Part shown: positions 1-27,862 of the stretch, piece after piece
Layout: every line of letters begins with the position of its first letter
Position numbering within the stretch: the first letter of the stretch is position 1
Source: a virus
Lineage: Duplodnaviria; Heunggongvirae; Uroviricota; Caudoviricetes
Virus record (IMG/VR): IMGVR_UViG_2561511241_000007
Location: 1-27,862 of that record
Reading direction: 5' to 3' (one strand)
Length of the DNA: 27,862 nucleotides
Program-made: the position numbers and the translations under genes
Notes under the pieces: model-generated
Told to the model about the DNA's origin: nothing
The model's input: only the letters and a program-made list of their open reading frames with translations
Databases searched by the model: none

Positions 1-582
1 TTACCCTATAGGTGCTACTGGCCATTCAATATCCGGTGCAGTTGTTGTATTAACACGGTTCAGCAACACCCGATACTTCTTCCAGGCTTCCAGCAACGAG
101 ATTTCTTCCTCCGTTGCGATTTCCAGATCTACAGCATCCTGAAGTGGCGCAATATGCTCACTGGCTACCTGCATCAGGCTGTTTTTTGTTTCTTCTGCCT
201 CCCGAATCCGGAACAGTTTTTCTGCTTCCGTATCCTTCACCCAGGCTGTGCCGTTCCACTTCTGATATTCCCCTCCCGGCGACAACCAGGTAACATTTTC
301 CGGTAACGGACCGAGTTCAGAAATAAATAACGCGTCGCCGGAAGCCACGTCATAAACCGTTTTACCCCGATGGTCTTCAACGAGATGCCACGATGCCTCA
401 TCACTGTTGAAAACAGCCACGAAGCCTGCCGGAATATCTGGTGGTGCAATATCGGTACTGTTTGCTGGCAGACCTGTATGAGGCGGAATATATGCGTCAC
501 CTTCACCAATAAATTCATTAGTTCCGGCCAGCAGATTATAAATTTTTATGGTCCGTGCTTGTTCACTCATTCTGAATGCCAT
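1..582 (-). CDS. tfa: tail fiber assembly protein (lambda Tfa-like)
   Basis: Complete 193-aa ORF (ATG at 582, TAA at 1-3); translation matches lambda Tfa as recalled; start overlaps the stf stop (TAATG). Confidence 0.9.
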
Positions 583-1400
583 TATGCAAGCCTCACAATA
601 TAGTTAAATGCGATGTTTTTGACGGTGTTTTCCGCGTTACCCGCAGCGTTAACGGTGATGGTGTGTCCATGTGAGCCAATCGCAACCGAGTGCGTATGCG
701 CACCAATACCTACAGTATGTGCATGTGCGCCAGAACTTGCTGCAGTACCAGACAGCGAGTGGGTATGAGCACCTGCTGACTGTGTCTGAATACGTTGATA
801 ATACGATCTACTGGAAGAAGTCCCCGGGCTTACTTGATACTGTGAATCCTTGACATAAGTGAACCCACCGCCATCATAAAATGCTAACGCAGAACCGCCG
901 CCTCCTGGCCAACGAATACCATTACCATGAGTATGAGCACCGGCAGACCCCGTAGAGCCACTCAGACTGTGCGTATGCGCCCCGGTGTTATTCGTGGATT
1001 TAGTGCCGTAATCAAACGACGATGTGGTTTTCGTCCCCAAATCCGTACTGGATGCGCTGGCGCTGTGGGTGTGCGATTTAATGCCGTCCTGTTCCTGAGA
1101 CAATACGGCACGACCACTGGCAGGTTTGCCCTTAATCGTCCAGCCACGCATATCAGGGATCACGCCTGACGGATAAGCGGCTGCAAGTTTCGGGTAGGCA
1201 GATTTGTCAAAAGTCTGCCCCTGCATCAGGGCATAACCAGACGGAACGGTATCTGATGGCCACGGGATTGGTGCGCCGACTGGGTAGCTTTCTGGTGGAA
1301 GATTTTTCGAGGTATAAACTTCTGCCCAGCCTTCCTCAAAACCATAACCGTCTCTTGAAGAACGGTAGAACAGACCACCATTTCTGTAATGCGCCTTCAT
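582..1400 (-). CDS. stf: side tail fiber protein, C-terminal receptor-binding portion only (lambda Stf-like, truncated)
   Basis: Translation from GAPIPWPSD to the [11 protein letters not shown] end matches the lambda Stf C-terminus as recalled, including GAHTHS repeats; the N-terminal ~500 aa of a full Stf are absent; reading frame is open to 1448 but the first plausible start is MKAHYRN at 1400. Confidence 0.8.
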
Positions 1401-1596
1401 GACCGTTAATATTTTCCTGCTCAACAGAACACAGCGTGGTGACATCAATATCCTGCTTTTGTCCTGCGGTAAACTGCACCTCTTTGATTGTACAGCTCAG
1501 ACCAAGATAGCTGGCAGAATCCAGGGTTTCTGCTGTTACCGGTGCAGACGAAATCATAATTTTCGTCAGTTGCGAACGCTCAAAATTAGAGGACAT
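1336..1596 (-). CDS. hypothetical protein, possible N-terminal remnant of a deleted tail gene
   Basis: 87-aa ORF starting [10 protein letters not shown] with an AGGAGA Shine-Dalgarno 7 nt upstream; sits where a major tail protein is expected after the connector genes; overlaps the stf fragment out of frame by about 64 nt. Confidence 0.35.
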
Positions 1597-1610
1597 ACTC
1601 GTCTCCTGAA

Positions 1611-1640
1611 AATAAAAAACCCGCCAGCGGCGGGTGGGTA
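1611..1640 (-). terminator. rho-independent terminator (minus strand)
   Basis: Hairpin CCCGCC-AGCG-GCGGG followed on the minus strand by TTTTTTATTTT. Confidence 0.55.
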
Positions 1641-1655
1641 AAATCATTAACGACC

Positions 1656-2000
1656 TCAGGCTATTACCTGAAATTCAAGCGTGGCTCTGCTCAGACGGGA
1701 ATCAGGATCATAACCCTGAGTTTTAGAAATAACGGAGGGTGCAAGTTGCCTTACCGCATCAAGCGCCTGCTCACGGATATCATCTGCGTCATCAGGTACT
1801 GTTGCCCAGACATCGATCTGCACGGTAATTCTGGATTCAGCCTGACCATCAAGCACATCAGACGCAGTGTCAGACACCACAGAAAATACCAGCCATGGCG
1901 GAGATACCGCAGGCTTTCCCTCCGTCAGCGGGACCACATAAGGATAAACCTGTCCTCCGGCCAGTTGAGACAGCAGGGAATACAGTGTGGTCTCTCTCAT
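1656..2000 (-). CDS. tail completion / tail terminator-like protein (DUF3168-like)
   Basis: 114-aa ORF in the position and size class of HK97 gp11-type proteins; start overlaps the upstream gene. Confidence 0.55.
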   Translation of the reverse strand: MRETTLYSLLSQLAGGQVYPYVVPLTEGKPAVSPPWLVFSVVSDTASDVLDGQAESRITVQIDVWATVPDDADDIREQALDAVRQLAPSVISKTQGYDPDSRLSRATLEFQVIA

Positions 2001-2446
2001 TTACTTAAGACCTCATCAATAGCCTGATTCATTCGCTGTATGGCAATCTGTGCTGCCAGTTCCTCTGTCGTATCGAAAGCCGGGCGAATGAACGGATGCG
2101 CGGGCATGTTTATCGTTCCCAGCTCCACAAAGCGCCAGTAAAACGCATTTCGGGGATCACTGGCTTTCATGCTGTTATCACTGTTTCCGGTCCGCAGGTT
2201 CCGTCCACGAATGTGGACACCCGAGATAATTTCCCCCCGACGCTTTGAACGCTGAGTGAGAACAACCACATTTTTCTTCAGTTTCCCGGTTCGCTCCGGC
2301 GCACGTTCAACAACTGCATCCCGCATAACTTCAGCACCGGCACGGGTGGCATCGCGCAGTACCTTATTGTTTTCTGCCCTGCTGAGCGTCTCCAGATCCC
2401 GTGCAATATCCGCCAGACCTGAAAAATCAAGACTGAAATCCATCAC
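1997..2446 (-). CDS. HK97 gp10-family head-tail joining protein
   Basis: 149-aa ORF with the gp10-family character; translationally coupled to flanking connector genes. Confidence 0.7.
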   Translation of the reverse strand: MMDFSLDFSGLADIARDLETLSRAENNKVLRDATRAGAEVMRDAVVERAPERTGKLKKNVVVLTQRSKRRGEIISGVHIRGRNLRTGNSDNSMKASDPRNAFYWRFVELGTINMPAHPFIRPAFDTTEELAAQIAIQRMNQAIDEVLSK

Positions 2447-2781
2447 ACATTCCCCTTCTGAGAACAGAGTATCTCAAGCCGTGTGGCACGAGCATCCGGT
2501 ATCGGCGGACCGTCTATACTCAGAATCGCGCCTTTGAATGCACCAGTCAGCACTTTCAGACATGAAGTTGCTGTTACATCTCGCCGGAATCTCATCCAGA
2601 CCCTCACTGTAGCCTGAGCAGTTTCTGCGCCTCCGGATATTCTCTCCCTGCCACTGATCCCCTTAACTTCTGCCCATATGGTTGCCCCCTCCGTCATTGT
2701 TTCCACAGGGTGCCCTGACGGAGACCGAACGGTGGTGGCATTCAGAATAACCACACGATCACGTAATCTTCCTGCCTGCAT
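2443..2781 (-). CDS. head closure / head-tail adaptor protein
   Basis: 112-aa ORF between gp6-like and gp10-like genes, typical position and size. Confidence 0.65.
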   Translation of the reverse strand: MQAGRLRDRVVILNATTVRSPSGHPVETMTEGATIWAEVKGISGRERISGGAETAQATVRVWMRFRRDVTATSCLKVLTGAFKGAILSIDGPPIPDARATRLEILCSQKGNV

Positions 2782-2789
2782 GAATCCTC

Positions 2790-3095
2790 CTATGTTCCGG
2801 GATGAAATCGATACATCCGCAGTCCGGTATAGAAAAAATCAGGCACTGCATCCTGCATTTCCCTGTTCTCGTACCAGTAGCCAACCAGTTGCATAAGACG
2901 CAGTTTTATCAGAGGTGTTATTACAAGCCCGGTCGTATCCTGCTCAGAAACAGTTTCATCGTAAAGCGTCCGGTTTAAAAACTTTTCAGCCTCTTCCCTG
3001 GCAGCAGCCAGATACATCATAAGAAGAGAATTCTCCTGTTCATTGTCATCATCAATCCGGCACTGAACACGAAGCTCTTCCAGAGTGGGCATCAT
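2790..3095 (-). CDS. head-tail connector (gp6-like) protein
   Basis: 101-aa acidic ORF in the position typical of gp6-like connector proteins downstream of the capsid gene. Confidence 0.6.
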   Translation of the reverse strand: MMPTLEELRVQCRIDDDNEQENSLLMMYLAAAREEAEKFLNRTLYDETVSEQDTTGLVITPLIKLRLMQLVGYWYENREMQDAVPDFFYTGLRMYRFHPGT

Positions 3096-3106
3096 TTGGG
3101 CAACCT

Positions 3107-3295
3107 CTATGAATGCTGTTTTTTAGACTTATCAGCCCCCCGCGCAACAGGTGTTCTCTTATCAGAGACAATCCCAGCTGCAGTGGCAATTTCGCGTACC
3201 CGTTCGGGTAATTCTTTATCTTCATACTCACCGGCCCGAATAATCTCAACACGCATACCGTCCGGTGACCATTTCAGATCTTGTTTCAGGATCAT
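3107..3295 (-). CDS. hypothetical small protein
   Basis: 62-aa ORF filling the gap between the capsid gene and the connector gene; no recognisable motif. Confidence 0.3.
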   Translation of the reverse strand: MILKQDLKWSPDGMRVEIIRAGEYEDKELPERVREIATAAGIVSDKRTPVARGADKSKKQHS

Positions 3296-3345
3296 GATTC
3301 TTTCACCTGTCAGAACAGGGGCGCACTTCTGCGCCCCCTGAATGA

Positions 3346-4551
3346 TTACGCTGCTGCAATCTTCAGCAGTTTGATGGCCTGCGAATCGACCAGCATCCCG
3401 CCGGTGCGCTTGGTGGTATAAAAACCGACAAACGGTTTATTGGTGTACGGGTCACGCAGAATGCGGGTGCCGATACGGTCAACGATGGTGTAACCCCGTT
3501 TGAAGTTACCAAATGCAATGGCTTTCGCATCAGCGGCGATATCCGGCATCTGTTCGTTTTCAGCGATACCGTAACCCGCCAGAGAGGACGGCTGCCCCAG
3601 TTCCAGCCCCGGACGCCACAGATAGTTACCCTCGCTGTCTTTAAGCAGACGGATGGCAAACAGGCTGTTGTTGTTCATCATGAACTTCGCGCCAGTGCGG
3701 TGTGCCTTACGCAGCGTGTAAATCAGTTTGATAATGGCATCTGCGGTCACTGCCGTCGCTTCGCCGGATACAATATGCTGAAGTTTGCCGAACGCCCGGA
3801 CCTTGTCGGTTTCATCAGTGGACTCATACGCCAGGAACCCTTTCGGCTTCTTGGTACCATCGCCGGTGGTAAAGGCAATTTCTTCCTGTTCGGCAAATTC
3901 GGTTGCCAGCTCGCTGTTGATCCAGGCCTCCACGTTGAAGAAAGCATCATCCAGCATTTTCTGGGTGGCCTGCGGGTTACCGTAGATTTCCCCCATGAAA
4001 GGTTCAATCAGTCCCAGTTTTGAGGTGGCAGTCTGGGAGCGCGCGTCAGTCTCGCCAACCCATCCGGAAGCCGTGCCGCCCAGATTCACCAGTTTTTTGT
4101 AGTCGGAACCGCCAACGGTGATCACCGTGGCTTCCTGGCGCATCACCACTTCATCTTTCAGCAGATTGAGAATGTTGCGATCCAGTTCTTCCGGCACGGC
4201 ATAGCCGCCGTCTTCATCGGTGCCCACCTGTAATGCCTTACGCTCCAGATCGCGCAGACCATCTTCACGGCCTTTACGCAGGAAGCCCACAAACGCTTCT
4301 TTATGCTCGGTGGCCAGTTTATTTTGCGCACCACCTGCCGGACGTTTCAGCTCAAGCAGCTCTTTTTCAAGATCGCTTTTGAGATTTTCCAGCTCGCTGA
4401 GTTTTCCGTTCAGGGTTTCCACCTGCCCGGCAAGTTTGCCTTTTTCCTGCTCAATCGCCTCAACGCGCTTGTCGTTCTTTGCTTTGAAGTCGTCAAACTT
4501 CTGCTGCAGCTCCTGCGCGACCTGTTCGACATCTTTAATATCAACCGCCAT
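3346..4551 (-). CDS. major capsid protein, HK97 family
   Basis: 401-aa ORF with an N-terminal coiled-coil delta-domain-like region followed by an HK97-fold-like body; directly downstream of the prohead protease. Confidence 0.9.
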   Translation of the reverse strand: MAVDIKDVEQVAQELQQKFDDFKAKNDKRVEAIEQEKGKLAGQVETLNGKLSELENLKSDLEKELLELKRPAGGAQNKLATEHKEAFVGFLRKGREDGLRDLERKALQVGTDEDGGYAVPEELDRNILNLLKDEVVMRQEATVITVGGSDYKKLVNLGGTASGWVGETDARSQTATSKLGLIEPFMGEIYGNPQATQKMLDDAFFNVEAWINSELATEFAEQEEIAFTTGDGTKKPKGFLAYESTDETDKVRAFGKLQHIVSGEATAVTADAIIKLIYTLRKAHRTGAKFMMNNNSLFAIRLLKDSEGNYLWRPGLELGQPSSLAGYGIAENEQMPDIAADAKAIAFGNFKRGYTIVDRIGTRILRDPYTNKPFVGFYTTKRTGGMLVDSQAIKLLKIAAA

Positions 4552-4565
4552 CGTATTTCTCCTGA

Positions 4566-5252
4566 TTAGAAGTTCAGATTTTTCAGTGCATTCAGTGCAG
4601 AGCCCACATCCTCAGCGTCGCGCAGGGACAGTGCGCCATAGCCCCCGGCCATGAATGCTTTGGCCTGGGTACGGGAGAGTCCGACATCACGCAGGACTCT
4701 TTCGATTTTTTTCTGTTCGGGGATTTCCCCGCGGGCCAGTGCGTTCTTGACGTCGCTGATCCGCGCCTCGTCGTTAGACGGGAACGTCACCAGGCTGACT
4801 TCCCAGAGGTCGATTTCTTTCAGCAGAAAGGCTTCTTTGCTCCGGTCGTATTCCCAGTCTTTCAGGACGTACCCAATAGAAAGGCCGGTTAACGAACCGG
4901 CCTTCATGTGTGCATGTGCGCGTTTTGCGAGGGGATCATCATCAATAAGCAACCGTCCCCTGACGTAAAGCCCGACATCGTCTTCCTTCATTTCGGTGTA
5001 AACACCGATGGGTTCATCCATGCGGTGCTGCCAGAGCAGCGCAGGTAACGCTTTTCTGTCACTCCACGCCCGCAGGGAAGCAGCAAATGCCCCGGACATC
5101 ACCACATCATCGTGGCTGTCCTTTACACCAAAGACGGAGCCATACCCTTCAAACTCACCGGAGTCACTGACAGATTTCAGACTCAGCGGTACATCAAGAC
5201 GTTGTTTCGTCTGCATTGGCGTTATCCTTCTGCTTACCGGCTTTACTGCCAT
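4566..5252 (-). CDS. prohead protease, HK97 family
   Basis: 228-aa ORF between portal and capsid genes; alternative start at 5216 would reduce the overlap with portal. Confidence 0.8.
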   Translation of the reverse strand: MAVKPVSRRITPMQTKQRLDVPLSLKSVSDSGEFEGYGSVFGVKDSHDDVVMSGAFAASLRAWSDRKALPALLWQHRMDEPIGVYTEMKEDDVGLYVRGRLLIDDDPLAKRAHAHMKAGSLTGLSIGYVLKDWEYDRSKEAFLLKEIDLWEVSLVTFPSNDEARISDVKNALARGEIPEQKKIERVLRDVGLSRTQAKAFMAGGYGALSLRDAEDVGSALNALKNLNF

Positions 5253-6435
5253 CGGAGGGTTTCGTGGTCATGTTCATCGGGGTGAGATAGACATCACCAC
5301 CGGGACGCGGATTCATATCTTCCAGGTCGCGGCAGTCATTAGGAGAGTAAATTCCCCAGTTGATCCCGGTGGCGTAGGCTTCAAAACGGGACTTCATATC
5401 CCCGCGCAGTAACGCCCCGGCGTTAAATTTGGCGTAATAAACGCCCTGCTTACTTTTTCGTACCAGTCCGGTGTTGATCCGCTGCTCAATGCGGGTCAGA
5501 TACGGCACCAGTGAATAGTTGATAAATCCCAGCCCCAGCTCTTCGATATTGTTGAAGGTGGCGCGATCGGTGTTCTGCACCATGTGCAACGGCACCCGAA
5601 ACAGACGACAGATTTCTTCAAGCTGAAACTTGCGGGTTTCCAGGAACTGGCTGTCCTCGGCGTTCAGCGCCATCGACTTCCAGTCCAGCCCCATCTCAAG
5701 GATCATCGGGCGGTGAGCATTGCCAAGCCTGGTGTGACGCTCCTCAAAATCTTTCTTCAGGCGCTCGTAAGCCTGATCTGACAGCGTCTGCTCTGTACGC
5801 AACACACCGGACGTCACCGCACCATTGCTGAACAGTCTGGCCCCGTGCTCTTCGGTCGCTGCCGCCAGCGATATTGCCTCGCGGGCATAGGCGATGGGAT
5901 TCAGCCCCACCAGTCCGTCCAGCGTCAGCGTGCGCACATGCCAGATATCCTCCTGGCTCAGTACATCCGTGGAGCCGTCCGGGAATGTGACCTGATAGAC
6001 CGGCTCCCAGCTACTGTTAAGCTTCGGTACCACACAGCCAGGATCGACGGGCAGCAGTTCAGCCACTTCGCCAAATGCTTTCACTTTGTAGGCGTAAAAG
6101 TTTCCCCTCAGGCACAGACAGGTGACCACCAGCTCCCAGAACTCCTGCGGCGTCATATATCCATTGGGATGCGTGGAGATCAGCTTATGCAGACGTTCGC
6201 CGGTGGCTCTCTGTTTCAGGCTGCCGTTCAGGTGATACAGATTGCAGGGCAACATCCCGACCGACTCTGCCAGCACCCTGACGCAGGAAAAAACCGCCGT
6301 CAGTCGCATGGCCCGCTGGCTGCTGATCTGCTTTCCGGTATAGGTGTCGTATGACAGCCCGATAGCATCCGCCAGCTCTGCTGGCGTGGTCACCGGCGCG
6401 TCACTTTTTCGTTGAAATAATCCCGAAAAGAACAC
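5194..6435 (-). CDS. portal protein, HK97 family
   Basis: 413-aa ORF downstream of the large terminase, size and position typical of a portal. Confidence 0.85.
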   Translation of the reverse strand: MFFSGLFQRKSDAPVTTPAELADAIGLSYDTYTGKQISSQRAMRLTAVFSCVRVLAESVGMLPCNLYHLNGSLKQRATGERLHKLISTHPNGYMTPQEFWELVVTCLCLRGNFYAYKVKAFGEVAELLPVDPGCVVPKLNSSWEPVYQVTFPDGSTDVLSQEDIWHVRTLTLDGLVGLNPIAYAREAISLAAATEEHGARLFSNGAVTSGVLRTEQTLSDQAYERLKKDFEERHTRLGNAHRPMILEMGLDWKSMALNAEDSQFLETRKFQLEEICRLFRVPLHMVQNTDRATFNNIEELGLGFINYSLVPYLTRIEQRINTGLVRKSKQGVYYAKFNAGALLRGDMKSRFEAYATGINWGIYSPNDCRDLEDMNPRPGGDVYLTPMNMTTKPSDGSKAGKQKDNANADETTS

Positions 6436-6617
6436 TATTTACCTCCGCCGACAGACGGCTGTGTACGGTCGAGATATCGCGCCACCAGCCACGACCAGAA
6501 CAGGCACAGCGCCCCGGCAACAACAAAACCCGCCGGGGGATAAATCAGCCAGGCACCATACGCCAGCAAAAGCGCACCCAGCACGCCCACCAGTGGCGCG
6601 AGAATTATCAGAAACAT
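6435..6617 (-). CDS. small membrane protein between terminase and portal
   Basis: 60-aa ORF that is almost entirely hydrophobic (two predicted TM helices). Confidence 0.45.
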
Positions 6618-6628
6618 AATGACCTCGG

Positions 6629-8386
6629 TTAAAGCGAGCGGATGCCCACGCTGACCAGATGTTCAGACAGATCCGGCTCCGGTTCACCACCATTGACCAG
6701 CATCCGGCTCATTGCTGTAAACATCGCAACAGGGCCGTCGATTTTGGCTTCCAGCGTGGATTTATTCGGGAAGATATTGTCGTTTTTGTCCGGTTTTACC
6801 GTAACGTTAGACATCATCCAGTTCATGACCGGATGATTGCTGTGATGGAAACGTCCGGCATAGACCAGTGATTCCGTTTCCTTCATGGCCTCTGACAGAT
6901 TGCGAACCGTCTGCGGAACCTCCACCAGCGGTATCCCTTCTTCAGCCAGTGCTAGGCTGAACTGCATCGCGCTCCACGGGTCAAATCCCAGTTCCCTGAG
7001 GTTTTCACCACCAATCCATTCCAGTAAGTCACTTTTTATCTGAGCATGATCGATAACATCACCATCCGTCAGAATCAGCTTATCCATCTCCGCCCACTTC
7101 CGGTAAAGTTCTGCCTGCTGCCGCGAGCATCGTTCCAGCCGTCCTTCCGGGAGCCAGAATTTAAAATCGGCATGAACATGCCCGTTATCCGTTCGCCAGA
7201 GTTTTGCCGCCGCACAGATATCAATCTTATGAGCAAGGTCAACGCCGACCCACATGGGATACGTTTTCAGCTCATGTCGCGGGGCAATGTATTCGCACTT
7301 CTCCCACTTAATCATGTCCATCCAGGCAGACTCTGCTGTTACCCACACATTCATGTGTTTGGTAAAAAAATTCACCCGCGCAGAGACCTGTTCTTTCGCT
7401 TTTTTCGCCAGACGACGCAGATCATCCCAGCGTTTACAGATGCCCAGGCCAGGATTCGCTTTCTGCCAGACCGTTTCATCAAACGGATCATCTCCCTCAT
7501 CGAGGGTGTAAATAATCGCAAAGTAGGAGTCGTCTTTTACAGCGCCCTCCACGTCGCTGTTATAGCCACGCAATACCTTGATGGCATAATCACGCTGCTC
7601 GTAACAAATCCCTTCCTTGTTAAACCCTGCCGTGGTGATACCAAATAAAAGGGACTGCAGACGGGCACCGGTTGCCGTTTCCAGAACGTCCCACACGTCA
7701 CGGGTTTTATGTGCATGCAGCTCATCAATAATGGCGCAGTGGATGTTCAGACCATCCAGGTTGTTTGCATCCGAAGAAAGCGGTTCAAATTTTGATGCGC
7801 TCTGCTCCTGGTAAATCGCCAGCTTGTTGAAATCAAACAACCGCCCGAGTGTCGACCGGGCTTTTCTGACCATATTTTTGGCGTCTTCAAACACGATTCT
7901 GGCCTGGTCACGCGTGGTTGCGGCTGAATACACCTCAGCACCGCCTTCACCATCTGCCCCCGTCATATACAGACCGATACCCGATGACAGGGTTGATTTT
8001 GCGTTTTTACGGGCAACTTCGTTGTATGCTGTCCGGAACCGGCGCACCATCACCGGGCGCCCGCTGCCATCGCTGCGCATGACAACTTCCCCGGTCTCTT
8101 CATTGACCAGCGGAATGACAAAACCAAAAATATTAATGAGGATAAATACATGCCAGTCCATCAACTCAATAGGCTGGCCTGCCAGCGCCCCTTTTACATG
8201 AGGCACAAATTTGTAGAAATTCAGGATGTGCTGCGCACGTGGTTCACTGAAATAAATCCCCCGCTCTTCGCCGTACTTTAGATCATCAAGAAAACGCTGG
8301 CAGGCCAGGCGGACAAATTCGCCAGCAACAATTTCTCCTGCAACAACACGTTCGGCGTAGCGGATCCCGTCAGCCACTTTTGCCAT
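6629..8386 (-). CDS. terminase large subunit
   Basis: 585-aa ORF with an N-terminal ATPase region and C-terminal nuclease region; start overlaps the small-subunit stop. Confidence 0.9.
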
Positions 8387-8868
8387 CAGTCTCTCGCTTT
8401 TAAAAGCTCCGCCAGCGGATCAACATCATCCGGTCCGGCAATATTTACTTTAGCCCGGCTTGCCGGTGACATACCAAACTCTGCAAGCATTGCCCGGATC
8501 CGCTTCCAGGCATCCGCTTTCATTGCCGCCGCGGGGTGCGCCTTAATCAGTACATCACCGCTCTGCGTTTCCGTGCGGTAGGTATACCCCTCAACATCGA
8601 GTGTTTCGCAGTGATGCCGATATTCGGTATAGGCTTCCACCAGCAACTCGAGTGCACGCGCATCAAGCTGAGAAATGATCCCTTCCGCATTCAGCTCTTC
8701 CGCCATTCGCCTGAACCAGTACTTCCCCTGTGCCCCTAAATGCTGCGGAATTTTAGGGAGACCTTTTTCATCCTTTTTAGCGGTTTTTTTTGAGTCTTTA
8801 ACGGGGCGCTTTGAGGGGTTGCCTCGTATCAAATGCAGGCGTGGCGGGGTTTTCGGAGGTCCTGACAT
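8386..8868 (-). CDS. terminase small subunit (P27 family-like)
   Basis: 160-aa ORF with a basic N-terminus, immediately upstream of the large terminase. Confidence 0.75.
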   Translation of the reverse strand: MSGPPKTPPRLHLIRGNPSKRPVKDSKKTAKKDEKGLPKIPQHLGAQGKYWFRRMAEELNAEGIISQLDARALELLVEAYTEYRHHCETLDVEGYTYRTETQSGDVLIKAHPAAAMKADAWKRIRAMLAEFGMSPASRAKVNIAGPDDVDPLAELLKARD

Positions 8869-9015
8869 AATCGGTCTTACCTATCAATCGTTTGTTCACA
8901 TTTCCAAAAAAAGTTTTCGAACCTGCGGCGATGTGAGGAAGGGTCAGGCGGCGGTACTGAGCTGCCAGGGTTGCAGAGATTTGACCCGCCCCTCCCCTAC
9001 AGATGGGAACTGTTA

Positions 9016-9402
9016 TCAATTAATGCGTTCGCGCGCTGTTTTTGCTTTATGGCAGGGCCAGCACAGACTCTGCAGATTACTGTCTGCATCCGTGCCACCA
9101 TGAGCTTTCGGAATGATGTGGTCCACAGTTCTGGCTTCAACGGCTCTCCCATCGCGCAGGCAGTTCTGACACAGATGATTATCACGCTTCAGTATGCGCG
9201 CACGTATGGCATCCCATTTCGTGCCATAGCCACGCTGGTGGCGACTTAGTCCGCGTTGATGCTGTACCCAGCCTTCACCACGATGTTTATCGCAGTAGCC
9301 AGAGATGTCTGTTGTTTTGCCTGCGCAGCCACGCTTACGGCATGCGCGGGGGATTTGTGATGGCATAGAACTTCGCTCCGCTAAAAAATATTCTGCTCTC
9401 AC
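9016..9402 (-). CDS. HNH endonuclease (terminase-associated)
   Basis: C-terminal motif CQNCLRDG...VDHIIPKAHGG...NLQSLCWPCH is a classical HNH; alternative start at 9366 has a GGAG Shine-Dalgarno. Confidence 0.85.
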   Translation of the reverse strand: MRAEYFLAERSSMPSQIPRACRKRGCAGKTTDISGYCDKHRGEGWVQHQRGLSRHQRGYGTKWDAIRARILKRDNHLCQNCLRDGRAVEARTVDHIIPKAHGGTDADSNLQSLCWPCHKAKTARERIN

Positions 9403-9408
9403 CGTCGT

Positions 9409-9591
9409 TCAGTTCTGCAGACACTGCCGAACACCGTCGACAATTTCGCAGACCTGAGAAGCCATATCGAAAAGCTGGCGCGCCTTATCCATGCTGACGC
9501 ATCCCACCAAGAAAAAAGGCACTAGTATCGCTACCAGTGCCCATTTCGCCGTTGTTCGCGGCATTCTGTGTGTCCAGTGTTTTCTGCTCAT
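9409..9591 (-). CDS. putative lipoprotein (o-spanin-like?)
   Basis: 60-aa ORF from ATG 9591 with a signal peptide and lipobox (LVGC); directly downstream of the endolysin; no partner i-spanin seen. Confidence 0.45.
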   Translation of the reverse strand: MSRKHWTHRMPRTTAKWALVAILVPFFLVGCVSMDKARQLFDMASQVCEIVDGVRQCLQN

Positions 9592-9605
9592 AACACACCT
9601 GGTTA

Positions 9606-9989
9606 TCAGCGTTTCAACTGAAAGTGAGGCCCGTCTTTCAGTGTTTTCCAGTCCCCGCCCCATTCGATGGCAGTTCCCAGCTCTGCGGCAGCCTGCTTAA
9701 ATGCCTGCGCTATTTTCTCGTACAGAGGCCAGTCCCATGACACCTGGCTGCCAACCCAGGCAACAACATCCACCGCATCACCGGTCAGGTGGCGGCTGTT
9801 CATGGTCTGGCTTTTCCCTTCCGCGACCAGCTGTTTCTGGCGTTCTTTCGTGCGCAGCCCTTCCGTAATACCGAAATCAACCTCCGTCAGCTCCAGCGCA
9901 CGGCGAACGACAGCAACCAGCTGTGGTTTAACGCCCTCCAGATTCTTTTCGCTGCGACGACTAAATCTGAATTTACCCGACATATTCAC
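9606..9989 (-). CDS. endolysin, M15-family peptidase (L-alanyl-D-glutamate peptidase-like)
   Basis: 127-aa ORF sharing the VKP..L...VRRALEL...DF.I..G.RT...HLTGDA.D pattern with the T5-type endolysin as recalled. Confidence 0.8.
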   Translation of the reverse strand: MNMSGKFRFSRRSEKNLEGVKPQLVAVVRRALELTEVDFGITEGLRTKERQKQLVAEGKSQTMNSRHLTGDAVDVVAWVGSQVSWDWPLYEKIAQAFKQAAAELGTAIEWGGDWKTLKDGPHFQLKR

Positions 9990-10261
9990 CTCAACAATGG
10001 AAAGATTTTTGTGACGTTCCCGCGCGCGCGTATCACCAGCACGCAGAACAGCAGATTAAAAAACACTTCAGGCCAGCCCGTTGCTAACGGGCGACCACAC
10101 AGATAGCTGAGGGGCGCAAAGGCATACAGCAGCATCAGCAGCCAGGCCAGCCATGACATCAGCGGTTTATGTCTGGAATCACGGCGACGATAAAAAAAGA
10201 GCGCCAGCACGATAACCGTGCATAACGCCACATTCAGCAATCCGGGAAGGTTACTTAACAT
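9986..10261 (-). CDS. lysis-cassette membrane protein (holin partner or antiholin candidate)
   Basis: 91-aa ORF from ATG 10261 with several hydrophobic segments; overlaps the holin stop and the endolysin start. Confidence 0.45.
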   Translation of the reverse strand: MLSNLPGLLNVALCTVIVLALFFYRRRDSRHKPLMSWLAWLLMLLYAFAPLSYLCGRPLATGWPEVFFNLLFCVLVIRARGNVTKIFPLLR

Positions 10262-10643
10262 TGCCGCCTCCTCCACCCCGCAGGCGGGAGAACATACCGG
10301 ACACCAGCGATGCAATATCCTGCTGGTGGATGAACGAGAGAATCTTCACCGACACCACTGACACCAGCACTGCACACAGTGCGTCGACGGGTGCACCGTC
10401 AAACCCTGTATGCTTTACCAGCCAGGATGCCAGAACCTCTGCGCCCAGCACGCCGATAATGAACGACACCAGAAAATGCGCCGCCACACGCCAGGCTGAA
10501 AGTGCCTGCGGCATCGTTGCCACAAATAACGCCCCGGCGAACGCACCAAACACAATCCCGAAATCCGTTCCGGTAAACAGCCCGAATACTGTCGCTCCAC
10601 CGAGCGCCGCAGCCGTGCCGGAACCGGATAAGGGTTCAGACAT
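10251..10643 (-). CDS. putative holin
   Basis: 130-aa ORF with glycine-rich TM helices and a charged C-terminus; first gene of the lysis cluster. Confidence 0.6.
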   Translation of the reverse strand: MSEPLSGSGTAAALGGATVFGLFTGTDFGIVFGAFAGALFVATMPQALSAWRVAAHFLVSFIIGVLGAEVLASWLVKHTGFDGAPVDALCAVLVSVVSVKILSFIHQQDIASLVSGMFSRLRGGGGGNVK

Positions 10644-10733
10644 ACTTTTTCTCCTGTAAATAAAAAAGGGCCACCAGCGACCCGTAAAAACAACACCCCG
10701 TCAAAGGCACCCGCAGATGCCTTTTGTGTGGTG

Positions 10734-10886
10734 TTATTCAGATTTGCGCAGTAAAGGCAGGAGGACGACCAGCGCCATCGCCACCAGCACACCATCTGCC
10801 AGCACCGACATCAGTCGTCCGGTGAAATCCACCACCACTACCAGAAACAGCAGGATGGCAGCCAGTACAGGGCGCGCACTTTTCAC
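10734..10886 (-). CDS. small hydrophobic protein (GTG start overlapping the TerB stop)
   Basis: About 50 aa, almost entirely hydrophobic; GTGA start/stop overlap with the upstream TerB-like gene suggests translational coupling. Confidence 0.3.
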   Translation of the reverse strand: MKSARPVLAAILLFLVVVVDFTGRLMSVLADGVLVAMALVVLLPLLRKSE

Positions 10887-11308
10887 AGATACTGCTCCAG
10901 TGGAAGCTGAAGCGCCTGTGCAATTTTCTTGAGTTGCGCTTCTTCCTCCGGAGCAATGCCGTCCTGGTCTGCGATATCCAGACACAGGCACAGCACATTC
11001 ACTGCGTCATCGGTACCGGCAACATCAGCCAGCTGACGAAGGGCTTCGGCATTGGCAGAACGCGGTGACGCTTCATAACGGGCGCGGATATTTGCACTCA
11101 TTTGTGCAATCTCACCGGAGAACGGCGCAAAGGCAGGAAGCGCTGCAATGGTTTTCTCCAGCACTGCGATTTCTTTCGCATCACAGGTGCCGTCAGCAAA
11201 AGCAATGGAATACGCACCCCAGACGGTCGCCTCCACCGCATCGCGGTTCTCCATTTTCTTTACTTCAGTAATGGCCTTGCGGGTTTTCTTTTTGAAAATA
11301 CCAAACAT
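10883..11308 (-). CDS. TerB-domain protein (tellurite-resistance TerB family-like)
   Basis: 141-aa ORF with AAGGA Shine-Dalgarno; composition and pattern match TerB-like proteins. Confidence 0.6.
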   Translation of the reverse strand: MFGIFKKKTRKAITEVKKMENRDAVEATVWGAYSIAFADGTCDAKEIAVLEKTIAALPAFAPFSGEIAQMSANIRARYEASPRSANAEALRQLADVAGTDDAVNVLCLCLDIADQDGIAPEEEAQLKKIAQALQLPLEQYL

Positions 11309-11565
11309 CGTGACTTTTCCTTTTAGTGGGTGAGCCTGCGCCTGGGGGTGACCAGCCCACAGAGAAAGTCACACTGACCATCCCGTAAGCTCACCCCTGA
11401 AAGGCTCTGTGGTTTTTGATGTGCGCCGGGCGTGACGCAAAGAAATGAAATAAGACTTACCTGAAATTAAGGTTAATCTGAGGATTTAAACCATTTTTAA
11501 TGCTTAGTAATATAAATACGTCTCTCTGGAGGAGAGAGATGCTTATTCTTCTTCATGGACTTTGT

Positions 11566-11600
11566 CCCGCGGCTTTAATCCGACAGCCGCGCCCTTTTTT
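11566..11600 (+). terminator. rho-independent terminator (plus strand)
   Basis: Stem CGCGGC / GCCGCG followed by CCCTTTTTT. Confidence 0.5.
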
Positions 11601-11624
11601 CGCCAATATAAACCTGGTTGAACT

Positions 11625-11650
11625 CATACAAAAAGCTCGCCGAAGCGAGC
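11625..11650 (-). terminator. rho-independent terminator (minus strand)
   Basis: Stem GCTCGC-CGAA-GCGAGC followed on the minus strand by TTTTTGT. Confidence 0.55.
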
Positions 11651-11682
11651 CTGTTAAAAGTATATTTACCGTTACAAATGGA

Positions 11683-11765
11683 CCGTCACCGGGGACTCGA
11701 ACCCCGCACCACAAAACAACAATACGTGTTATGCACTCTTACCCGATGAGTTAGTGACGGTTTTG
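11683..11765 (-). other. tRNA-like element (possible pseudo-tRNA)
   Basis: Minus-strand sequence has a perfect 7-bp acceptor stem (CCGTCAC/GTGACGG), D-stem, canonical T-arm (CGGGG-TTCGAGT-CCCCG) and a 3' TCCA, but an aberrant ~30-nt anticodon/variable region. Confidence 0.4.
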
Positions 11766-11812
11766 TGTTATGTGGGAATCCAGCCTGACGACAGAATTAC
11801 TGGAACACCTTG

Positions 11813-11845
11813 CAAAAAAAAGCCAGCCACCAGAGACTGGCTGGC
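11813..11845 (-). terminator. rho-independent terminator (minus strand)
   Basis: Stem GCCAGCC / GGCTGGC with a 10-nt loop, followed on the minus strand by TTTTTTTT. Confidence 0.65.
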
Positions 11846-12016
11846 AAATTACAAAGTTTAAATGATTCATCATACAATCGTCGTTACAGGGGAATCCTGC
11901 GGTGCAGCAAGATACAAAAATGTAAGCAAACCAACAATAAGCAAGCACAGCATATTCGGAATTAGTTATAATTTTAACGATGCAGTGCTTATTCAGCATG
12001 CAATTCTGCAAATTAC

Positions 12017-12043
12017 CAAAAAAAACCGCCTGCTAAGGCGGTG
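12017..12043 (-). terminator. rho-independent terminator (minus strand), downstream of the tRNA array
   Basis: Stem ACCGCC / GGCGGT followed on the minus strand by TTTTTTTT. Confidence 0.65.
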
Positions 12044-12403
12044 GTCAAATCAGTAAGTGCTGAAGAGTATTATTATAATACAAGTGAGGTGTCGGGTGCC
12101 TCCCGAAATACCTGACATTCCATCAGATACTGTAGTTTCCCGGCTAAACTACTTAAACCACCCCGCACATGGAGTTCACCTCATTTTGTGATGTTAACAA
12201 CATCGGGATAGTGCATAATCAGCCCCTGCCAGGAAATATCAAAAATCCCACCAATAATGCACTATTCCGATAGCGTCAAAAAACACAGCACCGAAATCAT
12301 AACTGGTCTCCGTTATAATTCGGGAGAGCGATAAAGGATATACGAGACCTTTCCCCGCGAAAAAAACGCCAGTGCTGAAAAACCTATACCTCATTTGTTT
12401 TTC

Positions 12404-12478
<75 letters not shown>

Positions 12479-12481
12479 ATA

Positions 12482-12559
<78 letters not shown>

Positions 12560-12560
12560 C

Positions 12561-12637
12561 TGGACCGCCACCGAGGACTCGAACCTCGCACACTCAACTT
12601 AAAGGGTTAACACTCTTTCTTGGTGAACTGGTGGCGG
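12561..12637 (-). tRNA. tRNA-like gene, anticodon uncertain (UUU read in a loop with C33), possibly degenerate
   Basis: Perfect acceptor stem and canonical T-arm (CGAGG-TTCGAGT-CCTCG); D-arm lacks canonical features and position 33 is C. Confidence 0.45.
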
Positions 12638-12638
12638 T

Positions 12639-12714
12639 TGGTGGCCCTTGCTGGATTCGAACCAGCGACCTGGCGATTATGAGTCGCTCGCTCTCACCAC
12701 TGAGCTAAAGGGCC
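12639..12714 (-). tRNA. tRNA-Ile2 / Met (anticodon CAU), ileX/ileZ-like
   Basis: Canonical 76-nt cloverleaf with perfect acceptor and T stems; closely resembles E. coli ileX as recalled. Confidence 0.85.
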
Positions 12715-12740
12715 GGGCCGAAAATAATAATCAGATTAAA

Positions 12741-13454
12741 TCAAAAATCAAGCCCTTGCATAGATACATATCTGTCTGGCGGGAAGCCATAATAGCGGTG
12801 AAATACAGAGATAAAGTAGGATCTACTTGAATAACCGCATTTTTCTGCTACAGCCTGTCCATATCCATGCCGGGAGCATAACATATTTACAGCAACCCGC
12901 ATCCGTTCCTCAAGTAACAAATTACTGAACCTGAGACCTTCATCCTTGAGTTTTTTCTTTAACAAGCTCTCACTCATATGCAACTGTAGAGCAATCGCAC
13001 CAAGCGTCCAGCTTGCTGATATATCTGTTTGAATTATCGCTCTGACTTTGGCACTTATACTGGATAAACATCCACTTAAAAATAATAACATCCGTTCATC
13101 TGATTCAAACAACGACAGGCAGGCCATCATAAGAAACATGTCCGTGGTCTCTCCGGAAAGTCTCTGGCTGGTAATTAAAGCCACAGCCAACGCAGGATTG
13201 TTGGGTTCCTGCGACAAGTAAAGCGGAATGTCAGTCAGAGGAGTTCTTGTCAGCTTATGCTGACTTTCCAGATATTGACTTACTATAGAATGGTTTATAT
13301 CGACAATTTTAACTTTGCCATAATGCATAAGGAAAAGCTCCCTGATGCATTTGGTGGCCAAAACAACTGAGCCGGGCTTAAGTGACAACGTATCCTTTTC
13401 AAGAAAAATATTAATTGGGGAGCAAACCATGATAACTGAACAGACAACAGCCAT
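12741..13454 (-). CDS. AraC-family transcriptional regulator, AppY-like
   Basis: 237-aa ORF, AT-rich; C-terminal AraC HTH; N-terminus and overall pattern resemble DLP12 AppY as recalled. Confidence 0.75.
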   Translation of the reverse strand: MAVVCSVIMVCSPINIFLEKDTLSLKPGSVVLATKCIRELFLMHYGKVKIVDINHSIVSQYLESQHKLTRTPLTDIPLYLSQEPNNPALAVALITSQRLSGETTDMFLMMACLSLFESDERMLLFLSGCLSSISAKVRAIIQTDISASWTLGAIALQLHMSESLLKKKLKDEGLRFSNLLLEERMRVAVNMLCSRHGYGQAVAEKCGYSSRSYFISVFHRYYGFPPDRYVSMQGLDF

Positions 13455-13870
13455 TATAATTTTACTCTAATTAGCAAAAGGTTAGCTCAATTATATCCCA
13501 AAGAGGTAAATTCTCATCAACACATAAGCAAATGACTGGCTGGTGCCGCTAACACCCACAAGCCGCCCATTTACCACAAATAAAAAGGATAACCTGCCAT
13601 ACCCACCATCACAAGCCGGGTCCGTATTAACTGGCAGCGTTCGCGTGAAAGGTAAGTATTCTGCGCAATTCCCCGACTGTCGCCGGTTCGGTGATGCTTA
13701 ATTCATTAAATACCACTCTGGCGGTTTCGGCCATGTCCTACTGTTTTAGCATGCCTTTTCCCTGTTCTGGTTAACGTGACATACCAATAACTCTTGTCGA
13801 AAAAGCCAGCAAGCTGAAAGACCAGTATTCGCAACCACCAGCGTGTTTAATGTACCGCTTTTCGGGCATA

Positions 13871-13896
13871 AAAAAACCCGCTCGGAGGCGGGTTTT
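13871..13896. terminator. bidirectional rho-independent terminator (tR'-like for the minus-strand late transcript)
   Basis: Stem CCCGC-TCGGAG-GCGGG flanked by AAAAAAA upstream and TTTTAT downstream on the plus strand; about 50 nt downstream of the predicted late promoter. Confidence 0.6.
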
Positions 13897-13939
13897 ATAT
13901 TCTTTGCCATCGCGTACAAAATCAGCAAAATATCAAATA

Positions 13940-13975
13940 TGCACGAAATATATGCCTTTTAATCTACTTTTGCAA
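13940..13975 (-). promoter_or_regulatory. candidate late promoter (pR'-like) immediately downstream of Q
   Basis: Minus strand reads TTGCAA, 17-nt spacer, TATATT; placement between the Q stop and the terminator mirrors lambda pR'/tR'. Confidence 0.5.
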
Positions 13976-13979
13976 TACT

Positions 13980-14654
13980 TTACAGTGAAAATGCCGCCTT
14001 TTGTTTTGAACGTGTTCTCGTCACGAACAATAAAGCCTCACTATCCAGCCGATGAAAAGTGTGTTTCATTGCAACCCAGTGACCAGTAAATGTTTTGGAC
14101 CAGTTTTTAGTTGTCACTCCCGCCAGTAATGCCAGCTCCTGGTATTCATAACCTTCCCCACCAAAAAGTTCTGCTTTTACTGCCTGCGCCGCCAGCCAGA
14201 TTAATTTTTTCAGGCGTTCCTGCGTTTTCCCTGCAATTTTTCTGGTACCGGATTGAGTATTAAATTCATTCCACGCCCACTGTGTTATCGCGATCTGATA
14301 TTCCCAACAAATACTCCCGCTGTAACACCACAACAACCAGGCTTTATGATGTTCTTCAAGAGACAGAACAGCCCGCCGCCACGATGATGTCGAAAACTCA
14401 ACCGGACTGACCAGAGGAATTGACGTCCCCTTCGCCAGCGATTGCTTTCCCGGGATTGGTGGATAATCCCGCGTTATCATTTTTCCAGTCACTTCATCGC
14501 GGTACCGGATTTTTTTTCGCCTGTAACGCCCTGTATCGAACATGGCATTCTCTTGCCAGGCTTCAAGCTGACCTTTTGTTGCCCCACTCAAATCAGCGGT
14601 GGCGATAATGAGCTGCTCGCGCACAAACTGTAAATACTGGTTATTCATGCGCAC
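13980..14654 (-). CDS. late-gene antitermination protein Q
   Basis: 224-aa ORF directly upstream of the promoter/terminator pair and downstream of rusA, the canonical Q position. Confidence 0.65.
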   Translation of the reverse strand: MRMNNQYLQFVREQLIIATADLSGATKGQLEAWQENAMFDTGRYRRKKIRYRDEVTGKMITRDYPPIPGKQSLAKGTSIPLVSPVEFSTSSWRRAVLSLEEHHKAWLLWCYSGSICWEYQIAITQWAWNEFNTQSGTRKIAGKTQERLKKLIWLAAQAVKAELFGGEGYEYQELALLAGVTTKNWSKTFTGHWVAMKHTFHRLDSEALLFVTRTRSKQKAAFSL

Positions 14655-15010
14655 TCCAATTCTGTGATTTTTATCCCCAGCCGCCCACCAGGAACGAGCT
14701 GACCGCGCACAATATTGATTTCATCAAACTGCTCGTCGTCTATAAGTAGTCCGGCATGCGTCAGCGCATCCAGTGGTGCCTTCAGGATATTGTCCAGGTC
14801 GCGGCGGAGCTTATCCGGTGGCTCCGCAATAATCTTTATCGCCAGCCTTCCGGACAGGTTTAATTTCAACCGCTGCTGGCGAACAATTAGCGCCACATCA
14901 TGGCGATAACGCTTTCCGGCCTCCGAGATGAAATACGTATTGCCATGACGTCGCCAGTAGGTATTCACCGTCGGCGGGTAAGGTAAAACAAATTCTATGC
15001 GTTCAGTCAT
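14645..15010 (-). CDS. rusA: Holliday junction resolvase RusA
   Basis: 121-aa ORF with RusA motifs (PPTVNTYW, DLDNILKAPLDALTHAGLLIDDEQ). Confidence 0.85.
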   Translation of the reverse strand: MTERIEFVLPYPPTVNTYWRRHGNTYFISEAGKRYRHDVALIVRQQRLKLNLSGRLAIKIIAEPPDKLRRDLDNILKAPLDALTHAGLLIDDEQFDEINIVRGQLVPGGRLGIKITELECA

Positions 15011-16066
15011 TCATGCTTTCCACTTCAGGACACCCGAATTTCTCGCGTGCATTAAAAAACGAATCAGCAACAACAGCTGGCTGCCATGTTTTTCTTCAAA
15101 ATCTTTTACCCCGGCGTGCAGTTCGTTATGACATTTACGGCACAGCGGAATAACAAACAAATCGTCAGCCTTTGTTCCCATCCCTCCCAGTCCATGACCA
15201 ATGATGTGATGCGGATCATCTGCCTGATTACCGCACGTCATGCATTTCTGCGTTTTTACCCAGCGCGTGTATACAGGCATCTCTTCCCGTTGTGGTTTCT
15301 GGCGCTGGAGATACTGAGCCGGTGACTCCGGATCAACGGCAATGCTGACCACCGTCTTTTCCTGTGGCGGGTTTTGCTGGTGGGCGTGAGGCAGCGGCGC
15401 AAGATTTTTTGTGCGCTGTTTCAGTATGCTGGTGGCGGTCTGCTCTCCCGGTACGATGTCGCTTTCGCGGTACACCGAGTGGATTTTTTCCGCACGTAAC
15501 CCCAGAGAACGACGTAGTACTGCCTCCGGTAGCGCGTCTGCCACCTGATTGCAGACCGCCCACCAGGATAATTCAGCCAGCGATAATTCCCGCTCCTGTG
15601 TGCCATTCATTGCGTGACCGATGACGTCAATCATCCATGCTGACAGGTTTTGTTGTGCAAGTTGCCCGAGTGACTCTGATGTCTGGTCGCGCAGCTGGTT
15701 GTCACAGTGCCAGCACAATACCATCGCGCCAGTACCGTAACGATGTATGACGGTTTCACTGTGATGGTAGTCACCATGAGGCCACTGGCAGGATTTAATA
15801 TGACGCAGGAGCCAGTCAGACAATGCGCCTGCGCCGCCAGCAGCACGAATCACCCGTTCGTCGCTGAAAAATGGCAGTAATGATTTATCTTCCATCAGTG
15901 GCTGGCGAACGGCAGGAACAATCCCGGATGGCAGACCGCGCATGCTTTTCGGTTCCGGCTCCACCAGCACTCGAGGGTTATGAAATACCTGCATGGATTC
16001 ACGGACCGGCTTTAGCACCACCAGCCCAAGTTCCGGTACCGGAACAGGTCGAAGTAATACCCGCAC
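15011..16066 (-). CDS. DUF968-family protein (YdfU-like)
   Basis: 351-aa ORF; C-terminal Cys/His cluster characteristic of YdfU-like nin-region proteins. Confidence 0.75.
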   Translation of the reverse strand: MRVLLRPVPVPELGLVVLKPVRESMQVFHNPRVLVEPEPKSMRGLPSGIVPAVRQPLMEDKSLLPFFSDERVIRAAGGAGALSDWLLRHIKSCQWPHGDYHHSETVIHRYGTGAMVLCWHCDNQLRDQTSESLGQLAQQNLSAWMIDVIGHAMNGTQERELSLAELSWWAVCNQVADALPEAVLRRSLGLRAEKIHSVYRESDIVPGEQTATSILKQRTKNLAPLPHAHQQNPPQEKTVVSIAVDPESPAQYLQRQKPQREEMPVYTRWVKTQKCMTCGNQADDPHHIIGHGLGGMGTKADDLFVIPLCRKCHNELHAGVKDFEEKHGSQLLLLIRFLMHARNSGVLKWKA

Positions 16067-16067
16067 G

Positions 16068-16346
16068 TTACCTCCAGATCCGTTGCTGGAATGTGCGGGA
16101 CGGACGCGGTGGGCGTTCGGAGTAAGGAAGCCTGACGGAGATTATCCAGTGACGATAATCGAGGCTGAGGGCTTTCTTAATCTCGTATCCGTGTCTGCGG
16201 TAGCACTGAATTAGCCATTCAGCTTGTTCTTCAGTACATGGGGGATGCTGGTACCAATCAGATTTAAATGCGTGAGAGCGCCGCCCGTGCCTGCTGGCAA
16301 AGACGGCTGAATTATCAGAATTGTGTAATTTGGTATCGTGCGCCAT
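16068..16346 (-). CDS. hypothetical protein (rem-like position)
   Basis: 92-aa ORF starting after the hokD terminator; sits between hokD and the DUF968 gene as rem does in K-12 Qin. Confidence 0.4.
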   Translation of the reverse strand: MAHDTKLHNSDNSAVFASRHGRRSHAFKSDWYQHPPCTEEQAEWLIQCYRRHGYEIKKALSLDYRHWIISVRLPYSERPPRPSRTFQQRIWR

Positions 16347-16419
16347 CGGTTGTCTCTGCTGGCGCAGCAGGTGCCAGTTGTTCAGGCTGGCGTGCGAATT
16401 GTAAACCAGAATGCCAGGA

Positions 16420-16446
16420 AAAAACAAAACCCGCCGAAGCGGGTTA
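16420..16446 (-). terminator. rho-independent terminator (minus strand) downstream of hokD
   Basis: Stem CCCGC-CGAA-GCGGG followed on the minus strand by TTTTGTTTTTT. Confidence 0.6.
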
Positions 16447-16513
16447 AGTGCGGGTGCGTTGAGGATGCCTGACACATCAGAGGTGGCGAGGGATTTCTCC
16501 CCCGCCAGGTCTC

Positions 16514-16669
16514 TTACTCCTCAGGTTCGTAAGCTGTGAAGACAGCGACCTCCGTCTGGCCGGTTCGGATTCGTACCTCGCAGAGGTCTTTCCTCGTTAC
16601 CAGTGCCGTCACTATGACGGTTAAACAGATGACGATCAGGGCGATTAGCATCGCCTTTTGCTGCTTCAT
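16514..16669 (-). CDS. hokD: Hok/Gef-family small toxin (HokD/RelF-like)
   Basis: 51-aa product matches E. coli HokD as recalled; the frame is open a further 19 codons upstream to 16726. Confidence 0.9.
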   Translation of the reverse strand: MKQQKAMLIALIVICLTVIVTALVTRKDLCEVRIRTGQTEVAVFTAYEPEE

Positions 16670-17293
16670 AGCCTGCTTCTCCTTGCCTTTCGGCACGTAA
16701 GAGGCTAACCTAGATTTGCCGTTCATAGATTGAGCCTCAGATTAATGTTAAGCGTCTTGCAGGACGCGTAATGTTAACTGGGGCTTTTCTCTATCTGCCT
16801 TTGGTGTTCATGCCTGAGACAGATAGCCTCAAGCACCCGCAGCCATTCTACTTAACTCCCGTTACCTCGCCAATATGAAATCAGTCAGAAAGGCGATCCA
16901 TAAGAACAACAGCAAGGCAATAAATTGCCATTACAGCAGCAATAGCCAGCGCACATTTGAGAACCAGCACCACAACCTCCTGTATTGGACGTACACCAGT
17001 CCTGATAAATATGAGGCTGTCTCGTCAGTGATTCAATACAACTATTGGGTATAGTTTCTGTGATTTTGTTCTGTAGAAATGGAACACAACAACCAGTCAC
17101 CACCAGCACTTCTTTAAATACGCCAAGTCCGACGCAAGCTAACTTTCTAGTCCGCTTTGAGCGAAAAGCAGACTGTCACGCGTTGAAGTTAATTGTATTA
17201 CTTAGATAAACACTATCATTTTCCTGACGTTAAGTTGTATCTTTGATAGGATTAAAAAACGTATAGATAGCTTATGCTACTGAGGGAATAAAA

Positions 17294-18103
17294 ATGACGA
17301 AAATTAGTGAACGATGGAAGCACAATGGCATTACTGAAGGTTATTGCAATATTTGTGGGAAATATGGCTTGCTCACAAAAGATCATGTTCCTCCAAAGTG
17401 CGCCATAACCTTAGGCCCTGTTTTGCAGAAAACAGTTAGCGAATTTTTTGGTATTCAGGAACCAGTTAAACCATTAAATGCTAAAAATGGCTCTTATTTC
17501 AGAACCATTTGCAGCCACTGTAACAATAAGGTATTAGGTGGGCTCGATGTTGCAATTGAAAATGTAACAAAGTCCTTTAAAGAACAGTTAAGTCGATATA
17601 TGAATGGTATGAATGTATATCCATTCATTAGAATACCTTTTGATAGCATATCTTTCACTAAGGCTATGATTGGGCACGTGCTATCAGCAACTTCAGTTGA
17701 AGATTGTAAAAAAGAACCCGTAGATAGCCCCTTCTATACACCTTTAAAGGATTATGTTTTGGGTAAAAATTCAAGTTTTGAGGAAACTCATGATATTTAC
17801 TACTGGTTTTACCCACACAGAATGCACATATCCGCTCAAAGTGTAGCATTTATGAACGAAGGACATGTGGCATTTATTTGTGCTTTACATTTTTTCCCTA
17901 TCGGTTTTATTATCACAATGAAAAATGAAGGAACATACCCTGCCCACTCTACAAAATTAGAACTTGAAGATAAATTCCTTACATTTAATATGACCTCTAT
18001 AAATTATGAGTATACGACATTTCCATTTGTAAATCTTAAGGGAAACCAAATGTATGCGATAAGCAACGGTCATACTTGTGTGAGTTATCCAATAATTAAG
18101 TGA
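17294..18103 (+). CDS. HNH/zinc-finger nuclease-motif protein with an uncharacterised C-terminal domain (cargo gene)
   Basis: 269-aa ORF with a GAGGGA Shine-Dalgarno; N-terminal C-x2-C...DH...N...C-x-H-C-N pattern; much lower GC than neighbours; opposite strand to all flanking phage genes. Confidence 0.7.
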   Translation: MTKISERWKHNGITEGYCNICGKYGLLTKDHVPPKCAITLGPVLQKTVSEFFGIQEPVKPLNAKNGSYFRTICSHCNNKVLGGLDVAIENVTKSFKEQLSRYMNGMNVYPFIRIPFDSISFTKAMIGHVLSATSVEDCKKEPVDSPFYTPLKDYVLGKNSSFEETHDIYYWFYPHRMHISAQSVAFMNEGHVAFICALHFFPIGFIITMKNEGTYPAHSTKLELEDKFLTFNMTSINYEYTTFPFVNLKGNQMYAISNGHTCVSYPIIK

Positions 18104-18249
18104 CGGCTAAATCATACAATCTACGCATGTTCACTTTCTACATATACCATCTATAATGTCCGCTGTTGGCACAAAGCGGACAACCACGCTAGCTCTACCC
18201 TGTGCCACAAAATGTCAATTTGCATCTGAACTAATGCACTTTAATCTCG

Positions 18250-18672
18250 TCACTTCAATAAATACCGAACATCCCCCTGATAAAACGACAATATGCGCTG
18301 CATAACTTCACTCTTCCGGCACTCGCGACAGATTATGTTCTGACGCCTGTCGTAGCGACGTATTTCTCCGTCAGGTAATGACCAGATAAGGTCCGGATCA
18401 ACCGCAGATGGTTTCTTCAGCTTTGCCCTTGAGAGCTTTTTACGGGCATTTTGCCAGTCCTTACGCGCCTGTTCAGACGGGAATAACCCGTAACCAGAGT
18501 TGTATACATCGCCGCTGGCAACCAGCTCTCTTGCGAGAACGCTCATCAGATATCTTGTCGCACCTGTTTTGACTTCCAGTTGCCGTAACGTCTCACGCCC
18601 ACTCTGGCGTACGAGTTCAACAACCTGCCCTTTAATTTTTTCTCGCTCTTCTTGTGTAAAAACTTTTGCCAC
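18250..18672 (-). CDS. hypothetical protein
   Basis: 140-aa ORF immediately downstream of the O-like initiator, where a helicase loader would be expected; contains a CxxC pair. Confidence 0.45.
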   Translation of the reverse strand: MAKVFTQEEREKIKGQVVELVRQSGRETLRQLEVKTGATRYLMSVLARELVASGDVYNSGYGLFPSEQARKDWQNARKKLSRAKLKKPSAVDPDLIWSLPDGEIRRYDRRQNIICRECRKSEVMQRILSFYQGDVRYLLK

Positions 18673-18712
18673 AAGTCCTCCTGAAAATTACCTCATGACC
18701 AGAAATCAACAC

Positions 18713-19789
18713 TTACCCCCTGAAGCCCGGTGGAATTTCGGTATCCGGTTCAGAAATATGATTCACACAACGCTGGTTGTTCGTGCCGCTTACCGGGAGC
18801 AGCCAGGGGTTTTCAAAATTCCGGTCCGGTCCAAAAAACGTCGTCGCTCGCTGAACAAATTCCGTTCCCGTTTTCCCGGTAGCCGCAAGGTATCTTGCGT
18901 AACGCCTCACGCCATCCAGCATGGCCTCTGGTGACACCCCCTCGCGTAATCTGGCCTTCCAAGCACTGAAAGCGGATTTCTTCGGGTTTGCCCCAGCACG
19001 CAACGGGTATTCCCGCCAGACCTGTTCGAACACATCCGGATAATCCACTCGTCCCACAGGCTGCCCGGTGTTTTCCGGGACTACCCAATCGGCTTCCCGC
19101 TGAATGGCGGAATCGGCTTCAGGCTGCTGCAGTTGGTGTGATTGCTCCGGCCTTGCGGTCATCACCTGCTGCACAGCGCCCGAATCGGCTTTCAGCGCAT
19201 ACGCTGAATCGGCTTCCGGTGTCGTGCCTGCTGGCTGACCAAGATTGACGGTCTGAACATCCCCTGCCTGGTTCGTGGCGTTTTTTACGCCATGGACCAT
19301 AGTGTTTTGATCTTCTTGATCTGTATCTTTATCTGTATCTTTATCTGTCGTGACTCGTCGTGACATGTGCGTGACATTTCGTGACGCGCCGTGACAATCG
19401 CCATTTTGTTCCCGCTTTCTTTCCCTCTCTCGCTGCGCCCTCTTGCGCTCTGCAGGAGATTTTGCGGTTTGCGAAATATTGCCGTTGTCCTCTTTAAGCA
19501 CCTGGCGTTTTTCCCATCCAGTGATTAAATCACCATCAAGTACCCGCCCCTGCATCGTCTGCAAAATTGAATCAATTACCTCTTCTGTCACGTCGAGCGC
19601 ACTTGCCAAATCTTCTGTCGTGACATCAATGTGACCTCGCGTGACATTTCGTGACGCGCTCACCAGGAGGTGGATATACACTGCCATCACTGTTGCAATT
19701 GGCTGCCCTGACACCCTGGCAATTGTTCGCCACTTAGGGTCATTTGGCATGTCATGCCATAATCTGAGCCAGGCGTTAGCCATACTCAC
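18713..19789 (-). CDS. replication initiator (O-like) with internal origin
   Basis: 358-aa ORF in the O position after cro and ydaT-like genes; contains two clusters of direct GTGAC repeats at 10-11 bp spacing. Confidence 0.6.
   Translation of the reverse strand: MSMANAWLRLWHDMPNDPKWRTIARVSGQPIATVMAVYIHLLVSASRNVTRGHIDVTTEDLASALDVTEEVIDSILQTMQGRVLDGDLITGWEKRQVLKEDNGNISQTAKSPAERKRAQRERERKREQNGDCHGASRNVTHMSRRVTTDKDTDKDTDQEDQNTMVHGVKNATNQAGDVQTVNLGQPAGTTPEADSAYALKADSGAVQQVMTARPEQSHQLQQPEADSAIQREADWVVPENTGQPVGRVDYPDVFEQVWREYPLRAGANPKKSAFSAWKARLREGVSPEAMLDGVRRYARYLAATGKTGTEFVQRATTFFGPDRNFENPWLLPVSGTNNQRCVNHISEPDTEIPPGFRG
19349..19396. repeat. iteron cluster A: five direct (C)GTGAC repeats at 10-11 bp spacing
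   Basis: GTGAC at 19350, 19360, 19371, 19381, 19391; preceded by a tandem 12-bp repeat (ATCTGTATCTTT, about 2.5 copies, 19318-19347). Confidence 0.65.
19618..19660. repeat. iteron cluster B: four direct GTGAC repeats plus one inverted copy
   Basis: GTGAC at 19619, 19630, 19640, 19650; inverted GTCAC near 19586; the 19-bp GTGACATTTCGTGACGCGC is shared exactly with cluster A. Confidence 0.65.
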
Positions 19790-19854
19790 CTCTTCTGATA
19801 CCGAATCTTTTTACTCACGAGTTGCCGGAAGCGATTCGATATGGCTATTGTCAG

Positions 19855-20280
19855 TCAATGTACTGCCACAGCATTTCCTGCCGGGCCACCACGGTTCATC
19901 TGATTGAAACCGGCGATTGCCACTGCGACAAAATCATCAGCGTCTCTCACCAATCGCTCCCGCGTCTCCACCAGCTCCCGAAAATAAGCTGAACTGTGGC
20001 TGCGCATTCTGGCCACCAGCAAAGGTGGCATTGCCTTTTCGATCGCTGGTAACAACGCCTGAATTTTTTCAACTGCATCAGGGGTGTCTTTCTCTACCCA
20101 GCGGAAAATTTTCTGGGTATTGCGAGCCAGGGCTTCCGGATGGCTGTCGTCATACAGTTCAGGAAACGTCATACCCAACTCAAAATAAGCCTGGGTTATT
20201 CCAGCTGCTGGAACTTTTTCGCCATCAGGACGCGCCCAGGCATTCATCGCCATGCGGATGTGTTCATGCTTGATTTTCAT
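19855..20280 (-). CDS. YdaT-like protein (CII functional analogue family)
   Basis: 141-aa ORF starting MKIKHEHI, as I recall for Rac YdaT; sits directly downstream of the cro-like gene. Confidence 0.6.
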   Translation of the reverse strand: MKIKHEHIRMAMNAWARPDGEKVPAAGITQAYFELGMTFPELYDDSHPEALARNTQKIFRWVEKDTPDAVEKIQALLPAIEKAMPPLLVARMRSHSSAYFRELVETRERLVRDADDFVAVAIAGFNQMNRGGPAGNAVAVH

Positions 20281-20507
20281 GAATCCCCCCCTTGGTTAGA
20301 AGGCGGATTATGATCAGAACCGGGAATGACAACCGTCGGTATGTGTAACTCATATTTGAGCGCCCCGGCAGTGACAGCCTGAATTAGCAACGCCCATTTC
20401 CACGGAACCTCTTCCCCCCACATGCTGACTGTGGTTTTTGACGTTCCTAGAGCTGCGGCTGTTTTAACAACTCCGCCAAAATAGCCTAATACTTCTGATT
20501 TTTTCAT
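20277..20507 (-). CDS. Cro-like HTH regulator (YdaS/DicC-like)
   Basis: 76 aa from ATG 20507 with a GGAG Shine-Dalgarno; HTH region VVKTAAALGTSKTTVSMW; divergent from the CI gene. Confidence 0.7.
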   Translation of the reverse strand: MKKSEVLGYFGGVVKTAAALGTSKTTVSMWGEEVPWKWALLIQAVTAGALKYELHIPTVVIPGSDHNPPSNQGGDS

Positions 20508-20598
20508 GAGTCGCTCCATAAAACTGAACGCCAAAAGTTTAATAATCAAAACCAAAGAAAGTCAAGAAACAAAACCATCTGTGTTTTAAAATCAAAAC

Positions 20599-21237
20599 AT
20601 GAGCAAGCAAACAATATCTGAACGCATAACCCAACGTATGCATGCGCTAAACCTGAAAGGCAAAGACCTTGTCAATGCCACTGGCGCATCAAAAGGCTCC
20701 GTAAGTCAATGGATGAACGGTGGAGGAGTGCCGTCCTCGCGTTACATAAGTTCACTGGCAAAGATATTGAAAGTAAACGAAAATTGGCTTCTTAATGGAG
20801 GAGAGTTAAATACAGGTGATTCGCTTGATCTATCTTTACCGCCGATAAAAACGGTTCCGCTACTATCACTTCAGCAGGCAGCAAGCTGGAGTGATTATAT
20901 GAAAAATTCCTCAATAACCTCTTGTGTGCAGCTTGTCGGAGAAATCCCGGCCAATACCTTTGCAGTTGTTCTAGAGAGTGACAGTATGTCAACATCTGGT
21001 GGGGGAGTTTCCATCCCAAATGGTTCAACAGTTTTTGTTGATCCCGATCGAACCGTACAACCAGGAAATATTGTCCTTGCCTTACCCAAAGGGACCACAA
21101 CACCTGTCATTCGTAAACTGGAGATAGAAGGGCCGGATATTCTTTTAGTCCCCACGAATCCTCGCTACCCTTCAATTATGCTGGATGATCTATCTTGCAT
21201 ATTGGGCGTATGCTTTAAAATTCAACAAGATATTTAA
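20599..21237 (+). CDS. CI-type repressor (HTH plus S24 LexA-like peptidase domain)
   Basis: 212-aa ORF with an N-terminal HTH and a C-terminal S24-like autocleavage region; no obvious Shine-Dalgarno, so possibly leaderless like lambda cI. Confidence 0.85.
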   Translation: MSKQTISERITQRMHALNLKGKDLVNATGASKGSVSQWMNGGGVPSSRYISSLAKILKVNENWLLNGGELNTGDSLDLSLPPIKTVPLLSLQQAASWSDYMKNSSITSCVQLVGEIPANTFAVVLESDSMSTSGGGVSIPNGSTVFVDPDRTVQPGNIVLALPKGTTTPVIRKLEIEGPDILLVPTNPRYPSIMLDDLSCILGVCFKIQQDI

Positions 21238-21529
21238 CCAACCTCATCTATTTGATTAACTGTATGCCATCGTGGTGATGGCTTAACAGCTGCCTGCTTA
21301 AAATGTTTTGATAAAAAAACATTGACCTGAAAAGTTCATTTTTCTAAACTTCATTCATTCCCTCACCCCACCCCACAGAATGCAGGGCAATACTTCGAGT
21401 TACCAGGCAGTGGTCAGGGGTTAAGTAGCCAGCCCGAGGCGTAAGAACATGACGGCAGGGTTCAACTTTAATAACTATGCAGCAGGTTTTTGTTCCGCTA
21501 CCCCGGCGTTAAGGGGAAATGAGGTCAAC

Positions 21530-21685
21530 ATGGATACTATCGTTCTTGGCAACAACGAATCTCTGGTGTACGGCGTGTTTCCCAACCTGGACGGCACATT
21601 CACCGCGATGACGTATACCAAAAGCAAAACGTTTAAAACCGAAAATGGTGCCCGTCGCTGGCTGGAAAGAAACTCAGGTGAGTGA
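21530..21685 (+). CDS. small protein, YdfA-like
   Basis: 51-aa ORF with a GAGG Shine-Dalgarno; first gene after the repressor, as ydfA in K-12 Qin. Confidence 0.5.
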   Translation: MDTIVLGNNESLVYGVFPNLDGTFTAMTYTKSKTFKTENGARRWLERNSGE

Positions 21686-21686
21686 T

Positions 21687-21815
21687 ATGGATTTCGACAC
21701 AATCATGAAAAAGGCTTACGAAGAATACTTCGAAGGCCTTGCCGAAGGCGAAGAAGCTCTCAGCTTCAGTGAGTTTAAACAGGCGCTTTCCAGCTCGGCA
21801 AAATCTAACGGCTGA
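21687..21815 (+). CDS. small protein, YdfB-like
   Basis: 42-aa ORF starting 1 nt after the previous stop. Confidence 0.45.
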   Translation: MDFDTIMKKAYEEYFEGLAEGEEALSFSEFKQALSSSAKSNG

Positions 21816-21844
21816 TAAGCGAAGCAGCACCGCGAGGAATCAGT

Positions 21845-22063
21845 ATGCAGAAACGAGAACCCGTCATCATCGCGCCAGACTATACCGATGATGAACTTTA
21901 TGAGTGGATGCGCCAGAAAATTAATGCAGCGCAGGATCTGAAATGGGCCAATGAAGCCAGGGCTAAGCAGGCTGAAAATCTGTCCGCTCTGGAGCAGGAT
22001 ATCACCAGGCTGGAAAAAGCAGCGGCATTAAGCATTGCCAGAATGATTACATACCCGCGTTAA
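21845..22063 (+). CDS. small protein, YdfC-like
   Basis: 72-aa ORF in the position of ydfC, upstream of DicF. Confidence 0.55.
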   Translation: MQKREPVIIAPDYTDDELYEWMRQKINAAQDLKWANEARAKQAENLSALEQDITRLEKAAALSIARMITYPR

Positions 22064-22403
22064 TAGCTAACCAACGAAGCTAAGGTTGGTAATTAAGGAG
22101 TTCTCCACGGGTGAGGGGGAGTGCGTGCGCCGGACACGGGTGAGCATCCGGCACTGACAGTTTACTGAAAGGATATTTCCCTGAAAAGTCAGACCATAAC
22201 GCGAAAGCGCACGGCGAGGTAGCTGGTTCATAGATAGCCTGTCGTTAAATTATCGTCGACCGTGCGCTTCCGGTTGTGGCACTCCGCGAAATGGCGCGGC
22301 GGTAAGTATGGCGGGGTTATTCCTTCCCCGTTGAGGACACCGGGTTGTCAGGTTGACCATACGCTTAAGTGACAACCCCGCTGCAACGCCCTCTGTTATC
22401 AAT

Positions 22404-22460
22404 TTTCTGGTGACGTTTGGCGGTATCAGTTTTACTCCGTGACTGCTCTGCCGCCATTTT
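22404..22460 (+). ncRNA. dicF: DicF small RNA (ftsZ-targeting antisense sRNA)
   Basis: Sequence matches the 53-nt K-12 DicF as recalled except the last base, followed by a T-tract; lies between ydfC-like and dicB. Confidence 0.7.
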
Positions 22461-22630
22461 TAAAGTGAATTTTGTGATGCGGTGAATGCGGCTAAGCGCA
22501 CGCGGAACAGTTAAAACCAAAAACAGTGTTATGGGTGGATTCTCTGTATCCGGCGTTAATTGTTAACTGGTTAACGTCACCTGGAGGCACCAGGCACTGC
22601 ATCACAAAGTTCATTGTTGAGGACGCGATA

Positions 22631-22819
22631 ATGAAAACGTTATTACCAAACGTTAATACGTCTGAAGGTTGTTTTGAAATTGGTGTCACTATCAGTAACC
22701 CAGTATTTACTGAAGATGCCATTAACAAGAGAAAACAAGAACGGGAGCTATTAAATAAAGTATGCATTGTTTCAATGCTGGCCCGTTTACGTCTGCAGCC
22801 AAAAGGATATGCACAATGA
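22631..22819 (+). CDS. dicB: cell division inhibitor DicB
   Basis: 62-aa product matches DicB as recalled; the frame is open upstream to 22526. Confidence 0.9.
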   Translation: MKTLLPNVNTSEGCFEIGVTISNPVFTEDAINKRKQERELLNKVCIVSMLARLRLQPKGYAQ

Positions 22820-23007
22820 ATCCAGTATTTGCACTTATTCTGACGGTTTTTCTTGTTTCCGGAGAACCAGTTGATATTGCAGTCAGTGTTCACAGAACAA
22901 TGCAGGAATGTATGGCAGCAGCAACCGAACAGAAAATTCCAGGCAACTGTTATCCGGTCGATAAAGTTATTTACCAGAATAATAACGAAATCCCGGCAGG
23001 ATTTTAA
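22816..23007 (+). CDS. ydfD: YdfD-like small membrane-anchored protein (Qin lysis protein family)
   Basis: 63-aa ORF with an N-terminal TM segment; ATGA overlap with the dicB stop; position as ydfD in Qin. Confidence 0.75.
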   Translation: MNPVFALILTVFLVSGEPVDIAVSVHRTMQECMAAATEQKIPGNCYPVDKVIYQNNNEIPAGF

Positions 23008-23100
23008 AACAGCACCGTAATAAATATCCAGTTTCATTCTTATATGTCAGCAATGGCAGAGATTTGTTCACCCTTAAATCTGTGATGAGGTTTACCAATA

Positions 23101-25542
23101 ATGAGCACTGATAAAGAAGAATTTGCACTATATTGCGAAGCAAAAAATGACAAAGTAAGAAAACGCCTAGGAATTAAAGGTGGTTTTTACTGGACTACAG
23201 CAAAAAAATTATCTGTTGCAATCTCCCGCTGCATTACCGCAATGGATGACAACGATTATGATGAAGACGACTTTAAAAAACCCGTCCGCGTCAATTTGCC
23301 CGTTGTTGACGACCTTCCGCCAGAAGGCGTGTTTGATACTGAATTCTGCAACCGCTATGAAAAAGGCGGGAAAGATGGCATCACAATGACATTTATCGGC
23401 CCTTCCCCCTCTGTTCAGGACAAACCAGCCAGCACTGACAATACCAACATCAACGGCGAAGACATGACTGAGATTGAGGAGAGCATGCTTCTGCCTGTCT
23501 CCGGTCAGGAACTGCCCATTCGTTGGCTTGCTCAACACGGCAGCGAAAAACCAGTAACGCACGTTTCACGCGACGAACTCCAGGCATTACACATTGCACG
23601 GGCTGAAGAACTACCGGCTGTTACTGCCCTGGCTATTTCGCATAAAACCAGTCTGCTCGACTCGCTGGAGATTCGCGACCTCCACAAACTGGTTCGTGAC
23701 ACTGACAAAGTTTTCCCTAATCCTGGTAATTCAGACCTGGGACTAATAACTGCTTTTTTCGAAGCATACCTGGACGCTGACTACACTGATCGGGGTCTGC
23801 TGACAAAAGAGTGGATGAAAGGAAATCGTGTTTCACGCATCACCCGCACGGCTTCCGGTGCTAATGCTGGCGGTGGGAACAAAACCGATCGCAATCCGAA
23901 TTTAGTACACACCCTCGACACACTGGATGTGGAGATTGCAGCAGCCACACTTCCGATGGATTTTAATATTTATGAAATTCCGGGCAGCGTTTATCGTCGC
24001 GCAAAAGAAGTAGTCCTGAACAAAGAAAGTCCGTTCAAAGAATGGTCCGCAGCACTTCGTGCAACCCCGGGTATTCTGGACTATTCCCGCGCCGCTATTT
24101 TTGCACTTATCCGAAGCGCACACCCTGAATTTTATCACTACCCGGGACGCCTTCAGGGGTATATCAACGCCTATTTGACGGAAACTGATCACGAGAACCC
24201 CAGCAAGGAAACTCTCACAGCTGCCCGGCATACGCCGGAAAAAGATATCCTGGAAGAAATTAACCGCGAGGTGGTTACTGAGCGTGAAACAGAAGAAGAA
24301 AAACCACAACCATCTGACGCAATGGCAGGTGAACAGGCAACAACTGAAACAATGGAACCGGATACAACTGAACATGGCCAGAACGCGCAGTCGCTGGATG
24401 CTCAGTCGCAGGTGAGTTCCGCTAACCAAGTAAAAGTCACCGCTGACGAAGTAAACAAAATTATGCAGGCAGCCAATATCAGCCAGCCTGACGCCGATAA
24501 GTTACTTGCTGTATCGCGTGGTGAATTTGTTGAGGGGATTAGCGACCCTAATGATCCGAAATGGGTCAAGGGGATCCAGACTCGCGATTCTGTGAACCAG
24601 AATCAGCATGAATCGGAACGGAACGACCAAAAAGCGGAACAAAACAGCCCAAATGCGTTACAAAACGAGCCAGAAACGAAACAATCCGAACCAGTAGCGC
24701 AACAGGAACCGGAAAAAGTCTGCACCGCCTGCGGTCAGAGCGGTGGCGGCAACTGCCCTGATTGTGGCGCGGTGATGGGCGACGCAACATACCAGGAAAC
24801 ATTCGATGAAGAGAATCAGGTTGAAGTTCAGGAAAATGATCCGGAGGAAATGGAAGGCGCTGAACATCCACACAAGGAGAACCCTGGCGGCAATCAGCAT
24901 CACGCCAGCGATAATAAAACTGGCGAGGCGACAGATCCCTTAATTAAGGTGAATGGTCATCATAAGCTCACATCCACCAGCAGAGCGGGGATTCATCTGA
25001 TGATCGACCTTGAAACCATGGGAAAAAATCCCGATGCCCCGATTATCTCAATAGGCGCAATATTTTTCGATCCACAAACCGGAGATATGGGACCGGAATT
25101 TAGCAAGACCATCGATCTGGATACTGCTGGCGGAGTCATTGATCGTGACGTCATTAAATGGTGGCTAAAGCAATCACGTGAAGCGCAGTCTGCCATTATG
25201 ACCGATGAAATCCCGTTAGATGATGCACTACTGCAATTGCGGGAATTTATCGACGAAAACTCCGGTGAATTTTTTGTTCAGGTCTGGGGTAATGGGGCCA
25301 ACTTCGACAACGTGATTTTACGCCGTTCATACGAACGACAGGGTATCCCCTGCCCGTGGCGCTACTGCAACGATCGCGATGTACGCACAATCGTTGAGCT
25401 GGGGAAAGCCATAGACTTCGATGCCAGAACTGCTATCCCATTCGAAGGTGAGCGCCATAATGCACTTGATGACGCTCGTTACCAGGCAAAATACGTTTCA
25501 GCTATCTGGCAAAAACTGATCCCGAGTCAGGCTGATTTTTAA
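23101..25542 (+). CDS. large multidomain protein with a C-terminal DnaQ-like DEDDh 3'-5' exonuclease domain
   Basis: 813-aa ORF; C-terminal ~190 aa carries the exonuclease motifs (MIDLETMG, GNGANFDN, H-x4-DDAR); central acidic low-complexity linker and a CxxC...CxxC zinc-ribbon-like motif. Confidence 0.7.
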   Translation: MSTDKEEFALYCEAKNDKVRKRLGIKGGFYWTTAKKLSVAISRCITAMDDNDYDEDDFKKPVRVNLPVVDDLPPEGVFDTEFCNRYEKGGKDGITMTFIGPSPSVQDKPASTDNTNINGEDMTEIEESMLLPVSGQELPIRWLAQHGSEKPVTHVSRDELQALHIARAEELPAVTALAISHKTSLLDSLEIRDLHKLVRDTDKVFPNPGNSDLGLITAFFEAYLDADYTDRGLLTKEWMKGNRVSRITRTASGANAGGGNKTDRNPNLVHTLDTLDVEIAAATLPMDFNIYEIPGSVYRRAKEVVLNKESPFKEWSAALRATPGILDYSRAAIFALIRSAHPEFYHYPGRLQGYINAYLTETDHENPSKETLTAARHTPEKDILEEINREVVTERETEEEKPQPSDAMAGEQATTETMEPDTTEHGQNAQSLDAQSQVSSANQVKVTADEVNKIMQAANISQPDADKLLAVSRGEFVEGISDPNDPKWVKGIQTRDSVNQNQHESERNDQKAEQNSPNALQNEPETKQSEPVAQQEPEKVCTACGQSGGGNCPDCGAVMGDATYQETFDEENQVEVQENDPEEMEGAEHPHKENPGGNQHHASDNKTGEATDPLIKVNGHHKLTSTSRAGIHLMIDLETMGKNPDAPIISIGAIFFDPQTGDMGPEFSKTIDLDTAGGVIDRDVIKWWLKQSREAQSAIMTDEIPLDDALLQLREFIDENSGEFFVQVWGNGANFDNVILRRSYERQGIPCPWRYCNDRDVRTIVELGKAIDFDARTAIPFEGERHNALDDARYQAKYVSAIWQKLIPSQADF

Positions 25543-25600
25543 TGTTCAACCCTAATTGCCGCTAACCGTATATAGTTAGCGGCGGTTATGAGATATAGCT

Positions 25601-25804
25601 ATGAGCAGCTTATTTTTAACCGAAGATGAATTGCTAATATTAACGGGCTGCAAATATGCAAGCCACCAGCGAAAATGGTTAATGGAAAACGGGCTTCCGT
25701 TCTATACCAATCGTAGTGGCAAACCGATTGTCAGCCGGGATCTATTTACCTGCAATAAAACTTTACCACCACGCGAGGTAGAGCCGAATTTTGGTGCGAT
25801 CTGA
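25601..25804 (+). CDS. putative excisionase
   Basis: 67-aa ORF immediately upstream of and overlapping the integrase start (ATGA-type overlap). Confidence 0.5.
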   Translation: MSSLFLTEDELLILTGCKYASHQRKWLMENGLPFYTNRSGKPIVSRDLFTCNKTLPPREVEPNFGAI

Positions 25805-26829
25805 TGGGAAGACGAAGGAAAAATCCTGAACACGAAAAATTACCTCCAAATGTATACCCAAATAAATATAGTTATGTATGGAAACCAACATCCAGAGAAT
25901 CTGTCACACTAACCGCCATCAAGGATGGTTTAGCTGCTTTATGGAAAAAGTATGAGGAAACTGTAAATAATCGCGATCGTGCAATGACATTCGGTCGCTT
26001 GTGGGAAAAATTCCTCGCCAGCGCCTATTACAGTGACCTCAGTCCAAGAACACAAAAAGATTATCTGCAACATCAAAAAAAGTTGCTTGCCGTATTCGGT
26101 AAGGTGCCGGCAGATTCCATAAAACCAGAACACATCCGTCGATACATGGACAAGAGAGGGGAACAGAGTAAAACGCAAGCCAACCATGAAAAAAGCAGTA
26201 TGTCCCGCGTTTACAGTTGGGGGTATGAGCGAGGGTACGTGAAGGCTAACCCATGTGCAGGTGTAAGTAAATTCAAGGCCAAAAACCGCGAACGATATGT
26301 AACCGACAAAGAATACCAGGCAGTATTAAGCGTTGCACCTCTTCCTGTTTTTATCGCAATGGAAATTGCCTATCTGTGTGCAGCGAGGGTTTCCGATGTG
26401 TTATCGCTGAAATGGGAGCAGATAGGAAACGACGGGATCTTTATCCAGCAAGGGAAAACAGGGAAAAAACAGATAAAAGCATGGAGTCCACGATTACAGG
26501 CGGCGATCGAAAAAGCAAAACAGTTACCAACATCCGCCTATGTAATCAGCAATCAATACGGCAACCGATATGTGTACAAAGGCTTTAACGAAATGTGGGT
26601 AGAAGCAAGAAATCGCGCAGGCAAAATTTCAGGTATTTTAACCGACTTCACCTTTCATGATCTGAAGGCGAAAGGAATTTCAGACTATGAAGGAAGCAGT
26701 CGGGATAAGCAACTTTTCTCTGGTCACAAAACCGAGGGGCAAGTGCTAATCTATGACAGGAAGGTTAAAGTTTCACCGACACTTGATGTCCCGTTACCTG
26801 AAAATATTCCAAGAAAATATTCCAAGTAA
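25804..26829 (+). CDS. int: tyrosine-type site-specific integrase
   Basis: 341-aa ORF with lambda-integrase-like organisation; ends 53 bp from the 3' end of tRNA-Ser. Confidence 0.9.
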   Translation: MGRRRKNPEHEKLPPNVYPNKYSYVWKPTSRESVTLTAIKDGLAALWKKYEETVNNRDRAMTFGRLWEKFLASAYYSDLSPRTQKDYLQHQKKLLAVFGKVPADSIKPEHIRRYMDKRGEQSKTQANHEKSSMSRVYSWGYERGYVKANPCAGVSKFKAKNRERYVTDKEYQAVLSVAPLPVFIAMEIAYLCAARVSDVLSLKWEQIGNDGIFIQQGKTGKKQIKAWSPRLQAAIEKAKQLPTSAYVISNQYGNRYVYKGFNEMWVEARNRAGKISGILTDFTFHDLKAKGISDYEGSSRDKQLFSGHKTEGQVLIYDRKVKVSPTLDVPLPENIPRKYSK

Positions 26830-26881
26830 TTCCAAGTGTGATTTTTGTCACTGACTTAATGATGTGTAAGTGATTGAATTT

Positions 26882-26971
26882 TGGCGGAGAGAGGGGGATT
26901 TGAACCCCCGGTGGAGTTGCCCCCACTCCGGTTTTCGAGACCGGTCCGTTCAGCCGCTCCGGCATCTCTCC
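26882..26971 (-). tRNA. serU: tRNA-Ser (anticodon CGA), serU-like
   Basis: 90-nt minus-strand sequence with a long variable arm and anticodon loop UCUCGAAAA, ending CCA; matches serU as recalled. Confidence 0.9.
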
Positions 26972-27064
26972 GTTCAGATGGTTGCCATGATGCCAGGAAA
27001 TTTGGCATTTTAACAGTCCCTGTCCGTGCAATTTTGTTCAAGTGACGAGTTTGCGAGCAAAACG

Positions 27065-27862
27065 ATGATTAAGTGGCCCTGGAAAGTACAAGAATCAGCA
27101 CATCAAACTGCCCTTCCCTGGCAGGAAGCACTATCGATCCCCCTTTTAACGTGTCTGACGGAACAGGAACAAAGCAAATTAGTCACTCTTGCCGAACGTT
27201 TTTTACAGCAAAAGCGGCTTGTTCCTTTACAGGGCTTTGAACTGGATTCATTAAGAACCTGCCGGATAGCACTTCTATTTTGCCTACCCGTTCTGGAATT
27301 AGGACTGGAATGGCTGGATGGTTTTCATGAAGTCTTAATTTATCCTGCGCCATTTGTGGTCGATGATGAATGGGAAGACGATATCGGTCTGGTGCATAAC
27401 CAACGTATTGTTCAGTCAGGTCAGAGCTGGCAGCAAGGGCCTATCGTTTTGAACTGGTTGGATATACAAGATTCTTTTGATGCTTCTGGTTTTAACCTGA
27501 TTATTCATGAAGTCGCTCATAAGCTGGACACCCGTAACGGCGATCGCGCCAGCGGAGTTCCCTTTATTCCGTTGCGTGAGGTTGCTGGCTGGGAACACGA
27601 TCTTCATGCTGCAATGAACAACATTCAGGAAGAAATCGAATTGGTTGGCGAGAATGCGGCGAGCATTGATGCTTATGCTGCCAGTGATCCTGCTGAATGT
27701 TTTGCCGTACTTTCTGAATATTTCTTTAGCGCCCCAGAACTTTTTGCTCCTCGTTTCCCTTCATTGTGGCAACGTTTCTGCCAATTTTATCAACAAGATC
27801 CTTTGCAGAGACTGCATCACGCTAATGATACAGACTCGTTTTCGGCGACGAATGTTCATTAA
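27065..27862 (+). CDS. mtfA: Mlc titration factor MtfA (chromosomal flank)
   Basis: 265-aa product from [14 protein letters not shown] matches E. coli MtfA/YeeI as recalled, including the HEVAH zinc-peptidase motif; the frame is open upstream to 27026. Confidence 0.9.

Follow-up and report, generated by a model that had tools for sequence, protein, structure and literature searches.

A lambdoid prophage of porcine E. coli UMNK88 that has lost its tail genes in a single strain-private deletion

The stretch of DNA analysed here (27,862 nucleotides, referred to as the window) is a prophage of the porcine ETEC strain E. coli UMNK88 (CP002729.1), inserted in the serU tRNA gene. Compared with the intact prophages that siblings have at this chromosomal site, alignment shows that 13,571 bp are absent from this prophage, and this gap is a single deletion for which the endpoints, the uniqueness and the host flanks have been established. 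With a probability of about 0.9, the element is a lambdoid prophage of the HK97 head type that has undergone one recent, strain-private tail deletion and is defective on its own. Near-identity to the siblings suggests that the deletion is recent. The 27.8-kb remnant would be unable to make tails, which makes it a defective prophage on its own. Regarding the prophages of UMNK88, nothing specific was found in the literature.

The boundaries of the element were located using blastn of its right end against the left flank. The 62 nt from the serU 3' end recur 859-920 bp to the left of window base 1 and mark attL, and the element between the serU att repeats is 27.8 kb. Leftward from tfa, 860 bp are followed by this partial serU copy and then by the host genes yodB, zinT, msrQP, hiuH and hprRS. 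The original prediction had named a tail module just beyond the left edge as a finding that would overturn it, and the inspected flank holds attL and host genes. The window and the 8.6 kb leftward of it contain no tube, chaperone, tape-measure, tip or J genes. The element is an att-bounded, integrated phage genome with an adjoining integrase, from which virion-essential genes of complete relatives (tube codon 66 to stf codon 865) are gone.

Multiple intact relatives are available for comparison. The sibling in the pig strain rl0044 (NZ_CP121356.1, 2145119-2186500) occupies the same mtfA-serU/yodB site and has the same genes in the same order. This prophage is 41.4 kb long with a full tail module, whereas that of UMNK88 is 27.8 kb long and lacks the 13.57-kb tube-to-stf block. 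The two differ by 7 SNPs, two 1-nt indels and the one 13,571-bp block, with 99.96-100% nucleotide identity over 32 kb. The sibling in ETEC1749 is 100% identical over window positions 1-1400 and 99.86% identical over 1398-7829, and gives the same 13,571-bp length and the same blunt junction; a further relative is found in strain 789. The head and neck module is also common to the Stx2f phage phi467 (97.1% identity, over window positions 1398-9367 only), which is a functional phage (PMC7366253). The closest "phage" record to the head module, ON470580.1, was not accepted as virion evidence, as it was cut from a prophage in silico and contains host genes.

Alignment against intact tail regions, as proposed in the original prediction, mapped the junction to the base, between window positions 1400 and 1401, and the suspected deletion scar was borne out as one 13,571-bp loss (Table 1). 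Both junction flanks have 99.9-100% nucleotide identity to intact prophages, up to one base-pair junction, and the deletion signal is therefore far beyond chance. The join is blunt, and the two ends have 0 nt of microhomology. At one end the major tail (tube) gene has lost codons 66-234, and at the other the 1137-codon stf gene has lost codons 1-865, approximately three quarters of it; the G/T chaperones, the tape measure, M, L, K, I, J and lom are lost in between. One illegitimate, strain-private deletion would have joined the ends without homology and out of frame.

Table 1. Features of the window, with minus-strand gene order assigned by Pfam/PHROG
Feature	Position	Strand	Basis or remark
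tfa, tail fibre assembly, intact, 193 aa	1..582	-	Pfam Caudo_TAP, E=2.8e-42
stf 3' remnant, codons 866-1137 of 1137	582..1400	-	272/272 identity; Pfam; PHROG 295
Chimeric ORF, 86 aa	1336..1596	-	Tube residues 1-65 + 21 residues of wrong-frame stf DNA
Deletion junction (scar)	1400..1401		Three-way alignment window/stf side/tube side; window vs rl0044
Tube gene 5' remnant, 196 nt (65 codons + 1 nt)	1401..1596	-	65/65 N-terminal identity; PHROG 158
Terminator-like GC-rich hairpin + T-run, between gp17 and tube start	1619..1635	-	Parental sequence
gp17/DUF3168 tail terminator (Tc1-type), intact	1656-2000	-	Pfam Tail_completion_gp17; PHROG 347/78
HK97-gp10-like Neck1/tail completion, intact	1997-2446	-	Pfam HK97-gp10_like; PHROG 5
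Head closure (head completion) protein, intact	2443-2781	-	Pfam Phage_HCP, E=5.8e-21
gp6-like head-tail adaptor, intact	2790-3095	-	Pfam Phage_connect_1
HK97-type capsid	3346-4551	-	Pfam
S78 protease	4566-5216	-	Pfam
Portal	5194-6435	-	Pfam
TerL	6629-8386	-	Pfam
TerS, P27-type	8386-8868	-	Pfam
HNH	9016-9366	-	Pfam
Lysis cassette, two holins + M15 endolysin	9606..10643	-	Pfam Phage_holin_8, Phage_holin_3_7, Peptidase_M15_4
Late antiterminator Q	13980..14654	-	Pfam Phage_antiter_Q, E=1.9e-90
cro-like gene (immunity region 20277..21237)	20277-20555	-	Pfam P22_Cro
CI-like HTH+S24 repressor (immunity region)	20599-21237	+	Pfam Peptidase_S24, HTH_3
Excisionase	25601-25804	+	PHROG 1266
Tyrosine integrase	25804-26829	+	Pfam Phage_integrase
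serU tRNA-Ser(CGA), attachment site	26882-26971	-	ARAGORN

The small ORF across the junction is not an orphan, as its first 65 residues agree at 100% with the start (residues 1-65) of the 234-aa major tail protein found in intact relatives; it matches PHROG 158 "major tail protein" with E=5e-24. The intact tube homologue scores below the Pfam gathering cut-offs of Phage_TTP_11 and Phage_tail_2 and above that of Ig_2. The fusion of tube and stf is out of frame because the length of the tube remnant is not a multiple of 3. The ORF had previously been described as 87 aa lying out of frame over the stf fragment; the overlap and the frame hold, whereas the length is 86 aa (87 codons including the stop). 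A 103-aa version starting at an upstream ATG is recorded for a single contig, UMNK88 CP002729.1, and an exact look-up of the 86-aa ORF found no record. The hairpin region upstream of the tube start is unchanged in intact relatives (window positions 1398-3400 are 100% identical to many genomes).

On the other side of the junction, the stf piece corresponds to residues 866-1137 of the 1137-aa Stf of locus L013. It contains the Pfam domains Collar and Phage_fiber and matches C-terminal positions 576-794 of the tail fibre family PHROG 295, in agreement with the earlier view of a C-terminal stf fragment followed by an intact tfa. The remnant is without start signals of its own, and no ribosome-binding site was found at a usable distance from the stf tip. 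The deletion would have left this tip promoterless and start-less, with tfa next to it. The stf stop codon overlaps the tfa start (TAATG). The tfa gene has 100% nucleotide identity to the tfa genes of the intact prophages in ETEC1749 and rl0044, and the exact Tfa protein is widespread.

The junction, known from one finished assembly (CP002729.1), was looked for with 3.4-kb and 200-bp queries in 5,426 complete E. coli genomes, as well as in 50,697 phage records, and was absent from all of them. A 34-mer of the junction was also absent from JGI metagenome contigs and GTDB species representatives. The gp17 and tube gene pair is intact in 894 of the 899 genomes that carry it. The deletion is private to one strain, with no lineage.

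The head and packaging module (3346..9366) is complete, its ORFs are all full length, and it differs from that of the tail-proficient rl0044 sibling by only 3 SNPs. All ten components from HNH to gp17 score above the Pfam gathering thresholds and fall, for the connectors, in the corresponding PHROG categories, as expected for an HK97-like head with a type-1 neck; the predicted gene order of a complete HNH-to-DUF3168 set followed by no tail genes was thereby confirmed. The order of cI/cro, replication, Q, lysis, packaging, head and tail genes is lambdoid and colinear with annotated prophages. At the level of the ORFs, the genes for regulation, replication, lysis and packaging and those of the head and neck are essentially the same as in the tail-proficient sibling. 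If the element is still inducible, cell lysis would release tail-less, possibly DNA-filled heads; inducibility, head production and infectivity are inferred here.

The original prediction had offered two outcomes, a cryptic element or one that depends on a helper phage. The defective state is supported by the data, and the comparison with satellites holds as an analogy only. It is improbable that the element is a helper-dependent, head-only one, which would excise and replicate after induction, package its 27.8-kb genome in its own full-size heads, lyse the cell and borrow the tails of co-resident or co-infecting phages that have the same neck interface. Its head, packaging, adaptor and closure genes are complete, it has its own lysis cassette and Q, and it is practically identical to a tail-proficient sibling. 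Joining of heads and tails in trans is classical lambda biology, which counts for this reading, as does the finding that tail-less, DNA-filled cf-PICI capsids acquire tails after release (10.1101/2025.02.11.637232). In addition, the sibling strains rl0044 and ETEC1749 hold extra prophages whose neck and tail proteins are identical; for the second prophage of rl0044, the WP accessions agree for tube, gp17, gp10, closure, adaptor and tape measure. A twin prophage of this kind, if co-resident in UMNK88, might supply tails to the remnant; however, the terL of the twin in rl0044 is split by a satellite. The loss is also confined to one strain and shows no sign of adaptation, no small-capsid determinant or PICI-type induction module is present, and stumps of tail genes remain. 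Moreover, the genome is 67% of the parental 41.4 kb. For lambda, Feiss and Siegele (1979, cited in PMC4669245) reportedly found a drop in cos cleavage and viability in genomes shorter than about 75-78% of unit length, so that packaging of the remnant may be inefficient. Slightly less probable again is that the remnant is a tail-stealing element at its birth, which induces, packages, lyses and spreads via the tails of twin prophages in the porcine ETEC lineage. If true, it could represent a first step from prophage to capsid-forming satellite. From the sequence alone, no sign was seen of head release, of rescue by foreign tails or of selection for either.

An assembly or laboratory artefact, in the form of a mis-join, in an older assembly, among the near-identical prophage repeats of about 20 kb or a loss during laboratory passage, is very unlikely. 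The junction does occur in a single assembly only, and the region is hard to assemble because relatives hold 2-3 copies of the head-tail module (in ETEC1749, the gp17 and tube pair is present in 3 places). However, the joined points share no sequence, and collapse of repeats gives no such join. Neither point is a repeat boundary, since both rl0044 copies have the same tube gene and the sequence around the stf point is unique, and the flanks are otherwise colinear with, and near-identical to, the sibling. The reading that the small ORF, the stf tip and tfa form a natural unit, such as a receptor-binding cassette recurring in functional phages, is largely refuted and has hardly any probability left. 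In its favor, cryptic prophages often retain an stf tip with tfa, as in Qin-like prophages, in which a terminase fragment is joined to the stf tip. Yet the ORF consists of 65 tube codons that run into the wrong stf frame, the stf tip is without a usably placed ribosome-binding site, and the pair, which the original prediction had considered as a possible natural one, did not recur in any of the other genomes and phage records that were searched.

The tail deletion in a lambdoid prophage can be further compared with known systems. Capsid-forming PICIs (cf-PICIs), of which EcCIEDL933 is the prototype, are about 15 kb, have an int-alpA-rep organization, are induced by helpers, form small capsids and encode proteins <40% identical to phage homologues (10.1101/2022.09.08.507074). 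The window element resembles them in having HNH, TerS, TerL, portal, protease, capsid and connectors but no tails, and in that it would need foreign tails for infectivity. In contrast, it is 27.8 kb, is under cI/cro/Q control, has its own holins and endolysin and keeps tail stumps, and the identity of its head genes is about 99.9% with the complete sibling (3 SNPs) and 97% with phi467, not below the 40% that marks distinct capsid genes. Pfam and PHROG searches found no alpA or primase-rep module as in the small islands. No functional tail gene is present, as in the cf-PICIs, but tube and stf remnants and an intact tfa persist, and the architecture therefore reflects deletion, not tail-free design. 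Judged by its sequence, the element fails as a cf-PICI in size, regulatory module, divergent small-capsid genes and absence of lysis genes. Release of tail-less icosahedral heads by prophages has been shown experimentally for many strains of Lactococcus lactis starter cultures (PMC6154921, PMC8752148); these belong to another host and phage group, and for UMNK88 particle production is predicted only.

A further parallel is given by the Qin-type cryptic lambdoid prophages, which share the type of DicF/dicB/hok-sok early region with the window element. A deletion in these prophages likewise joins an upstream morphogenesis gene (the terminase fragment) to the stf tip, followed by tfa. In the Qin-like loci L004, L010 and L011, Tfa is identical to that of the window and the stf breakpoint lies 31 nt away. 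An identical breakpoint was considered and rejected, since re-alignment with intact stf shifts the Qin breakpoint upstream by 31 nt. Inspection by eye showed neither an invertase (hix/gix-like) site nor a convincing hairpin there, and the closeness of the two stf breakpoints is treated as coincidence or as unexplained. In the Qin type, head genes are missing as well, and this old loss is widely shared, whereas in the window only the tail is lost and the loss is private to one strain.

For the annotation of UMNK88, the 86-aa ORF and the "tail fibre" gene are the remnants of one deletion, and the prophage is tail-defective. The element is not a new kind of tail-stealing element and has little importance beyond annotation. 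It does provide a clean case of prophage decay caught early, with an exactly mapped deletion and an isogenic intact sibling. UMNK88 and rl0044 form a natural pair for asking whether full-size, tail-less heads form, exit the cell and are rescued by foreign tails.

Some minor observations concern the regulatory and integration genes. The regulators cI, cro, YdaT, an O-like gene and Q are present, and a PADLOC search of the unassigned ORFs detected no defence genes. In the integrase, the last residues are changed by a 13-nt tandem duplication (26800-26825). With a bearing on inducibility, PGAP annotates the integrase and cro on the identical rl0044 sequences as frameshifted and the repressor as the S24 (C-terminal) half only, whereas the window has open ORFs for a 341-aa Int with the catalytic H..Y motifs, a 212-aa CI and a Cro of about 80 aa.

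The prophage of Escherichia coli UMNK88 (CP002729.1) is, with a probability of about 0.9, a defective prophage derived by deletion, and it is unable to make tails. The original prediction that its head and connector genes run into a small ORF, a fragment of the side tail fibre gene (stf) and an intact tail fibre assembly gene (tfa) was borne out by Pfam and PHROG searches, from which the gene order was derived; the small ORF encodes 86 amino acids, not 87. Downstream of gp17, intact relatives carry, in this order, a 234-aa major tail protein (tube), the G/T chaperones, the tape measure, M, L, K, I, J, lom, an 1137-aa Stf and Tfa. The head, neck and packaging genes of the window are full length and differ by 3 SNPs from those of the tail-proficient sibling prophage in strain rl0044 (NZ_CP121356.1). 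The head/neck module (1398-9367) shares 97.1% identity with phi467, a recognised Stx2f-converting phage (PMC7366253).

Head-to-tail features of the UMNK88 prophage, in transcription order
Feature	Position in window	Strand	Basis or remark
HNH endonuclease	9016-9366	-	Pfam/PHROG
TerS, P27-type	8386-8868	-	Pfam/PHROG
TerL	6629-8386	-	Pfam/PHROG
60-aa ORF	between TerL and portal	-	
Portal	5194-6435	-	Pfam/PHROG
S78 prohead protease	4566-5216	-	Pfam/PHROG
HK97-type capsid	3346-4551	-	Pfam/PHROG
62-aa ORF	between capsid and gp6-like adaptor	-	
gp6-like adaptor	2790-3095	-	Pfam/PHROG
Head closure protein	2443-2781	-	Pfam/PHROG
HK97-gp10/Neck1	1997-2446	-	Pfam/PHROG
gp17/DUF3168 tail terminator	1656-2000	-	Pfam/PHROG
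Terminator-like hairpin	1619-1635		past gp17, before the junction ORF
Junction ORF	1336-1596	-	86 aa
stf-like reading frame	ends at 582	-	
tfa	1-582	-	intact

The suspected deletion scar is supported by a single gap of 13,571 bp relative to intact siblings. The stf/tfa side of the window is matched at 100% in two porcine ETEC genomes. In strain ETEC1749 (NZ_CP122712.1), the matching prophage half adjoins yodB; its stf-tfa end is 100% identical to window 1-1400 and its tube-to-TerL region 99.86% identical to 1398-7829, and the spacing of these two blocks exceeds that in the window by exactly the length of the gap. The whole prophage, 41.4 kb in length, is found in rl0044 at this mtfA-serU/yodB site as well; comparison over 32 kb shows just 7 SNPs, two single-base indels and one gap, the deletion itself, as differences from UMNK88. 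By three-way alignment, window 1400 is the last base of the stf side and 1401 the first of the tube side, and the two sides share no bases at the join. The blunt join, lacking homology and an IS element, points to illegitimate recombination, and the near-identity to the rl0044 prophage suggests that the event was recent.

No tail module is present in the 8.6 kb left of the window, where the genes are host genes: after 860 bp without called genes come yodB, zinT, msrQ, msrP, hiuH, hprR and hprS. At the right end, tRNA-Ser(CGA) (serU, 26882-26971) is followed by mtfA. The 3' 62 nt of serU recur 859-920 bp left of window base 1, so att repeats delimit the prophage, whose length is 27.8 kb.

At the junction, 196 nt of the tube gene (65 codons plus 1 nt) and 819 nt of stf (272 codons and the stop) are left. 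Since 196 is not divisible by three, reading continues from the tube gene into stf in the wrong frame and ends after 21 codons. BLASTP gave 65/65 identity between the junction ORF and tube residues 1-65, and 272/272 identity between the stf piece and Stf residues 866-1137; residues 1-65 of the ORF are also matched by PHROG 158 ('major tail protein'). The stf stump starts at an internal Met codon with the nearest AGGA about 17 nt upstream, making efficient translation unlikely; tfa begins in an overlap with the stop codon of stf, so its translation may be weak as well. An Rfam 'IS009' match above the gathering score (41-239, minus strand) lies wholly within the tfa coding region.

The junction is absent from the genomes, metagenomes and phage records searched, so the tail-less state is, on this sequence evidence, a private event of one strain and not a lineage. 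Window 1-3400 is unbroken in none of 5,426 complete E. coli genomes, the head-side match always ending at 1398-1401, and no E. coli genome covers more than 60% of a 200-bp junction query. No exact match to a junction-spanning 34-mer was found in JGI metagenome contigs or among GTDB species representatives. Among the matches listed for a 9.4-kb query, all phage records start at 1398-1403 or further right, and the only two covering at least 80% of it both start at 1398. A 103-aa version of the junction ORF is recorded on a single contig, CP002729.1, the UMNK88 chromosome, and the gp17-tube pair is intact in 894 of the 899 genomes carrying it.

Capsid-forming PICIs (cf-PICIs) are tail-less satellites of about 15 kb with an int-alpA-rep module, helper induction through alpA, small capsids and proteins less than 40% identical to phage homologues (10.1101/2022.09.08.507074); their tail-less capsids can acquire tails after release (10.1101/2025.02.11.637232). 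The UMNK88 element resembles them in outcome only, having head genes without tail genes. Its size, regulatory module, lysis genes and gene divergence all set it apart, and stumps of tail genes are still present; judged by these features, it should not be classed as a satellite. Its nearest known counterparts are ordinary defective lambdoid prophages. In Qin-like prophages, too, an upstream morphogenesis gene is fused to the stf tip plus tfa, with the stf breakpoint at nt 2565 (terminase|stf) versus nt 2596 in UMNK88 (tube|stf). Natural Lactococcus prophages are also known to release tail-less heads (PMC6154921, PMC8752148).

Induction of the deleted prophage, if it occurs, would still be expected to end in cell lysis, and heads closed by its own adaptor and head-closure proteins could be released. 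In lambda, Feiss and Siegele reportedly found in 1979 that the length of the chromosome affects terminal cos cleavage. Lambda genomes shorter than about three quarters of unit length do poorly. By this analogy, packaging into unchanged full-size heads may be inefficient, as the element, at 27.8 kb, retains only 67% of the length of its 41.4-kb parent. Supply of tails in trans is conceivable since sibling strains hold extra prophages with identical neck and tail proteins, and the gp17-tube pair occurs in three places in ETEC1749; for UMNK88 heads it is nevertheless considered very improbable.

Two independent deletions thus end at most 31 nt apart inside stf, at window 1400 and at position 9164 of the Qin-like locus L011 (also in L004, L010 and L008). 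Inspection by eye revealed neither a recombinase site nor a strong hairpin at these breakpoints. Their nearness could be coincidence; alternatively, retention of the C-terminal tip together with tfa may be tolerated or selected for.

A second rl0044 prophage, with neck and tail proteins identical to those of the serU prophage, has its terL split by a 15.4-kb insert (NZ_CP121356.1, 2868379-2883811; 25976-41408 of locus L016). This insert encodes an integrase, HTH regulators, BRO-N, Icd-like, DUF927 primase-like, SSB and PerC proteins, then capsid, protease, portal, connector, HNH, TerS and TerL, without tail or lysis genes. From this gene content, it looks like a cf-PICI that has inserted into the terminase gene of a prophage. 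Among complete E. coli genomes, 32 carry at least 80% of the insert. The match to an O157:H7 element spans 55% of it, with 83% identity.

The rest of the UMNK88 element comprises two holins, an M15 endolysin, Q, RusA, DUF968, an O-like replication initiator, YdaT, a Cro-like gene, a 212-aa HTH+S24 repressor, the dicB/DicF region, hok/sok, an 813-aa exonuclease, an excisionase and a 341-aa integrase. Rfam matches above the gathering score mark the sok antitoxin RNA (16664-16838, minus strand) and DicF (22405-22456, plus strand). In the identical rl0044 sequence, PGAP calls integrase and cro as frameshifted and the repressor for its S24 half only. The 3' end of the integrase gene carries a perfect 13-nt tandem duplication (GAAAATATTCCAA x2; 26800-26825), which causes a frameshift and changes the final few residues; the H..Y catalytic motifs lie upstream of it. 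These oddities are common to the tail-bearing siblings and are therefore older than the deletion.

Two apparent cargo genes have low GC (36-43%). One (17294-18103, plus strand) encodes a 269-aa protein of PHROG 21495, of unknown function, without a Pfam or PADLOC match; the other (12741-13454, minus strand), downstream of Q, encodes a 237-aa AraC-family regulator and adjoins a tRNA cluster (Met, Thr, Gly and a doubtful Val by ARAGORN), whose first member is tRNA-Ile by PGAP in the identical rl0044 sequence. In ETEC1749, the yodB-side tail/head half (about 3.145-3.186 Mb; L013/L014) runs into a different early region reaching an integrase that adjoins potC, and the counterpart of the window's early region, identical in sequence, is located about 1 Mb from there, at 2.134-2.152 Mb. 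This arrangement suggests that recombination between two prophages inverted a large part of the chromosome. Three of the 7 SNPs between UMNK88 and rl0044 cluster in a 22-nt stretch (9909-9930) of the M15 endolysin gene, possibly a short tract of gene conversion from another prophage.

Follow-up and report, generated by a model that had tools for sequence, protein, structure and literature searches.

Genetic organization of the locus

The window, that is, the whole stretch of 27,862 nt of Caudoviricetes DNA analysed here (IMG/VR record IMGVR_UViG_2561511241_000007), carries a cassette composed of four parts: a structured leader RNA (11306..11441), a tciA homologue encoding a TerB-family protein of 141 aa (10883..11308), a tciB homologue encoding a DUF3927 peptide of 50 aa (10734..10886) and tandem terminator-like hairpins. 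All of them are on the minus strand, and both genes were defined by ORF calling combined with Pfam and PHROG profiles. Downstream of tciB and on the same strand are found a Phage_holin_8 gene (10643..10251) and a Phage_holin_3_7 gene (10315..9986), both identified by Pfam scan, followed by an M15 endolysin gene (9989..9606) and then by an Rz-like ORF and an HNH endonuclease gene (Pfam/PHROG). Upstream of the cassette are a tRNA array (12404-12714), an AraC-family gene and the gene of the antiterminator Q. The prophage is lambdoid and phiP27-like, and its Q-dependent late operon contains the tciAB pair, placed directly upstream of the lysis genes (holin-holin-M15 endolysin).

The window is 99.9% identical to the chromosome of the porcine E. 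coli ETEC1749, where the two genes belong to a prophage with a P27-family terminase and are labelled by PGAP 'tellurite resistance TerB family protein' and 'DUF3927 family protein'. No other ter gene (TerC, TerD, TerE or TerZ) appears in the RefSeq annotation of this 99.9% identical 29-kb region, and the Pfam-scanned neighbours of tciAB are the holins, the endolysin, HNH and the AraC-like gene. Being already annotated in RefSeq, the two genes constitute a known P1-type module, of low novelty when taken alone; we found in the literature no tested function for tciA, tciB or DUF3927.

A preliminary description of this DNA had noted a TerB-like gene of 141 aa and a hydrophobic ORF of about 50 aa linked to it by a GTGA overlap, both lying between the tRNA array and the holin. 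These features are all borne out here, with the two genes on the minus strand and the pair placed between the tRNA array and the holin genes. Its identification with the P1 tciA/tciB genes had been missed, as had the leader RNA, which lies outside the region covered by that description.

TciA is a TerB-family protein

TciA passes the Pfam TerB model (PF05099) with 31.3 bits for a cut-off of 24.4, in line with the TerB-like assignment of the preliminary description. This alignment is partial and includes only aa 11-57 against profile positions 60-106. The match with PHROG 632 ('tellurite resistance') is full-length (E 2.6e-64), and the protein shares 85.1% identity over 141 aa with TciA of phage P1 (78.4% at the DNA level). 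A profile of 54 TciA relatives, drawn from an exhaustive search of 1.84 billion cluster representatives, aligns with the Klebsiella TerB structure 2JXU over nearly its whole length (E 6.4e-24, positions 9-142 against 15-149). The PDB search with the single TciA sequence did not retrieve 2JXU and returned spurious PNPase matches only. TciA is a member of the TerB family and a homologue of P1 TciA.

The AlphaFold model of TciA (pLDDT 88) contains six helices, and the structures nearest to it are 2h5n and 2ou3 ('tellurite resistance protein of COG3793'); the modelled fold is all-helical and TerB-like. Its N-terminus is basic, and the ADGxxxxxE motif occurs twice (aa 38-46 and 113-122). Both ADG...E motifs, together with D23, are nearly invariant in the wider family. 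This family is small, with 248 cluster representatives at E<=1e-3 among the 1.84 billion, and it is almost confined to phages and prophages (97 phage records). Neither TciA nor TciB has a match in NCBIfam; distant relatives weakly touch the NCBIfam DjlA model. When the window is compared with 14 homologous loci, dN/dS amounts to 0.03-0.09 for tciA and to 0.24-0.60 for tciB.

TciB is a conserved small membrane peptide

The GTG start codon of tciB overlaps the TGA stop codon of tciA (GTGA) and is preceded by GGAG 8 nt upstream. The peptide passes the Pfam DUF3927 model (52.1 bits for a cut-off of 25) and matches PHROG 1470 'TciB-like' (E 5e-23). These are its only matches in Pfam and PHROG, no holin family being among them. 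Its hydropathy profile displays two Kyte-Doolittle peaks, the corresponding hydrophobic segments being separated by DFTGR, and both the N- and C-termini are basic. Its conserved motifs are DFT(G/S)+ and ADG, and invariant acidic residues are found in or near the membrane. Judged from hydropathy and charge only, this organization suggests a helical hairpin with an N-in/C-in topology.

A tciB-like ORF of 49-55 aa follows the tciA homologue in all 18 of the 18 genomic loci, which settles in its favour the conservation of the small ORF that the preliminary description had left to be checked, and such an ORF is also found downstream of TerB in 5 of 6 distant phages, some of them virulent. Across loci the two genes overlap or abut (GTGA, TAATG or TGATG) and the type of start codon varies. 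TciB is a real conserved gene product and a homologue of P1 TciB. A natural TciA-TciB fusion (P0051) is a probable frameshift artefact.

Vibrio phage MS02 has no TciB-like ORF, and a TerC gene adjoins TerB instead. This presence of TerC in the place of tciB was counted in favour of TciB as a partner of TerB. The idea that TciB is itself a fragment of TerC was rejected, since hhalign comparison of the TciB family with phage TerC showed no relationship.

A structured leader RNA upstream of tciA

Conservation is higher in the 135 nt or so preceding tciA than in the tciA coding sequence itself: the leader of phage JLK-2012 is almost identical to that of the window, for a TciA protein only 42% identical. 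The covariance model R1 (134 model positions) recognizes the window leader at 11306..11441 with 156.7 bits. Read on the minus strand, it comprises successively the P0 hairpin (11438..11423), strand a (CCACAGAG, 11412..11405), the 5' strand of helix P1 (CCUUUCAG, 11404..11397), helix b (11396..11387 with 11337..11328) and helix c (11384..11374 with 11355..11345). Then come a local hairpin d (11381..11365), strand a' (CUCUGUGG, 11364..11357) and the 3' strand of P1 (CUAAAAGG, 11326..11319), followed by the tciA AUG (11308..11306). The 3' strand of P1 includes the Shine-Dalgarno (SD) sequence of tciA, and its 5' strand, paired with it by RNAfold and RNAalifold, is an anti-SD.

The leader is predicted to fold into P0, P1, b and c with an additional a-a' pseudoknot, and this fold is supported by covariation. 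For helices P0, b and c, 89.3% pairing was observed in 73 distinct sequences, compared with 30-52% in slid controls. Both-sided changes affect 25 of 26 nested pairs, and the covariation score is 0.469 against 0.196 in shuffles, none of the 500 shuffles being as high; the 73-sequence alignment was fitted to the covariance model, so that the covariation counts of b and c are biased in favour of the structure. RNAalifold independently recovers P0, b and c as well as the closing helix P1. This helix pairs CCUUUCAG with CUAAAAGG and is maintained in nearly all leader copies, with compensatory variants; the RNAfold centroid of the window leader also contains this P1/SD pairing.

Strand a, the 8 nt located immediately 5' of the anti-SD, is complementary to 7-8 nt at the 3' end of the helix c loop (a'). 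As strand a lies 5' of helix b and a' inside c, their pairing generates a pseudoknot. We identified 19 distinct paired types, among them CCACAGAG/CUCUGUGG, CCGUAGAG/CUCUACGG, CCAAAGA/UCUUUGG, CUCAGAA/UUCUGAG and CGAGAG/CUCUCG. An unrestricted search for a-a' complementarity is noisy (the swap control reaches the cognate mean in 18.5% of cases), and a position-restricted test was used instead, in which cognate strands form on average 6.85 bp, against 4.81 for swapped and 4.24 for shuffled strands. The conserved unpaired stretch CUGNGCGNCA sits in an internal loop.

A pattern scan of viral contigs revealed at least 120 leader loci, nearly all followed by a TerB-like ORF of one of two subfamilies. 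With R1, diverged copies were found upstream of terB in Erwinia and Salmonella jumbo phages. The model also detects paralogous leaders upstream of KilA-N (with or without P63C), P22_AR_N, Rha, ANT/KilAC, AntA/B and HNH_3 genes. The Ant-type leader occurs in 876 of 5426 complete E. coli genomes, at a median copy number of 3 and a maximum of 10. The window itself contains no second copy (R1 scan, filters off), and R1 detects no leader upstream of tciA in P1, P7, SP-076, ZY21 and several genomic loci. Many tciAB loci being devoid of it, the leader is an optional modular regulatory cassette and not intrinsic to TerB function. A T-run stands just before the leader in 54 of 73 distinct upstream flanks, so the usual unit consists of terminator, leader and gene.

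At 11306-11441, no Rfam 15 family matches at E<=1 when 6 kb are searched or at E<=10 with 201 nt, and none matches at six other copies of the leader class; PGAP annotates no RNA at leader sites. A limited literature search retrieved no description of this RNA, and a prior description elsewhere is possible. The PasA and PasC RNAs of a 2026 preprint were considered as candidates. PasA lies between a sialate esterase gene and the holin, and both are terminator-bearing Hfq sRNAs, for which no matching sequence is printed. They were judged different from the leader and set apart on the basis of their description. The leader thus looks new, as a well-supported structured element that is apparently undescribed. 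It could represent an undescribed class of pseudoknotted cis-regulatory RNA (a switch, possibly a ribozyme or protein operator) gating late accessory genes in enterobacterial phages, a proposal that we hold tentatively and at somewhat less than even odds.

Transcription signals around the cassette

A simple consensus scan detected no sigma-70-like promoter in the interval 10200-12000; a weak or non-sigma-70 promoter could escape such a scan, for example in 11442-11632. By consensus scan, two terminator-like hairpins were found on the minus strand upstream of the cassette, at 11845-11822 and 11633..11652. In most related loci the 11652-11633 hairpin directly abuts the leader RNA, from which it is separated here by an AT-rich insert of about 190 nt (11442-11632).

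On the other side, tciB and the holin gene are separated by 90 nt (stop to start) that contain two hairpins and no ORF. RNAfold predicts a compound stem-loop (10688..10739, minus strand) that overlaps the tciB stop codon and has a GUUGUUUUU run at its end; phiP27 and pPE4 carry it almost unchanged. Its inner hairpin (10724..10703, a 9-bp stem with a UGCG loop on the mRNA strand) is the one that had been supposed, at about 10704-10723, to isolate the pair from the holin, and predicted hairpins do separate the two. Further downstream, the consensus scan detects on the minus strand an intrinsic-terminator-like hairpin, GGGUCGCUGGUGGCCC + UUUUUUAUUU (10658..10683). The GGGUCGCUGGUGGCCC hairpin corresponds to 10683..10668 plus U6, immediately before the holin Shine-Dalgarno, and is also kept in phiP27 and pPE4, with a C-G pair there instead of U.G here. 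These terminators after tciB are consensus or thermodynamic predictions only.

Distribution of tciAB and history of the slot

The tciAB pair was found in 164 of 5426 complete E. coli genomes (~3%; at least 80% of the pair, at the megablast level), and 165 further places in the same search correspond to P1-like plasmids. In E. coli chromosomal prophages, it almost always immediately precedes the same lysis cassette, irrespective of the Q gene, the terminase or the upstream cargo. The pair is also present in the lambdoid phage JLK-2012, in P7 and in Pantoea LIET2, as well as in obligately lytic phages (Schitoviridae SP-076, Erwinia and Salmonella jumbo phages, and Pseudomonas ZY21). It is located away from lysis genes in P1/P7, SP-076, the Erwinia/Salmonella jumbo phages, ZY21 and LIET2. 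The P1 tciABC genes are flanked by tRNA genes and form part of the ban operon, which C1 represses; CRISPRi showed them to be non-essential (PMC10695390).

Taken together, the lack of a promoter-like site in the scan, the terminators upstream, the occurrence in virulent phages and the location in the P1 ban operon make it most likely that tciAB expression is tied to lytic growth. The presence of the pair in both temperate and virulent phages, with tciB kept, argues for a role in lytic growth over that of a classical lysogenic-conversion moron.

Phage phiP27 carries stx2eAB in the exact tciAB slot. Its homology to the window restarts inside tciB, at about codon 19, and runs through both hairpins into the holin; the 3' remnant of tciB is frameshifted by a 1-nt deletion. 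This restart within tciB shows that stx2e was acquired by replacement of the leader, tciA and the 5' part of tciB, with a junction inside tciB. The slot had been likened earlier to the one where lambdoid phages carry cargo such as stx or bor. The first part of this comparison holds, given the stx2eAB genes of phiP27; bor is a poor analogy, because bor of phage lambda sits downstream of the lysis genes.

A proposed leader-gated pair acting at the inner membrane

We propose, with a probability of about 0.6, that these elements form together a lytic-phase four-part cassette, in which a leader-gated TciA and a coupled membrane peptide TciB operate at the inner membrane. The cassette would be transcribed with the late genes by the terminator-resistant, Q-modified RNA polymerase. 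Translation of tciA would be off by default, its Shine-Dalgarno being sequestered in helix P1, until a signal-triggered refolding of the leader frees it. The leader probably alternates between the a-a' pseudoknot and helix P1, since strand a directly adjoins the P1 strand, and a-a' could be either competing or stabilising; in the pseudoknot topology, the anti-SD would be the connecting loop.

The GTGA overlap would ensure a stoichiometric co-translation of TciB with TciA. With its two ends facing the cytoplasm, TciB would reside in the inner membrane, as an anchor or partner of an amphitropic TerB protein, and could play for TciA the role that TerC plays in ter operons. In the ter literature (PMC12054061 among the sources), TerB is described as a membrane-associated or amphitropic protein that forms a unit with TerC. 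E. coli DjlA offers a natural example of a membrane-tethered TerB-like domain. During lytic growth, the target of TciA and TciB would then be the inner membrane or the cation balance of the infected cell. The output may be protection against depolarising insults (superinfection, pore-forming colicins), exclusion, or membrane sensing.

Other explanations of the pair and its leader

The same two proteins could be viewed as an exclusion or abortive system in the manner of Bunzi, Shango and Dionysus, with TciA as a TerB-type membrane sensor and TciB as a small membrane-damaging effector. The preliminary description had rightly pointed to the presence of TerB domains in phage-defence contexts: all three of these validated systems contain them, and in Dionysus a TerB-like protein is paired with membrane proteins. 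TciB, as a conserved two-TM peptide with its invariant acidic residues in or near the membrane, would fit the effector. R478 ter operons are cited in the literature for phage inhibition and colicin resistance, and the same leader class precedes antirepressor-type genes, which are involved in phage-phage conflict. We nevertheless consider this explanation unlikely: neither TciA nor TciB matches any model of PADLOC-DB v2 at E<=1 (Bunzi and Shango being included there, Dionysus not), TciB with its 50 aa is far below the size of known pore-forming effectors, and the pair is carried by virulent and jumbo phages.

Concerning the leader, the order of its strands (a, b/c, hairpin, a', c'/b') corresponds to a nested pseudoknot. 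This could evoke a self-cleaving or processing element, for example an HDV-like nested fold cutting the late polycistronic RNA 5' of strand a, or alternatively a site bound by a phage or host protein. The typical location of the leader right after a terminator between late genes, the several copies per phage upstream of unrelated genes and the conserved unpaired CUGNGCGNCA in the internal loop would all be compatible with such a ribozyme or operator. This possibility appears distinctly unlikely to us, as no Rfam ribozyme family matches, the cleavage site would fall downstream of the conserved P0 hairpin, and the invariant Shine-Dalgarno pairing points to translational control.

The pair had initially been called a moron. 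Understood as a lysogenic-conversion module, expressed from the prophage and conferring on the host resistance to tellurite, metals or stress, this would agree with the TerB family name and the passed Pfam TerB model, with the cargo slot common to tciAB and stx2e, with the terminator-like hairpins insulating the pair from the holin, and with the occurrence of the pair in 164 of 5426 complete E. coli genomes. According to PMC12054061, resistance by ter operons requires TerC and TerD-type proteins, and no TerC, TerD, TerE or TerZ gene lies within 29 kb. The label also conflicts with the lack of a sigma-70-like promoter in our scan, the terminators upstream, the obligately lytic carriers, the P1 copy in a repressor-controlled operon (ban) and the sequestration of the tciA Shine-Dalgarno in the leader. 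We regard it as very unlikely and infer that the cassette is not a tellurite-resistance determinant.

Lysis timing, with TciB as an antiholin or holin-like two-TM peptide modulated by TciA and tuning the Phage_holin_8/holin_3_7 pair, is likewise very improbable. In its favour, E. coli prophage tciAB is almost always directly upstream of this lysis cassette, and small holins typically share with TciB the size class, the two TM segments and the charged C-terminus. Against it, the pair is not beside lysis genes in P1/P7, SP-076, the jumbo phages, ZY21 and LIET2, no holin family is matched by TciB, and phiP27 lyses without tciAB, which stx2e replaced.

TerB domains are also found in ter operons, in DjlA and in Bunzi, Shango and Dionysus, and the association of TerB with a two-TM peptide across temperate, virulent and jumbo phages offers a minimal two-protein system to approach the long-unclear role of this domain. 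If the leader were a common translational switch for TerB and antirepressor-type genes, it would add a new layer to the regulation of Stx-type prophages, and TciAB and the antirepressor-type proteins would be made only upon a common signal during infection. The leader regulon would then comprise TerB/TciA, KilA-N, Rha, P22-type and AntA/B antirepressors and HNH proteins, with as many as 10 leader copies in a single pathogenic E. coli genome, and would extend to Erwinia/Salmonella jumbo phages.

Comparison with known systems

A close parallel is tciA-tciB(-tciC) of P1 (P1_gp074-076; annotated by Lobocka et al. 2004 in NC_005856), in which the DUF3927 peptide gene also comes next with a stop/start overlap, tRNA genes are nearby and expression is tied to lytic development. 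The function of P1 tciABC is assigned in its annotation only 'by homology'. The two loci differ in several respects: P1 has tciC, whereas the window cassette lacks it and hairpins fill the 90-nt spacer to the holin; P1 tciAB belongs to the ban operon, and tciAB of the window to a lambdoid late operon; finally, the structured leader is present in the window and absent upstream of tciA in P1 and P7.

TerB of Klebsiella pneumoniae, encoded by terZABCDE (PDB 2JXU), belongs to the same length class as TciA and resembles it in its end-to-end domain and helical fold. The window departs from terZABCDE by the absence of TerC, TerD, TerE and TerZ, and by a partner of 50 aa instead of the ~340-aa TerC.

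The stx2e cassette of phiP27 lies in the equivalent slot, with tRNA genes on one side and the same holin genes on the other, and its downstream hairpins and holin start are 88% identical to those of the window. Its cargo is different, and it lacks the leader, tciA and approximately the first 18 codons of tciB.

Bunzi, Shango and Dionysus, for which a role in membrane surveillance has been proposed, share with tciAB the combination of a TerB-like domain with membrane-associated components. Unlike them, tciAB has no helicase, ATPase or pore-forming partner and is encoded by phages, virulent ones included.

In pseudoknotted leaders of the SAM-II and preQ1-II type, the closing helix contains the Shine-Dalgarno. 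The tciA leader differs from these in matching none of the 4227 Rfam families, and its class is found upstream of regulatory or accessory phage genes and not of metabolic genes. It shares with them a compact pseudoknot, a Shine-Dalgarno in the 3' strand of the closing helix and conserved unpaired junction nucleotides. With its covariation-supported structure and the Shine-Dalgarno pairing as a putative expression platform, the tciA leader can be described as riboswitch-like.

Paralogous copies of the leader RNA

The structured leader RNA that precedes tciA belongs to a class with paralogous copies upstream of KilA-N, Rha, P22-type antirepressor, ANT/KilAC, AntA/B and HNH_3 genes. Among the loci compared, such copies lie at L003 3796-3931 (-), L007 6480-6596 (+), L019 5135-5268 (+), L040 13783-13922 (+) and L032 7090-7226 (+), with about 90 more in loci L157-L231, and they usually lie downstream of the phage's own tciA copy, at a distance of a few kb. 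Of 5426 complete E. coli genomes, 876 carry the Ant-type copy, with a maximum of 10 per genome, and no RNA is annotated at these sites.

Some host labels in this collection (L003, L005, L011, L020, L021) look doubtful. Across this region, ‘Actinobacillus phage vB_Apl-pPE4’ shares 93-98% identity with prophage DNA of E. coli, and near-identical enterobacterial tciA genes occur on contigs labelled Bacillota MAG, Pseudomonas lundensis, Acinetobacter and Kocuria.

Surroundings of the tciA-tciB pair

Between the upstream terminator (11652-11633) and the leader RNA, the window carries an AT-rich insert of ~190 nt with two small palindromes (11442-11632), common to this prophage and E. coli SE11 and missing in most related loci, where the terminator directly adjoins the leader. 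Further upstream, ARAGORN predicts an 82-nt ‘tRNA-Val(aac)’ at 11679-11760, where neither the Rfam tRNA model nor PGAP finds a tRNA. This segment looks like a tRNA 3′ fragment comprising the T-arm and acceptor end; other phages have a complete tRNA-Gly here, and after it the same terminator. The minus strand at 12014-12208, in the stretch that separates the tRNA array from a strong terminator (11845-11822), gives a weak STnc100-like match, whose 27.3 bits fall short of the gathering score of 47; it may represent a prophage sRNA of the PasD/STnc100 type.

Phage phiP27 (L002) has lost both the leader RNA and tciA and keeps a frameshifted 3′ remnant of tciB (5125-5230) between stxB2e and the holin gene. 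The annotated phiP27 ORF L27, which runs across this remnant on the opposite strand, is probably spurious.

Within positions 1-8386 of the window, a separate integrative element interrupts the large-terminase gene of the prophage, of which a fragment is left at 7358-8386 (-), marked incomplete by PGAP. Genes of the element include those for a tyrosine integrase (5963-7375, -), HTH regulators, BRO-N, a DUF927 primase and SSB, along with an Icd-like gene. In the matching ETEC1749 chromosome the element extends further, with HK97-type genes for capsid, protease and portal proteins. This element, perhaps a satellite or a second phage, may disable its host prophage.

Comparison with other phages

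Another gene of the late region, at 12741-13454 in the stretch from Q to the tRNA genes, encodes a 237-aa regulator of the AraC family (HTH_AraC, HTH_18). It is a further item of cargo, of a type familiar from pathogenic E. coli, whose prophages encode such regulators. In Vibrio phage vB_VpaP-MS02 (L030 378-1926), TerC is encoded directly upstream of TerB and there is no TciB-like ORF; among the cases examined, it alone lacks the small peptide. The proximity of tRNA genes, within a few hundred bases of terB-like genes, recurs in unrelated phages (window 12404-12714; L001, L026, L027, L028, L029, L151-L153): besides this prophage, it is seen in P1/P7, JLK-2012, Erwinia and Salmonella jumbo phages and Pseudomonas phage ZY21.

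Follow-up and report, generated by a model that had tools for sequence, protein, structure and literature searches.

Predicted small-RNA genes, a decayed tRNA gene and stacked terminators form a mosaic upstream of TerB in a lambdoid prophage of Escherichia coli

What is carried by the 1.1 kb of apparently non-coding DNA that separates the tRNA array from TerB in the late operon of a lambdoid prophage? The window analyzed here (27,862 nucleotides) is a serU-integrated lambdoid prophage of E. coli with its late operon on the minus strand, in the order Q, an AraC-like gene, the tRNA array, the region studied, TerB and the holins; strain ETEC4090 carries an identical locus (NZ_CP122620, about 2,024,900-2,026,100), and its annotation and tRNA calls gave us context and strand. 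ETEC1749 and RM10740 are further carriers of the prophage. The prophage is probably defective, and parts of the region may therefore be decaying. The original prediction placed one or more small RNAs in this late-region position; comparative evidence (covariation in two RNAs, which we call sRNA-1 and block C, and published prophage sRNAs) supports this, and all of the features that it listed are present to within a few bases. Taken together, the sequence comparisons indicate that the region is a mosaic of RNA modules on both strands, comprising putative small-RNA genes, a decayed tRNA and stacked terminators (Table 1). The comparisons bear on conservation, covariation, strand, family relationships and the modular distribution of these features; such features are already known from prophages, and the RNA families found here are uncatalogued.

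Comparison by BLAST with 20 homologous loci resolved the region into block A (12403-12018) and block C (11605-11415), which are neighbors in most prophages, and an intervening insert of about 410 bp (12017-11606) present in only about 16 of 5426 genomes. The terminators T1 and that of block C lie some 10-90 nt apart in relatives. Both blocks are carried by just two of 50,697 phage records, so that sequenced phages contribute little to the comparison.

Table 1. Positions of the features in the region, with the evidence for each
Feature	Position	Strand	Description	Basis
T0	12278-12324	minus	Weak hairpin CCCGAAUUAUAAC...GUUAUGAUUUCGG, then UGCUGUGUUUUUU	Sequence and fold
Long imperfect hairpin	12194-12280	minus	About 87 nt; 23 + 4 + 6 pairs	Fold and covariation
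sRNA-1 (predicted)	12018-12207	minus	Structured RNA of about 190 nt ending in T1	Covariation and Rfam
sRNA-1 four-way scaffold	12182-12086	minus	Outer helix GAGGUG/CACCUC around four hairpins, the last being UCGGGAGGCACCCGA	
sRNA-1 variable stretch	12085-12043	minus	Single-stranded or AU-hairpin; precedes T1 (12042-12018)	
T1	stem 12042-12025, U8 to 12018	minus		Terminator scan
Insert promoter-like element	11949-11977	minus	TTAAAA, 17 nt, TATGCT	Read from sequence
sRNA-2 (candidate)	11814-11942	minus	About 130 nt; promoter-to-terminator unit ending in T2	
T2	stem 11845-11822, U8 to 11814	minus	GCCAGCC...GGCUGGC + U8	Terminator scan
E2	11679-11760	minus	Degenerate tRNA-like gene, 82 nt	ARAGORN and alignment
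T3	11628-11652; stem 11652-11633 + U-run	minus	AGGCUCGC-UUCG-GCGAGCUUUUUGU	Terminator scan and alignment
Block C RNA (predicted)	11520-11600	plus	About 81 nt; convergent with the late operon	Promoter, fold and covariation
Block C promoter	11485-11513	plus	TTTAAA (11485-11490), 17 nt, TAATAT (11508-11513)	
TerB 5' leader	11309-11450	minus	Hairpin GCGUCACGCCCGGCGCAC (11438-11421), repeat region (11412-11328), free SD AAGGAA, ATG at 11308	
8-bp repeat pair 1	11328-11335 + 11389-11396		GGGTGAGC/GCTCACCC	Sequence
8-bp repeat pair 2	11357-11364 + 11405-11412		CCACAGAG/CTCTGTGG	Sequence

A terminator scan of positions 10800-13000 returned 11 terminator-like sites, several of them overlapping one another, versus 2.4 ± 1.6 in shuffled sequences; the strong ones (T1, T2 and T3) are the three minus-strand terminators predicted originally, and each combines a GC-rich hairpin with a U-run after it on the transcribed strand. 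T3 starts 26 nt after E2, and O157-type prophages (L147 and L148) have the same terminator between their last tRNA and the TerB leader. A further element missed previously, T0, lies about 80 nt after tRNA-Gly and is weak in that the scan did not call it; homologues have a hairpin and U-run in the equivalent place. T0 is possibly a partial terminator for the tRNA operon, and most tRNA-operon transcripts might stop there, short of sRNA-1.

The largest structured RNA in the region is sRNA-1. Its homologues, in at least 227 E. coli genomes holding at least 80% of its length (about 70-80% identity), always follow tRNA-Thr/tRNA-Gly. The consensus structure has 69 pairs, with 97.3% of cells paired versus 41-53% when partners are slid, and at most 1 in 500 shuffles reaches four of the five measures. 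Alignment with homologous prophages, a check proposed with the original prediction, gave compensated pairs both here (8) and in block C (5), although the covariation comes from a few recombining lineages rather than from many independent events. The G-U-rich helices fix the minus strand, and the minimum free energy has a z of -2.9. The Rfam family STnc100 (RF02076) matches 12014-12208 (minus) at 27.3 bits, short of its gathering score of 47 (E 0.0014 for the 1.6 kb searched, 2.4e-4 for 271 nt); close homologues at 13 other loci also score below the threshold, and a true STnc100 (107 bits) occurs elsewhere within the same prophage type, in L019. The alignment spans model positions 1-206, with CGGGAGGCACCCG-CACC exact and the motif GGUGAA..CC..GCGG..GG in common, and sRNA-1 has the outer helix, the 5' GGUGAAUCCCC...GCGG.GGGG hairpin, the 3' CCGGGAGGCACCCGG hairpin, the variable region and the terminator of the STnc100 scaffold, as well as the late-region position between tRNA array and TerB/holin. 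At least 60 Enterobacterales copies, many species' STnc100-type loci, have this layout. A model built from sRNA-1 (R1) aligns full-length to Enterobacterales loci at 20-35 bits, with E-values that are flattered because an 18-nt motif belonging to the model had served to choose these loci beforehand. On these likenesses sRNA-1 is best classified as a divergent member of the STnc100/PasD superfamily, a whole subfamily of which Rfam gathering thresholds miss in at least 227 complete E. coli genomes.

Directly 5' of sRNA-1 lies a long imperfect hairpin, also absent from the original prediction, with a fold z of -3.6 (0 of 200 shuffles equally stable). Its helix 1 (alignment A2) is 97.5% paired, with three compensated pairs and many G-U pairs that form only in minus-strand RNA (GU in 11 of 15 at columns 31/130, UG in 10 of 16 at columns 51/110). 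Because this hairpin is conserved as RNA, transcription would start upstream of it, and we regard it as a candidate processing site of RNase III type.

Block C, on the opposite strand, contains the promoter and terminator predicted originally for the plus strand. Both promoter hexamers are there, with a spacer of 17 nt rather than 16; the terminator (CGCGGCU-N10-AGCCGCG + CCCUUUUUU; a 7-bp GC stem and U6) ends at 11600 within a conserved, covarying unit, and our scanner did not list it because its loop is 10 nt. The predicted RNA begins with a 5' hairpin at +1, followed by a pyrimidine-rich linker (CUUAUUCUUCUUCAUG), a GGAC-UUU-GUCC hairpin and the terminator. All 52 distinct variants, from genomes and viral contigs, have the same three hairpins, with at least five different 5'-stem sequences; among 28 sequences 96.2% of cells are paired versus 39-53% when slid, and one position has 12 U-G pairs that can form only in plus-strand RNA. 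Hexamers and spacing are preserved in prophage copies, and block C in relatives lies immediately upstream of holin. Rfam, another check proposed at the outset, yielded a sub-threshold relative for sRNA-1, and for block C no matching family.

Block C also has a copy in the E. coli core genome, where the yodB-serU spacer is homologous to it only from promoter (TTTAAA-17-TATGAT) through terminator. This copy is unannotated (MG1655 about 2,043,092-2,043,181, plus strand) and is present in 5336 of 5426 complete genomes. Capture of a yodB 3' UTR by aberrant excision is an unlikely origin for block C, since the homology is limited to the promoter-terminator unit and the prophage copies are many and diverse. 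Our literature search found no sRNA between yodB and serU, and the portion of a RIL-seq supplement available to us has no yodB entry. We suggest, tentatively and as something less than an even chance, that block C founds an uncatalogued sRNA family, that the core copy is a domesticated prophage sRNA gene beside serU, and that the prophage copy and the STnc100-like RNA form a convergent pair guarding the lysis genes and talking to host mRNAs. If the core copy is expressed, then K-12 has an overlooked sRNA of phage origin.

The insert may add a second late-strand unit. Its promoter-like element scores 8/12 in the window, where the scan threshold is 9/12; the homologue in strain A10 has TATACT, and in L021, an 80%-identical homologue, no part of the insert is better conserved than this block, and the T2 stem is preserved although its loop differs. 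The sRNA-2 that would follow has a GU-rich 5' end, a hairpin (AUCUUGC-UGCACC-GCAGGAU), an AU-rich linker and T2, with a fold z of -2.0, and is confined to the roughly 16 insert-carrying genomes, whose four distinct sequences show no covariation. Its Rfam matches are weak and below threshold (VqmR, Qrr and GcvB), and it is a candidate small RNA, the weakest of our RNA calls.

The insert also contains E2, a tRNA-like gene that was missed originally. It has a 7-bp acceptor stem (CCGTCAC/GTGACGG), T73, an encoded CCA, a D-arm and a canonical T-arm (GGUUCGAGUCC; CGGGG-TTCGAGT-CCCCG, of GTTCGAnTC type), and lacks a proper anticodon arm. ARAGORN gives it the odd label 'tRNA-Val(aac)', in which the 'aac' anticodon is forced and the D-stem sacrificed, and the Rfam tRNA model (RF00005) does not match it even with E allowed up to 10. 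E1 (12561-12637) and the odd prophage 'tRNA-Lys(UUU)' of lambdoid tRNA arrays are paralogues of E2, which relative to them has a 5-nt insertion in the anticodon region and has lost the anticodon stem; the acceptor and T stems of E2 differ from those of E1 (CCGCCAC/GTGGCGG and CGAGG/CCTCG) by compensated pairs, and its homologue in Yersinia phage YeP1 is annotated tRNA-OTHER. With the anticodon arm gone and no match to any tRNA model, we rejected both a functional tRNA and a tRNA-Sec-like gene as identities of E2; its sequence is unrelated to tRNA-Ser, and on that ground we also rejected a partial copy of the serU attachment site.

The TerB leader has about 85% conservation across at least 810 E. 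coli genomes in which it precedes TerB, O157, O145 and O111 included. Similar long hairpins are predicted for the leaders of the window and of O157, and in O157 prophages T3 and the leader hairpin precede TerB. Its interleaved 8-bp repeats, originally read as an H-type pseudoknot, are real and invariant in six homologues of 77-95% identity, but the comparison does not support the pseudoknot as originally put, a nested hairpin accounting for the region equally well: the pseudoknot pairs 97.7% of cells (one compensated cell) versus 94% for the nested hairpin, which has nine further pair types, one-sided and mostly wobble, and neither fold has covariation above that of shuffles. The T-tract beyond 11412, said to end the structure, varies among homologues, O157 prophages having TTGGT there.

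Published work has described a comparable arrangement. Hfq-CLIP and RIL-seq place convergent Hfq-bound sRNAs at this prophage position (PMC4104026, PMC8550237, bioRxiv 10.64898/2026.05.13.724894), the moron site 3' of pR' (PMC4104026); PasA, PasC, PasD and STnc100 adjoin Q, tRNAs, TerB, DUF3927 and holin, and STnc100 lies 75 nt downstream of stx2 (PMC12370729). STnc100 and PasD1/PasD2 (EcOnc13), like sRNA-1, are in late-operon orientation between Q, tRNAs or morons and the lysis genes, are about 170-210 nt long, and combine an outer helix, closed by a ...GGUGAA..CCCC hairpin... and ...CGGGAGGCACCCG(G/A)CACC..., and internal variable hairpins with a variable single-stranded stretch and an intrinsic terminator. 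sRNA-1 differs in its outer helix (GUGGUG/CACCAC in STnc100), in a first hairpin of CUCC..GGGG type, in the long conserved hairpin that precedes it and in its constant linkage to tRNA-Thr/tRNA-Gly. PasA and PasC (EcOnc51/52; EPEC/EHEC) resemble block C in size (about 80 nt), in having their own promoter and intrinsic terminator, in running against the late operon just upstream of holin or beside TerB, and in a second downstream terminator that gives a longer form in relatives; the reported PasA seed overlaps the terminator, whereas block C has its conserved GGAC-UUU-GUCC hairpin and a core-genome copy. The convergent pair at the moron site (Tree et al. 2014, PMC4104026) likewise has a sense and an antisense sRNA 3' of pR', between moron or tRNA genes and the next ORF, and its antisense partner, like block C (about 81 nt versus 51-60 nt for the AgvB/AsxR anti-sRNAs), is highly conserved towards its 3' end and variable towards its 5' end. 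Block C stands opposite sRNA-1 (ending in T1) and, in the window, sRNA-2 (ending in T2) of the late strand; in predicted layout the region matches the convergent sRNA pair of the moron site in EHEC/EPEC prophages, and its sequence families are new.

Direct homology to PasA, PasC, PasD1 or PasD2 of E2348/69 (coordinates from PMC8550237, Table S6) was rejected for want of BLAST similarity: short-word blastn of PasD1/PasD2 against the region gives only chance 10-13-mers, PasA/PasC give a sole 13-nt match (GCTGGCTTTTTTT) at T2, where the strand is wrong with respect to the late operon, and R1 finds no PasD at E up to 1 in L003 or L005. AgvB/AsxR (RF02702, RF02703) and Esr41 have no Rfam match at E up to 10 over 11200-12800, and AgvB, AsxR, Esr41, GcvB, Qrr, VqmR and other families, absent or far below threshold, were all rejected as identities. 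A further parallel is 3'ETS-leuZ, which, as Lalaouna et al. reportedly described in 2015, is a regulatory RNA in the 3' external spacer of a tRNA operon that ends at the operon terminator. sRNA-1 is much larger, has an STnc100-type scaffold and always lies about 200 nt downstream of tRNA-Gly beyond a hairpin conserved as RNA.

We consider it probable that the region is a non-coding moron-site leader of the late operon, built by recombination from four RNA modules and serving both to make sRNAs and to insulate. Transcription, processing, Hfq dependence, targets and insulation we infer from the features described. sRNA-1 would be made in the lysogen as the tail of a tRNA-operon transcript (promoter-like site 12751-12724), be released through cleavage at the long hairpin and act in trans as an Hfq-type base-pairing sRNA via its variable stretch. 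The lineage-restricted insert would contribute a second promoter-to-terminator unit (T2) and the relic of another tRNA-operon end, pseudo-tRNA E2 with T3. Block C RNA, from its own promoter, would be the antisense partner of the convergent pair, binding upstream of TerB/holin to any late transcript that reads through, and perhaps also to targets in trans, and the structured TerB leader would be the fourth module. Transcription that starts without Q at the tRNA and sRNA promoters would be stopped by T0-T3 and the convergent unit before it reaches the TerB-holin-endolysin genes, and during lytic growth all of these would be passed by Q-modified polymerase from pR'.

The same hairpins and terminators might instead act purely in cis, as insulators, processing signals and recombination scars, the released RNAs having no function in trans. 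Stacked terminators before lysis genes would alone be sufficient reason for selection, all relatives have similar runs of hairpins and terminators ahead of holin, and module boundaries fall at conserved hairpins, as recombination hot spots would. We nevertheless think a cis-only role unlikely: the elaboration and conservation of the sRNA-1 four-way scaffold go far beyond what a terminator requires, its STnc100-type family has reported Hfq association or expression (PMC8550237, PMC12370729), and block C has a conserved promoter of its own and stands in the core genome as an isolated promoter-to-terminator unit, far from lysis genes. More improbable still is a role at the level of DNA, with the 12280-12194 inverted repeat controlling, as operator or cruciform, a promoter within its loop, and with the TerB-leader repeats serving to bind proteins rather than to fold as RNA. 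The loop does hold a promoter-like TTGATA-16-GATTAT (12242-12215) and a highly conserved sequence (GGAGAUUUUGUAUUUCCUGGCAGGG), and the leader repeats are invariant without covariation; against this, the -10 hexamer of the loop promoter is lost in homologues, the G-U pairs of helix 1 would turn into A-C mismatches in the opposite strand or in a cruciform of DNA, and its compensated pairs preserve the helix as RNA.

A protein-coding explanation is scarcely more probable. The judgment that the region has no convincing ORF has held: none of its seven ORFs (44-86 aa) reaches the Pfam threshold (the only match, E 0.07, is below the cut-off), and they show neither third-position bias nor a codon-like substitution pattern, with indels in homologues. 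One could argue that block C is conserved for a 32-residue late-strand peptide upstream of the lysis genes (M/V-K-K/N-N-K...G-L-N-P-Q-I-N-L-N-F-R) and that other short ORFs may be genes, since 34 of 46 distinct variants keep the 32-codon frame open, the ATG/GTG start being preserved, 15 of 52 variant changes are synonymous (29% versus 19% expected), and RefSeq annotates a 'hypothetical protein' beneath parts of the region in some strains. That frame is broken in the window type (19 aa), however, and cut to 16 aa by 1-nt indels in at least two other lineages; polymorphic sites fall 16/11/15 by codon position, with no third-position excess; the conserved residues coincide with the antisense promoter's -35 and -10 hexamers; the core-genome copy lacks the ORF; and the U-G pairs favor a plus-strand RNA. 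The break in the window and the codon-position counts led us to reject the late-strand ORF as the explanation of block C, and the remaining short ORFs fall below the Pfam threshold and lack a coding substitution pattern.

Moron-site (Q-to-lysis) prophage sRNAs rewire host regulation in EHEC/EPEC, through the anti-sRNAs AgvB/AsxR and through PasA-D, and the locus suggests that porcine ETEC-type and commensal prophages share this architecture with different RNA families; new here are an STnc100-like subfamily fused to a phage tRNA operon and an antisense RNA absent from databases. The favored model, in which the terminator stack and convergent RNA prevent constitutive expression of tRNAs and sRNAs from leaking into the holin and endolysin genes of a lysogen, is testable. 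In lambda pR'-tR' and StxS, only RNA polymerase modified by Q passes the intrinsic terminators of the late leader. The window has a candidate pR' (13975-13947) and a hairpin (13896-13873) right after Q; the studied region differs from the lambda pR' short transcript, lying 1.6-2.6 kb downstream of pR', past the AraC-like gene and a tRNA array with its own promoter-like site.

The chromosomal prophage of porcine E. coli ETEC4090 is 100% identical to the window, and we took the gene order from the annotation of its record, converted to window coordinates (listed below together with the elements found in the gap). The late genes lie on the window minus strand; head genes are absent from the annotation and several late genes are partial, and the prophage is therefore probably defective. 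The signs of defect (annotation of the fetched locus L001, window about 8600-10000 and 16700-17800) are a partial small terminase gene, a partial tail chaperone gene and a lysis-to-tail interval devoid of portal, large terminase and capsid genes; an IS481-family transposase adjoins hokD. Matches at the Rfam gathering level are IS009 (41-239, minus), sok (16664-16838, minus, with hokD annotated beside it) and DicF (22405-22456, plus), known RNAs of Qin/Rac-type lambdoid prophages. A promoter-like site ahead of tRNA-Ile2 suggests that the prophage tRNA array may be expressed independently of Q.

Features of the late leader and its surroundings, in window coordinates
Feature	Position	Strand	Remarks
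Antiterminator Q	13980-14648	minus	ETEC4090 annotation
Candidate pR'	13975-13947	minus	TTGCAA-17-TATATT, directly after Q
GC-rich hairpin	13896-13873	minus	AAAACCCGCC..GGCGGGTTTT
TrmB-like pseudogene	between Q and AraC-like gene	minus	ETEC4090 annotation
AraC-like HTH gene	12741-13454	minus	ETEC4090 annotation
Promoter-like site	12751-12724	minus	TTGATT-16-TATTAT, ends about 10 nt before tRNA-Ile2
tRNA-Ile2(CAT), tRNA-Thr, tRNA-Gly	12714-12404	minus	annotation
E1, tRNA-like gene	12561-12637	minus	77 nt, between tRNA-Ile2 and tRNA-Thr
1.1-kb gap	between tRNA-Gly and TerB		annotation
Block A	12403-12018
T0	12324-12278		weak hairpin and U-run
Long imperfect hairpin	12280-12194		87 nt, fold z = -3.6
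sRNA-1	12207-12018	minus	about 190 nt
Two-allele stretch	12085-12043		between scaffold and terminator
Terminator T1	12042-12018	minus
Insert	12017-11606		410 bp
Promoter-like site	11977-11949	minus	TTAAAA-17-TATGCT (TATACT in strain A10)
sRNA-2 (candidate)	about 11942-11814	minus	about 130 nt
Terminator T2	11845-11814	minus	ends in eight U
E2, tRNA-like gene	11760-11679	minus	82 nt
Terminator T3	11652-11628	minus
Block C	11605-11415
Block C promoter	11485-11490, 11508-11513	plus	TTTAAA, TAATAT
Block C RNA	11520-11600	plus	U-run to 11600
Inverted repeats, TerB leader	11328-11412		two of 8 bp
TerB	11308-10883	minus	then DUF3927, two holins, M15 endolysin, tail genes
tRNA-Ser(CGA), serU	26882-26971		marks integration site

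A BLAST comparison of the region with 20 homologous loci (complete E. coli genomes and one phage record) resolved the gap into modules. The interval from tRNA-Gly to holin is about 750 nt in most related prophages and consists of two blocks, A (about 75% identity to the window) and C (80-90%), which in the window are split by an insert present in only about 16 of 5426 genomes; the TerB module starts about 11450, after block C, and runs downwards. In O157-type prophages the TerB leader, a T3-like terminator and a GCGCCACGCCCGGCGC hairpin lie directly behind the last tRNA. This placement, together with the block layout, argues that the locus is a recombinational mosaic with joints at conserved hairpins.

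The original prediction of a gap dense in terminators, with no convincing ORF, is borne out. A terminator scanner finds all three of the proposed minus-strand terminators (T1 to T3) in their places, and its 11 terminator-like sites are an enrichment over the 2.4 +/- 1.6 of shuffles. Of the seven ORFs present (44-86 aa) none is at the Pfam threshold (the sole match, E 0.07, is below the cut-off). In comparison with three homologues, third codon positions show no excess of substitutions and indel lengths are not divisible by three, a pattern that is not codon-like. Rfam at curated thresholds has no match inside the gap. Three elements had been missed, namely E2, T0 and the long imperfect hairpin.

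What is most new at the locus appears to be an uncatalogued antisense RNA family in block C, with a core-genome copy. The proposed plus-strand promoter and terminator are both present, with a spacer of 17 nt instead of 16, and three hairpins and a U-run lie between the TAATAT hexamer and the end of the unit: behind the conserved promoter, the order from +1 is hairpin, pyrimidine-rich linker, GGAC-UUU-GUCC hairpin and GC-rich terminator with its U-run. Viral contigs found by a motif scan, pooled with the genome loci, gave 52 distinct variants, all folding as the same three-hairpin RNA of 80-83 nt; the 5' stem comes in at least five sequences and the terminator stem in three, in mixed combinations. 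In 28 sequences 96.2% of alignment cells are paired (39-53% when partners are slid). Compensated changes, drawn from a small number of recombining lineages, occur in five pairs (for example UA:16/CG:11 and CG:20/UA:8), and twelve sequences carry a U-G pair, which on the opposite strand would be A-C. No Rfam family, AgvB, AsxR and Esr41 included, matches this RNA.

The spacer between yodB and serU holds a copy 71% identical to block C in 5336 of 5426 complete E. coli genomes (2593-2682 of the fetched locus L008; NC_000913.3 about 2,043,092-2,043,181, plus), the similarity starting at the -35 hexamer and stopping at the terminator. It has a promoter (TTTAAA-17-TATGAT), a 5' hairpin (GCUUUC-AAAA-AAGC), the GGAC hairpin and a terminator with U6. 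The RefSeq MG1655 annotation has no feature there, an Rfam search of the copy gave no match, and our literature search found no paper describing an RNA at this spacer. On the late strand an ORF (window 11555-11496; 32 codons in L010 and L012; M/V-K-K/N-N-K...GLNPQINLNFR) overlies block C, with an open frame in 34 of 46 variants. It is not supported as a gene: a frameshift leaves 19 aa in the window type and 16 aa in two other lineages, and changes by codon position (16/11/15) show no third-position bias. The residues that it conserves fall on the hexamers of the antisense promoter.

In block A, a relaxed-threshold Rfam search aligned 12208-12014 (minus) to the whole STnc100 model (27.3 bits, gathering score 47), with GGUGAA..CC..GCGG..GG in common on the 5' side and an exact CGGGAGGCACCCG-CACC on the 3' side. 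Similar sequences occur in 762 complete genomes (at least 80% of the stretch covered in 227), about 200 nt past tRNA-Gly in every locus inspected. The RNAalifold consensus of 16 sequences (69 pairs) comprises the long 5' hairpin, T1 and, between them, a four-way scaffold in which the outer helix GAGGUG/CACCUC encloses four hairpins. Cells are 97.3% paired, against 41-53% with partners slid; compensated changes in eight pairs (for example, outer helix UA:8/CG:6; hairpin 4 GC:7/AU:6/GU:3) trace to a handful of recombining lineages; and on four of five measures at most 1 of 500 shuffles reached the observed value. The many G-U pairs would be lost on the other strand and so assign the structure to the minus-strand RNA; they also argue that the long hairpin functions as RNA and, consequently, that transcription begins upstream of it.

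The close homologues of sRNA-1 all fall below the STnc100 gathering threshold, and a bona fide STnc100 (107 bits) lies elsewhere in the strain M8 prophage (L019 3128-3341); the window RNA thus stands for a separate subfamily within the STnc100 superfamily. In L019, STnc100 and iraM lie upstream of degenerate tRNAs, and window-type sRNA-1, insert and block C are in the same prophage, so that one late leader contains both scaffold subfamilies. Among homologues, two unrelated alleles occur between scaffold and T1, and L019 joins one scaffold type to the other 3' allele; this fits a conserved scaffold whose targeting region can be exchanged, as has been reported for PasD and STnc100 (bioRxiv 10.64898/2026.05.13.724894).

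When one genome per species was scanned with an 18-nt motif, the same layout (GUGGUGAAUCCCCC-N-GCGG-GGGGC, variable hairpins, CACCGGGAGGCACCCGGCACCAC, variable 3' stretch, terminator) turned up in dozens of Enterobacterales, often in tandem arrays. A covariance model built from the window subfamily only aligns to these copies over its full length at 20-35 bits, with E-values that are optimistic because the loci were preselected by a motif that is part of the model. Arrays of two to four STnc100-type scaffolds, in which every copy has a variable 3' stretch and a terminator of its own, occur in Enterobacter, Pantoea and related genomes (L108, L112, L115, L086, L098), and a variant scaffold stands directly before a start codon, like a 5' leader, in L056, L057, L068 and L144.

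Relatives of the insert's first 200 nt were not found outside about 16 of the 5426 genomes. Besides a promoter-like site and T2, these 200 nt hold a GU-rich start and a 7-bp hairpin, elements that predict sRNA-2, which is only a candidate because there are four distinct sequences and no covariation. In E2 the anticodon arm is lost, and what remains is a 7-bp acceptor stem, D-arm, canonical T-arm and CCA; the gene is paralogous to E1 and to an odd 'tRNA-Lys(UUU)' that is second in lambdoid tRNA arrays. We read E2 and T3 as a relic of a second tRNA-operon end, imported with the TerB module. E1 itself is not called in the window by ARAGORN, Rfam or PGAP; in PPompW prophages (L025 1456-1531) and in L015 the homologous gene is called tRNA-Lys(UUU). 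The anticodon loop is CCUUUAA in every copy, with C33 in place of the near-universal U33; window E1 also lacks G18G19 and U8. A 92-nt stretch at yahM (for example BW25113 342,039-342,130), 73% similar to E2 and present in most E. coli, may be another ancient tRNA-like relic.

The TerB leader is about 85% conserved upstream of TerB in at least 810 genomes. The two inverted repeats proposed there are present and interleave in the manner of an H-type pseudoknot, and both helices are invariant; a nested long hairpin is predicted as an alternative in the window and in an O157 homologue, wobble changes preserve it, and the counts do not separate the two folds. The T-run said to close the repeats exists in the window and is not conserved in homologues, which makes a plus-strand terminator after 11412 unlikely.

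In EHEC prophages, convergent Hfq-bound sRNA pairs are known at the moron site, 3' of pR' (Tree et al., PMC4104026), PasA-D have been validated in EPEC (Pearl Mizrahi et al., PMC8550237), and PasA/PasC and PasD/STnc100 adjoin Q, tRNAs, TerB, DUF3927 and holin (Zhu, Shabalina, Storz; bioRxiv 10.64898/2026.05.13.724894). The present locus has the same architecture and neighbors but other sequence families: it fails sequence tests for PasA, PasC, PasD, AgvB and AsxR, and its RNA is sub-threshold for STnc100 yet has the STnc100 scaffold.

Taking the features, strands, conservation and family ties as observed, we infer the following working. In the lysogen the tRNA array would be transcribed from its own promoter-like site; transcripts passing T0 would carry the long hairpin and sRNA-1 and end at T1, and cleavage at the hairpin would free sRNA-1 to act through its variable stretch, as is thought for STnc100/PasD-type RNAs. 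The insert would supply a second small unit ending at T2. Block C RNA, made convergently, would pair with any read-through transcript about 210 nt upstream of TerB and might have trans targets too. T0 to T3 and the convergent unit would prevent Q-independent transcription from reaching TerB, holin and endolysin, and in lytic growth Q-modified polymerase from the candidate pR' would override both. The GC-rich hairpin lies about 50 nt downstream of that promoter, and the two may yield a short pR'-tR' transcript comparable to lambda 6S RNA or StxS.

Follow-up and report, generated by a model that had tools for sequence, protein, structure and literature searches.

A Psr-family AraC regulator gene in the late region of a lambdoid prophage from porcine enterotoxigenic Escherichia coli

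To our knowledge, work on Psr regulators has been confined to LEE-positive EHEC, in which they connect prophage carriage with the GAD acid-stress system and with type III secretion. Two of them, PsrA and PsrB of EHEC O157:H7, have been named, and their published identity is 90% (PMC10877973). Both induce GadE and YhiF (PMC10877973, PMC8565820); they act as activators of gadE, yhiF, and hdeA, and their effect on type III secretion and the LEE is an indirect repression (PMC10877973, PMC8565820, PMC13502914). Binding to the hdeA and gadE promoters, together with better acid survival, has been described for PsrB (PMC10877973, PMC8565820), the only one of the two for which hdeA/gadE promoter binding and acid resistance have experimental evidence (PMC10877973). 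In EHEC that has not been induced, psrA is already expressed and under regulation (PMC13502914), and it gives phenotypes (PMC10877973, PMC13502914). The psr genes have also been associated with effector loci and Pch regulators (PMC10877973).

PsrA is here the product of ECs1087, which was named psrA in a 2026 paper on which our identification rests (PMC13502914); the functions of PsrA and PsrB were taken from reviews and from the same paper. This Sakai copy (ECs_1087) lies within prophage Sp4. PsrB (z2104, OI-57 / CP-933O) was taken as the AraC gene at NZ_CP008957.1 1905274-1905987, and the slice of EDL933 covering most of OI-57 holds one such AraC gene. Reviews likewise place psrB (z2104) in OI-57. 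The mapping of the psrA locus is inconsistent in the literature, reviews putting psrA (z1789) in OI-50. We searched Sakai Sp6, Sakai Sp10, and CP-933N of the re-assembled EDL933 for an AraC gene and found none in any of them.

The stretch analyzed here, called the window, comprises 27,862 nucleotides (IMG/VR virus record IMGVR_UViG_2561511241_000007). It is 100% identical to the chromosome of the porcine ETEC strain ETEC1749, where the context is a lambdoid prophage adjoining tRNA-Ser and mtfA. An earlier note on this DNA had singled out an AraC-family gene, here called psr, behind a phage late promoter; all the features that it described lie on the minus strand, which was left unstated. On that strand, the gene order is RusA, Q, pR', tR', a decayed winged-helix (wHTH) ORF, psr, three tRNAs, a spacer, TerB, and the lysis genes. 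The psr-bearing prophage looks defective: a 15.5-kb insertion interrupts terL, and the integrase gene carries a frameshift, which makes a productive late phase doubtful. The genes for Q, the holins, and the endolysin have remained intact. No T3SS effector gene is annotated in the psr-bearing prophage, and the association with effector loci and Pch regulators is absent inside it; this trait is an association and not a property of the protein. The sole PerC/Pch-like gene lies outside the window, as part of the element that interrupts terL.

The psr gene and its relatives

12741-13454, minus strand: psr-family AraC/XylS regulator gene, 237 aa, intact (Pfam, homologue alignment, dN/dS)

The earlier note had described a low-GC, prophage-borne AraC-family gene of 237 codons, and this description held. 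The ORF starts with ATG, shows neither frameshift nor truncation, and has a GC content of 41.6%, versus 49.2% for the window and 47.4% for Q (42-43% for the psr cassette delimited below). Its product aligned end to end with 237-aa homologues, and the 237-aa start is backed by the alignment from residue 1 both with these proteins and with AppY of K-12. The 195-aa version of psr-type proteins corresponds to older annotations starting at an internal Met.

The psr product is an AraC/XylS transcription factor whose C-terminal DNA-binding domain contains two helix-turn-helix motifs. Matches to HTH_AraC (PF00165, 47.2 bits, gathering cut-off 26.6) and HTH_18 (PF12833, 41.1 bits, gathering cut-off 33.6) together spanned residues 155-229. 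The AlphaFold model had a mean pLDDT of 70.9 and a confident C-terminal domain; its residues 130-232 superposed on the GadX DNA-binding domain (3mkl) with a TM of 0.91, an rmsd of 1.4 A, and 42% identity, and the same domain was matched by phmmer (E 1.3e-19). Members of the Rns, ToxT, and GadX type have an N-terminal regulatory or dimerization domain; for the psr product, the full-length Foldseek matches to Rns, CsvR, and ToxT (E 1e-9 to 1e-6) reached a TM of only ~0.4, the N-terminal half being of low confidence (pLDDT 42-75). The NCBIfam model of YdeO (NF007407) aligned over residues 1-229 with 109.9 bits (cut-off 348) and that of GadX (NF007432) gave 91.1 bits (cut-off 500); since the psr product fell below every NCBIfam equivalog cut-off, it is no equivalog of YdeO or GadX.

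The closest named relatives were by far the Psr proteins. The psr product shares 91.6% identity with Sakai ECs1087 and 91.6% with the EDL933 OI-57 copy, which are themselves 90.7% identical to each other, in agreement with the 90% published for PsrA and PsrB; it differs from PsrA at 20 residues and from PsrB at 20. The second helix-turn-helix recognition segment (SSRSYFISVFHRYYG) is identical in the psr product and the OI-57 copy, and K166 corresponds to the conserved lysine K170 of AppY, which is required for DNA binding (PMC10057817). In the first recognition helix, residue K167 is replaced by I in PsrA and by T in the OI-57 copy. The target genes could therefore differ from those of PsrA and PsrB, given 20 differing residues with one inside the first recognition helix. 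The dN/dS of psr versus PsrA and PsrB was 0.18-0.19, which indicates purifying selection on psr. Together, the identities to PsrA and PsrB, the conserved recognition helix and lysine, and the dN/dS values indicate that psr is a constrained third allele of the known Psr family, beside the named PsrA and PsrB of EHEC O157:H7.

Beyond these two proteins, the closest copy in a sequenced phage was the AraC gene of phage phiSTEC1575-Stx2k (WCJ00157.1, 94.5% identity). Probable PatE (z0321, OI-8; probably NZ_CP008957.1 309101-309844) aligned over its full length with 38% identity. PatE is, like psr, an AraC-like gene of a prophage region, and it activates gadE and hdeA (PMC10877973), but its distance from psr far exceeds that of PsrA and PsrB, and its setting is a degraded prophage at a tRNA-Thr gene. 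AppY was 28.9-30% identical to the psr product, and AraC genes at 38-41% identity occur in lambda-like phages isolated as phages. The names of ten protein clusters were generic labels, and 'Psr' appeared in none of them. Among 5426 complete E. coli genomes, 725 carried homologues with at least 88% nucleotide identity, the median being two copies in each. At a threshold of at least 99% identity, psr was found in 27 of these genomes, all of them porcine.

Late promoter region upstream of psr

14645-15010, minus strand: RusA gene, upstream of Q
13980-14654, minus strand: late-gene antiterminator Q, Q82 family, 224 aa (Pfam PF06323; PGAP start at 14648)
13947-13975, minus strand: pR'-type promoter, -35 TTGCAA (13975-13970), 17-nt spacer, -10 TATATT (13952-13947) (consensus scan and conservation)
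13927-13935, minus strand: candidate sigma70-dependent pause/Q-loading element, extended -10-like TGATATTTT (TGnTATnnT), at ~+6 to +14 (conserved offset)
13870-13896, minus strand: intrinsic terminator tR', CCCGC stem, 6-nt loop, GCGGG, U7 (folding and alignment with phage 434)

The antiterminator matched PF06323 over 216 of the 220 model positions (E 1.9e-90); this Pfam family corresponds to the Q82 family (PMC9388147). It shares 97.8% identity with the Q of phage vB_EcoS-689R5. Identity falls to 74.5% for the phage 434 protein, which bears the annotation 'Q82-like', and to 65% for the Q of Gifsy-1, in whose record phage 82 Q is cited. A search of the PDB returned no sequence relatives of the Q82-type Q.

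The predicted late promoter is located 5 nt past the Q stop codon, with a predicted transcription start at ~13940. The promoter consensus scan gave 8 matches versus 3.9 +/- 2.2 expected, so that a single match is not significant alone, and conservation is the stronger evidence. Phages 606R7, PPompW, and 434, all with a Q82-type Q, have kept the two hexamers and the start of the transcribed sequence within a conserved stretch that begins at the Q stop codon and reaches the hairpin. The terminator hairpin (-14.5 kcal/mol) aligns with a terminator annotated in the record of phage 434. The promoter TTGCAA-17-TATATT and the terminator announced by the earlier note are thus both recovered, with conservation in these three phages. 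Together, pR' and tR' would give an RNA of ~70 nt. Rfam returned no family for this RNA, nor anything else, within 12741-13975. The sRNA HnrS had been considered as a lead and was dropped: a published study places HnrS in late genes of other prophages, and we found no tie to the psr locus.

At lambdoid late promoters, Q is loaded on RNA polymerase at a sigma70-dependent pause element, and the sequence TGATATTTT is a candidate for such an element. The motif TTTG(A/G)TAT occurs at an equal offset in phage 434, Klebsiella phage 2 LV-2017, and Cronobacter phage phiES15, which carry a Q82-family Q, and TGnTATnnT is thereby kept at ~+6 to +14 of a start site that is itself only predicted, in four Q82-family phages from three genera.

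The psr cassette and its internal terminator

13571-13752, minus strand: decayed small winged-helix ORF (phrog_331, weak TrmB-like) (PGAP, alignment, Pfam/PHROG of intact versions)
12404-12714, minus strand: phage tRNA cluster (ARAGORN, Rfam, PGAP)
12639-12714, minus strand: tRNA(CAT) of the ileZ type, 26 nt past the psr stop codon
12486-12558, minus strand: tRNA-Thr of this cluster
12404-12478, minus strand: tRNA-Gly of this cluster
11309-12403: AT-rich spacer of 1.1 kb between the tRNAs and TerB

The same succession of antiterminator, wHTH ORF, psr, and ileZ-type tRNA was recovered in O157 Wll001, Sakai Sp4, EDL933 OI-57, and phage phiSTEC1575-Stx2k, so that it stands behind several unrelated types of antiterminator. 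For O157 Sp4, EDL933 OI-57, and phiSTEC1575-Stx2k, each with a different antiterminator, homology to the window extends only from 12493 or 12639 up to 13881-13894. Conversely, Q, pR', tR', and the tRNA trio recur in phage vB_EcoM-606R7, where 90 bp replace window positions 12745-13870 (1126 bp absent). Because the shared homology ends at the hairpin and at the tRNA, and because the 606R7 backbone exists without the insert, the comparison delimits a psr cassette formed by the terminator hairpin, the small wHTH ORF, psr, and the ileZ-type tRNA, which is by this alignment evidence mobile among antiterminator backgrounds. Its edges are the tR' hairpin upstream and the ileZ-type tRNA(CAT) downstream, and these two elements probably act as recombination anchors.

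The cassettes differ mainly in their surroundings. The PsrA locus of Sakai encodes a protein of 237 aa when the start is extended and shows the identical cassette order, in a late region between antiterminator and lysis genes; it is unlike psr in its small, different Q, in the CPBP protease gene located between Q and the cassette, in the retention of the terminator between the wHTH ORF and psrA, in the substitutions K167I and R211W, located within or beside the recognition helices, and in its LEE-positive EHEC host. The PsrB locus shares with psr the downstream tRNA, TerB, DUF3927, and lysis genes but has a DUF1133-type antiterminator and has kept its small ORF and internal terminator intact. 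The phiSTEC1575-Stx2k copy belongs to the same cassette and is placed directly upstream of the tRNAs, but with another antiterminator, an intact wHTH ORF, and an intact internal terminator.

In this phage, stx2k comes directly after the tRNAs, so that psr occupies the classic Q-controlled cargo slot. Like psr, stx is cargo placed after Q, pR', and tR', near tRNAs of the ileZ/argN/argO types and ahead of the lysis genes, in a slot controlled by Q antitermination; the stx cargo is a toxin, whereas the product of psr is a transcription factor and psr has a candidate promoter to itself. Unlike for stx, psr expression would be of importance already in the uninduced lysogen. Unlike phiSTEC1575-Stx2k, the window has no toxin gene after the tRNAs. 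The spacer at 11309-12403 was considered as a possible remnant of a toxin gene and rejected, as it resembles only the unannotated tRNA-to-holin spacer of phage SerU-LTIIb. Further downstream of this spacer are TerB, DUF3927, two holins, an M15 endolysin, HNH, TerS, and the truncated TerL.

In the window, the small wHTH gene is decayed. PGAP annotates 13571-13734 as a frameshifted 'TrmB family regulator' (pseudogene), and the lesions are a 1-nt deletion near 13669 and, provided that translation starts at the upstream ATG, a TAG at 13740-13738. A promoter for this ORF was sought by eye, and none was convincing. A 36-bp deletion at 13588/13589 further removes the 3' end of the ORF together with the hairpin of the terminator preceding psr. 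A GCCUUCAG...GAAGGC hairpin with a U6 tail separates the small ORF from psr in each of the three other alleles; folding recovered this internal hairpin from the O157 and Stx2k alleles, and it is absent in the allele of the window. The deletion has thus stripped psr of the intrinsic terminator that insulates it in every other allele examined. The deletion junction was found in exactly 27 of the 5426 complete E. coli genomes, all 27 being porcine. The earlier note had made psr the first gene after the late terminator; it is the first intact gene, since the decayed wHTH ORF intervenes.

It is conceivable, although we find it rather doubtful, that this loss, along with the decay of the small wHTH gene, has rewired psr in the porcine ETEC/oedema-disease lineage, in which case constitutive pR' transcripts leaking past tR' and, upon induction, Q-driven transcripts would run into psr and the tRNAs. 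Psr levels would then be raised or linked to SOS, and GAD acid resistance would increase as a result, in strains lacking the LEE and thus outside the setting of earlier Psr work.

Expression and function of psr

13490-13520, minus strand: candidate own promoter of psr, -10 TATAAT (13495-13490), weak -35 (ATGAGA or TTGATG) (scan and conservation)

That psr might also have a promoter of its own, as had been suggested beforehand, is plausible. A perfect TATAAT is located 36 nt 5' of the psr ATG in a candidate promoter with 10/12 matches in the scan, and this hexamer and its flanking bases are invariant in all four aligned psr alleles. The -35 of the proposed promoter is poor. An own promoter would fit with psrA being regulated and giving phenotypes already in uninduced EHEC. 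No terminator was found between psr and the tRNA cluster, and psr transcripts would for this reason run on into the tRNAs.

The reading that we favor, with a probability of roughly 0.7, is that psr is a third Psr-family allele, carried as late-operon cargo of a lambdoid prophage and acting as its homologues do. In the lysogen, psr would be transcribed from its own conserved candidate promoter, with the transcript continuing into the tRNAs. The Psr protein would bind AT-rich promoter DNA via its two C-terminal helix-turn-helix motifs and activate gadE, yhiF, and hdeA, leading to higher glutamate-dependent acid resistance. Upon prophage induction, RNA polymerase modified by Q would pass tR' and transcribe psr first, along with the late genes. 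The activation of gadE, yhiF, and hdeA and the acid resistance are predicted for this allele from the 92% identity and the conserved second recognition helix, and gene order and homology would likewise predict the use of pR' and of the own promoter, the dependence on Q, the targets, and the phenotype in a LEE-unrelated porcine host. The proposal of the earlier note that the gene is a candidate regulator of lysogenic conversion agrees with the published work on the 92%-identical PsrA and PsrB (PMC10877973, PMC8565820, PMC13502914).

Psr could alternatively be a functional counterpart of AppY, controlling hya, the app operons, gadY, nhaR, and other AppY targets instead of the Psr regulon. AppY is, like the psr product, a prophage-borne AraC/XylS activator of similar size; the two align over their full length (E 1e-37) and share an N-terminal M-x-x-V-C-S-V motif and the DNA-binding lysine, and their regulons would overlap because AppY also directly activates gadE (PMC10057817); AppY likewise increases acid resistance. 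We nonetheless find this hardly credible: the identity is 29-30%, versus 91.6% to PsrA and PsrB and 38% to probable PatE, the recognition-helix residues differ widely, and AppY is located at the end of DLP12 next to ompT and not in a late operon, with a regulon of its own (hya, app, gadY, nhaR). The resemblance to AppY first noted for this gene therefore holds for a remote AraC relative aligning over its full length and not for an AppY counterpart, given the low identity and the different locus. It is also very unlikely, in our view, that psr has a mainly phage-directed role, for instance in driving the phage tRNAs or late, lysis, or lysogeny genes, with secondary effects on host regulons. The 26-nt gap between psr and the tRNAs with no terminator, the constant company of the ileZ-type tRNA in the cassette, and the distant AraC genes of isolated lambda-like phages would fit such a role, but the published Psr targets are host genes (PMC10877973), and psr is dispensable for the phage, since vB_EcoM-606R7 exists as an isolate with the same Q, tRNAs, and lysis module and no psr.

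The last alternative is that psr is silent cargo of a decaying prophage, H-NS silencing, a weak -35 and a weak ribosome-binding site, and the inability to complete a lytic cycle leaving it without measurable effect. The AT-rich composition of the cassette, the neighboring wHTH pseudogene, the interrupted terL, and the frameshifted integrase all point in this direction, and psrA of EHEC behaves as if under Hha/H-NS-linked control (PMC13502914). Against it stand the intact ORF with its low dN/dS, the near-identity of psr across the 27 porcine genomes, the invariant -10, the intact Q, holins, and endolysin, and the phenotypes produced by deletion of close homologues in uninduced EHEC (PMC10877973). 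We thus consider silent cargo unlikely, and retain a Psr-family regulator acting on the host acid-resistance genes as the preferred reading.

The picture of how Psr-type regulators work is unchanged by these data, the family being already characterized. What they add is a distinct psr allele fixed in porcine pathogenic E. coli, set apart by the lineage-specific loss of its insulating terminator. As the cassette comparison shows, psr travels in a defined cassette among lambdoid phages with differing antiterminators; this cassette shares the cargo slot of stx, and psr and stx are adjacent in Stx2k phages. Should the allele be active, pig ETEC/EDEC strains that carry the prophage would survive stomach acid better, and toxin phages could co-transfer an acid-resistance regulator.

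Prophage ends and the element within terL

The psr prophage, the lambdoid prophage that carries the AraC/XylS regulator gene psr, lies between tRNA-Ser/mtfA and potB (window 26882-27862; NZ_CP122712.1 2190989). These flanks, together with a frameshift in its integrase, suggest that the prophage is composite or rearranged, with recombination between two lambdoid prophages as a possible origin.

The terL gene of this prophage is interrupted by an element of ~15.5 kb:

window 1-7373 and on past the left edge (NZ_CP122712.1 2153586-2169036): terL-inserted element
window 5961-7373 (-): integrase of the element
window 41-239 (-): IS009 RNA within the element (Rfam, above gathering score)
window 7356-8384: N-terminal part of the split terL
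NZ_CP122712.1 2169037-2169780: C-terminal part of the split terL

The element carries HTH regulators, BRO-N, an Icd-like gene, a DUF927 primase, SSB and a PerC/Pch-like regulator, as well as its own capsid, protease, portal, connector, HNH, TerS and TerL genes, and its gene layout is similar to that of Sakai Sp7/CP-933C. It looks like a capsid-forming satellite lodged in the terminase gene of its potential helper.

RNAs and the spacer of the cargo slot

Besides the tRNA cluster downstream of psr, the following were recovered:

window 12561-12637 (-): degenerate sequence resembling tRNA-Lys(UUU), flanked by tRNA(CAT) and tRNA-Thr (ARAGORN, relaxed threshold only)
window 11679-11760 (-): odd, degenerate 82-nt "tRNA-Val(AAC)" in the AT-rich spacer
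window 11417-12282: AT-rich stretch without annotated gene, between the tRNA cluster and TerB
window 16664-16838 (-): sok antitoxin RNA adjoining hokD (Rfam, above gathering score)
window 22405-22456 (+): DicF sRNA in the early region, close to dicB (Rfam, above gathering score)

Neither of the two tRNA-like sequences reached the Rfam tRNA threshold. Sequences with 76-78% identity to the AT-rich stretch occur in phage vB_EcoS-683R6 and in the LT-IIb enterotoxin phage SerU-LTIIb (KU052038.1), in the latter as the unannotated spacer between tRNA-Gly and the holin. The stretch is a conserved spacer of the cargo slot.

The location of psrA and the winged-helix ORF

Reviews assign psrA (z1789) to OI-50/CP-933N. 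However, no AraC gene is present in either Sakai Sp6 or the CP-933N of re-assembled EDL933, and the Sakai copy of psrA is ECs1087, located in Sp4. This mismatch probably stems either from how the EDL933 prophages were originally assembled or from a mapping error.

On its upstream side, psr is always accompanied by an ORF encoding a small winged-helix protein (65-73 aa):

window 13571-13752 (-): small winged-helix ORF (phrog_331, weak TrmB/MarR-like)
reference locus L003, 6953-7174: intact copy
reference locus L010, 34941-35138: intact copy

This ORF is intact in EDL933 OI-57 and in the Stx2k phage, frameshifted in O157 Sp4 and decayed in the window. Its product may act as a partner of psr or may regulate it.

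Follow-up and report, generated by a model that had tools for sequence, protein, structure and literature searches.

The described anti-phage systems that lie closest to the protein treated here are Septu, in which the HNH protein PtuB pairs with the ABC-type ATPase PtuA, and CBASS with the SAVED-HNH effector Cap5, an HNH nuclease that is gated by a fused sensor and needs a cyclic-nucleotide synthase. The Pfam family HNH_5, to which the protein is akin, has been placed in groups 1 and 8 of the His-Me finger nucleases by Jablonska et al. (PMC5714182), and is one of the HNH families used for annotating defence systems with ABC-ATPases (PMC11464382). Single-gene systems have also been recovered from hotspots of P2 and P4 elements, among them a DUF4238 protein (Rousset et al. 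2022) without known molecular function (PMC9122126), Toga and Reve (PMC13586616). The hotspot of P4 lies between int and psu (PMC9122126), and that of P2-like phages, named Z/fun, occupies the gap between the tail-fibre and tail-sheath genes (PMC13586616; bioRxiv 10.1101/2024.10.15.618418); six of eight randomly chosen unknown loci from the P4 hotspot gave protection from phages (PMC13586616).

The stretch of Caudoviricetes DNA analysed here (the window, 27,862 nt, positions 1 to 27,862 of IMG/VR record IMGVR_UViG_2561511241_000007) carries, beside hokD, a cassette of about 1 kb which on balance probably encodes a stand-alone immune (anti-phage) nuclease, the swappable cargo of mobile elements.

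The gene and its cassette

An earlier note on this DNA had described an AT-rich island at 16727–18250 holding one gene for a 269-residue protein on the strand opposite to that of every neighbour. The open reading frame is present with the translation given there (Table 1), and it is the sole plus-strand gene from the structural genes to the CI-like repressor near 20600; to that point the claim on strand is borne out, all the annotated neighbours being on the minus strand. The segment is indeed the lowest-GC kilobase of the window: among all sliding windows of 1,031 nt (mean GC 0.493, standard deviation 0.046) the minimum of 0.355, about three standard deviations low, is found at 17151, the gene itself having a GC content of 0.351, the originally described span 0.383 and the whole window 0.492. 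What did not stand were the bounds of the island. Its start cannot be placed at 16727, because the sok element listed in Table 1 belongs to hok/sok, the regulatory region of which makes up the left 110–150 nt of the described span; homology of the window to K-12 ends at 16683. The part that is foreign and AT-rich was narrowed by nucleotide comparison and GC content to the cassette at 17150–18181.

Over positions 16400–18700 the window is 100% identical to the chromosome of Escherichia coli UMNK88, where the locus is part of a Qin/Rac-like lambdoid prophage. The databases name the protein 'hypothetical protein' (RefSeq) and 'chaperonin' or 'metal-binding protein' (other sources); the label 'chaperonin' was unsupported by every search and was rejected. 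The Shine-Dalgarno-like site upstream of the gene is kept in the copies of the cassette, and no sigma-70 promoter was recognised upstream of the gene by a consensus scan. The list of open reading frames holds no second one inside the cassette, and stop-free frames antisense to the gene are lost outside its close relatives.

Table 1. Positions of the features in the window, with strand and basis of assignment
Feature	Position	Strand	Basis
sok antisense RNA of hokD	16664..16838	-	Rfam sok, 110 bits, E 1.7e-25
Mobile cassette, about 1.03 kb (left palindrome, upstream region, gene, right palindrome)	17150..18181	+	Nucleotide comparison, GC
Left boundary imperfect palindrome, GTCCGCTTTGAGCGAAAAGCAGAC	17150..17173		24 nt; pattern scan
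Shine-Dalgarno-like GAGGGA	17282..17287	+	Read from sequence; 6 nt upstream of ATG
Gene for 269-aa stand-alone HNH-type protein	17294..18103	+	ORF list; RefSeq WP_000161640.1
HNH / His-Me finger core, codons 16–85	17339..17548	+	Conserved columns, hhalign, HNH_5 half-matches
Helical segment and beta-rich region, codons 86–269, about 180 residues	17549..18100	+	AlphaFold2, searches
Right boundary palindrome, GTCCGCTGTTGGCACAAAGCGGAC	18158..18181		8-bp stem, 10-nt loop, no T-run

Boundary palindromes

Matches to the cassette with 92–99.7% nucleotide identity were found in a conjugative-type plasmid (17150–18173), in Kluyvera (17151–18173), in Erwinia (17154–18181) and in the P2-like phage pro147 (17208–18181), and in prophages with other cargo the homology of the flanks stops at 17171–17173 and resumes from 18155. 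Both junctions between cassette and flank thus fall inside a 24-nt imperfect palindrome, GTCCGCT-N10-AGCNGAC, which occurs in the window at the ends of the cassette only (0.01 matches expected by chance). The same pair encloses a gene for 314 residues in E. coli 98209 and one for 247 residues in Erwinia; by eye, the former product has a GIY-YIG-type motif and the latter is DJ-1/PfpI-like. The exact element is present in 116 IMG/VR contigs, 56 of which have at least two copies, and the cargo enclosed by the palindromes of such multi-copy contigs falls into at least 20 size classes. Wherever a viral contig has both the element and a DUF977 gene, the two lie no more than 300 nt apart (72 of 72 contigs). 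As an intrinsic terminator the right palindrome was unconvincing; since it has no T-run and its folding is not better than that of shuffled sequence (z -0.79), the 24-nt palindromes would rather represent recombination boundaries.

The HNH core

The N-terminal HNH/zinc-finger pattern pointed out in the earlier note reads C18-x2-C21, D30-H31, N65 and C73-S-H-C76-N77, where the four cysteines are presumed zinc ligands, D30-H31 the putative catalytic pair and N77 the putative metal ligand; the core is closed by the tail L81-G82-x2-D85, and residues 35–64 form an insertion separating its two halves. Conservation was assessed in 129 representatives of the family with 20–45% identity. Invariant among them are C18, C21, H31, C73, C76 and N77, as well as G127, W171 and P202 of the remainder of the chain, and G16, L27, D30 (96%), P33, P34, L81, G82, D85, H128, A131 and P244 are conserved in at least 90%. 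Three features of the superfamily are found at the expected places: the histidine of the general base, which should end the first beta strand and commonly follows Asp or Glu, is the invariant H31, strand 24–31 of the structural model ending at D30-H31; the metal-binding asparagine or histidine of the helix corresponds to N77, which lies in model helix 74–80 straight after C76 and aligns with the CN of PtuB; and the Cys4 site is that of the zinc-finger HNH subclass.

Profile comparison points the same way. With the 269-residue protein itself, HNH_5 (PF14279) gave only 11.6 bits (E 0.29) over residues 18–35, where 27.5 bits is the gathering threshold set by the curators, and ten relatives gave 14.7–18.5 bits, all below that threshold and each covering one half of the model. 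HNH_5 was matched at E ≤ 0.01 by 40 of the 129 relatives (best E 1.9e-6), Endonuclease_7 by two and the PtuB model of PADLOC also by two. Alignment by hhalign to a bona fide Septu PtuB brought the whole series CxxC..DH..N..CxxCN into register (E 9.7e-5) with a 22-residue gap, and it is this insertion that splits the HNH_5 matches into halves. The protein may therefore be considered as HNH_5-like with a split motif, not as a formal member of HNH_5, and judged from these sequence comparisons it is very probably a real HNH nuclease.

The C-terminal region and the family

The AlphaFold2 model of the 269-residue protein is of high confidence (pLDDT 93.6, pTM 0.92) and shows one compact body. That the C-terminal part could be placed in no family had been remarked before, and the roughly 180 residues beyond the core still match neither a family nor a solved fold: Foldseek with the model against PDB and BFVD returned nothing at E ≤ 1e-3, sequence and profile searches of PDB with the protein found no match, and scans of Pfam and NCBIfam gave nothing above threshold. 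The PADLOC check proposed in the earlier note likewise turned up no model for the protein (PADLOC-DB 2.0, zero matches at E ≤ 10), scattered weak matches being seen among the 129 relatives. That note had said that clear homology with some characterised nuclease, homing or housekeeping, would tell against its proposal, and none appeared. Conservation nevertheless extends through this part of the chain, over residues G127, H128, A131, W171, Y173, P174, F200, P202 and P244.

A full-length match was obtained to PHROG 21495 (E 1.9e-195), a group of unknown function. A word-indexed search retrieved 93 homologues of about 270 residues, all Gammaproteobacteria-like, and an exhaustive HMM search 1,783 clusters at 50% identity (E ≤ 0.001), 347 of them at E ≤ 1e-30, nearly all of about 260–290 residues and matching over the full length, which speaks for selection. 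Neither look-ups of the accession in the literature nor the supplementary data of the DefensePredictor and Rousset studies yielded a mention of WP_000161640.1. The 301-residue 'HNH1' tested with DefensePredictor (WP_252151320.1) may be unrelated. The protein thus belongs to a family for which there is no model in Pfam, NCBIfam or PADLOC and for which no mention in the literature was found.

Distribution among mobile elements

The survey of genome loci, run with the closer sequences of the family, showed the relatives to be for the most part cargo of chromosomes or prophages throughout the Gammaproteobacteria. Across 41 loci there is no conserved neighbour gene, the neighbours being integrases, resolvases and assorted cargo; a partner in the form of an ATPase, an antitoxin or a methylase was sought and rejected, since none is conserved at the loci surveyed. 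A PtuA-like gene lies within two genes in two of 37 loci, and in the one that was examined (L024) it is followed by an HNH (PtuB) gene of its own.

Among complete genomes of E. coli, 141 of 5,426 (about 2.6%) have the gene, 62 of these with the full 2.3-kb region; in one strain an IS481-family transposase is annotated inside the matched stretch. A truncated copy resides in a Rac-like prophage, and among deposited phage records only three of 50,697 carry the gene. Sixty plasmid records match, from E. coli, Klebsiella, Shigella and Enterobacter, most of them predicted conjugative and 48 with a protein identity of at least 99%; copies 99–100% identical are shared by prophages and conjugative plasmids of these four genera, in each of which the 100% identical protein occurs. 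In one plasmid examined the gene adjoins IS26 and an integrase gene, and in one Enterobacter prophage it adjoins the terminase genes. In P2-like phages its place is between the genes for tail-fibre assembly and tail sheath, in Z/fun, and in a P4-like satellite of Serratia fonticola int and psu have a single gene between them, a homologue with 39% identity.

Other homologues keep company with defence-related or mobile genes: that of Pectobacterium lies in an int-AlpA-primase island and adjoins ParE/RelB, that of Plesiomonas belongs to an island in which AbiU2 and Shedu-type domains are also encoded, that of Pseudomonas adjoins a complete Septu system, that of Vibrio an inovirus and a DUF2726 gene, and others adjoin SMODS+2TM genes. 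Some adjoin housekeeping genes, where no marker of a mobile element is visible.

The hokD-DUF977 slot

The earlier note had placed the gene where Qin of K-12 carries relBE, and had suspected a variable slot used by defence genes; both suggestions held when related prophages were compared. In K-12 Qin, relE-relB followed by ydfV and flxA lie directly beside hokD, and in related prophages the slot is occupied by PD-T7-1 (E 7e-157), PDC-S39/DUF4209 (E 2e-102), a DUF5677 protein or an alpha/beta hydrolase. Among the viral contigs the occupants include a 341-residue CapRel-like protein, matching over its full length PDB entry 7ztb (E 2.6e-34), which we take to be CapRel SJ46, and a Cap5-like HNH-ATPase; AbiH-like and HEPN-like cargo was also seen there, by eye only.

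The cassette or its relatives accordingly reside in defence hotspots of more than one type of element, namely int-psu of P4, Z/fun of P2 and the hokD-DUF977 slot of lambdoid prophages, and this residence makes the gene a strong candidate for a single-gene anti-phage system. Against a defensive role it counts that hotspots also hold morons unrelated to defence, such as the DJ-1/PfpI-like gene and the alpha/beta hydrolase in equivalent cassettes. Also to be counted on that side are the homologues beside housekeeping genes, the truncated copy, the strain with the annotated transposase, the failure of the scan to recognise a sigma-70 promoter, the low HNH_5 score of the protein and the lack of a PADLOC model.

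Proposed function and alternatives

In the explanation that we favour, though with restraint, the cassette would provide its host with a stand-alone immune nuclease. The N-terminal 85 residues would form a zinc-stabilised DNA-cleaving site of the HNH (beta-beta-alpha-metal) type, in which H31 serves as general base, the catalytic metal being bound by D30 and N77, and onto which the remainder of the protein packs as one compact body. This non-HNH part might keep the nuclease silent or untargeted in the healthy cell until cutting is licensed by a cue specific to phages, be it one of their proteins or some unusual feature of DNA, so that the lysogen, and hence the prophage, would be protected from competing phages. 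That the C-terminal region gates the nuclease is purely our conjecture, since its fold matches nothing.

One variant of defence deserves separate weighing, namely modification-dependent (type IV-like) restriction, in which the C-terminal region would read a modified base or another mark of phage DNA and aim the HNH cut, with no need for a methylase, an immunity protein or cell death. It would agree with a single gene lacking a partner, with a compact model (pTM 0.92) having an invariant tryptophan and a highly conserved histidine beyond the motif (W171, H128), and with identical copies being tolerated in four genera, which would follow from host DNA being no substrate; no modified-DNA reader domain (SRA, EVE/PUA, McrB-N and the like) is recognisable in the protein, and we consider this sub-mechanism unlikely, if worth keeping in mind. 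That the protein merely binds zinc, without catalysis and in some structural or regulatory capacity, is very improbable: the HNH matches of the protein itself are all below threshold, and strict conservation does not extend to the middle asparagine of the classic motif, but the invariant set comprises precisely the catalytic H31 and N77 together with the four cysteines, D30 being nearly so, and the histidine is usually lost in inactive HNH relatives.

The mobility of the cassette could also be read as that of a selfish, free-standing homing-type element, which would cut cassette-free alleles and be copied in by repair with no benefit to the host. The HNH core, an AT-rich cassette of 1 kb with its own ribosome-binding site lying on the opposite strand between conserved phage genes, the near-identical copies in unrelated elements and the repeats at both ends would all suit such an element. 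A homing endonuclease should, however, come with accessory DNA-binding modules and a cognate site with cassette-free alleles, and neither was found: Pfam detects no NUMOD, IENR, AP2 or HTH module in the protein or the 129 relatives, and instead of an alternation of empty and filled alleles the slot holds many unrelated genes bounded by the palindromes. As the slot is occupied by other cargo rather than being empty, and as the insertion contexts differ wholly between elements, homing is disfavoured and appears improbable to us; the near absence of the gene from deposited phage records and the mostly chromosomal or prophage location of the family tell against it as well. HNH proteins help cos cleavage in some phages, and a nuclease serving the element itself, by processing its DNA, degrading host DNA or countering host defence, might be suspected from the occurrence of the gene on phages, satellites and plasmids and, in the one Enterobacter prophage, beside the terminase genes. 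Such a role is slightly less probable still, because most relatives of each element lack the gene (of the 5,426 complete genomes of E. coli, 4,076 have the flanking DUF977 gene and 141 this one), the UMNK88 prophage is already equipped with an HNH gene associated with terminase, transcription runs against the surrounding operon, and the sites occupied are those known for dispensable cargo.

Significance

HNH effectors and single-gene systems from hotspots are both well known; what is unusual here is the unplaced C-terminal region and the exchange architecture bounded by palindromes. If an anti-phage phenotype is confirmed, a compact, partner-free nuclease of 269 residues joins the defence repertoire, and its C-terminal two-thirds would represent a new way to control or aim an HNH site. 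The family comprises about 1,800 clusters across bacteria, and the gene is carried by some 2.6% of the complete genomes of E. coli as well as by conjugative plasmids of clinical Enterobacterales. The palindrome-bounded slot offers a concrete, searchable marker for further cargo genes, and the palindromes may hint at how defence genes come to be exchanged as rapidly as has been described for P2 and P4 elements. Only tentatively, and with more doubt than belief, we go as far as regarding the protein as the founder of a widespread, hitherto unnamed family of single-chain immune nucleases, with an HNH core fused into a sensor or targeting module of a fold new to PDB, and the cassette as one unit in a palindrome-bounded exchange of defence genes, at a fixed 24-nt hairpin, among lambdoid prophages, P2-like phages and plasmids.

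Comparison with known systems

With the other occupants of the slot, relBE next to hokD, PD-T7-1, PDC-S39 and CapRel, the protein has its position in common, but these are unrelated proteins with unrelated mechanisms, and the small co-oriented antitoxin gene typical of type II toxin-antitoxin systems is lacking beside it. The DUF4238 protein, Toga and Reve resemble it as single-gene systems from P2 and P4 hotspots; they differ in that a phenotype has been shown for them, and none of the 129 family members matches their Pfam or PADLOC models. In McrA the HNH is C-terminal and follows a DNA-binding domain, whereas here it is N-terminal and the rest of the chain is unlike known reader domains. 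Septu PtuB has the same order of the zinc-finger core, CxxC..(D/E)H..N..CxxCN, and likewise occurs in defence islands, yet it works with PtuA, while across the 41 loci there is no conserved adjacent ATPase of the PtuA (ABC/AAA_15) type; compared with PtuB, moreover, the 269-residue protein is larger by the 22 residues inserted into the motif and by about 180 residues of unplaced fold. Cap5 differs by its dependence on a cyclic-nucleotide synthase, the present protein having neither a SAVED fold nor a cyclase partner, but the arrangement it exemplifies, an HNH nuclease gated by a sensor fused to it, is the one that serves as the working model for this protein.

Palindromes at the borders of the cargo

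The cassette carrying the gene of the 269-aa HNH-type protein (the window protein) is bordered on both sides by copies of a 24-nt imperfect palindrome, GTCCGCT-N10-AGCNGAC, that is also found on both sides of many unrelated cargo genes. The slot is the cargo site between hokD and DUF977, and its border on the DUF977 side is marked by the same palindrome. This element is present in 116 IMG/VR contigs (loci L067-L182), where paired copies enclose at least 20 size classes of cargo. It may be a recombination boundary used in the swapping of cargo. A role as a terminator was also considered; the palindrome does not look like one.

Positions of the palindrome pairs and of other features (in the window unless another locus is named)
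Feature	Position	Strand	Remarks
Palindrome pair, window	17150-17173 and 18158-18181		flanks cassette
Palindrome pair, E. coli 98209 (L052)	2243-2266 and 3459-3482
Palindrome pair, database locus L005	11260-11283 and 12229-12252
hokD/sok type I toxin-antitoxin locus, complete	16514-16838	-
sok	16664-16838	-	Rfam match
mok-like ORF, 70 aa	16514-16726	-	overlaps hokD
Antisense stop-free frame, about 61 codons	17664-17849	-	inside gene 17294-18103(+)
tRNA cluster	11679-11760 and 12404-12714	-	ARAGORN
DUF968/YdfU-like protein	15011-16066	-	His-Me finger; C-terminal CxxC..HH..CxxCH motif
Terminase-adjacent HNH endonuclease	9016-9366	-	His-Me finger
Cro/CI-family regulator	about 20264-20507		frameshifted, L001 annotation
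Integrase	about 25804-26854		frameshifted, L001 annotation
TrmB-family regulator	about 13571-13734		frameshifted, L001 annotation
Cargo gene, 314 aa, E. coli 98209	L052 2477-3421	+	between copies of the cassette's palindrome; adjoins PD-T7-1

Surroundings of hokD

The left end of the AT-rich segment 16727-18250, regarded in an earlier note as part of a foreign island, is explained instead by the hokD/sok locus, to which it belongs. Just downstream of hokD, Rfam gave a hit to isrK, an Hfq-binding sRNA, at 16424-16505 (-); at 27 bits (E 0.003) it falls short of the gathering score, which is 50. On this other side of hokD lies a second small variable spot, at about 16426-16444, where many strains carry a 665-bp insertion relative to the window (e.g. 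AH25; L002 4046-4691). The insertion holds a gene for a hypothetical protein of 129 aa (WP_000737636.1), for which PADLOC gave no match.

Other prophage genes and database records

The prophage possesses three HNH-type genes, that of the window protein included. In the tRNA cluster, ARAGORN called Gly(tcc), Thr(tgt) and a Met(cat) that RefSeq gives as tRNA-Ile. At 11679-11760 it also called a tRNA-Val(aac), which RefSeq lacks. The prophage looks defective; in the RefSeq annotation of locus L001, three genes are labelled frameshifted, and two that encode tail proteins are given as partial.

In hundreds of database records the window protein is named 'chaperonin', a name supported by none of our searches of the protein, and the label appears to be a propagated misannotation. 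Homologues with 41% identity to the query were found on two very short contigs of Streptomyces assemblies (L030 and L041; 3,095 and 295 nt); since nearly all other family members found come from Gammaproteobacteria, these contigs are probably contaminants. Relatives with nucleotide identities as low as 77% keep the antisense frame within the gene, but more distant ones have lost it; it is probably not a gene but a frame effect.

A further cargo gene next to PD-T7-1

PADLOC gave no match for the 314-aa cargo protein of E. coli 98209. The protein contains a GIY-YIG-like motif (GVYLIV..VYVGVS..R..EH) and is another nuclease candidate. Its gene is adjacent to the known defence gene PD-T7-1, itself a cargo of the slot.

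Follow-up and report, generated by a model that had tools for sequence, protein, structure and literature searches.

The iterons of the lambda origin are internally symmetrical repeats of about 19 bp that follow one another at intervals of about two helical turns in a single cluster, and oriL of Bacillus phage SPP1 lies inside gene 38. Plasmid iterons (pPS10, R6K and pSK41 RepA-type, with RepA, pi and TrfA as winged-helix initiators) are typically about 17-22 bp long, intergenic and accompanied by DnaA boxes. In lambda, the iterons and an AT tract are contained in O, where extra iterons add residues to the O protein, and the ori variants of lambdoid and Stx phages have 4-6 iterons (PMC7466680). 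The SPP1 protein G38P binds oriL (PMC5615212), and in the preprimosome the C-terminal domain of DnaT assembles into filaments on ssDNA (PMC13377028).

We analysed a stretch of 27,862 nucleotides of Caudoviricetes DNA (IMG/VR record IMGVR_UViG_2561511241_000007), the whole of which is called here the window. It is probable, judging from the sequence, that a segment of it serves a Tritos-like lambdoid prophage of E. coli as replication origin, formed by bipartite iterons and an adjacent unwinding element inside the gene of the initiator.

The initiator gene and its neighbourhood

The initiator gene occupies positions 18713-19789 of the minus strand and encodes 358 aa when read from a GTG codon; the start annotated in phage Tritos, the ATG at 19783, gives 356 aa. 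Its product matched phrog_3729 ('replication initiation protein', E=1.6e-256), and the gene was 99.9% identical to the one annotated in Tritos as 'Replication protein, N-terminal phage replisome organiser'. In the protein, an N-terminal domain of winged-helix type is succeeded by a basic helix, a disordered linker of about 115 aa (pLDDT of about 30 over aa 130-245 in the AF2 model) and a helical C-terminal domain that ends in a DnaT-like tail. The N-terminal domain (aa 3-97; 19499-19783, minus strand), which is the presumed reader of the iterons, has in the AF2 model a winged-helix fold resembling those of the DnaD N-terminal domain and plasmid RepA, and is followed by the basic helix predicted in the same model (aa 112-128, SPAERKRAQRERERKRE; 19406-19456, minus strand).

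A Pfam scan of the 358-aa protein returned no family at E<=0.01 and no match to Phage_rep_O, and at E<=10 the N-terminal half matched PF09681 and HTH_Crp_2 only. The PF09681 match (E=0.0089, 16.5 bits) was below the gathering cut-off of 23.3 and ran end to end, aligning residues 7-125 with positions 1-119 of the 121 in the profile. The protein also matched 'replisome organizer' PHROGs, and the NCBI name of its relatives is 'phage replisome organizer'. The gene, which the initial annotation had described as O-like, deserves that name by position and role and not by homology; it is not a homologue of lambda O and appears to encode a winged-helix initiator of the replisome-organiser type.

The C-terminal tail (aa 335-358, ending in SEPDTEIPPGFRG; 18716-18787, minus strand) resembles the extreme C-terminus of E. 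coli DnaT. The match to the NCBIfam DnaT equivalog was limited to the tail (E=0.0015, far under the cut-off), the PDB profile search gave nothing stronger than the DnaT chains 6aep, 2ru8 and 9zbt (E of 0.4-1.8), and the DnaT-like ssDNA-binding domain PF17948 was not matched in this protein. Through this tail the initiator may connect with the primosome or the helicase-loading machinery of the host.

The initiator gene lies in the O position of a rightward-type operon, after cro (20277-20555, minus strand; Pfam P22_Cro) and a cII-type gene (YdaT/CII-like; 19855-20280, minus strand; Pfam YdaT_toxin, phrog_163 CII-like), and a divergent S24 repressor gene occupies 20599-21237. With this gene order, transcription from the immunity region is expected to pass through the proposed origin. 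The gene next to the initiator is DUF977/Ren-like and not a P-type loader, and no helicase or loader gene was found beside the initiator in this phage; at other loci the initiator is followed by a lambda-P-like (PF06992; e.g. L084), DnaC/IstB-like or DnaB-like gene. The region 18000-20700 contained no DnaA box when up to one mismatch was allowed.

Iteron arrays and AT-rich tract

On the plus strand, GTGAC starts at 19350, 19360, 19371, 19381 and 19391 in cluster A (spacing of 10, 11, 10 and 10 bp) and at 19620, 19631, 19641 and 19651 in cluster B (spacing of 11, 10 and 10 bp), and the true core in eight of the nine same-strand copies of the two clusters is CGTGAC. Read in the direction of the gene (minus strand), cluster A (19349-19395) consists of five direct copies with 10/10/11/10 bp spacing and encodes C132-T148, within the disordered linker. 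Cluster B (19619-19655), also on the minus strand, consists of four direct copies of (T/C)GTCACG with 10/10/11 bp spacing and encodes S46-T57, a loop of the DNA-binding domain as assigned from the AF2 model. Both arrays are placed, according to the model, where the protein is predicted to tolerate foreign sequence, that is, in a loop and in a disordered linker. A pair of iterons spans 21 bp, equal to seven codons.

The initial annotation had reported two direct GTGAC clusters with helical phasing of 10-11 bp about 270 bp apart, and both these positions and the shuffles described below agree with it. It had also given the two clusters an identical unit of 19 bp; such a unit is present in both, with a length of 21 bp (GCGTGACATTTCGTGACGCGC, at 19369-19389 and 19639-19659, 270 bp apart). 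The minus-strand open reading frame 18713-19789 translates the repeats as SRNVTRGHIDVTT, SRNVTHMSRRVTT and DKDTDKDTD, the same peptides that had been proposed to mirror them.

A lone inverted copy, GTCACG on the plus strand at 19587-19592, encodes V67-T68 and is found on the promoter-distal side of cluster B, 33 bp past its last direct copy. This copy was absent from the initial annotation. Of the 25 homologues of the GTCACG class, 19 carried it at exactly this place in the coding sequence (nt 199), and the codon for V67 was GTG in 16 of 16.

The probability of such arrays arising by chance was assessed with 300 dinucleotide-preserving shuffles of the window. When copies of any 5-mer were chained at intervals of 10-11 bp, the longest chain had two copies in 264 shuffles and three, the maximum, in the other 36, while the window had chains of five and four copies; a chance origin of the phased arrays is excluded. 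GTGAC itself was over-represented, with 71 occurrences in the whole window and 46 +/- 6 expected. As is characteristic of iterons, each array contained at least three direct repeats phased with the helical repeat of DNA.

Cluster A directly borders an AT-rich tract with purine/pyrimidine asymmetry (19305-19349, to which no strand is assigned; GC of 0.30), which encodes DKDTDKDTDQEDQ and reads, in the direction of the gene, (GATAAAGATACA)x2 and then GATCAAGAAGATCAA. It includes the 12-bp tandem noticed earlier beside cluster A, found here in three copies (36 bp, 19314-19349). The segment 19305-19344 was the least stable 40-bp stretch of the gene (dG of -43.4 vs -57.0 +/- 3.7), at 3.7 SD from the gene mean and within the top 0.3% of the whole window. 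An AT-rich element of low stability thus adjoins cluster A, as expected of an iteron origin, and since it contains the least stable DNA in the gene the tract 19305-19349 is likely to be the DNA-unwinding element.

Conservation in homologous genes

Homologues were collected from 60 loci, with one genome per species, and 56 of them could be put in register and analysed. In about 45 of the 56, a single short repeat formed phased clusters both at coding nt ~135-166 and at ~385-460, and in most of these it was the commonest 6-mer of the first 600 nt. This layout was conserved in alpha-, beta- and gamma-proteobacterial prophages. The presence and phasing of the repeats in homologous initiator genes had been set beforehand as a test, and they were found at the same two positions in very distant bacteria. 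Three iteron classes were distinguished (GTCACG, CGAACGC and GTAACGC), which have a common ACG(C) core; both clusters of a gene always belonged to the same class, and the position and orientation of cluster A were kept in all three. About seven of the 56 homologues had no obvious iterons (L108, L111, L121, L123, L126, L127 and L135), suggesting that the protein family can exist without iterons or with degenerate ones.

The iteron set had been described as duplicated. There are indeed two arrays, but their conservation in alpha-, beta- and gamma-proteobacterial prophages speaks against a recent duplication; the comparison indicates that the two clusters form an ancient bipartite layout and that the 21-bp identity reflects a shared pair of iterons. 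The helical phase between the clusters gave a Rayleigh R of 0.23 (p=0.09) at a period of 10.5 bp, and its significance at 10.0 bp was driven by iteron-number steps and related sequences.

A (GATAAA/GATACA)n or related purine-rich tract followed the last iteron of cluster A at every tabulated locus of all classes, even where the GC content of the host was 65%, which indicates that a tract common to the family takes the form of the 12-bp tandem here. In P0033 and P0047 the same C-terminal half was joined, right after the tract, to a different N-terminus, and the N-terminal domain, the iterons and the AT tract appear to travel as one module. Among the relatives sharing the N-terminal module, many have other C-terminal halves, with a bona fide DnaT DNA-binding domain (PF17948). 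The same layout, with 4+4 iterons, was found in a 50.9-kb circular lambdoid phage of P. aeruginosa deposited as a plasmid, a hint, only suggestive, of autonomous replication of the module.

Since the sites lie within a transcribed early operon, the arrays could be operator or copy-control sites, bound by the initiator or by a different early protein of the phage and acting in autoregulation or attenuation of replication-operon transcription, in initiator titration or in exclusion of related phages, with replication starting elsewhere. Iterons of plasmids generally double as control elements. For lambda ori iterons carried on plasmids, a replication-inhibition or exclusion phenotype has also been reported (PMC3349717). 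We regard such an exclusive control function as unlikely, because cluster A is invariably found beside the least stable tract of the gene, which is the signature of an origin, the 5-mer chain scan showed no further phased repeat array elsewhere in the 27.8-kb window, and the module formed by the N-terminal domain, the iterons and the tract moves with differing helicase or loader partners. Moreover, the control and origin roles are mutually compatible.

Alternatively, recombination between the repeats might produce in-frame length variants or favour exchange of modules, the repeats having no part in initiation. Homologues differ by blocks of about seven residues at both clusters (P0003, P0022 and L083); the module junction lies just past the tract; and the length of the tract is polymorphic among near-identical E. 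coli copies. A scan of viral contigs with the family alignment, which gave only 98-99% identical copies, was used for a population count. The number of iterons was stable, since all but one of 80 near-identical E. coli copies (79 of 80) had 4+5, and their core is under strong purifying selection, unlike a mere slippage substrate. Iterons can be expected to bring length variation with them, as between the O proteins of lambda and Stx phages. An exclusively recombinational role is accordingly very improbable.

Selection on the DNA

Many homologues kept the peptides SRNVTRGH.DVT and SRNVT, and an ERG-like loop motif remained even in members without iterons, as would be seen if the DNA repeats only mirrored selection for a needed repeated peptide and had no function of their own. 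Codon usage argued strongly against this explanation. At conserved residues, the relative codon entropy in cluster B was 0.14 inside the iterons and 0.79 outside (p=7.7e-6; 19 genomes with GC of 0.40-0.65), and the CGAACGC class gave an independent replicate (0.08 vs 0.72; p=9.8e-6), so that synonymous positions were nearly invariant in the repeats and nearly saturated in equally conserved codons. Within the iterons, variation was confined to the spacer positions. Furthermore, copies of the core of 5-6 nt fall in each of the three reading frames (G-TCA-C, GTC-AC and GT-CAC) and encode different residues (S-R, V-T, G-H and C-H), the spacing of 10-11 nt is not a multiple of 3, and cluster A lies in a disordered and otherwise hypervariable linker. 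The codon-entropy tests in two classes largely refute a peptide-level origin of the repeats, which we hold to be highly unlikely. Because synonymous sites are frozen and the core occurs in every reading frame, the sequences indicate that selection acts on the DNA and that the peptide repeats are its by-product.

Synonymous-site conservation alone would equally fit a function of the nucleotides as RNA, through mRNA structure or a site for a regulator or sRNA controlling translation of the initiator, but this is barely credible and the structure reading was rejected, because the mRNA of the two segments was predicted to fold no better than shuffles (z=-0.68 and -1.11), the repeats are direct and not inverted and stand one DNA helical turn apart, and no Rfam family matched at the site.

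The clearest differences between the iteron classes were in the iteron-encoded loop (aa 46-57), in aa 103-111 and in residues 112 and 119 of the basic helix. The nine-residue segment aa 103-111 was present in the GTCACG class, absent from CGAACGC and mixed in GTAACGC, and aa 119 was Q in GTCACG, W in CGAACGC and Y or F in GTAACGC. Residues 112 and 119 were the only class-discriminating single-residue substitutions outside the iteron-encoded loop, in a comparison that is confounded by phylogeny, and no residue of the recognition helix or wing separated the classes. A loop of the DNA-binding domain is frozen down to its synonymous sites, apparently because it doubles as the putative binding-site array of its own protein family, which makes it an unusually clean natural case in which a DNA-level constraint dictates protein sequence.

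Discussion

If this segment is the origin, initiation may be pictured as follows. Derepression would lead to transcription from the cro-side promoter and to synthesis of the initiator, whose N-terminal winged-helix domain, possibly together with the basic helix, would bind the (T/C)GTCACG iterons. Successive iterons would face roughly the same side of the DNA, because they are spaced one helical turn apart. Occupation of both arrays, probably bridged by protein-protein contacts over ~225 bp, would give an O-some-like nucleoprotein complex, and the stress imposed by this complex would melt the adjoining AT-rich (GATAMA)n tract at 19305-19349. Next, the opened DNA would be passed by the C-terminal half to the host helicase-loading machinery, a step proposed because in this phage the initiator has neither a helicase nor a loader gene beside it. 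We infer the part of the N-terminal domain as binder, the looping, the melting of the tract and the recruitment of helicase, and the binding of iterons by this protein would follow from their linkage and covariation.

The iterons of cluster B may even encode part of the initiator that reads them, an idea that we put forward with considerable doubt. If the loop contacts DNA, the binding site and its reading head share nucleotides, and a change in the iteron automatically alters the reader; families could then switch between GTCACG, CGAACGC and GTAACGC specificity without a non-functional intermediate.

No description of this origin was found in the literature on replisome organisers, DnaT-like proteins, Tritos, the replication regions of non-lambdoid Stx phages or PF09681, nor in a literature search with the iteron sequence. 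The domain is carried by 24 phage records, none of which is, to our knowledge, that of a phage with a mapped origin. The Eru-phage paper (PMC8044961) does not mention iterons, repeats, an origin of replication, a replisome organiser or DnaT. The closest protein cluster contains more than 5,700 sequences of E. coli and Shigella, and relatives occur in O157 prophages and in those of Pseudomonas, Aeromonas, Bordetella and others, for which no mapped origin was found in the literature. A very common replication module thereby acquires a concrete candidate origin. The rule set obtained here, namely two arrays at fixed positions of the gene, three iteron classes and the (GATAMA)n tract, could be used to annotate from sequence the origins and likely replication-specificity groups of such prophages.

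Among the described systems, iteron plasmids differ from this locus in that its cores are of 6-7 bp, are located within coding sequence and have no DnaA box. The likeness to E. coli DnaT (primosomal protein I) concerns the last ~24 residues (SEPDTEIPPGFRG), with non-significant E-values; in contrast to DnaT the protein has no PF17948 domain, and the similarity is confined to the tail. By analogy, the filaments of DnaT suggest how such initiators might hold the melted tract.

With SPP1 G38P and the lactococcal replisome organisers the protein shares an N-terminal winged helix of the type of the DnaD N-terminal domain, and it aligns with PF09681 (Phage_rep_org_N) over the full length of the profile with a sub-threshold score. 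It differs from the SPP1 system in its proteobacterial hosts, in its C-terminal half and in lacking, in this phage, a dedicated loader or helicase gene after it, and in the SPP1 literature we found no description of the bipartite layout, of these iteron sequences or of a (GATAMA)n tract.

The initial annotation had compared the repeats with the lambda ori inside O, and the comparison is sound with respect to layout, origin activity being deduced from sequence features. As in lambda, the proposed origin lies in the initiator gene of a pR-type operon downstream of cro and cII, a direct-repeat array is followed in the direction of the gene by an AT-rich tract, translation places the iterons in a region of the protein that tolerates them, and the initiator has an ori-specific N-terminal and a partner-specific C-terminal half that can be exchanged as modules (here P0033 and P0047). 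Unlike lambda, the initiator is not a Phage_rep_O homologue, the cores are of 6-7 bp, asymmetric and one helical turn apart, a hexamer is repeated in the AT tract, (GATAMA)n, and this phage has no P-like gene; in addition there are two arrays ~270 bp apart, one of them within the coding sequence of the DNA-binding domain. On our best reading, this origin would work like the lambda ori inside O and the SPP1 oriL inside gene 38, and yet represent a distinct variant that we have found described nowhere.

Genomic context of the initiator gene

The window consists of a lambdoid E. coli prophage, in which the minus-strand gene of a 358-aa initiator (18713-19789) was 99.9% identical to that of Escherichia phage Tritos annotated as 'Replication protein, N-terminal phage replisome organiser'. 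The cro gene (20277-20555), a YdaT/CII-like gene (19855-20280) and a DUF977/Ren-like gene (18250-18672) lie on the same strand, and an S24 repressor gene (20599-21237, plus strand) is divergent from this replication operon; no helicase or loader gene was found downstream of the window's initiator. Rfam gave the sok antitoxin RNA of a hok/sok module (16664-16838, minus), an IS009 sRNA-family match at the left end (41-239, minus) and the DicF sRNA (22405-22456, plus), the last in a Qin/Kim-type division-inhibition region with adjoining dicB-like genes. The late region bears a phage-borne tRNA cluster (Val-AAC, Gly-UCC, Thr-UGU and Met-CAU; 11679-12714, minus), only three of the four being confirmed by Rfam. 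The tRNA-Ser(CGA) region (26882-26971, minus) is probably the attachment site, and the adjoining 341-aa ORF (25804-26829) looks like an integrase, judged by its position; the Tritos annotation has an integrase at the equivalent end.

Iteron clusters and their conservation

Inside the initiator gene, plus-strand GTGAC starts at 19350, 19360, 19371, 19381 and 19391 (cluster A) and at 19620, 19631, 19641 and 19651 (cluster B), with CGTGAC as the extended core in 8 of the 9 direct copies and a single copy in the opposite orientation at 19587-19592. In the window, the longest chain of any 5-mer at 10-11 bp spacing had five members, against three or fewer in all 300 dinucleotide-preserving shuffles, so that the phased direct clusters proposed in the initial annotation were borne out. 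The identical unit that it assigned to both clusters was also present, its length being 21 bp (GCGTGACATTTCGTGACGCGC, 19369-19389 and 19639-19659) and not 19 bp. The peptide repeats that it reported are the correct translation of the minus-strand ORF; their 7-residue period arises because two iterons make 21 bp.

A homologue scan with one genome per species gave 60 loci. They come from gamma-, beta- and alpha-proteobacteria and have the N-terminal ~150 residues in common and variable C-terminal halves; 56 of them could be aligned in register and were analysed. The phasing taken as origin-like by the initial annotation was kept in most homologues: in most genes the commonest 6-mer among the first 600 nt was a repeat at 10-11 bp spacing, clustered at the same two positions (coding nt ~135-166 and ~385-460). 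Three iteron classes, GTCACG (that of the window, in gene direction), CGAACGC and GTAACGC, have the ACG(C) core in common, and the class was concordant between both clusters in every gene. Of 25 GTCACG-class genes, 19 kept the inverted copy, placed at coding nt 199. The 4+5 iteron count recurred in 79 of 80 near-identical E. coli copies, among which the length of the AT-rich tract varies. For a fixed helical phase between the two clusters, the Rayleigh test gave R=0.23 and p=0.09 at a 10.5-bp period; significance at 10.0 bp came from steps in iteron number and from relatedness among the sequences.

No obvious phased iterons were seen in about seven homologous loci (L108, L111, L121, L123, L126, L127 and L135). 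Most of these kept the ERG loop motif and some had a long DK repeat; L121 carries (GATAAA)x8, and another kind of insertion, GIY-YIG-like in appearance, follows residue ~105 in L123 and L135. In the loci of Stenotrophomonas (L136) and Dyella (L138) the first cluster is at coding nt 93-113, elsewhere in the N-terminal domain, and encodes the peptide LSRNVTVGH; the locus of Pseudothauera (L137) has one seven-copy CGAACG array (nt 337-429), with none in the N-terminal domain.

The same 4+4 GTCACG layout is present in a P. aeruginosa phage whose circular 50.9-kb genome was deposited as a plasmid. Homologous initiator regions are carried by the Pseudomonas phage records PQ738200, PQ758389, PQ758388 and OR683406, several of which annotate them as two separate hypothetical proteins, and the region of P. 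aeruginosa plasmid record CP137943 is missing from the PLSDB gene table, itself known to be incomplete. In either case the family is poorly annotated.

The AT-rich tract and other local repeats

The 12-bp tandem repeat noted beside cluster A was recovered as three unit copies (19314-19349). It is included in the AT-rich tract (19305-19349), which reads (GATAAAGATACA)x2 and then GATCAAGAAGATCAA in gene direction. The GC content fell to 0.30 at this tract. No 40-mer of the gene was less stable than that at 19305-19344 (-43.4 vs -57.0 +/- 3.7 kcal/mol), and it falls within the least stable 0.3% of the window as a whole. Every tabulated locus, those of 65%-GC hosts included, has (GATAAA)n, (GATACA)n or a similar purine-rich run of hexamers directly after the final cluster A iteron; these runs encode DKDKDK, DTDTDT or EEREE-type peptides.

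Four exact copies of AATCGGCTT occur in the linker-coding part of the gene (plus-strand positions 19087, 19111, 19183 and 19207; span 19087-19215), in two pairs with 24 bp within and 96 bp between pairs, and there are no further exact copies in the 27.8-kb window; an inverted copy with one mismatch is at 18970-18978. They encode EADSA/KADSG peptide repeats, and a 32-residue block between them is missing in some relatives (protein P0006). These repeats may represent a second group of binding sites, or simply a peptide duplication.

Just downstream of the tract, several homologues have a C5-7 N3-5 C5-6 N1-8 G4-6 motif (for example CCCCCCTTACCCCCCTGAGGGGG), which could form a C/G hairpin, encodes PPxxPPxG and is absent from the window. 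With a background frequency of 0.005 per 270 nt, it occurred in 7 of the 56 loci, at coding nt ~445-550 in L088, L092, L094, L095, L101, L104 and L122; a further locus, L142, has it at ~5440-5470. In the origins of those homologues, the motif may signal helicase loading or priming.

Selection on the iteron nucleotides

In gene direction, the GTCAC core is read in all three frames, as G-TCA-C (S-R), GTC-AC (V-T) and GT-CAC (G-H or C-H). Relative codon entropy at conserved residues was calculated for 19 GTCACG-class genes, whose genomes range from 40 to 65% GC; it came to 0.14 within cluster B, compared with 0.79 elsewhere (Mann-Whitney p=7.7e-6). V49 was GTC, T50 was ACG and G52 was GGT in 19/19 genes each, and H53 was CAC in 18/18, while the third position of R51, the sole spacer third position, varied freely. 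The CGAACGC class repeated this result (0.08 inside vs 0.72 outside, p=9.8e-6). The nucleotides themselves are therefore the target of selection, and the peptide repeats follow from this.

The arrays may be purely control or operator sites, but such a role leaves the invariant iteron-tract junction unexplained. An action of the conserved nucleotides at the RNA level found no support, either from Rfam, which had no match in the region, or from an RNA-folding test of mRNA segments. The purifying selection and the stable iteron number contradict the reading of the arrays as nothing more than a recombination substrate. That the DNA repeats only reflect a needed peptide repeat is refuted by the codon tests, synonymous sites being frozen inside the iterons of both classes compared.

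The initiator protein and a proposed mechanism

No Pfam family was detected in the initiator at normal thresholds; an end-to-end alignment of its N-terminal 131 residues to PF09681 (Phage_rep_org_N) scored below the cut-off, and the protein is a remote relative of that family at best. PHROGs matched it to phrog_3729 (replication initiation protein, E=1.6e-256) and, more weakly, to 'replisome organizer' and 'DnaD-like helicase loader'. An AlphaFold2 model built from 15 homologues, beside which the name ORC2 was listed, was confident at residues ~10-97 (pLDDT 82-93) and ~246-334 and disordered at 130-245. In this model, cluster B encodes residues 46-57, a predicted loop between helices 31-47 and 58-65, and the predicted disordered linker holds aa 132-148, encoded by cluster A, as well as aa 149-157, the DKDT tract; both arrays therefore lie in coding sequence tolerant of insertions. 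Indels of ~7 residues among homologues fall exactly at both arrays. Outside the iteron-encoded loop, the classes differ in a 9-residue segment (aa 103-111) and at residues 112 and 119 of a basic helix (Q/W/Y-F by class at 119), a comparison confounded by phylogeny.

The last ~24 residues weakly resemble the DnaT C-terminus. Among relatives that share the N-terminal module, some have a true DnaT domain (PF17948) and others have other C-terminal halves. Two proteins, P0033 and P0047, pair the C-terminal half seen in the window with a different N-terminus, the junction lying immediately after the tract; N-terminal domain, iterons and tract are therefore one exchangeable module. The gene after the initiator is lambda-P-like in L084, DnaC/IstB-like in L120, DUF6475 in L112 and L110, and a DnaB-like helicase gene in the 50.9-kb P. 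aeruginosa phage. No DnaA boxes with up to one mismatch were found in 18000-20700.

The analysis shows the anatomy of the locus and how it is conserved, the covariation of the two clusters, selection at the DNA level, the instability of the tract and the winged-helix fold of the N-terminal domain. We infer that the winged-helix domain of the initiator would bind the one-turn-spaced iterons in both arrays, presumably with looping, that this complex would destabilise the adjoining (GATAMA)n tract as the site of melting, and that the C-terminal half would then link to host helicase loading. The DnaT C-terminal domain binds ssDNA by forming filaments (PMC13377028), which suggests by analogy that DnaT-type C-terminal halves may act in this way at the melted tract.

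Comparison with known origins

In phage SPP1, oriL is located inside gene 38, and the window's origin candidate follows the same logic. We know of no phage with a mapped origin among the 24 phage records with this N-terminal domain. The candidate likewise follows the logic of lambda, whose origin is mid-O and whose iterons and AT tract form the O-some (PMC7466680); G38P of SPP1 binds oriL (PMC5615212). The likeness to lambda put forward in the initial annotation holds for an array and an AT tract inside the initiator gene, but not for the initiator, which by Pfam is outside the lambda O family. Unlike those of lambda and SPP1, the window's iterons are very short, asymmetric and one turn apart; in its family the bipartite layout is conserved, one of the arrays falling within the coding sequence of the DNA-binding domain, and there are three covarying specificity classes and a hexamer repeat as the putative unwinding tract. 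No description of this layout was found in the searchable literature.
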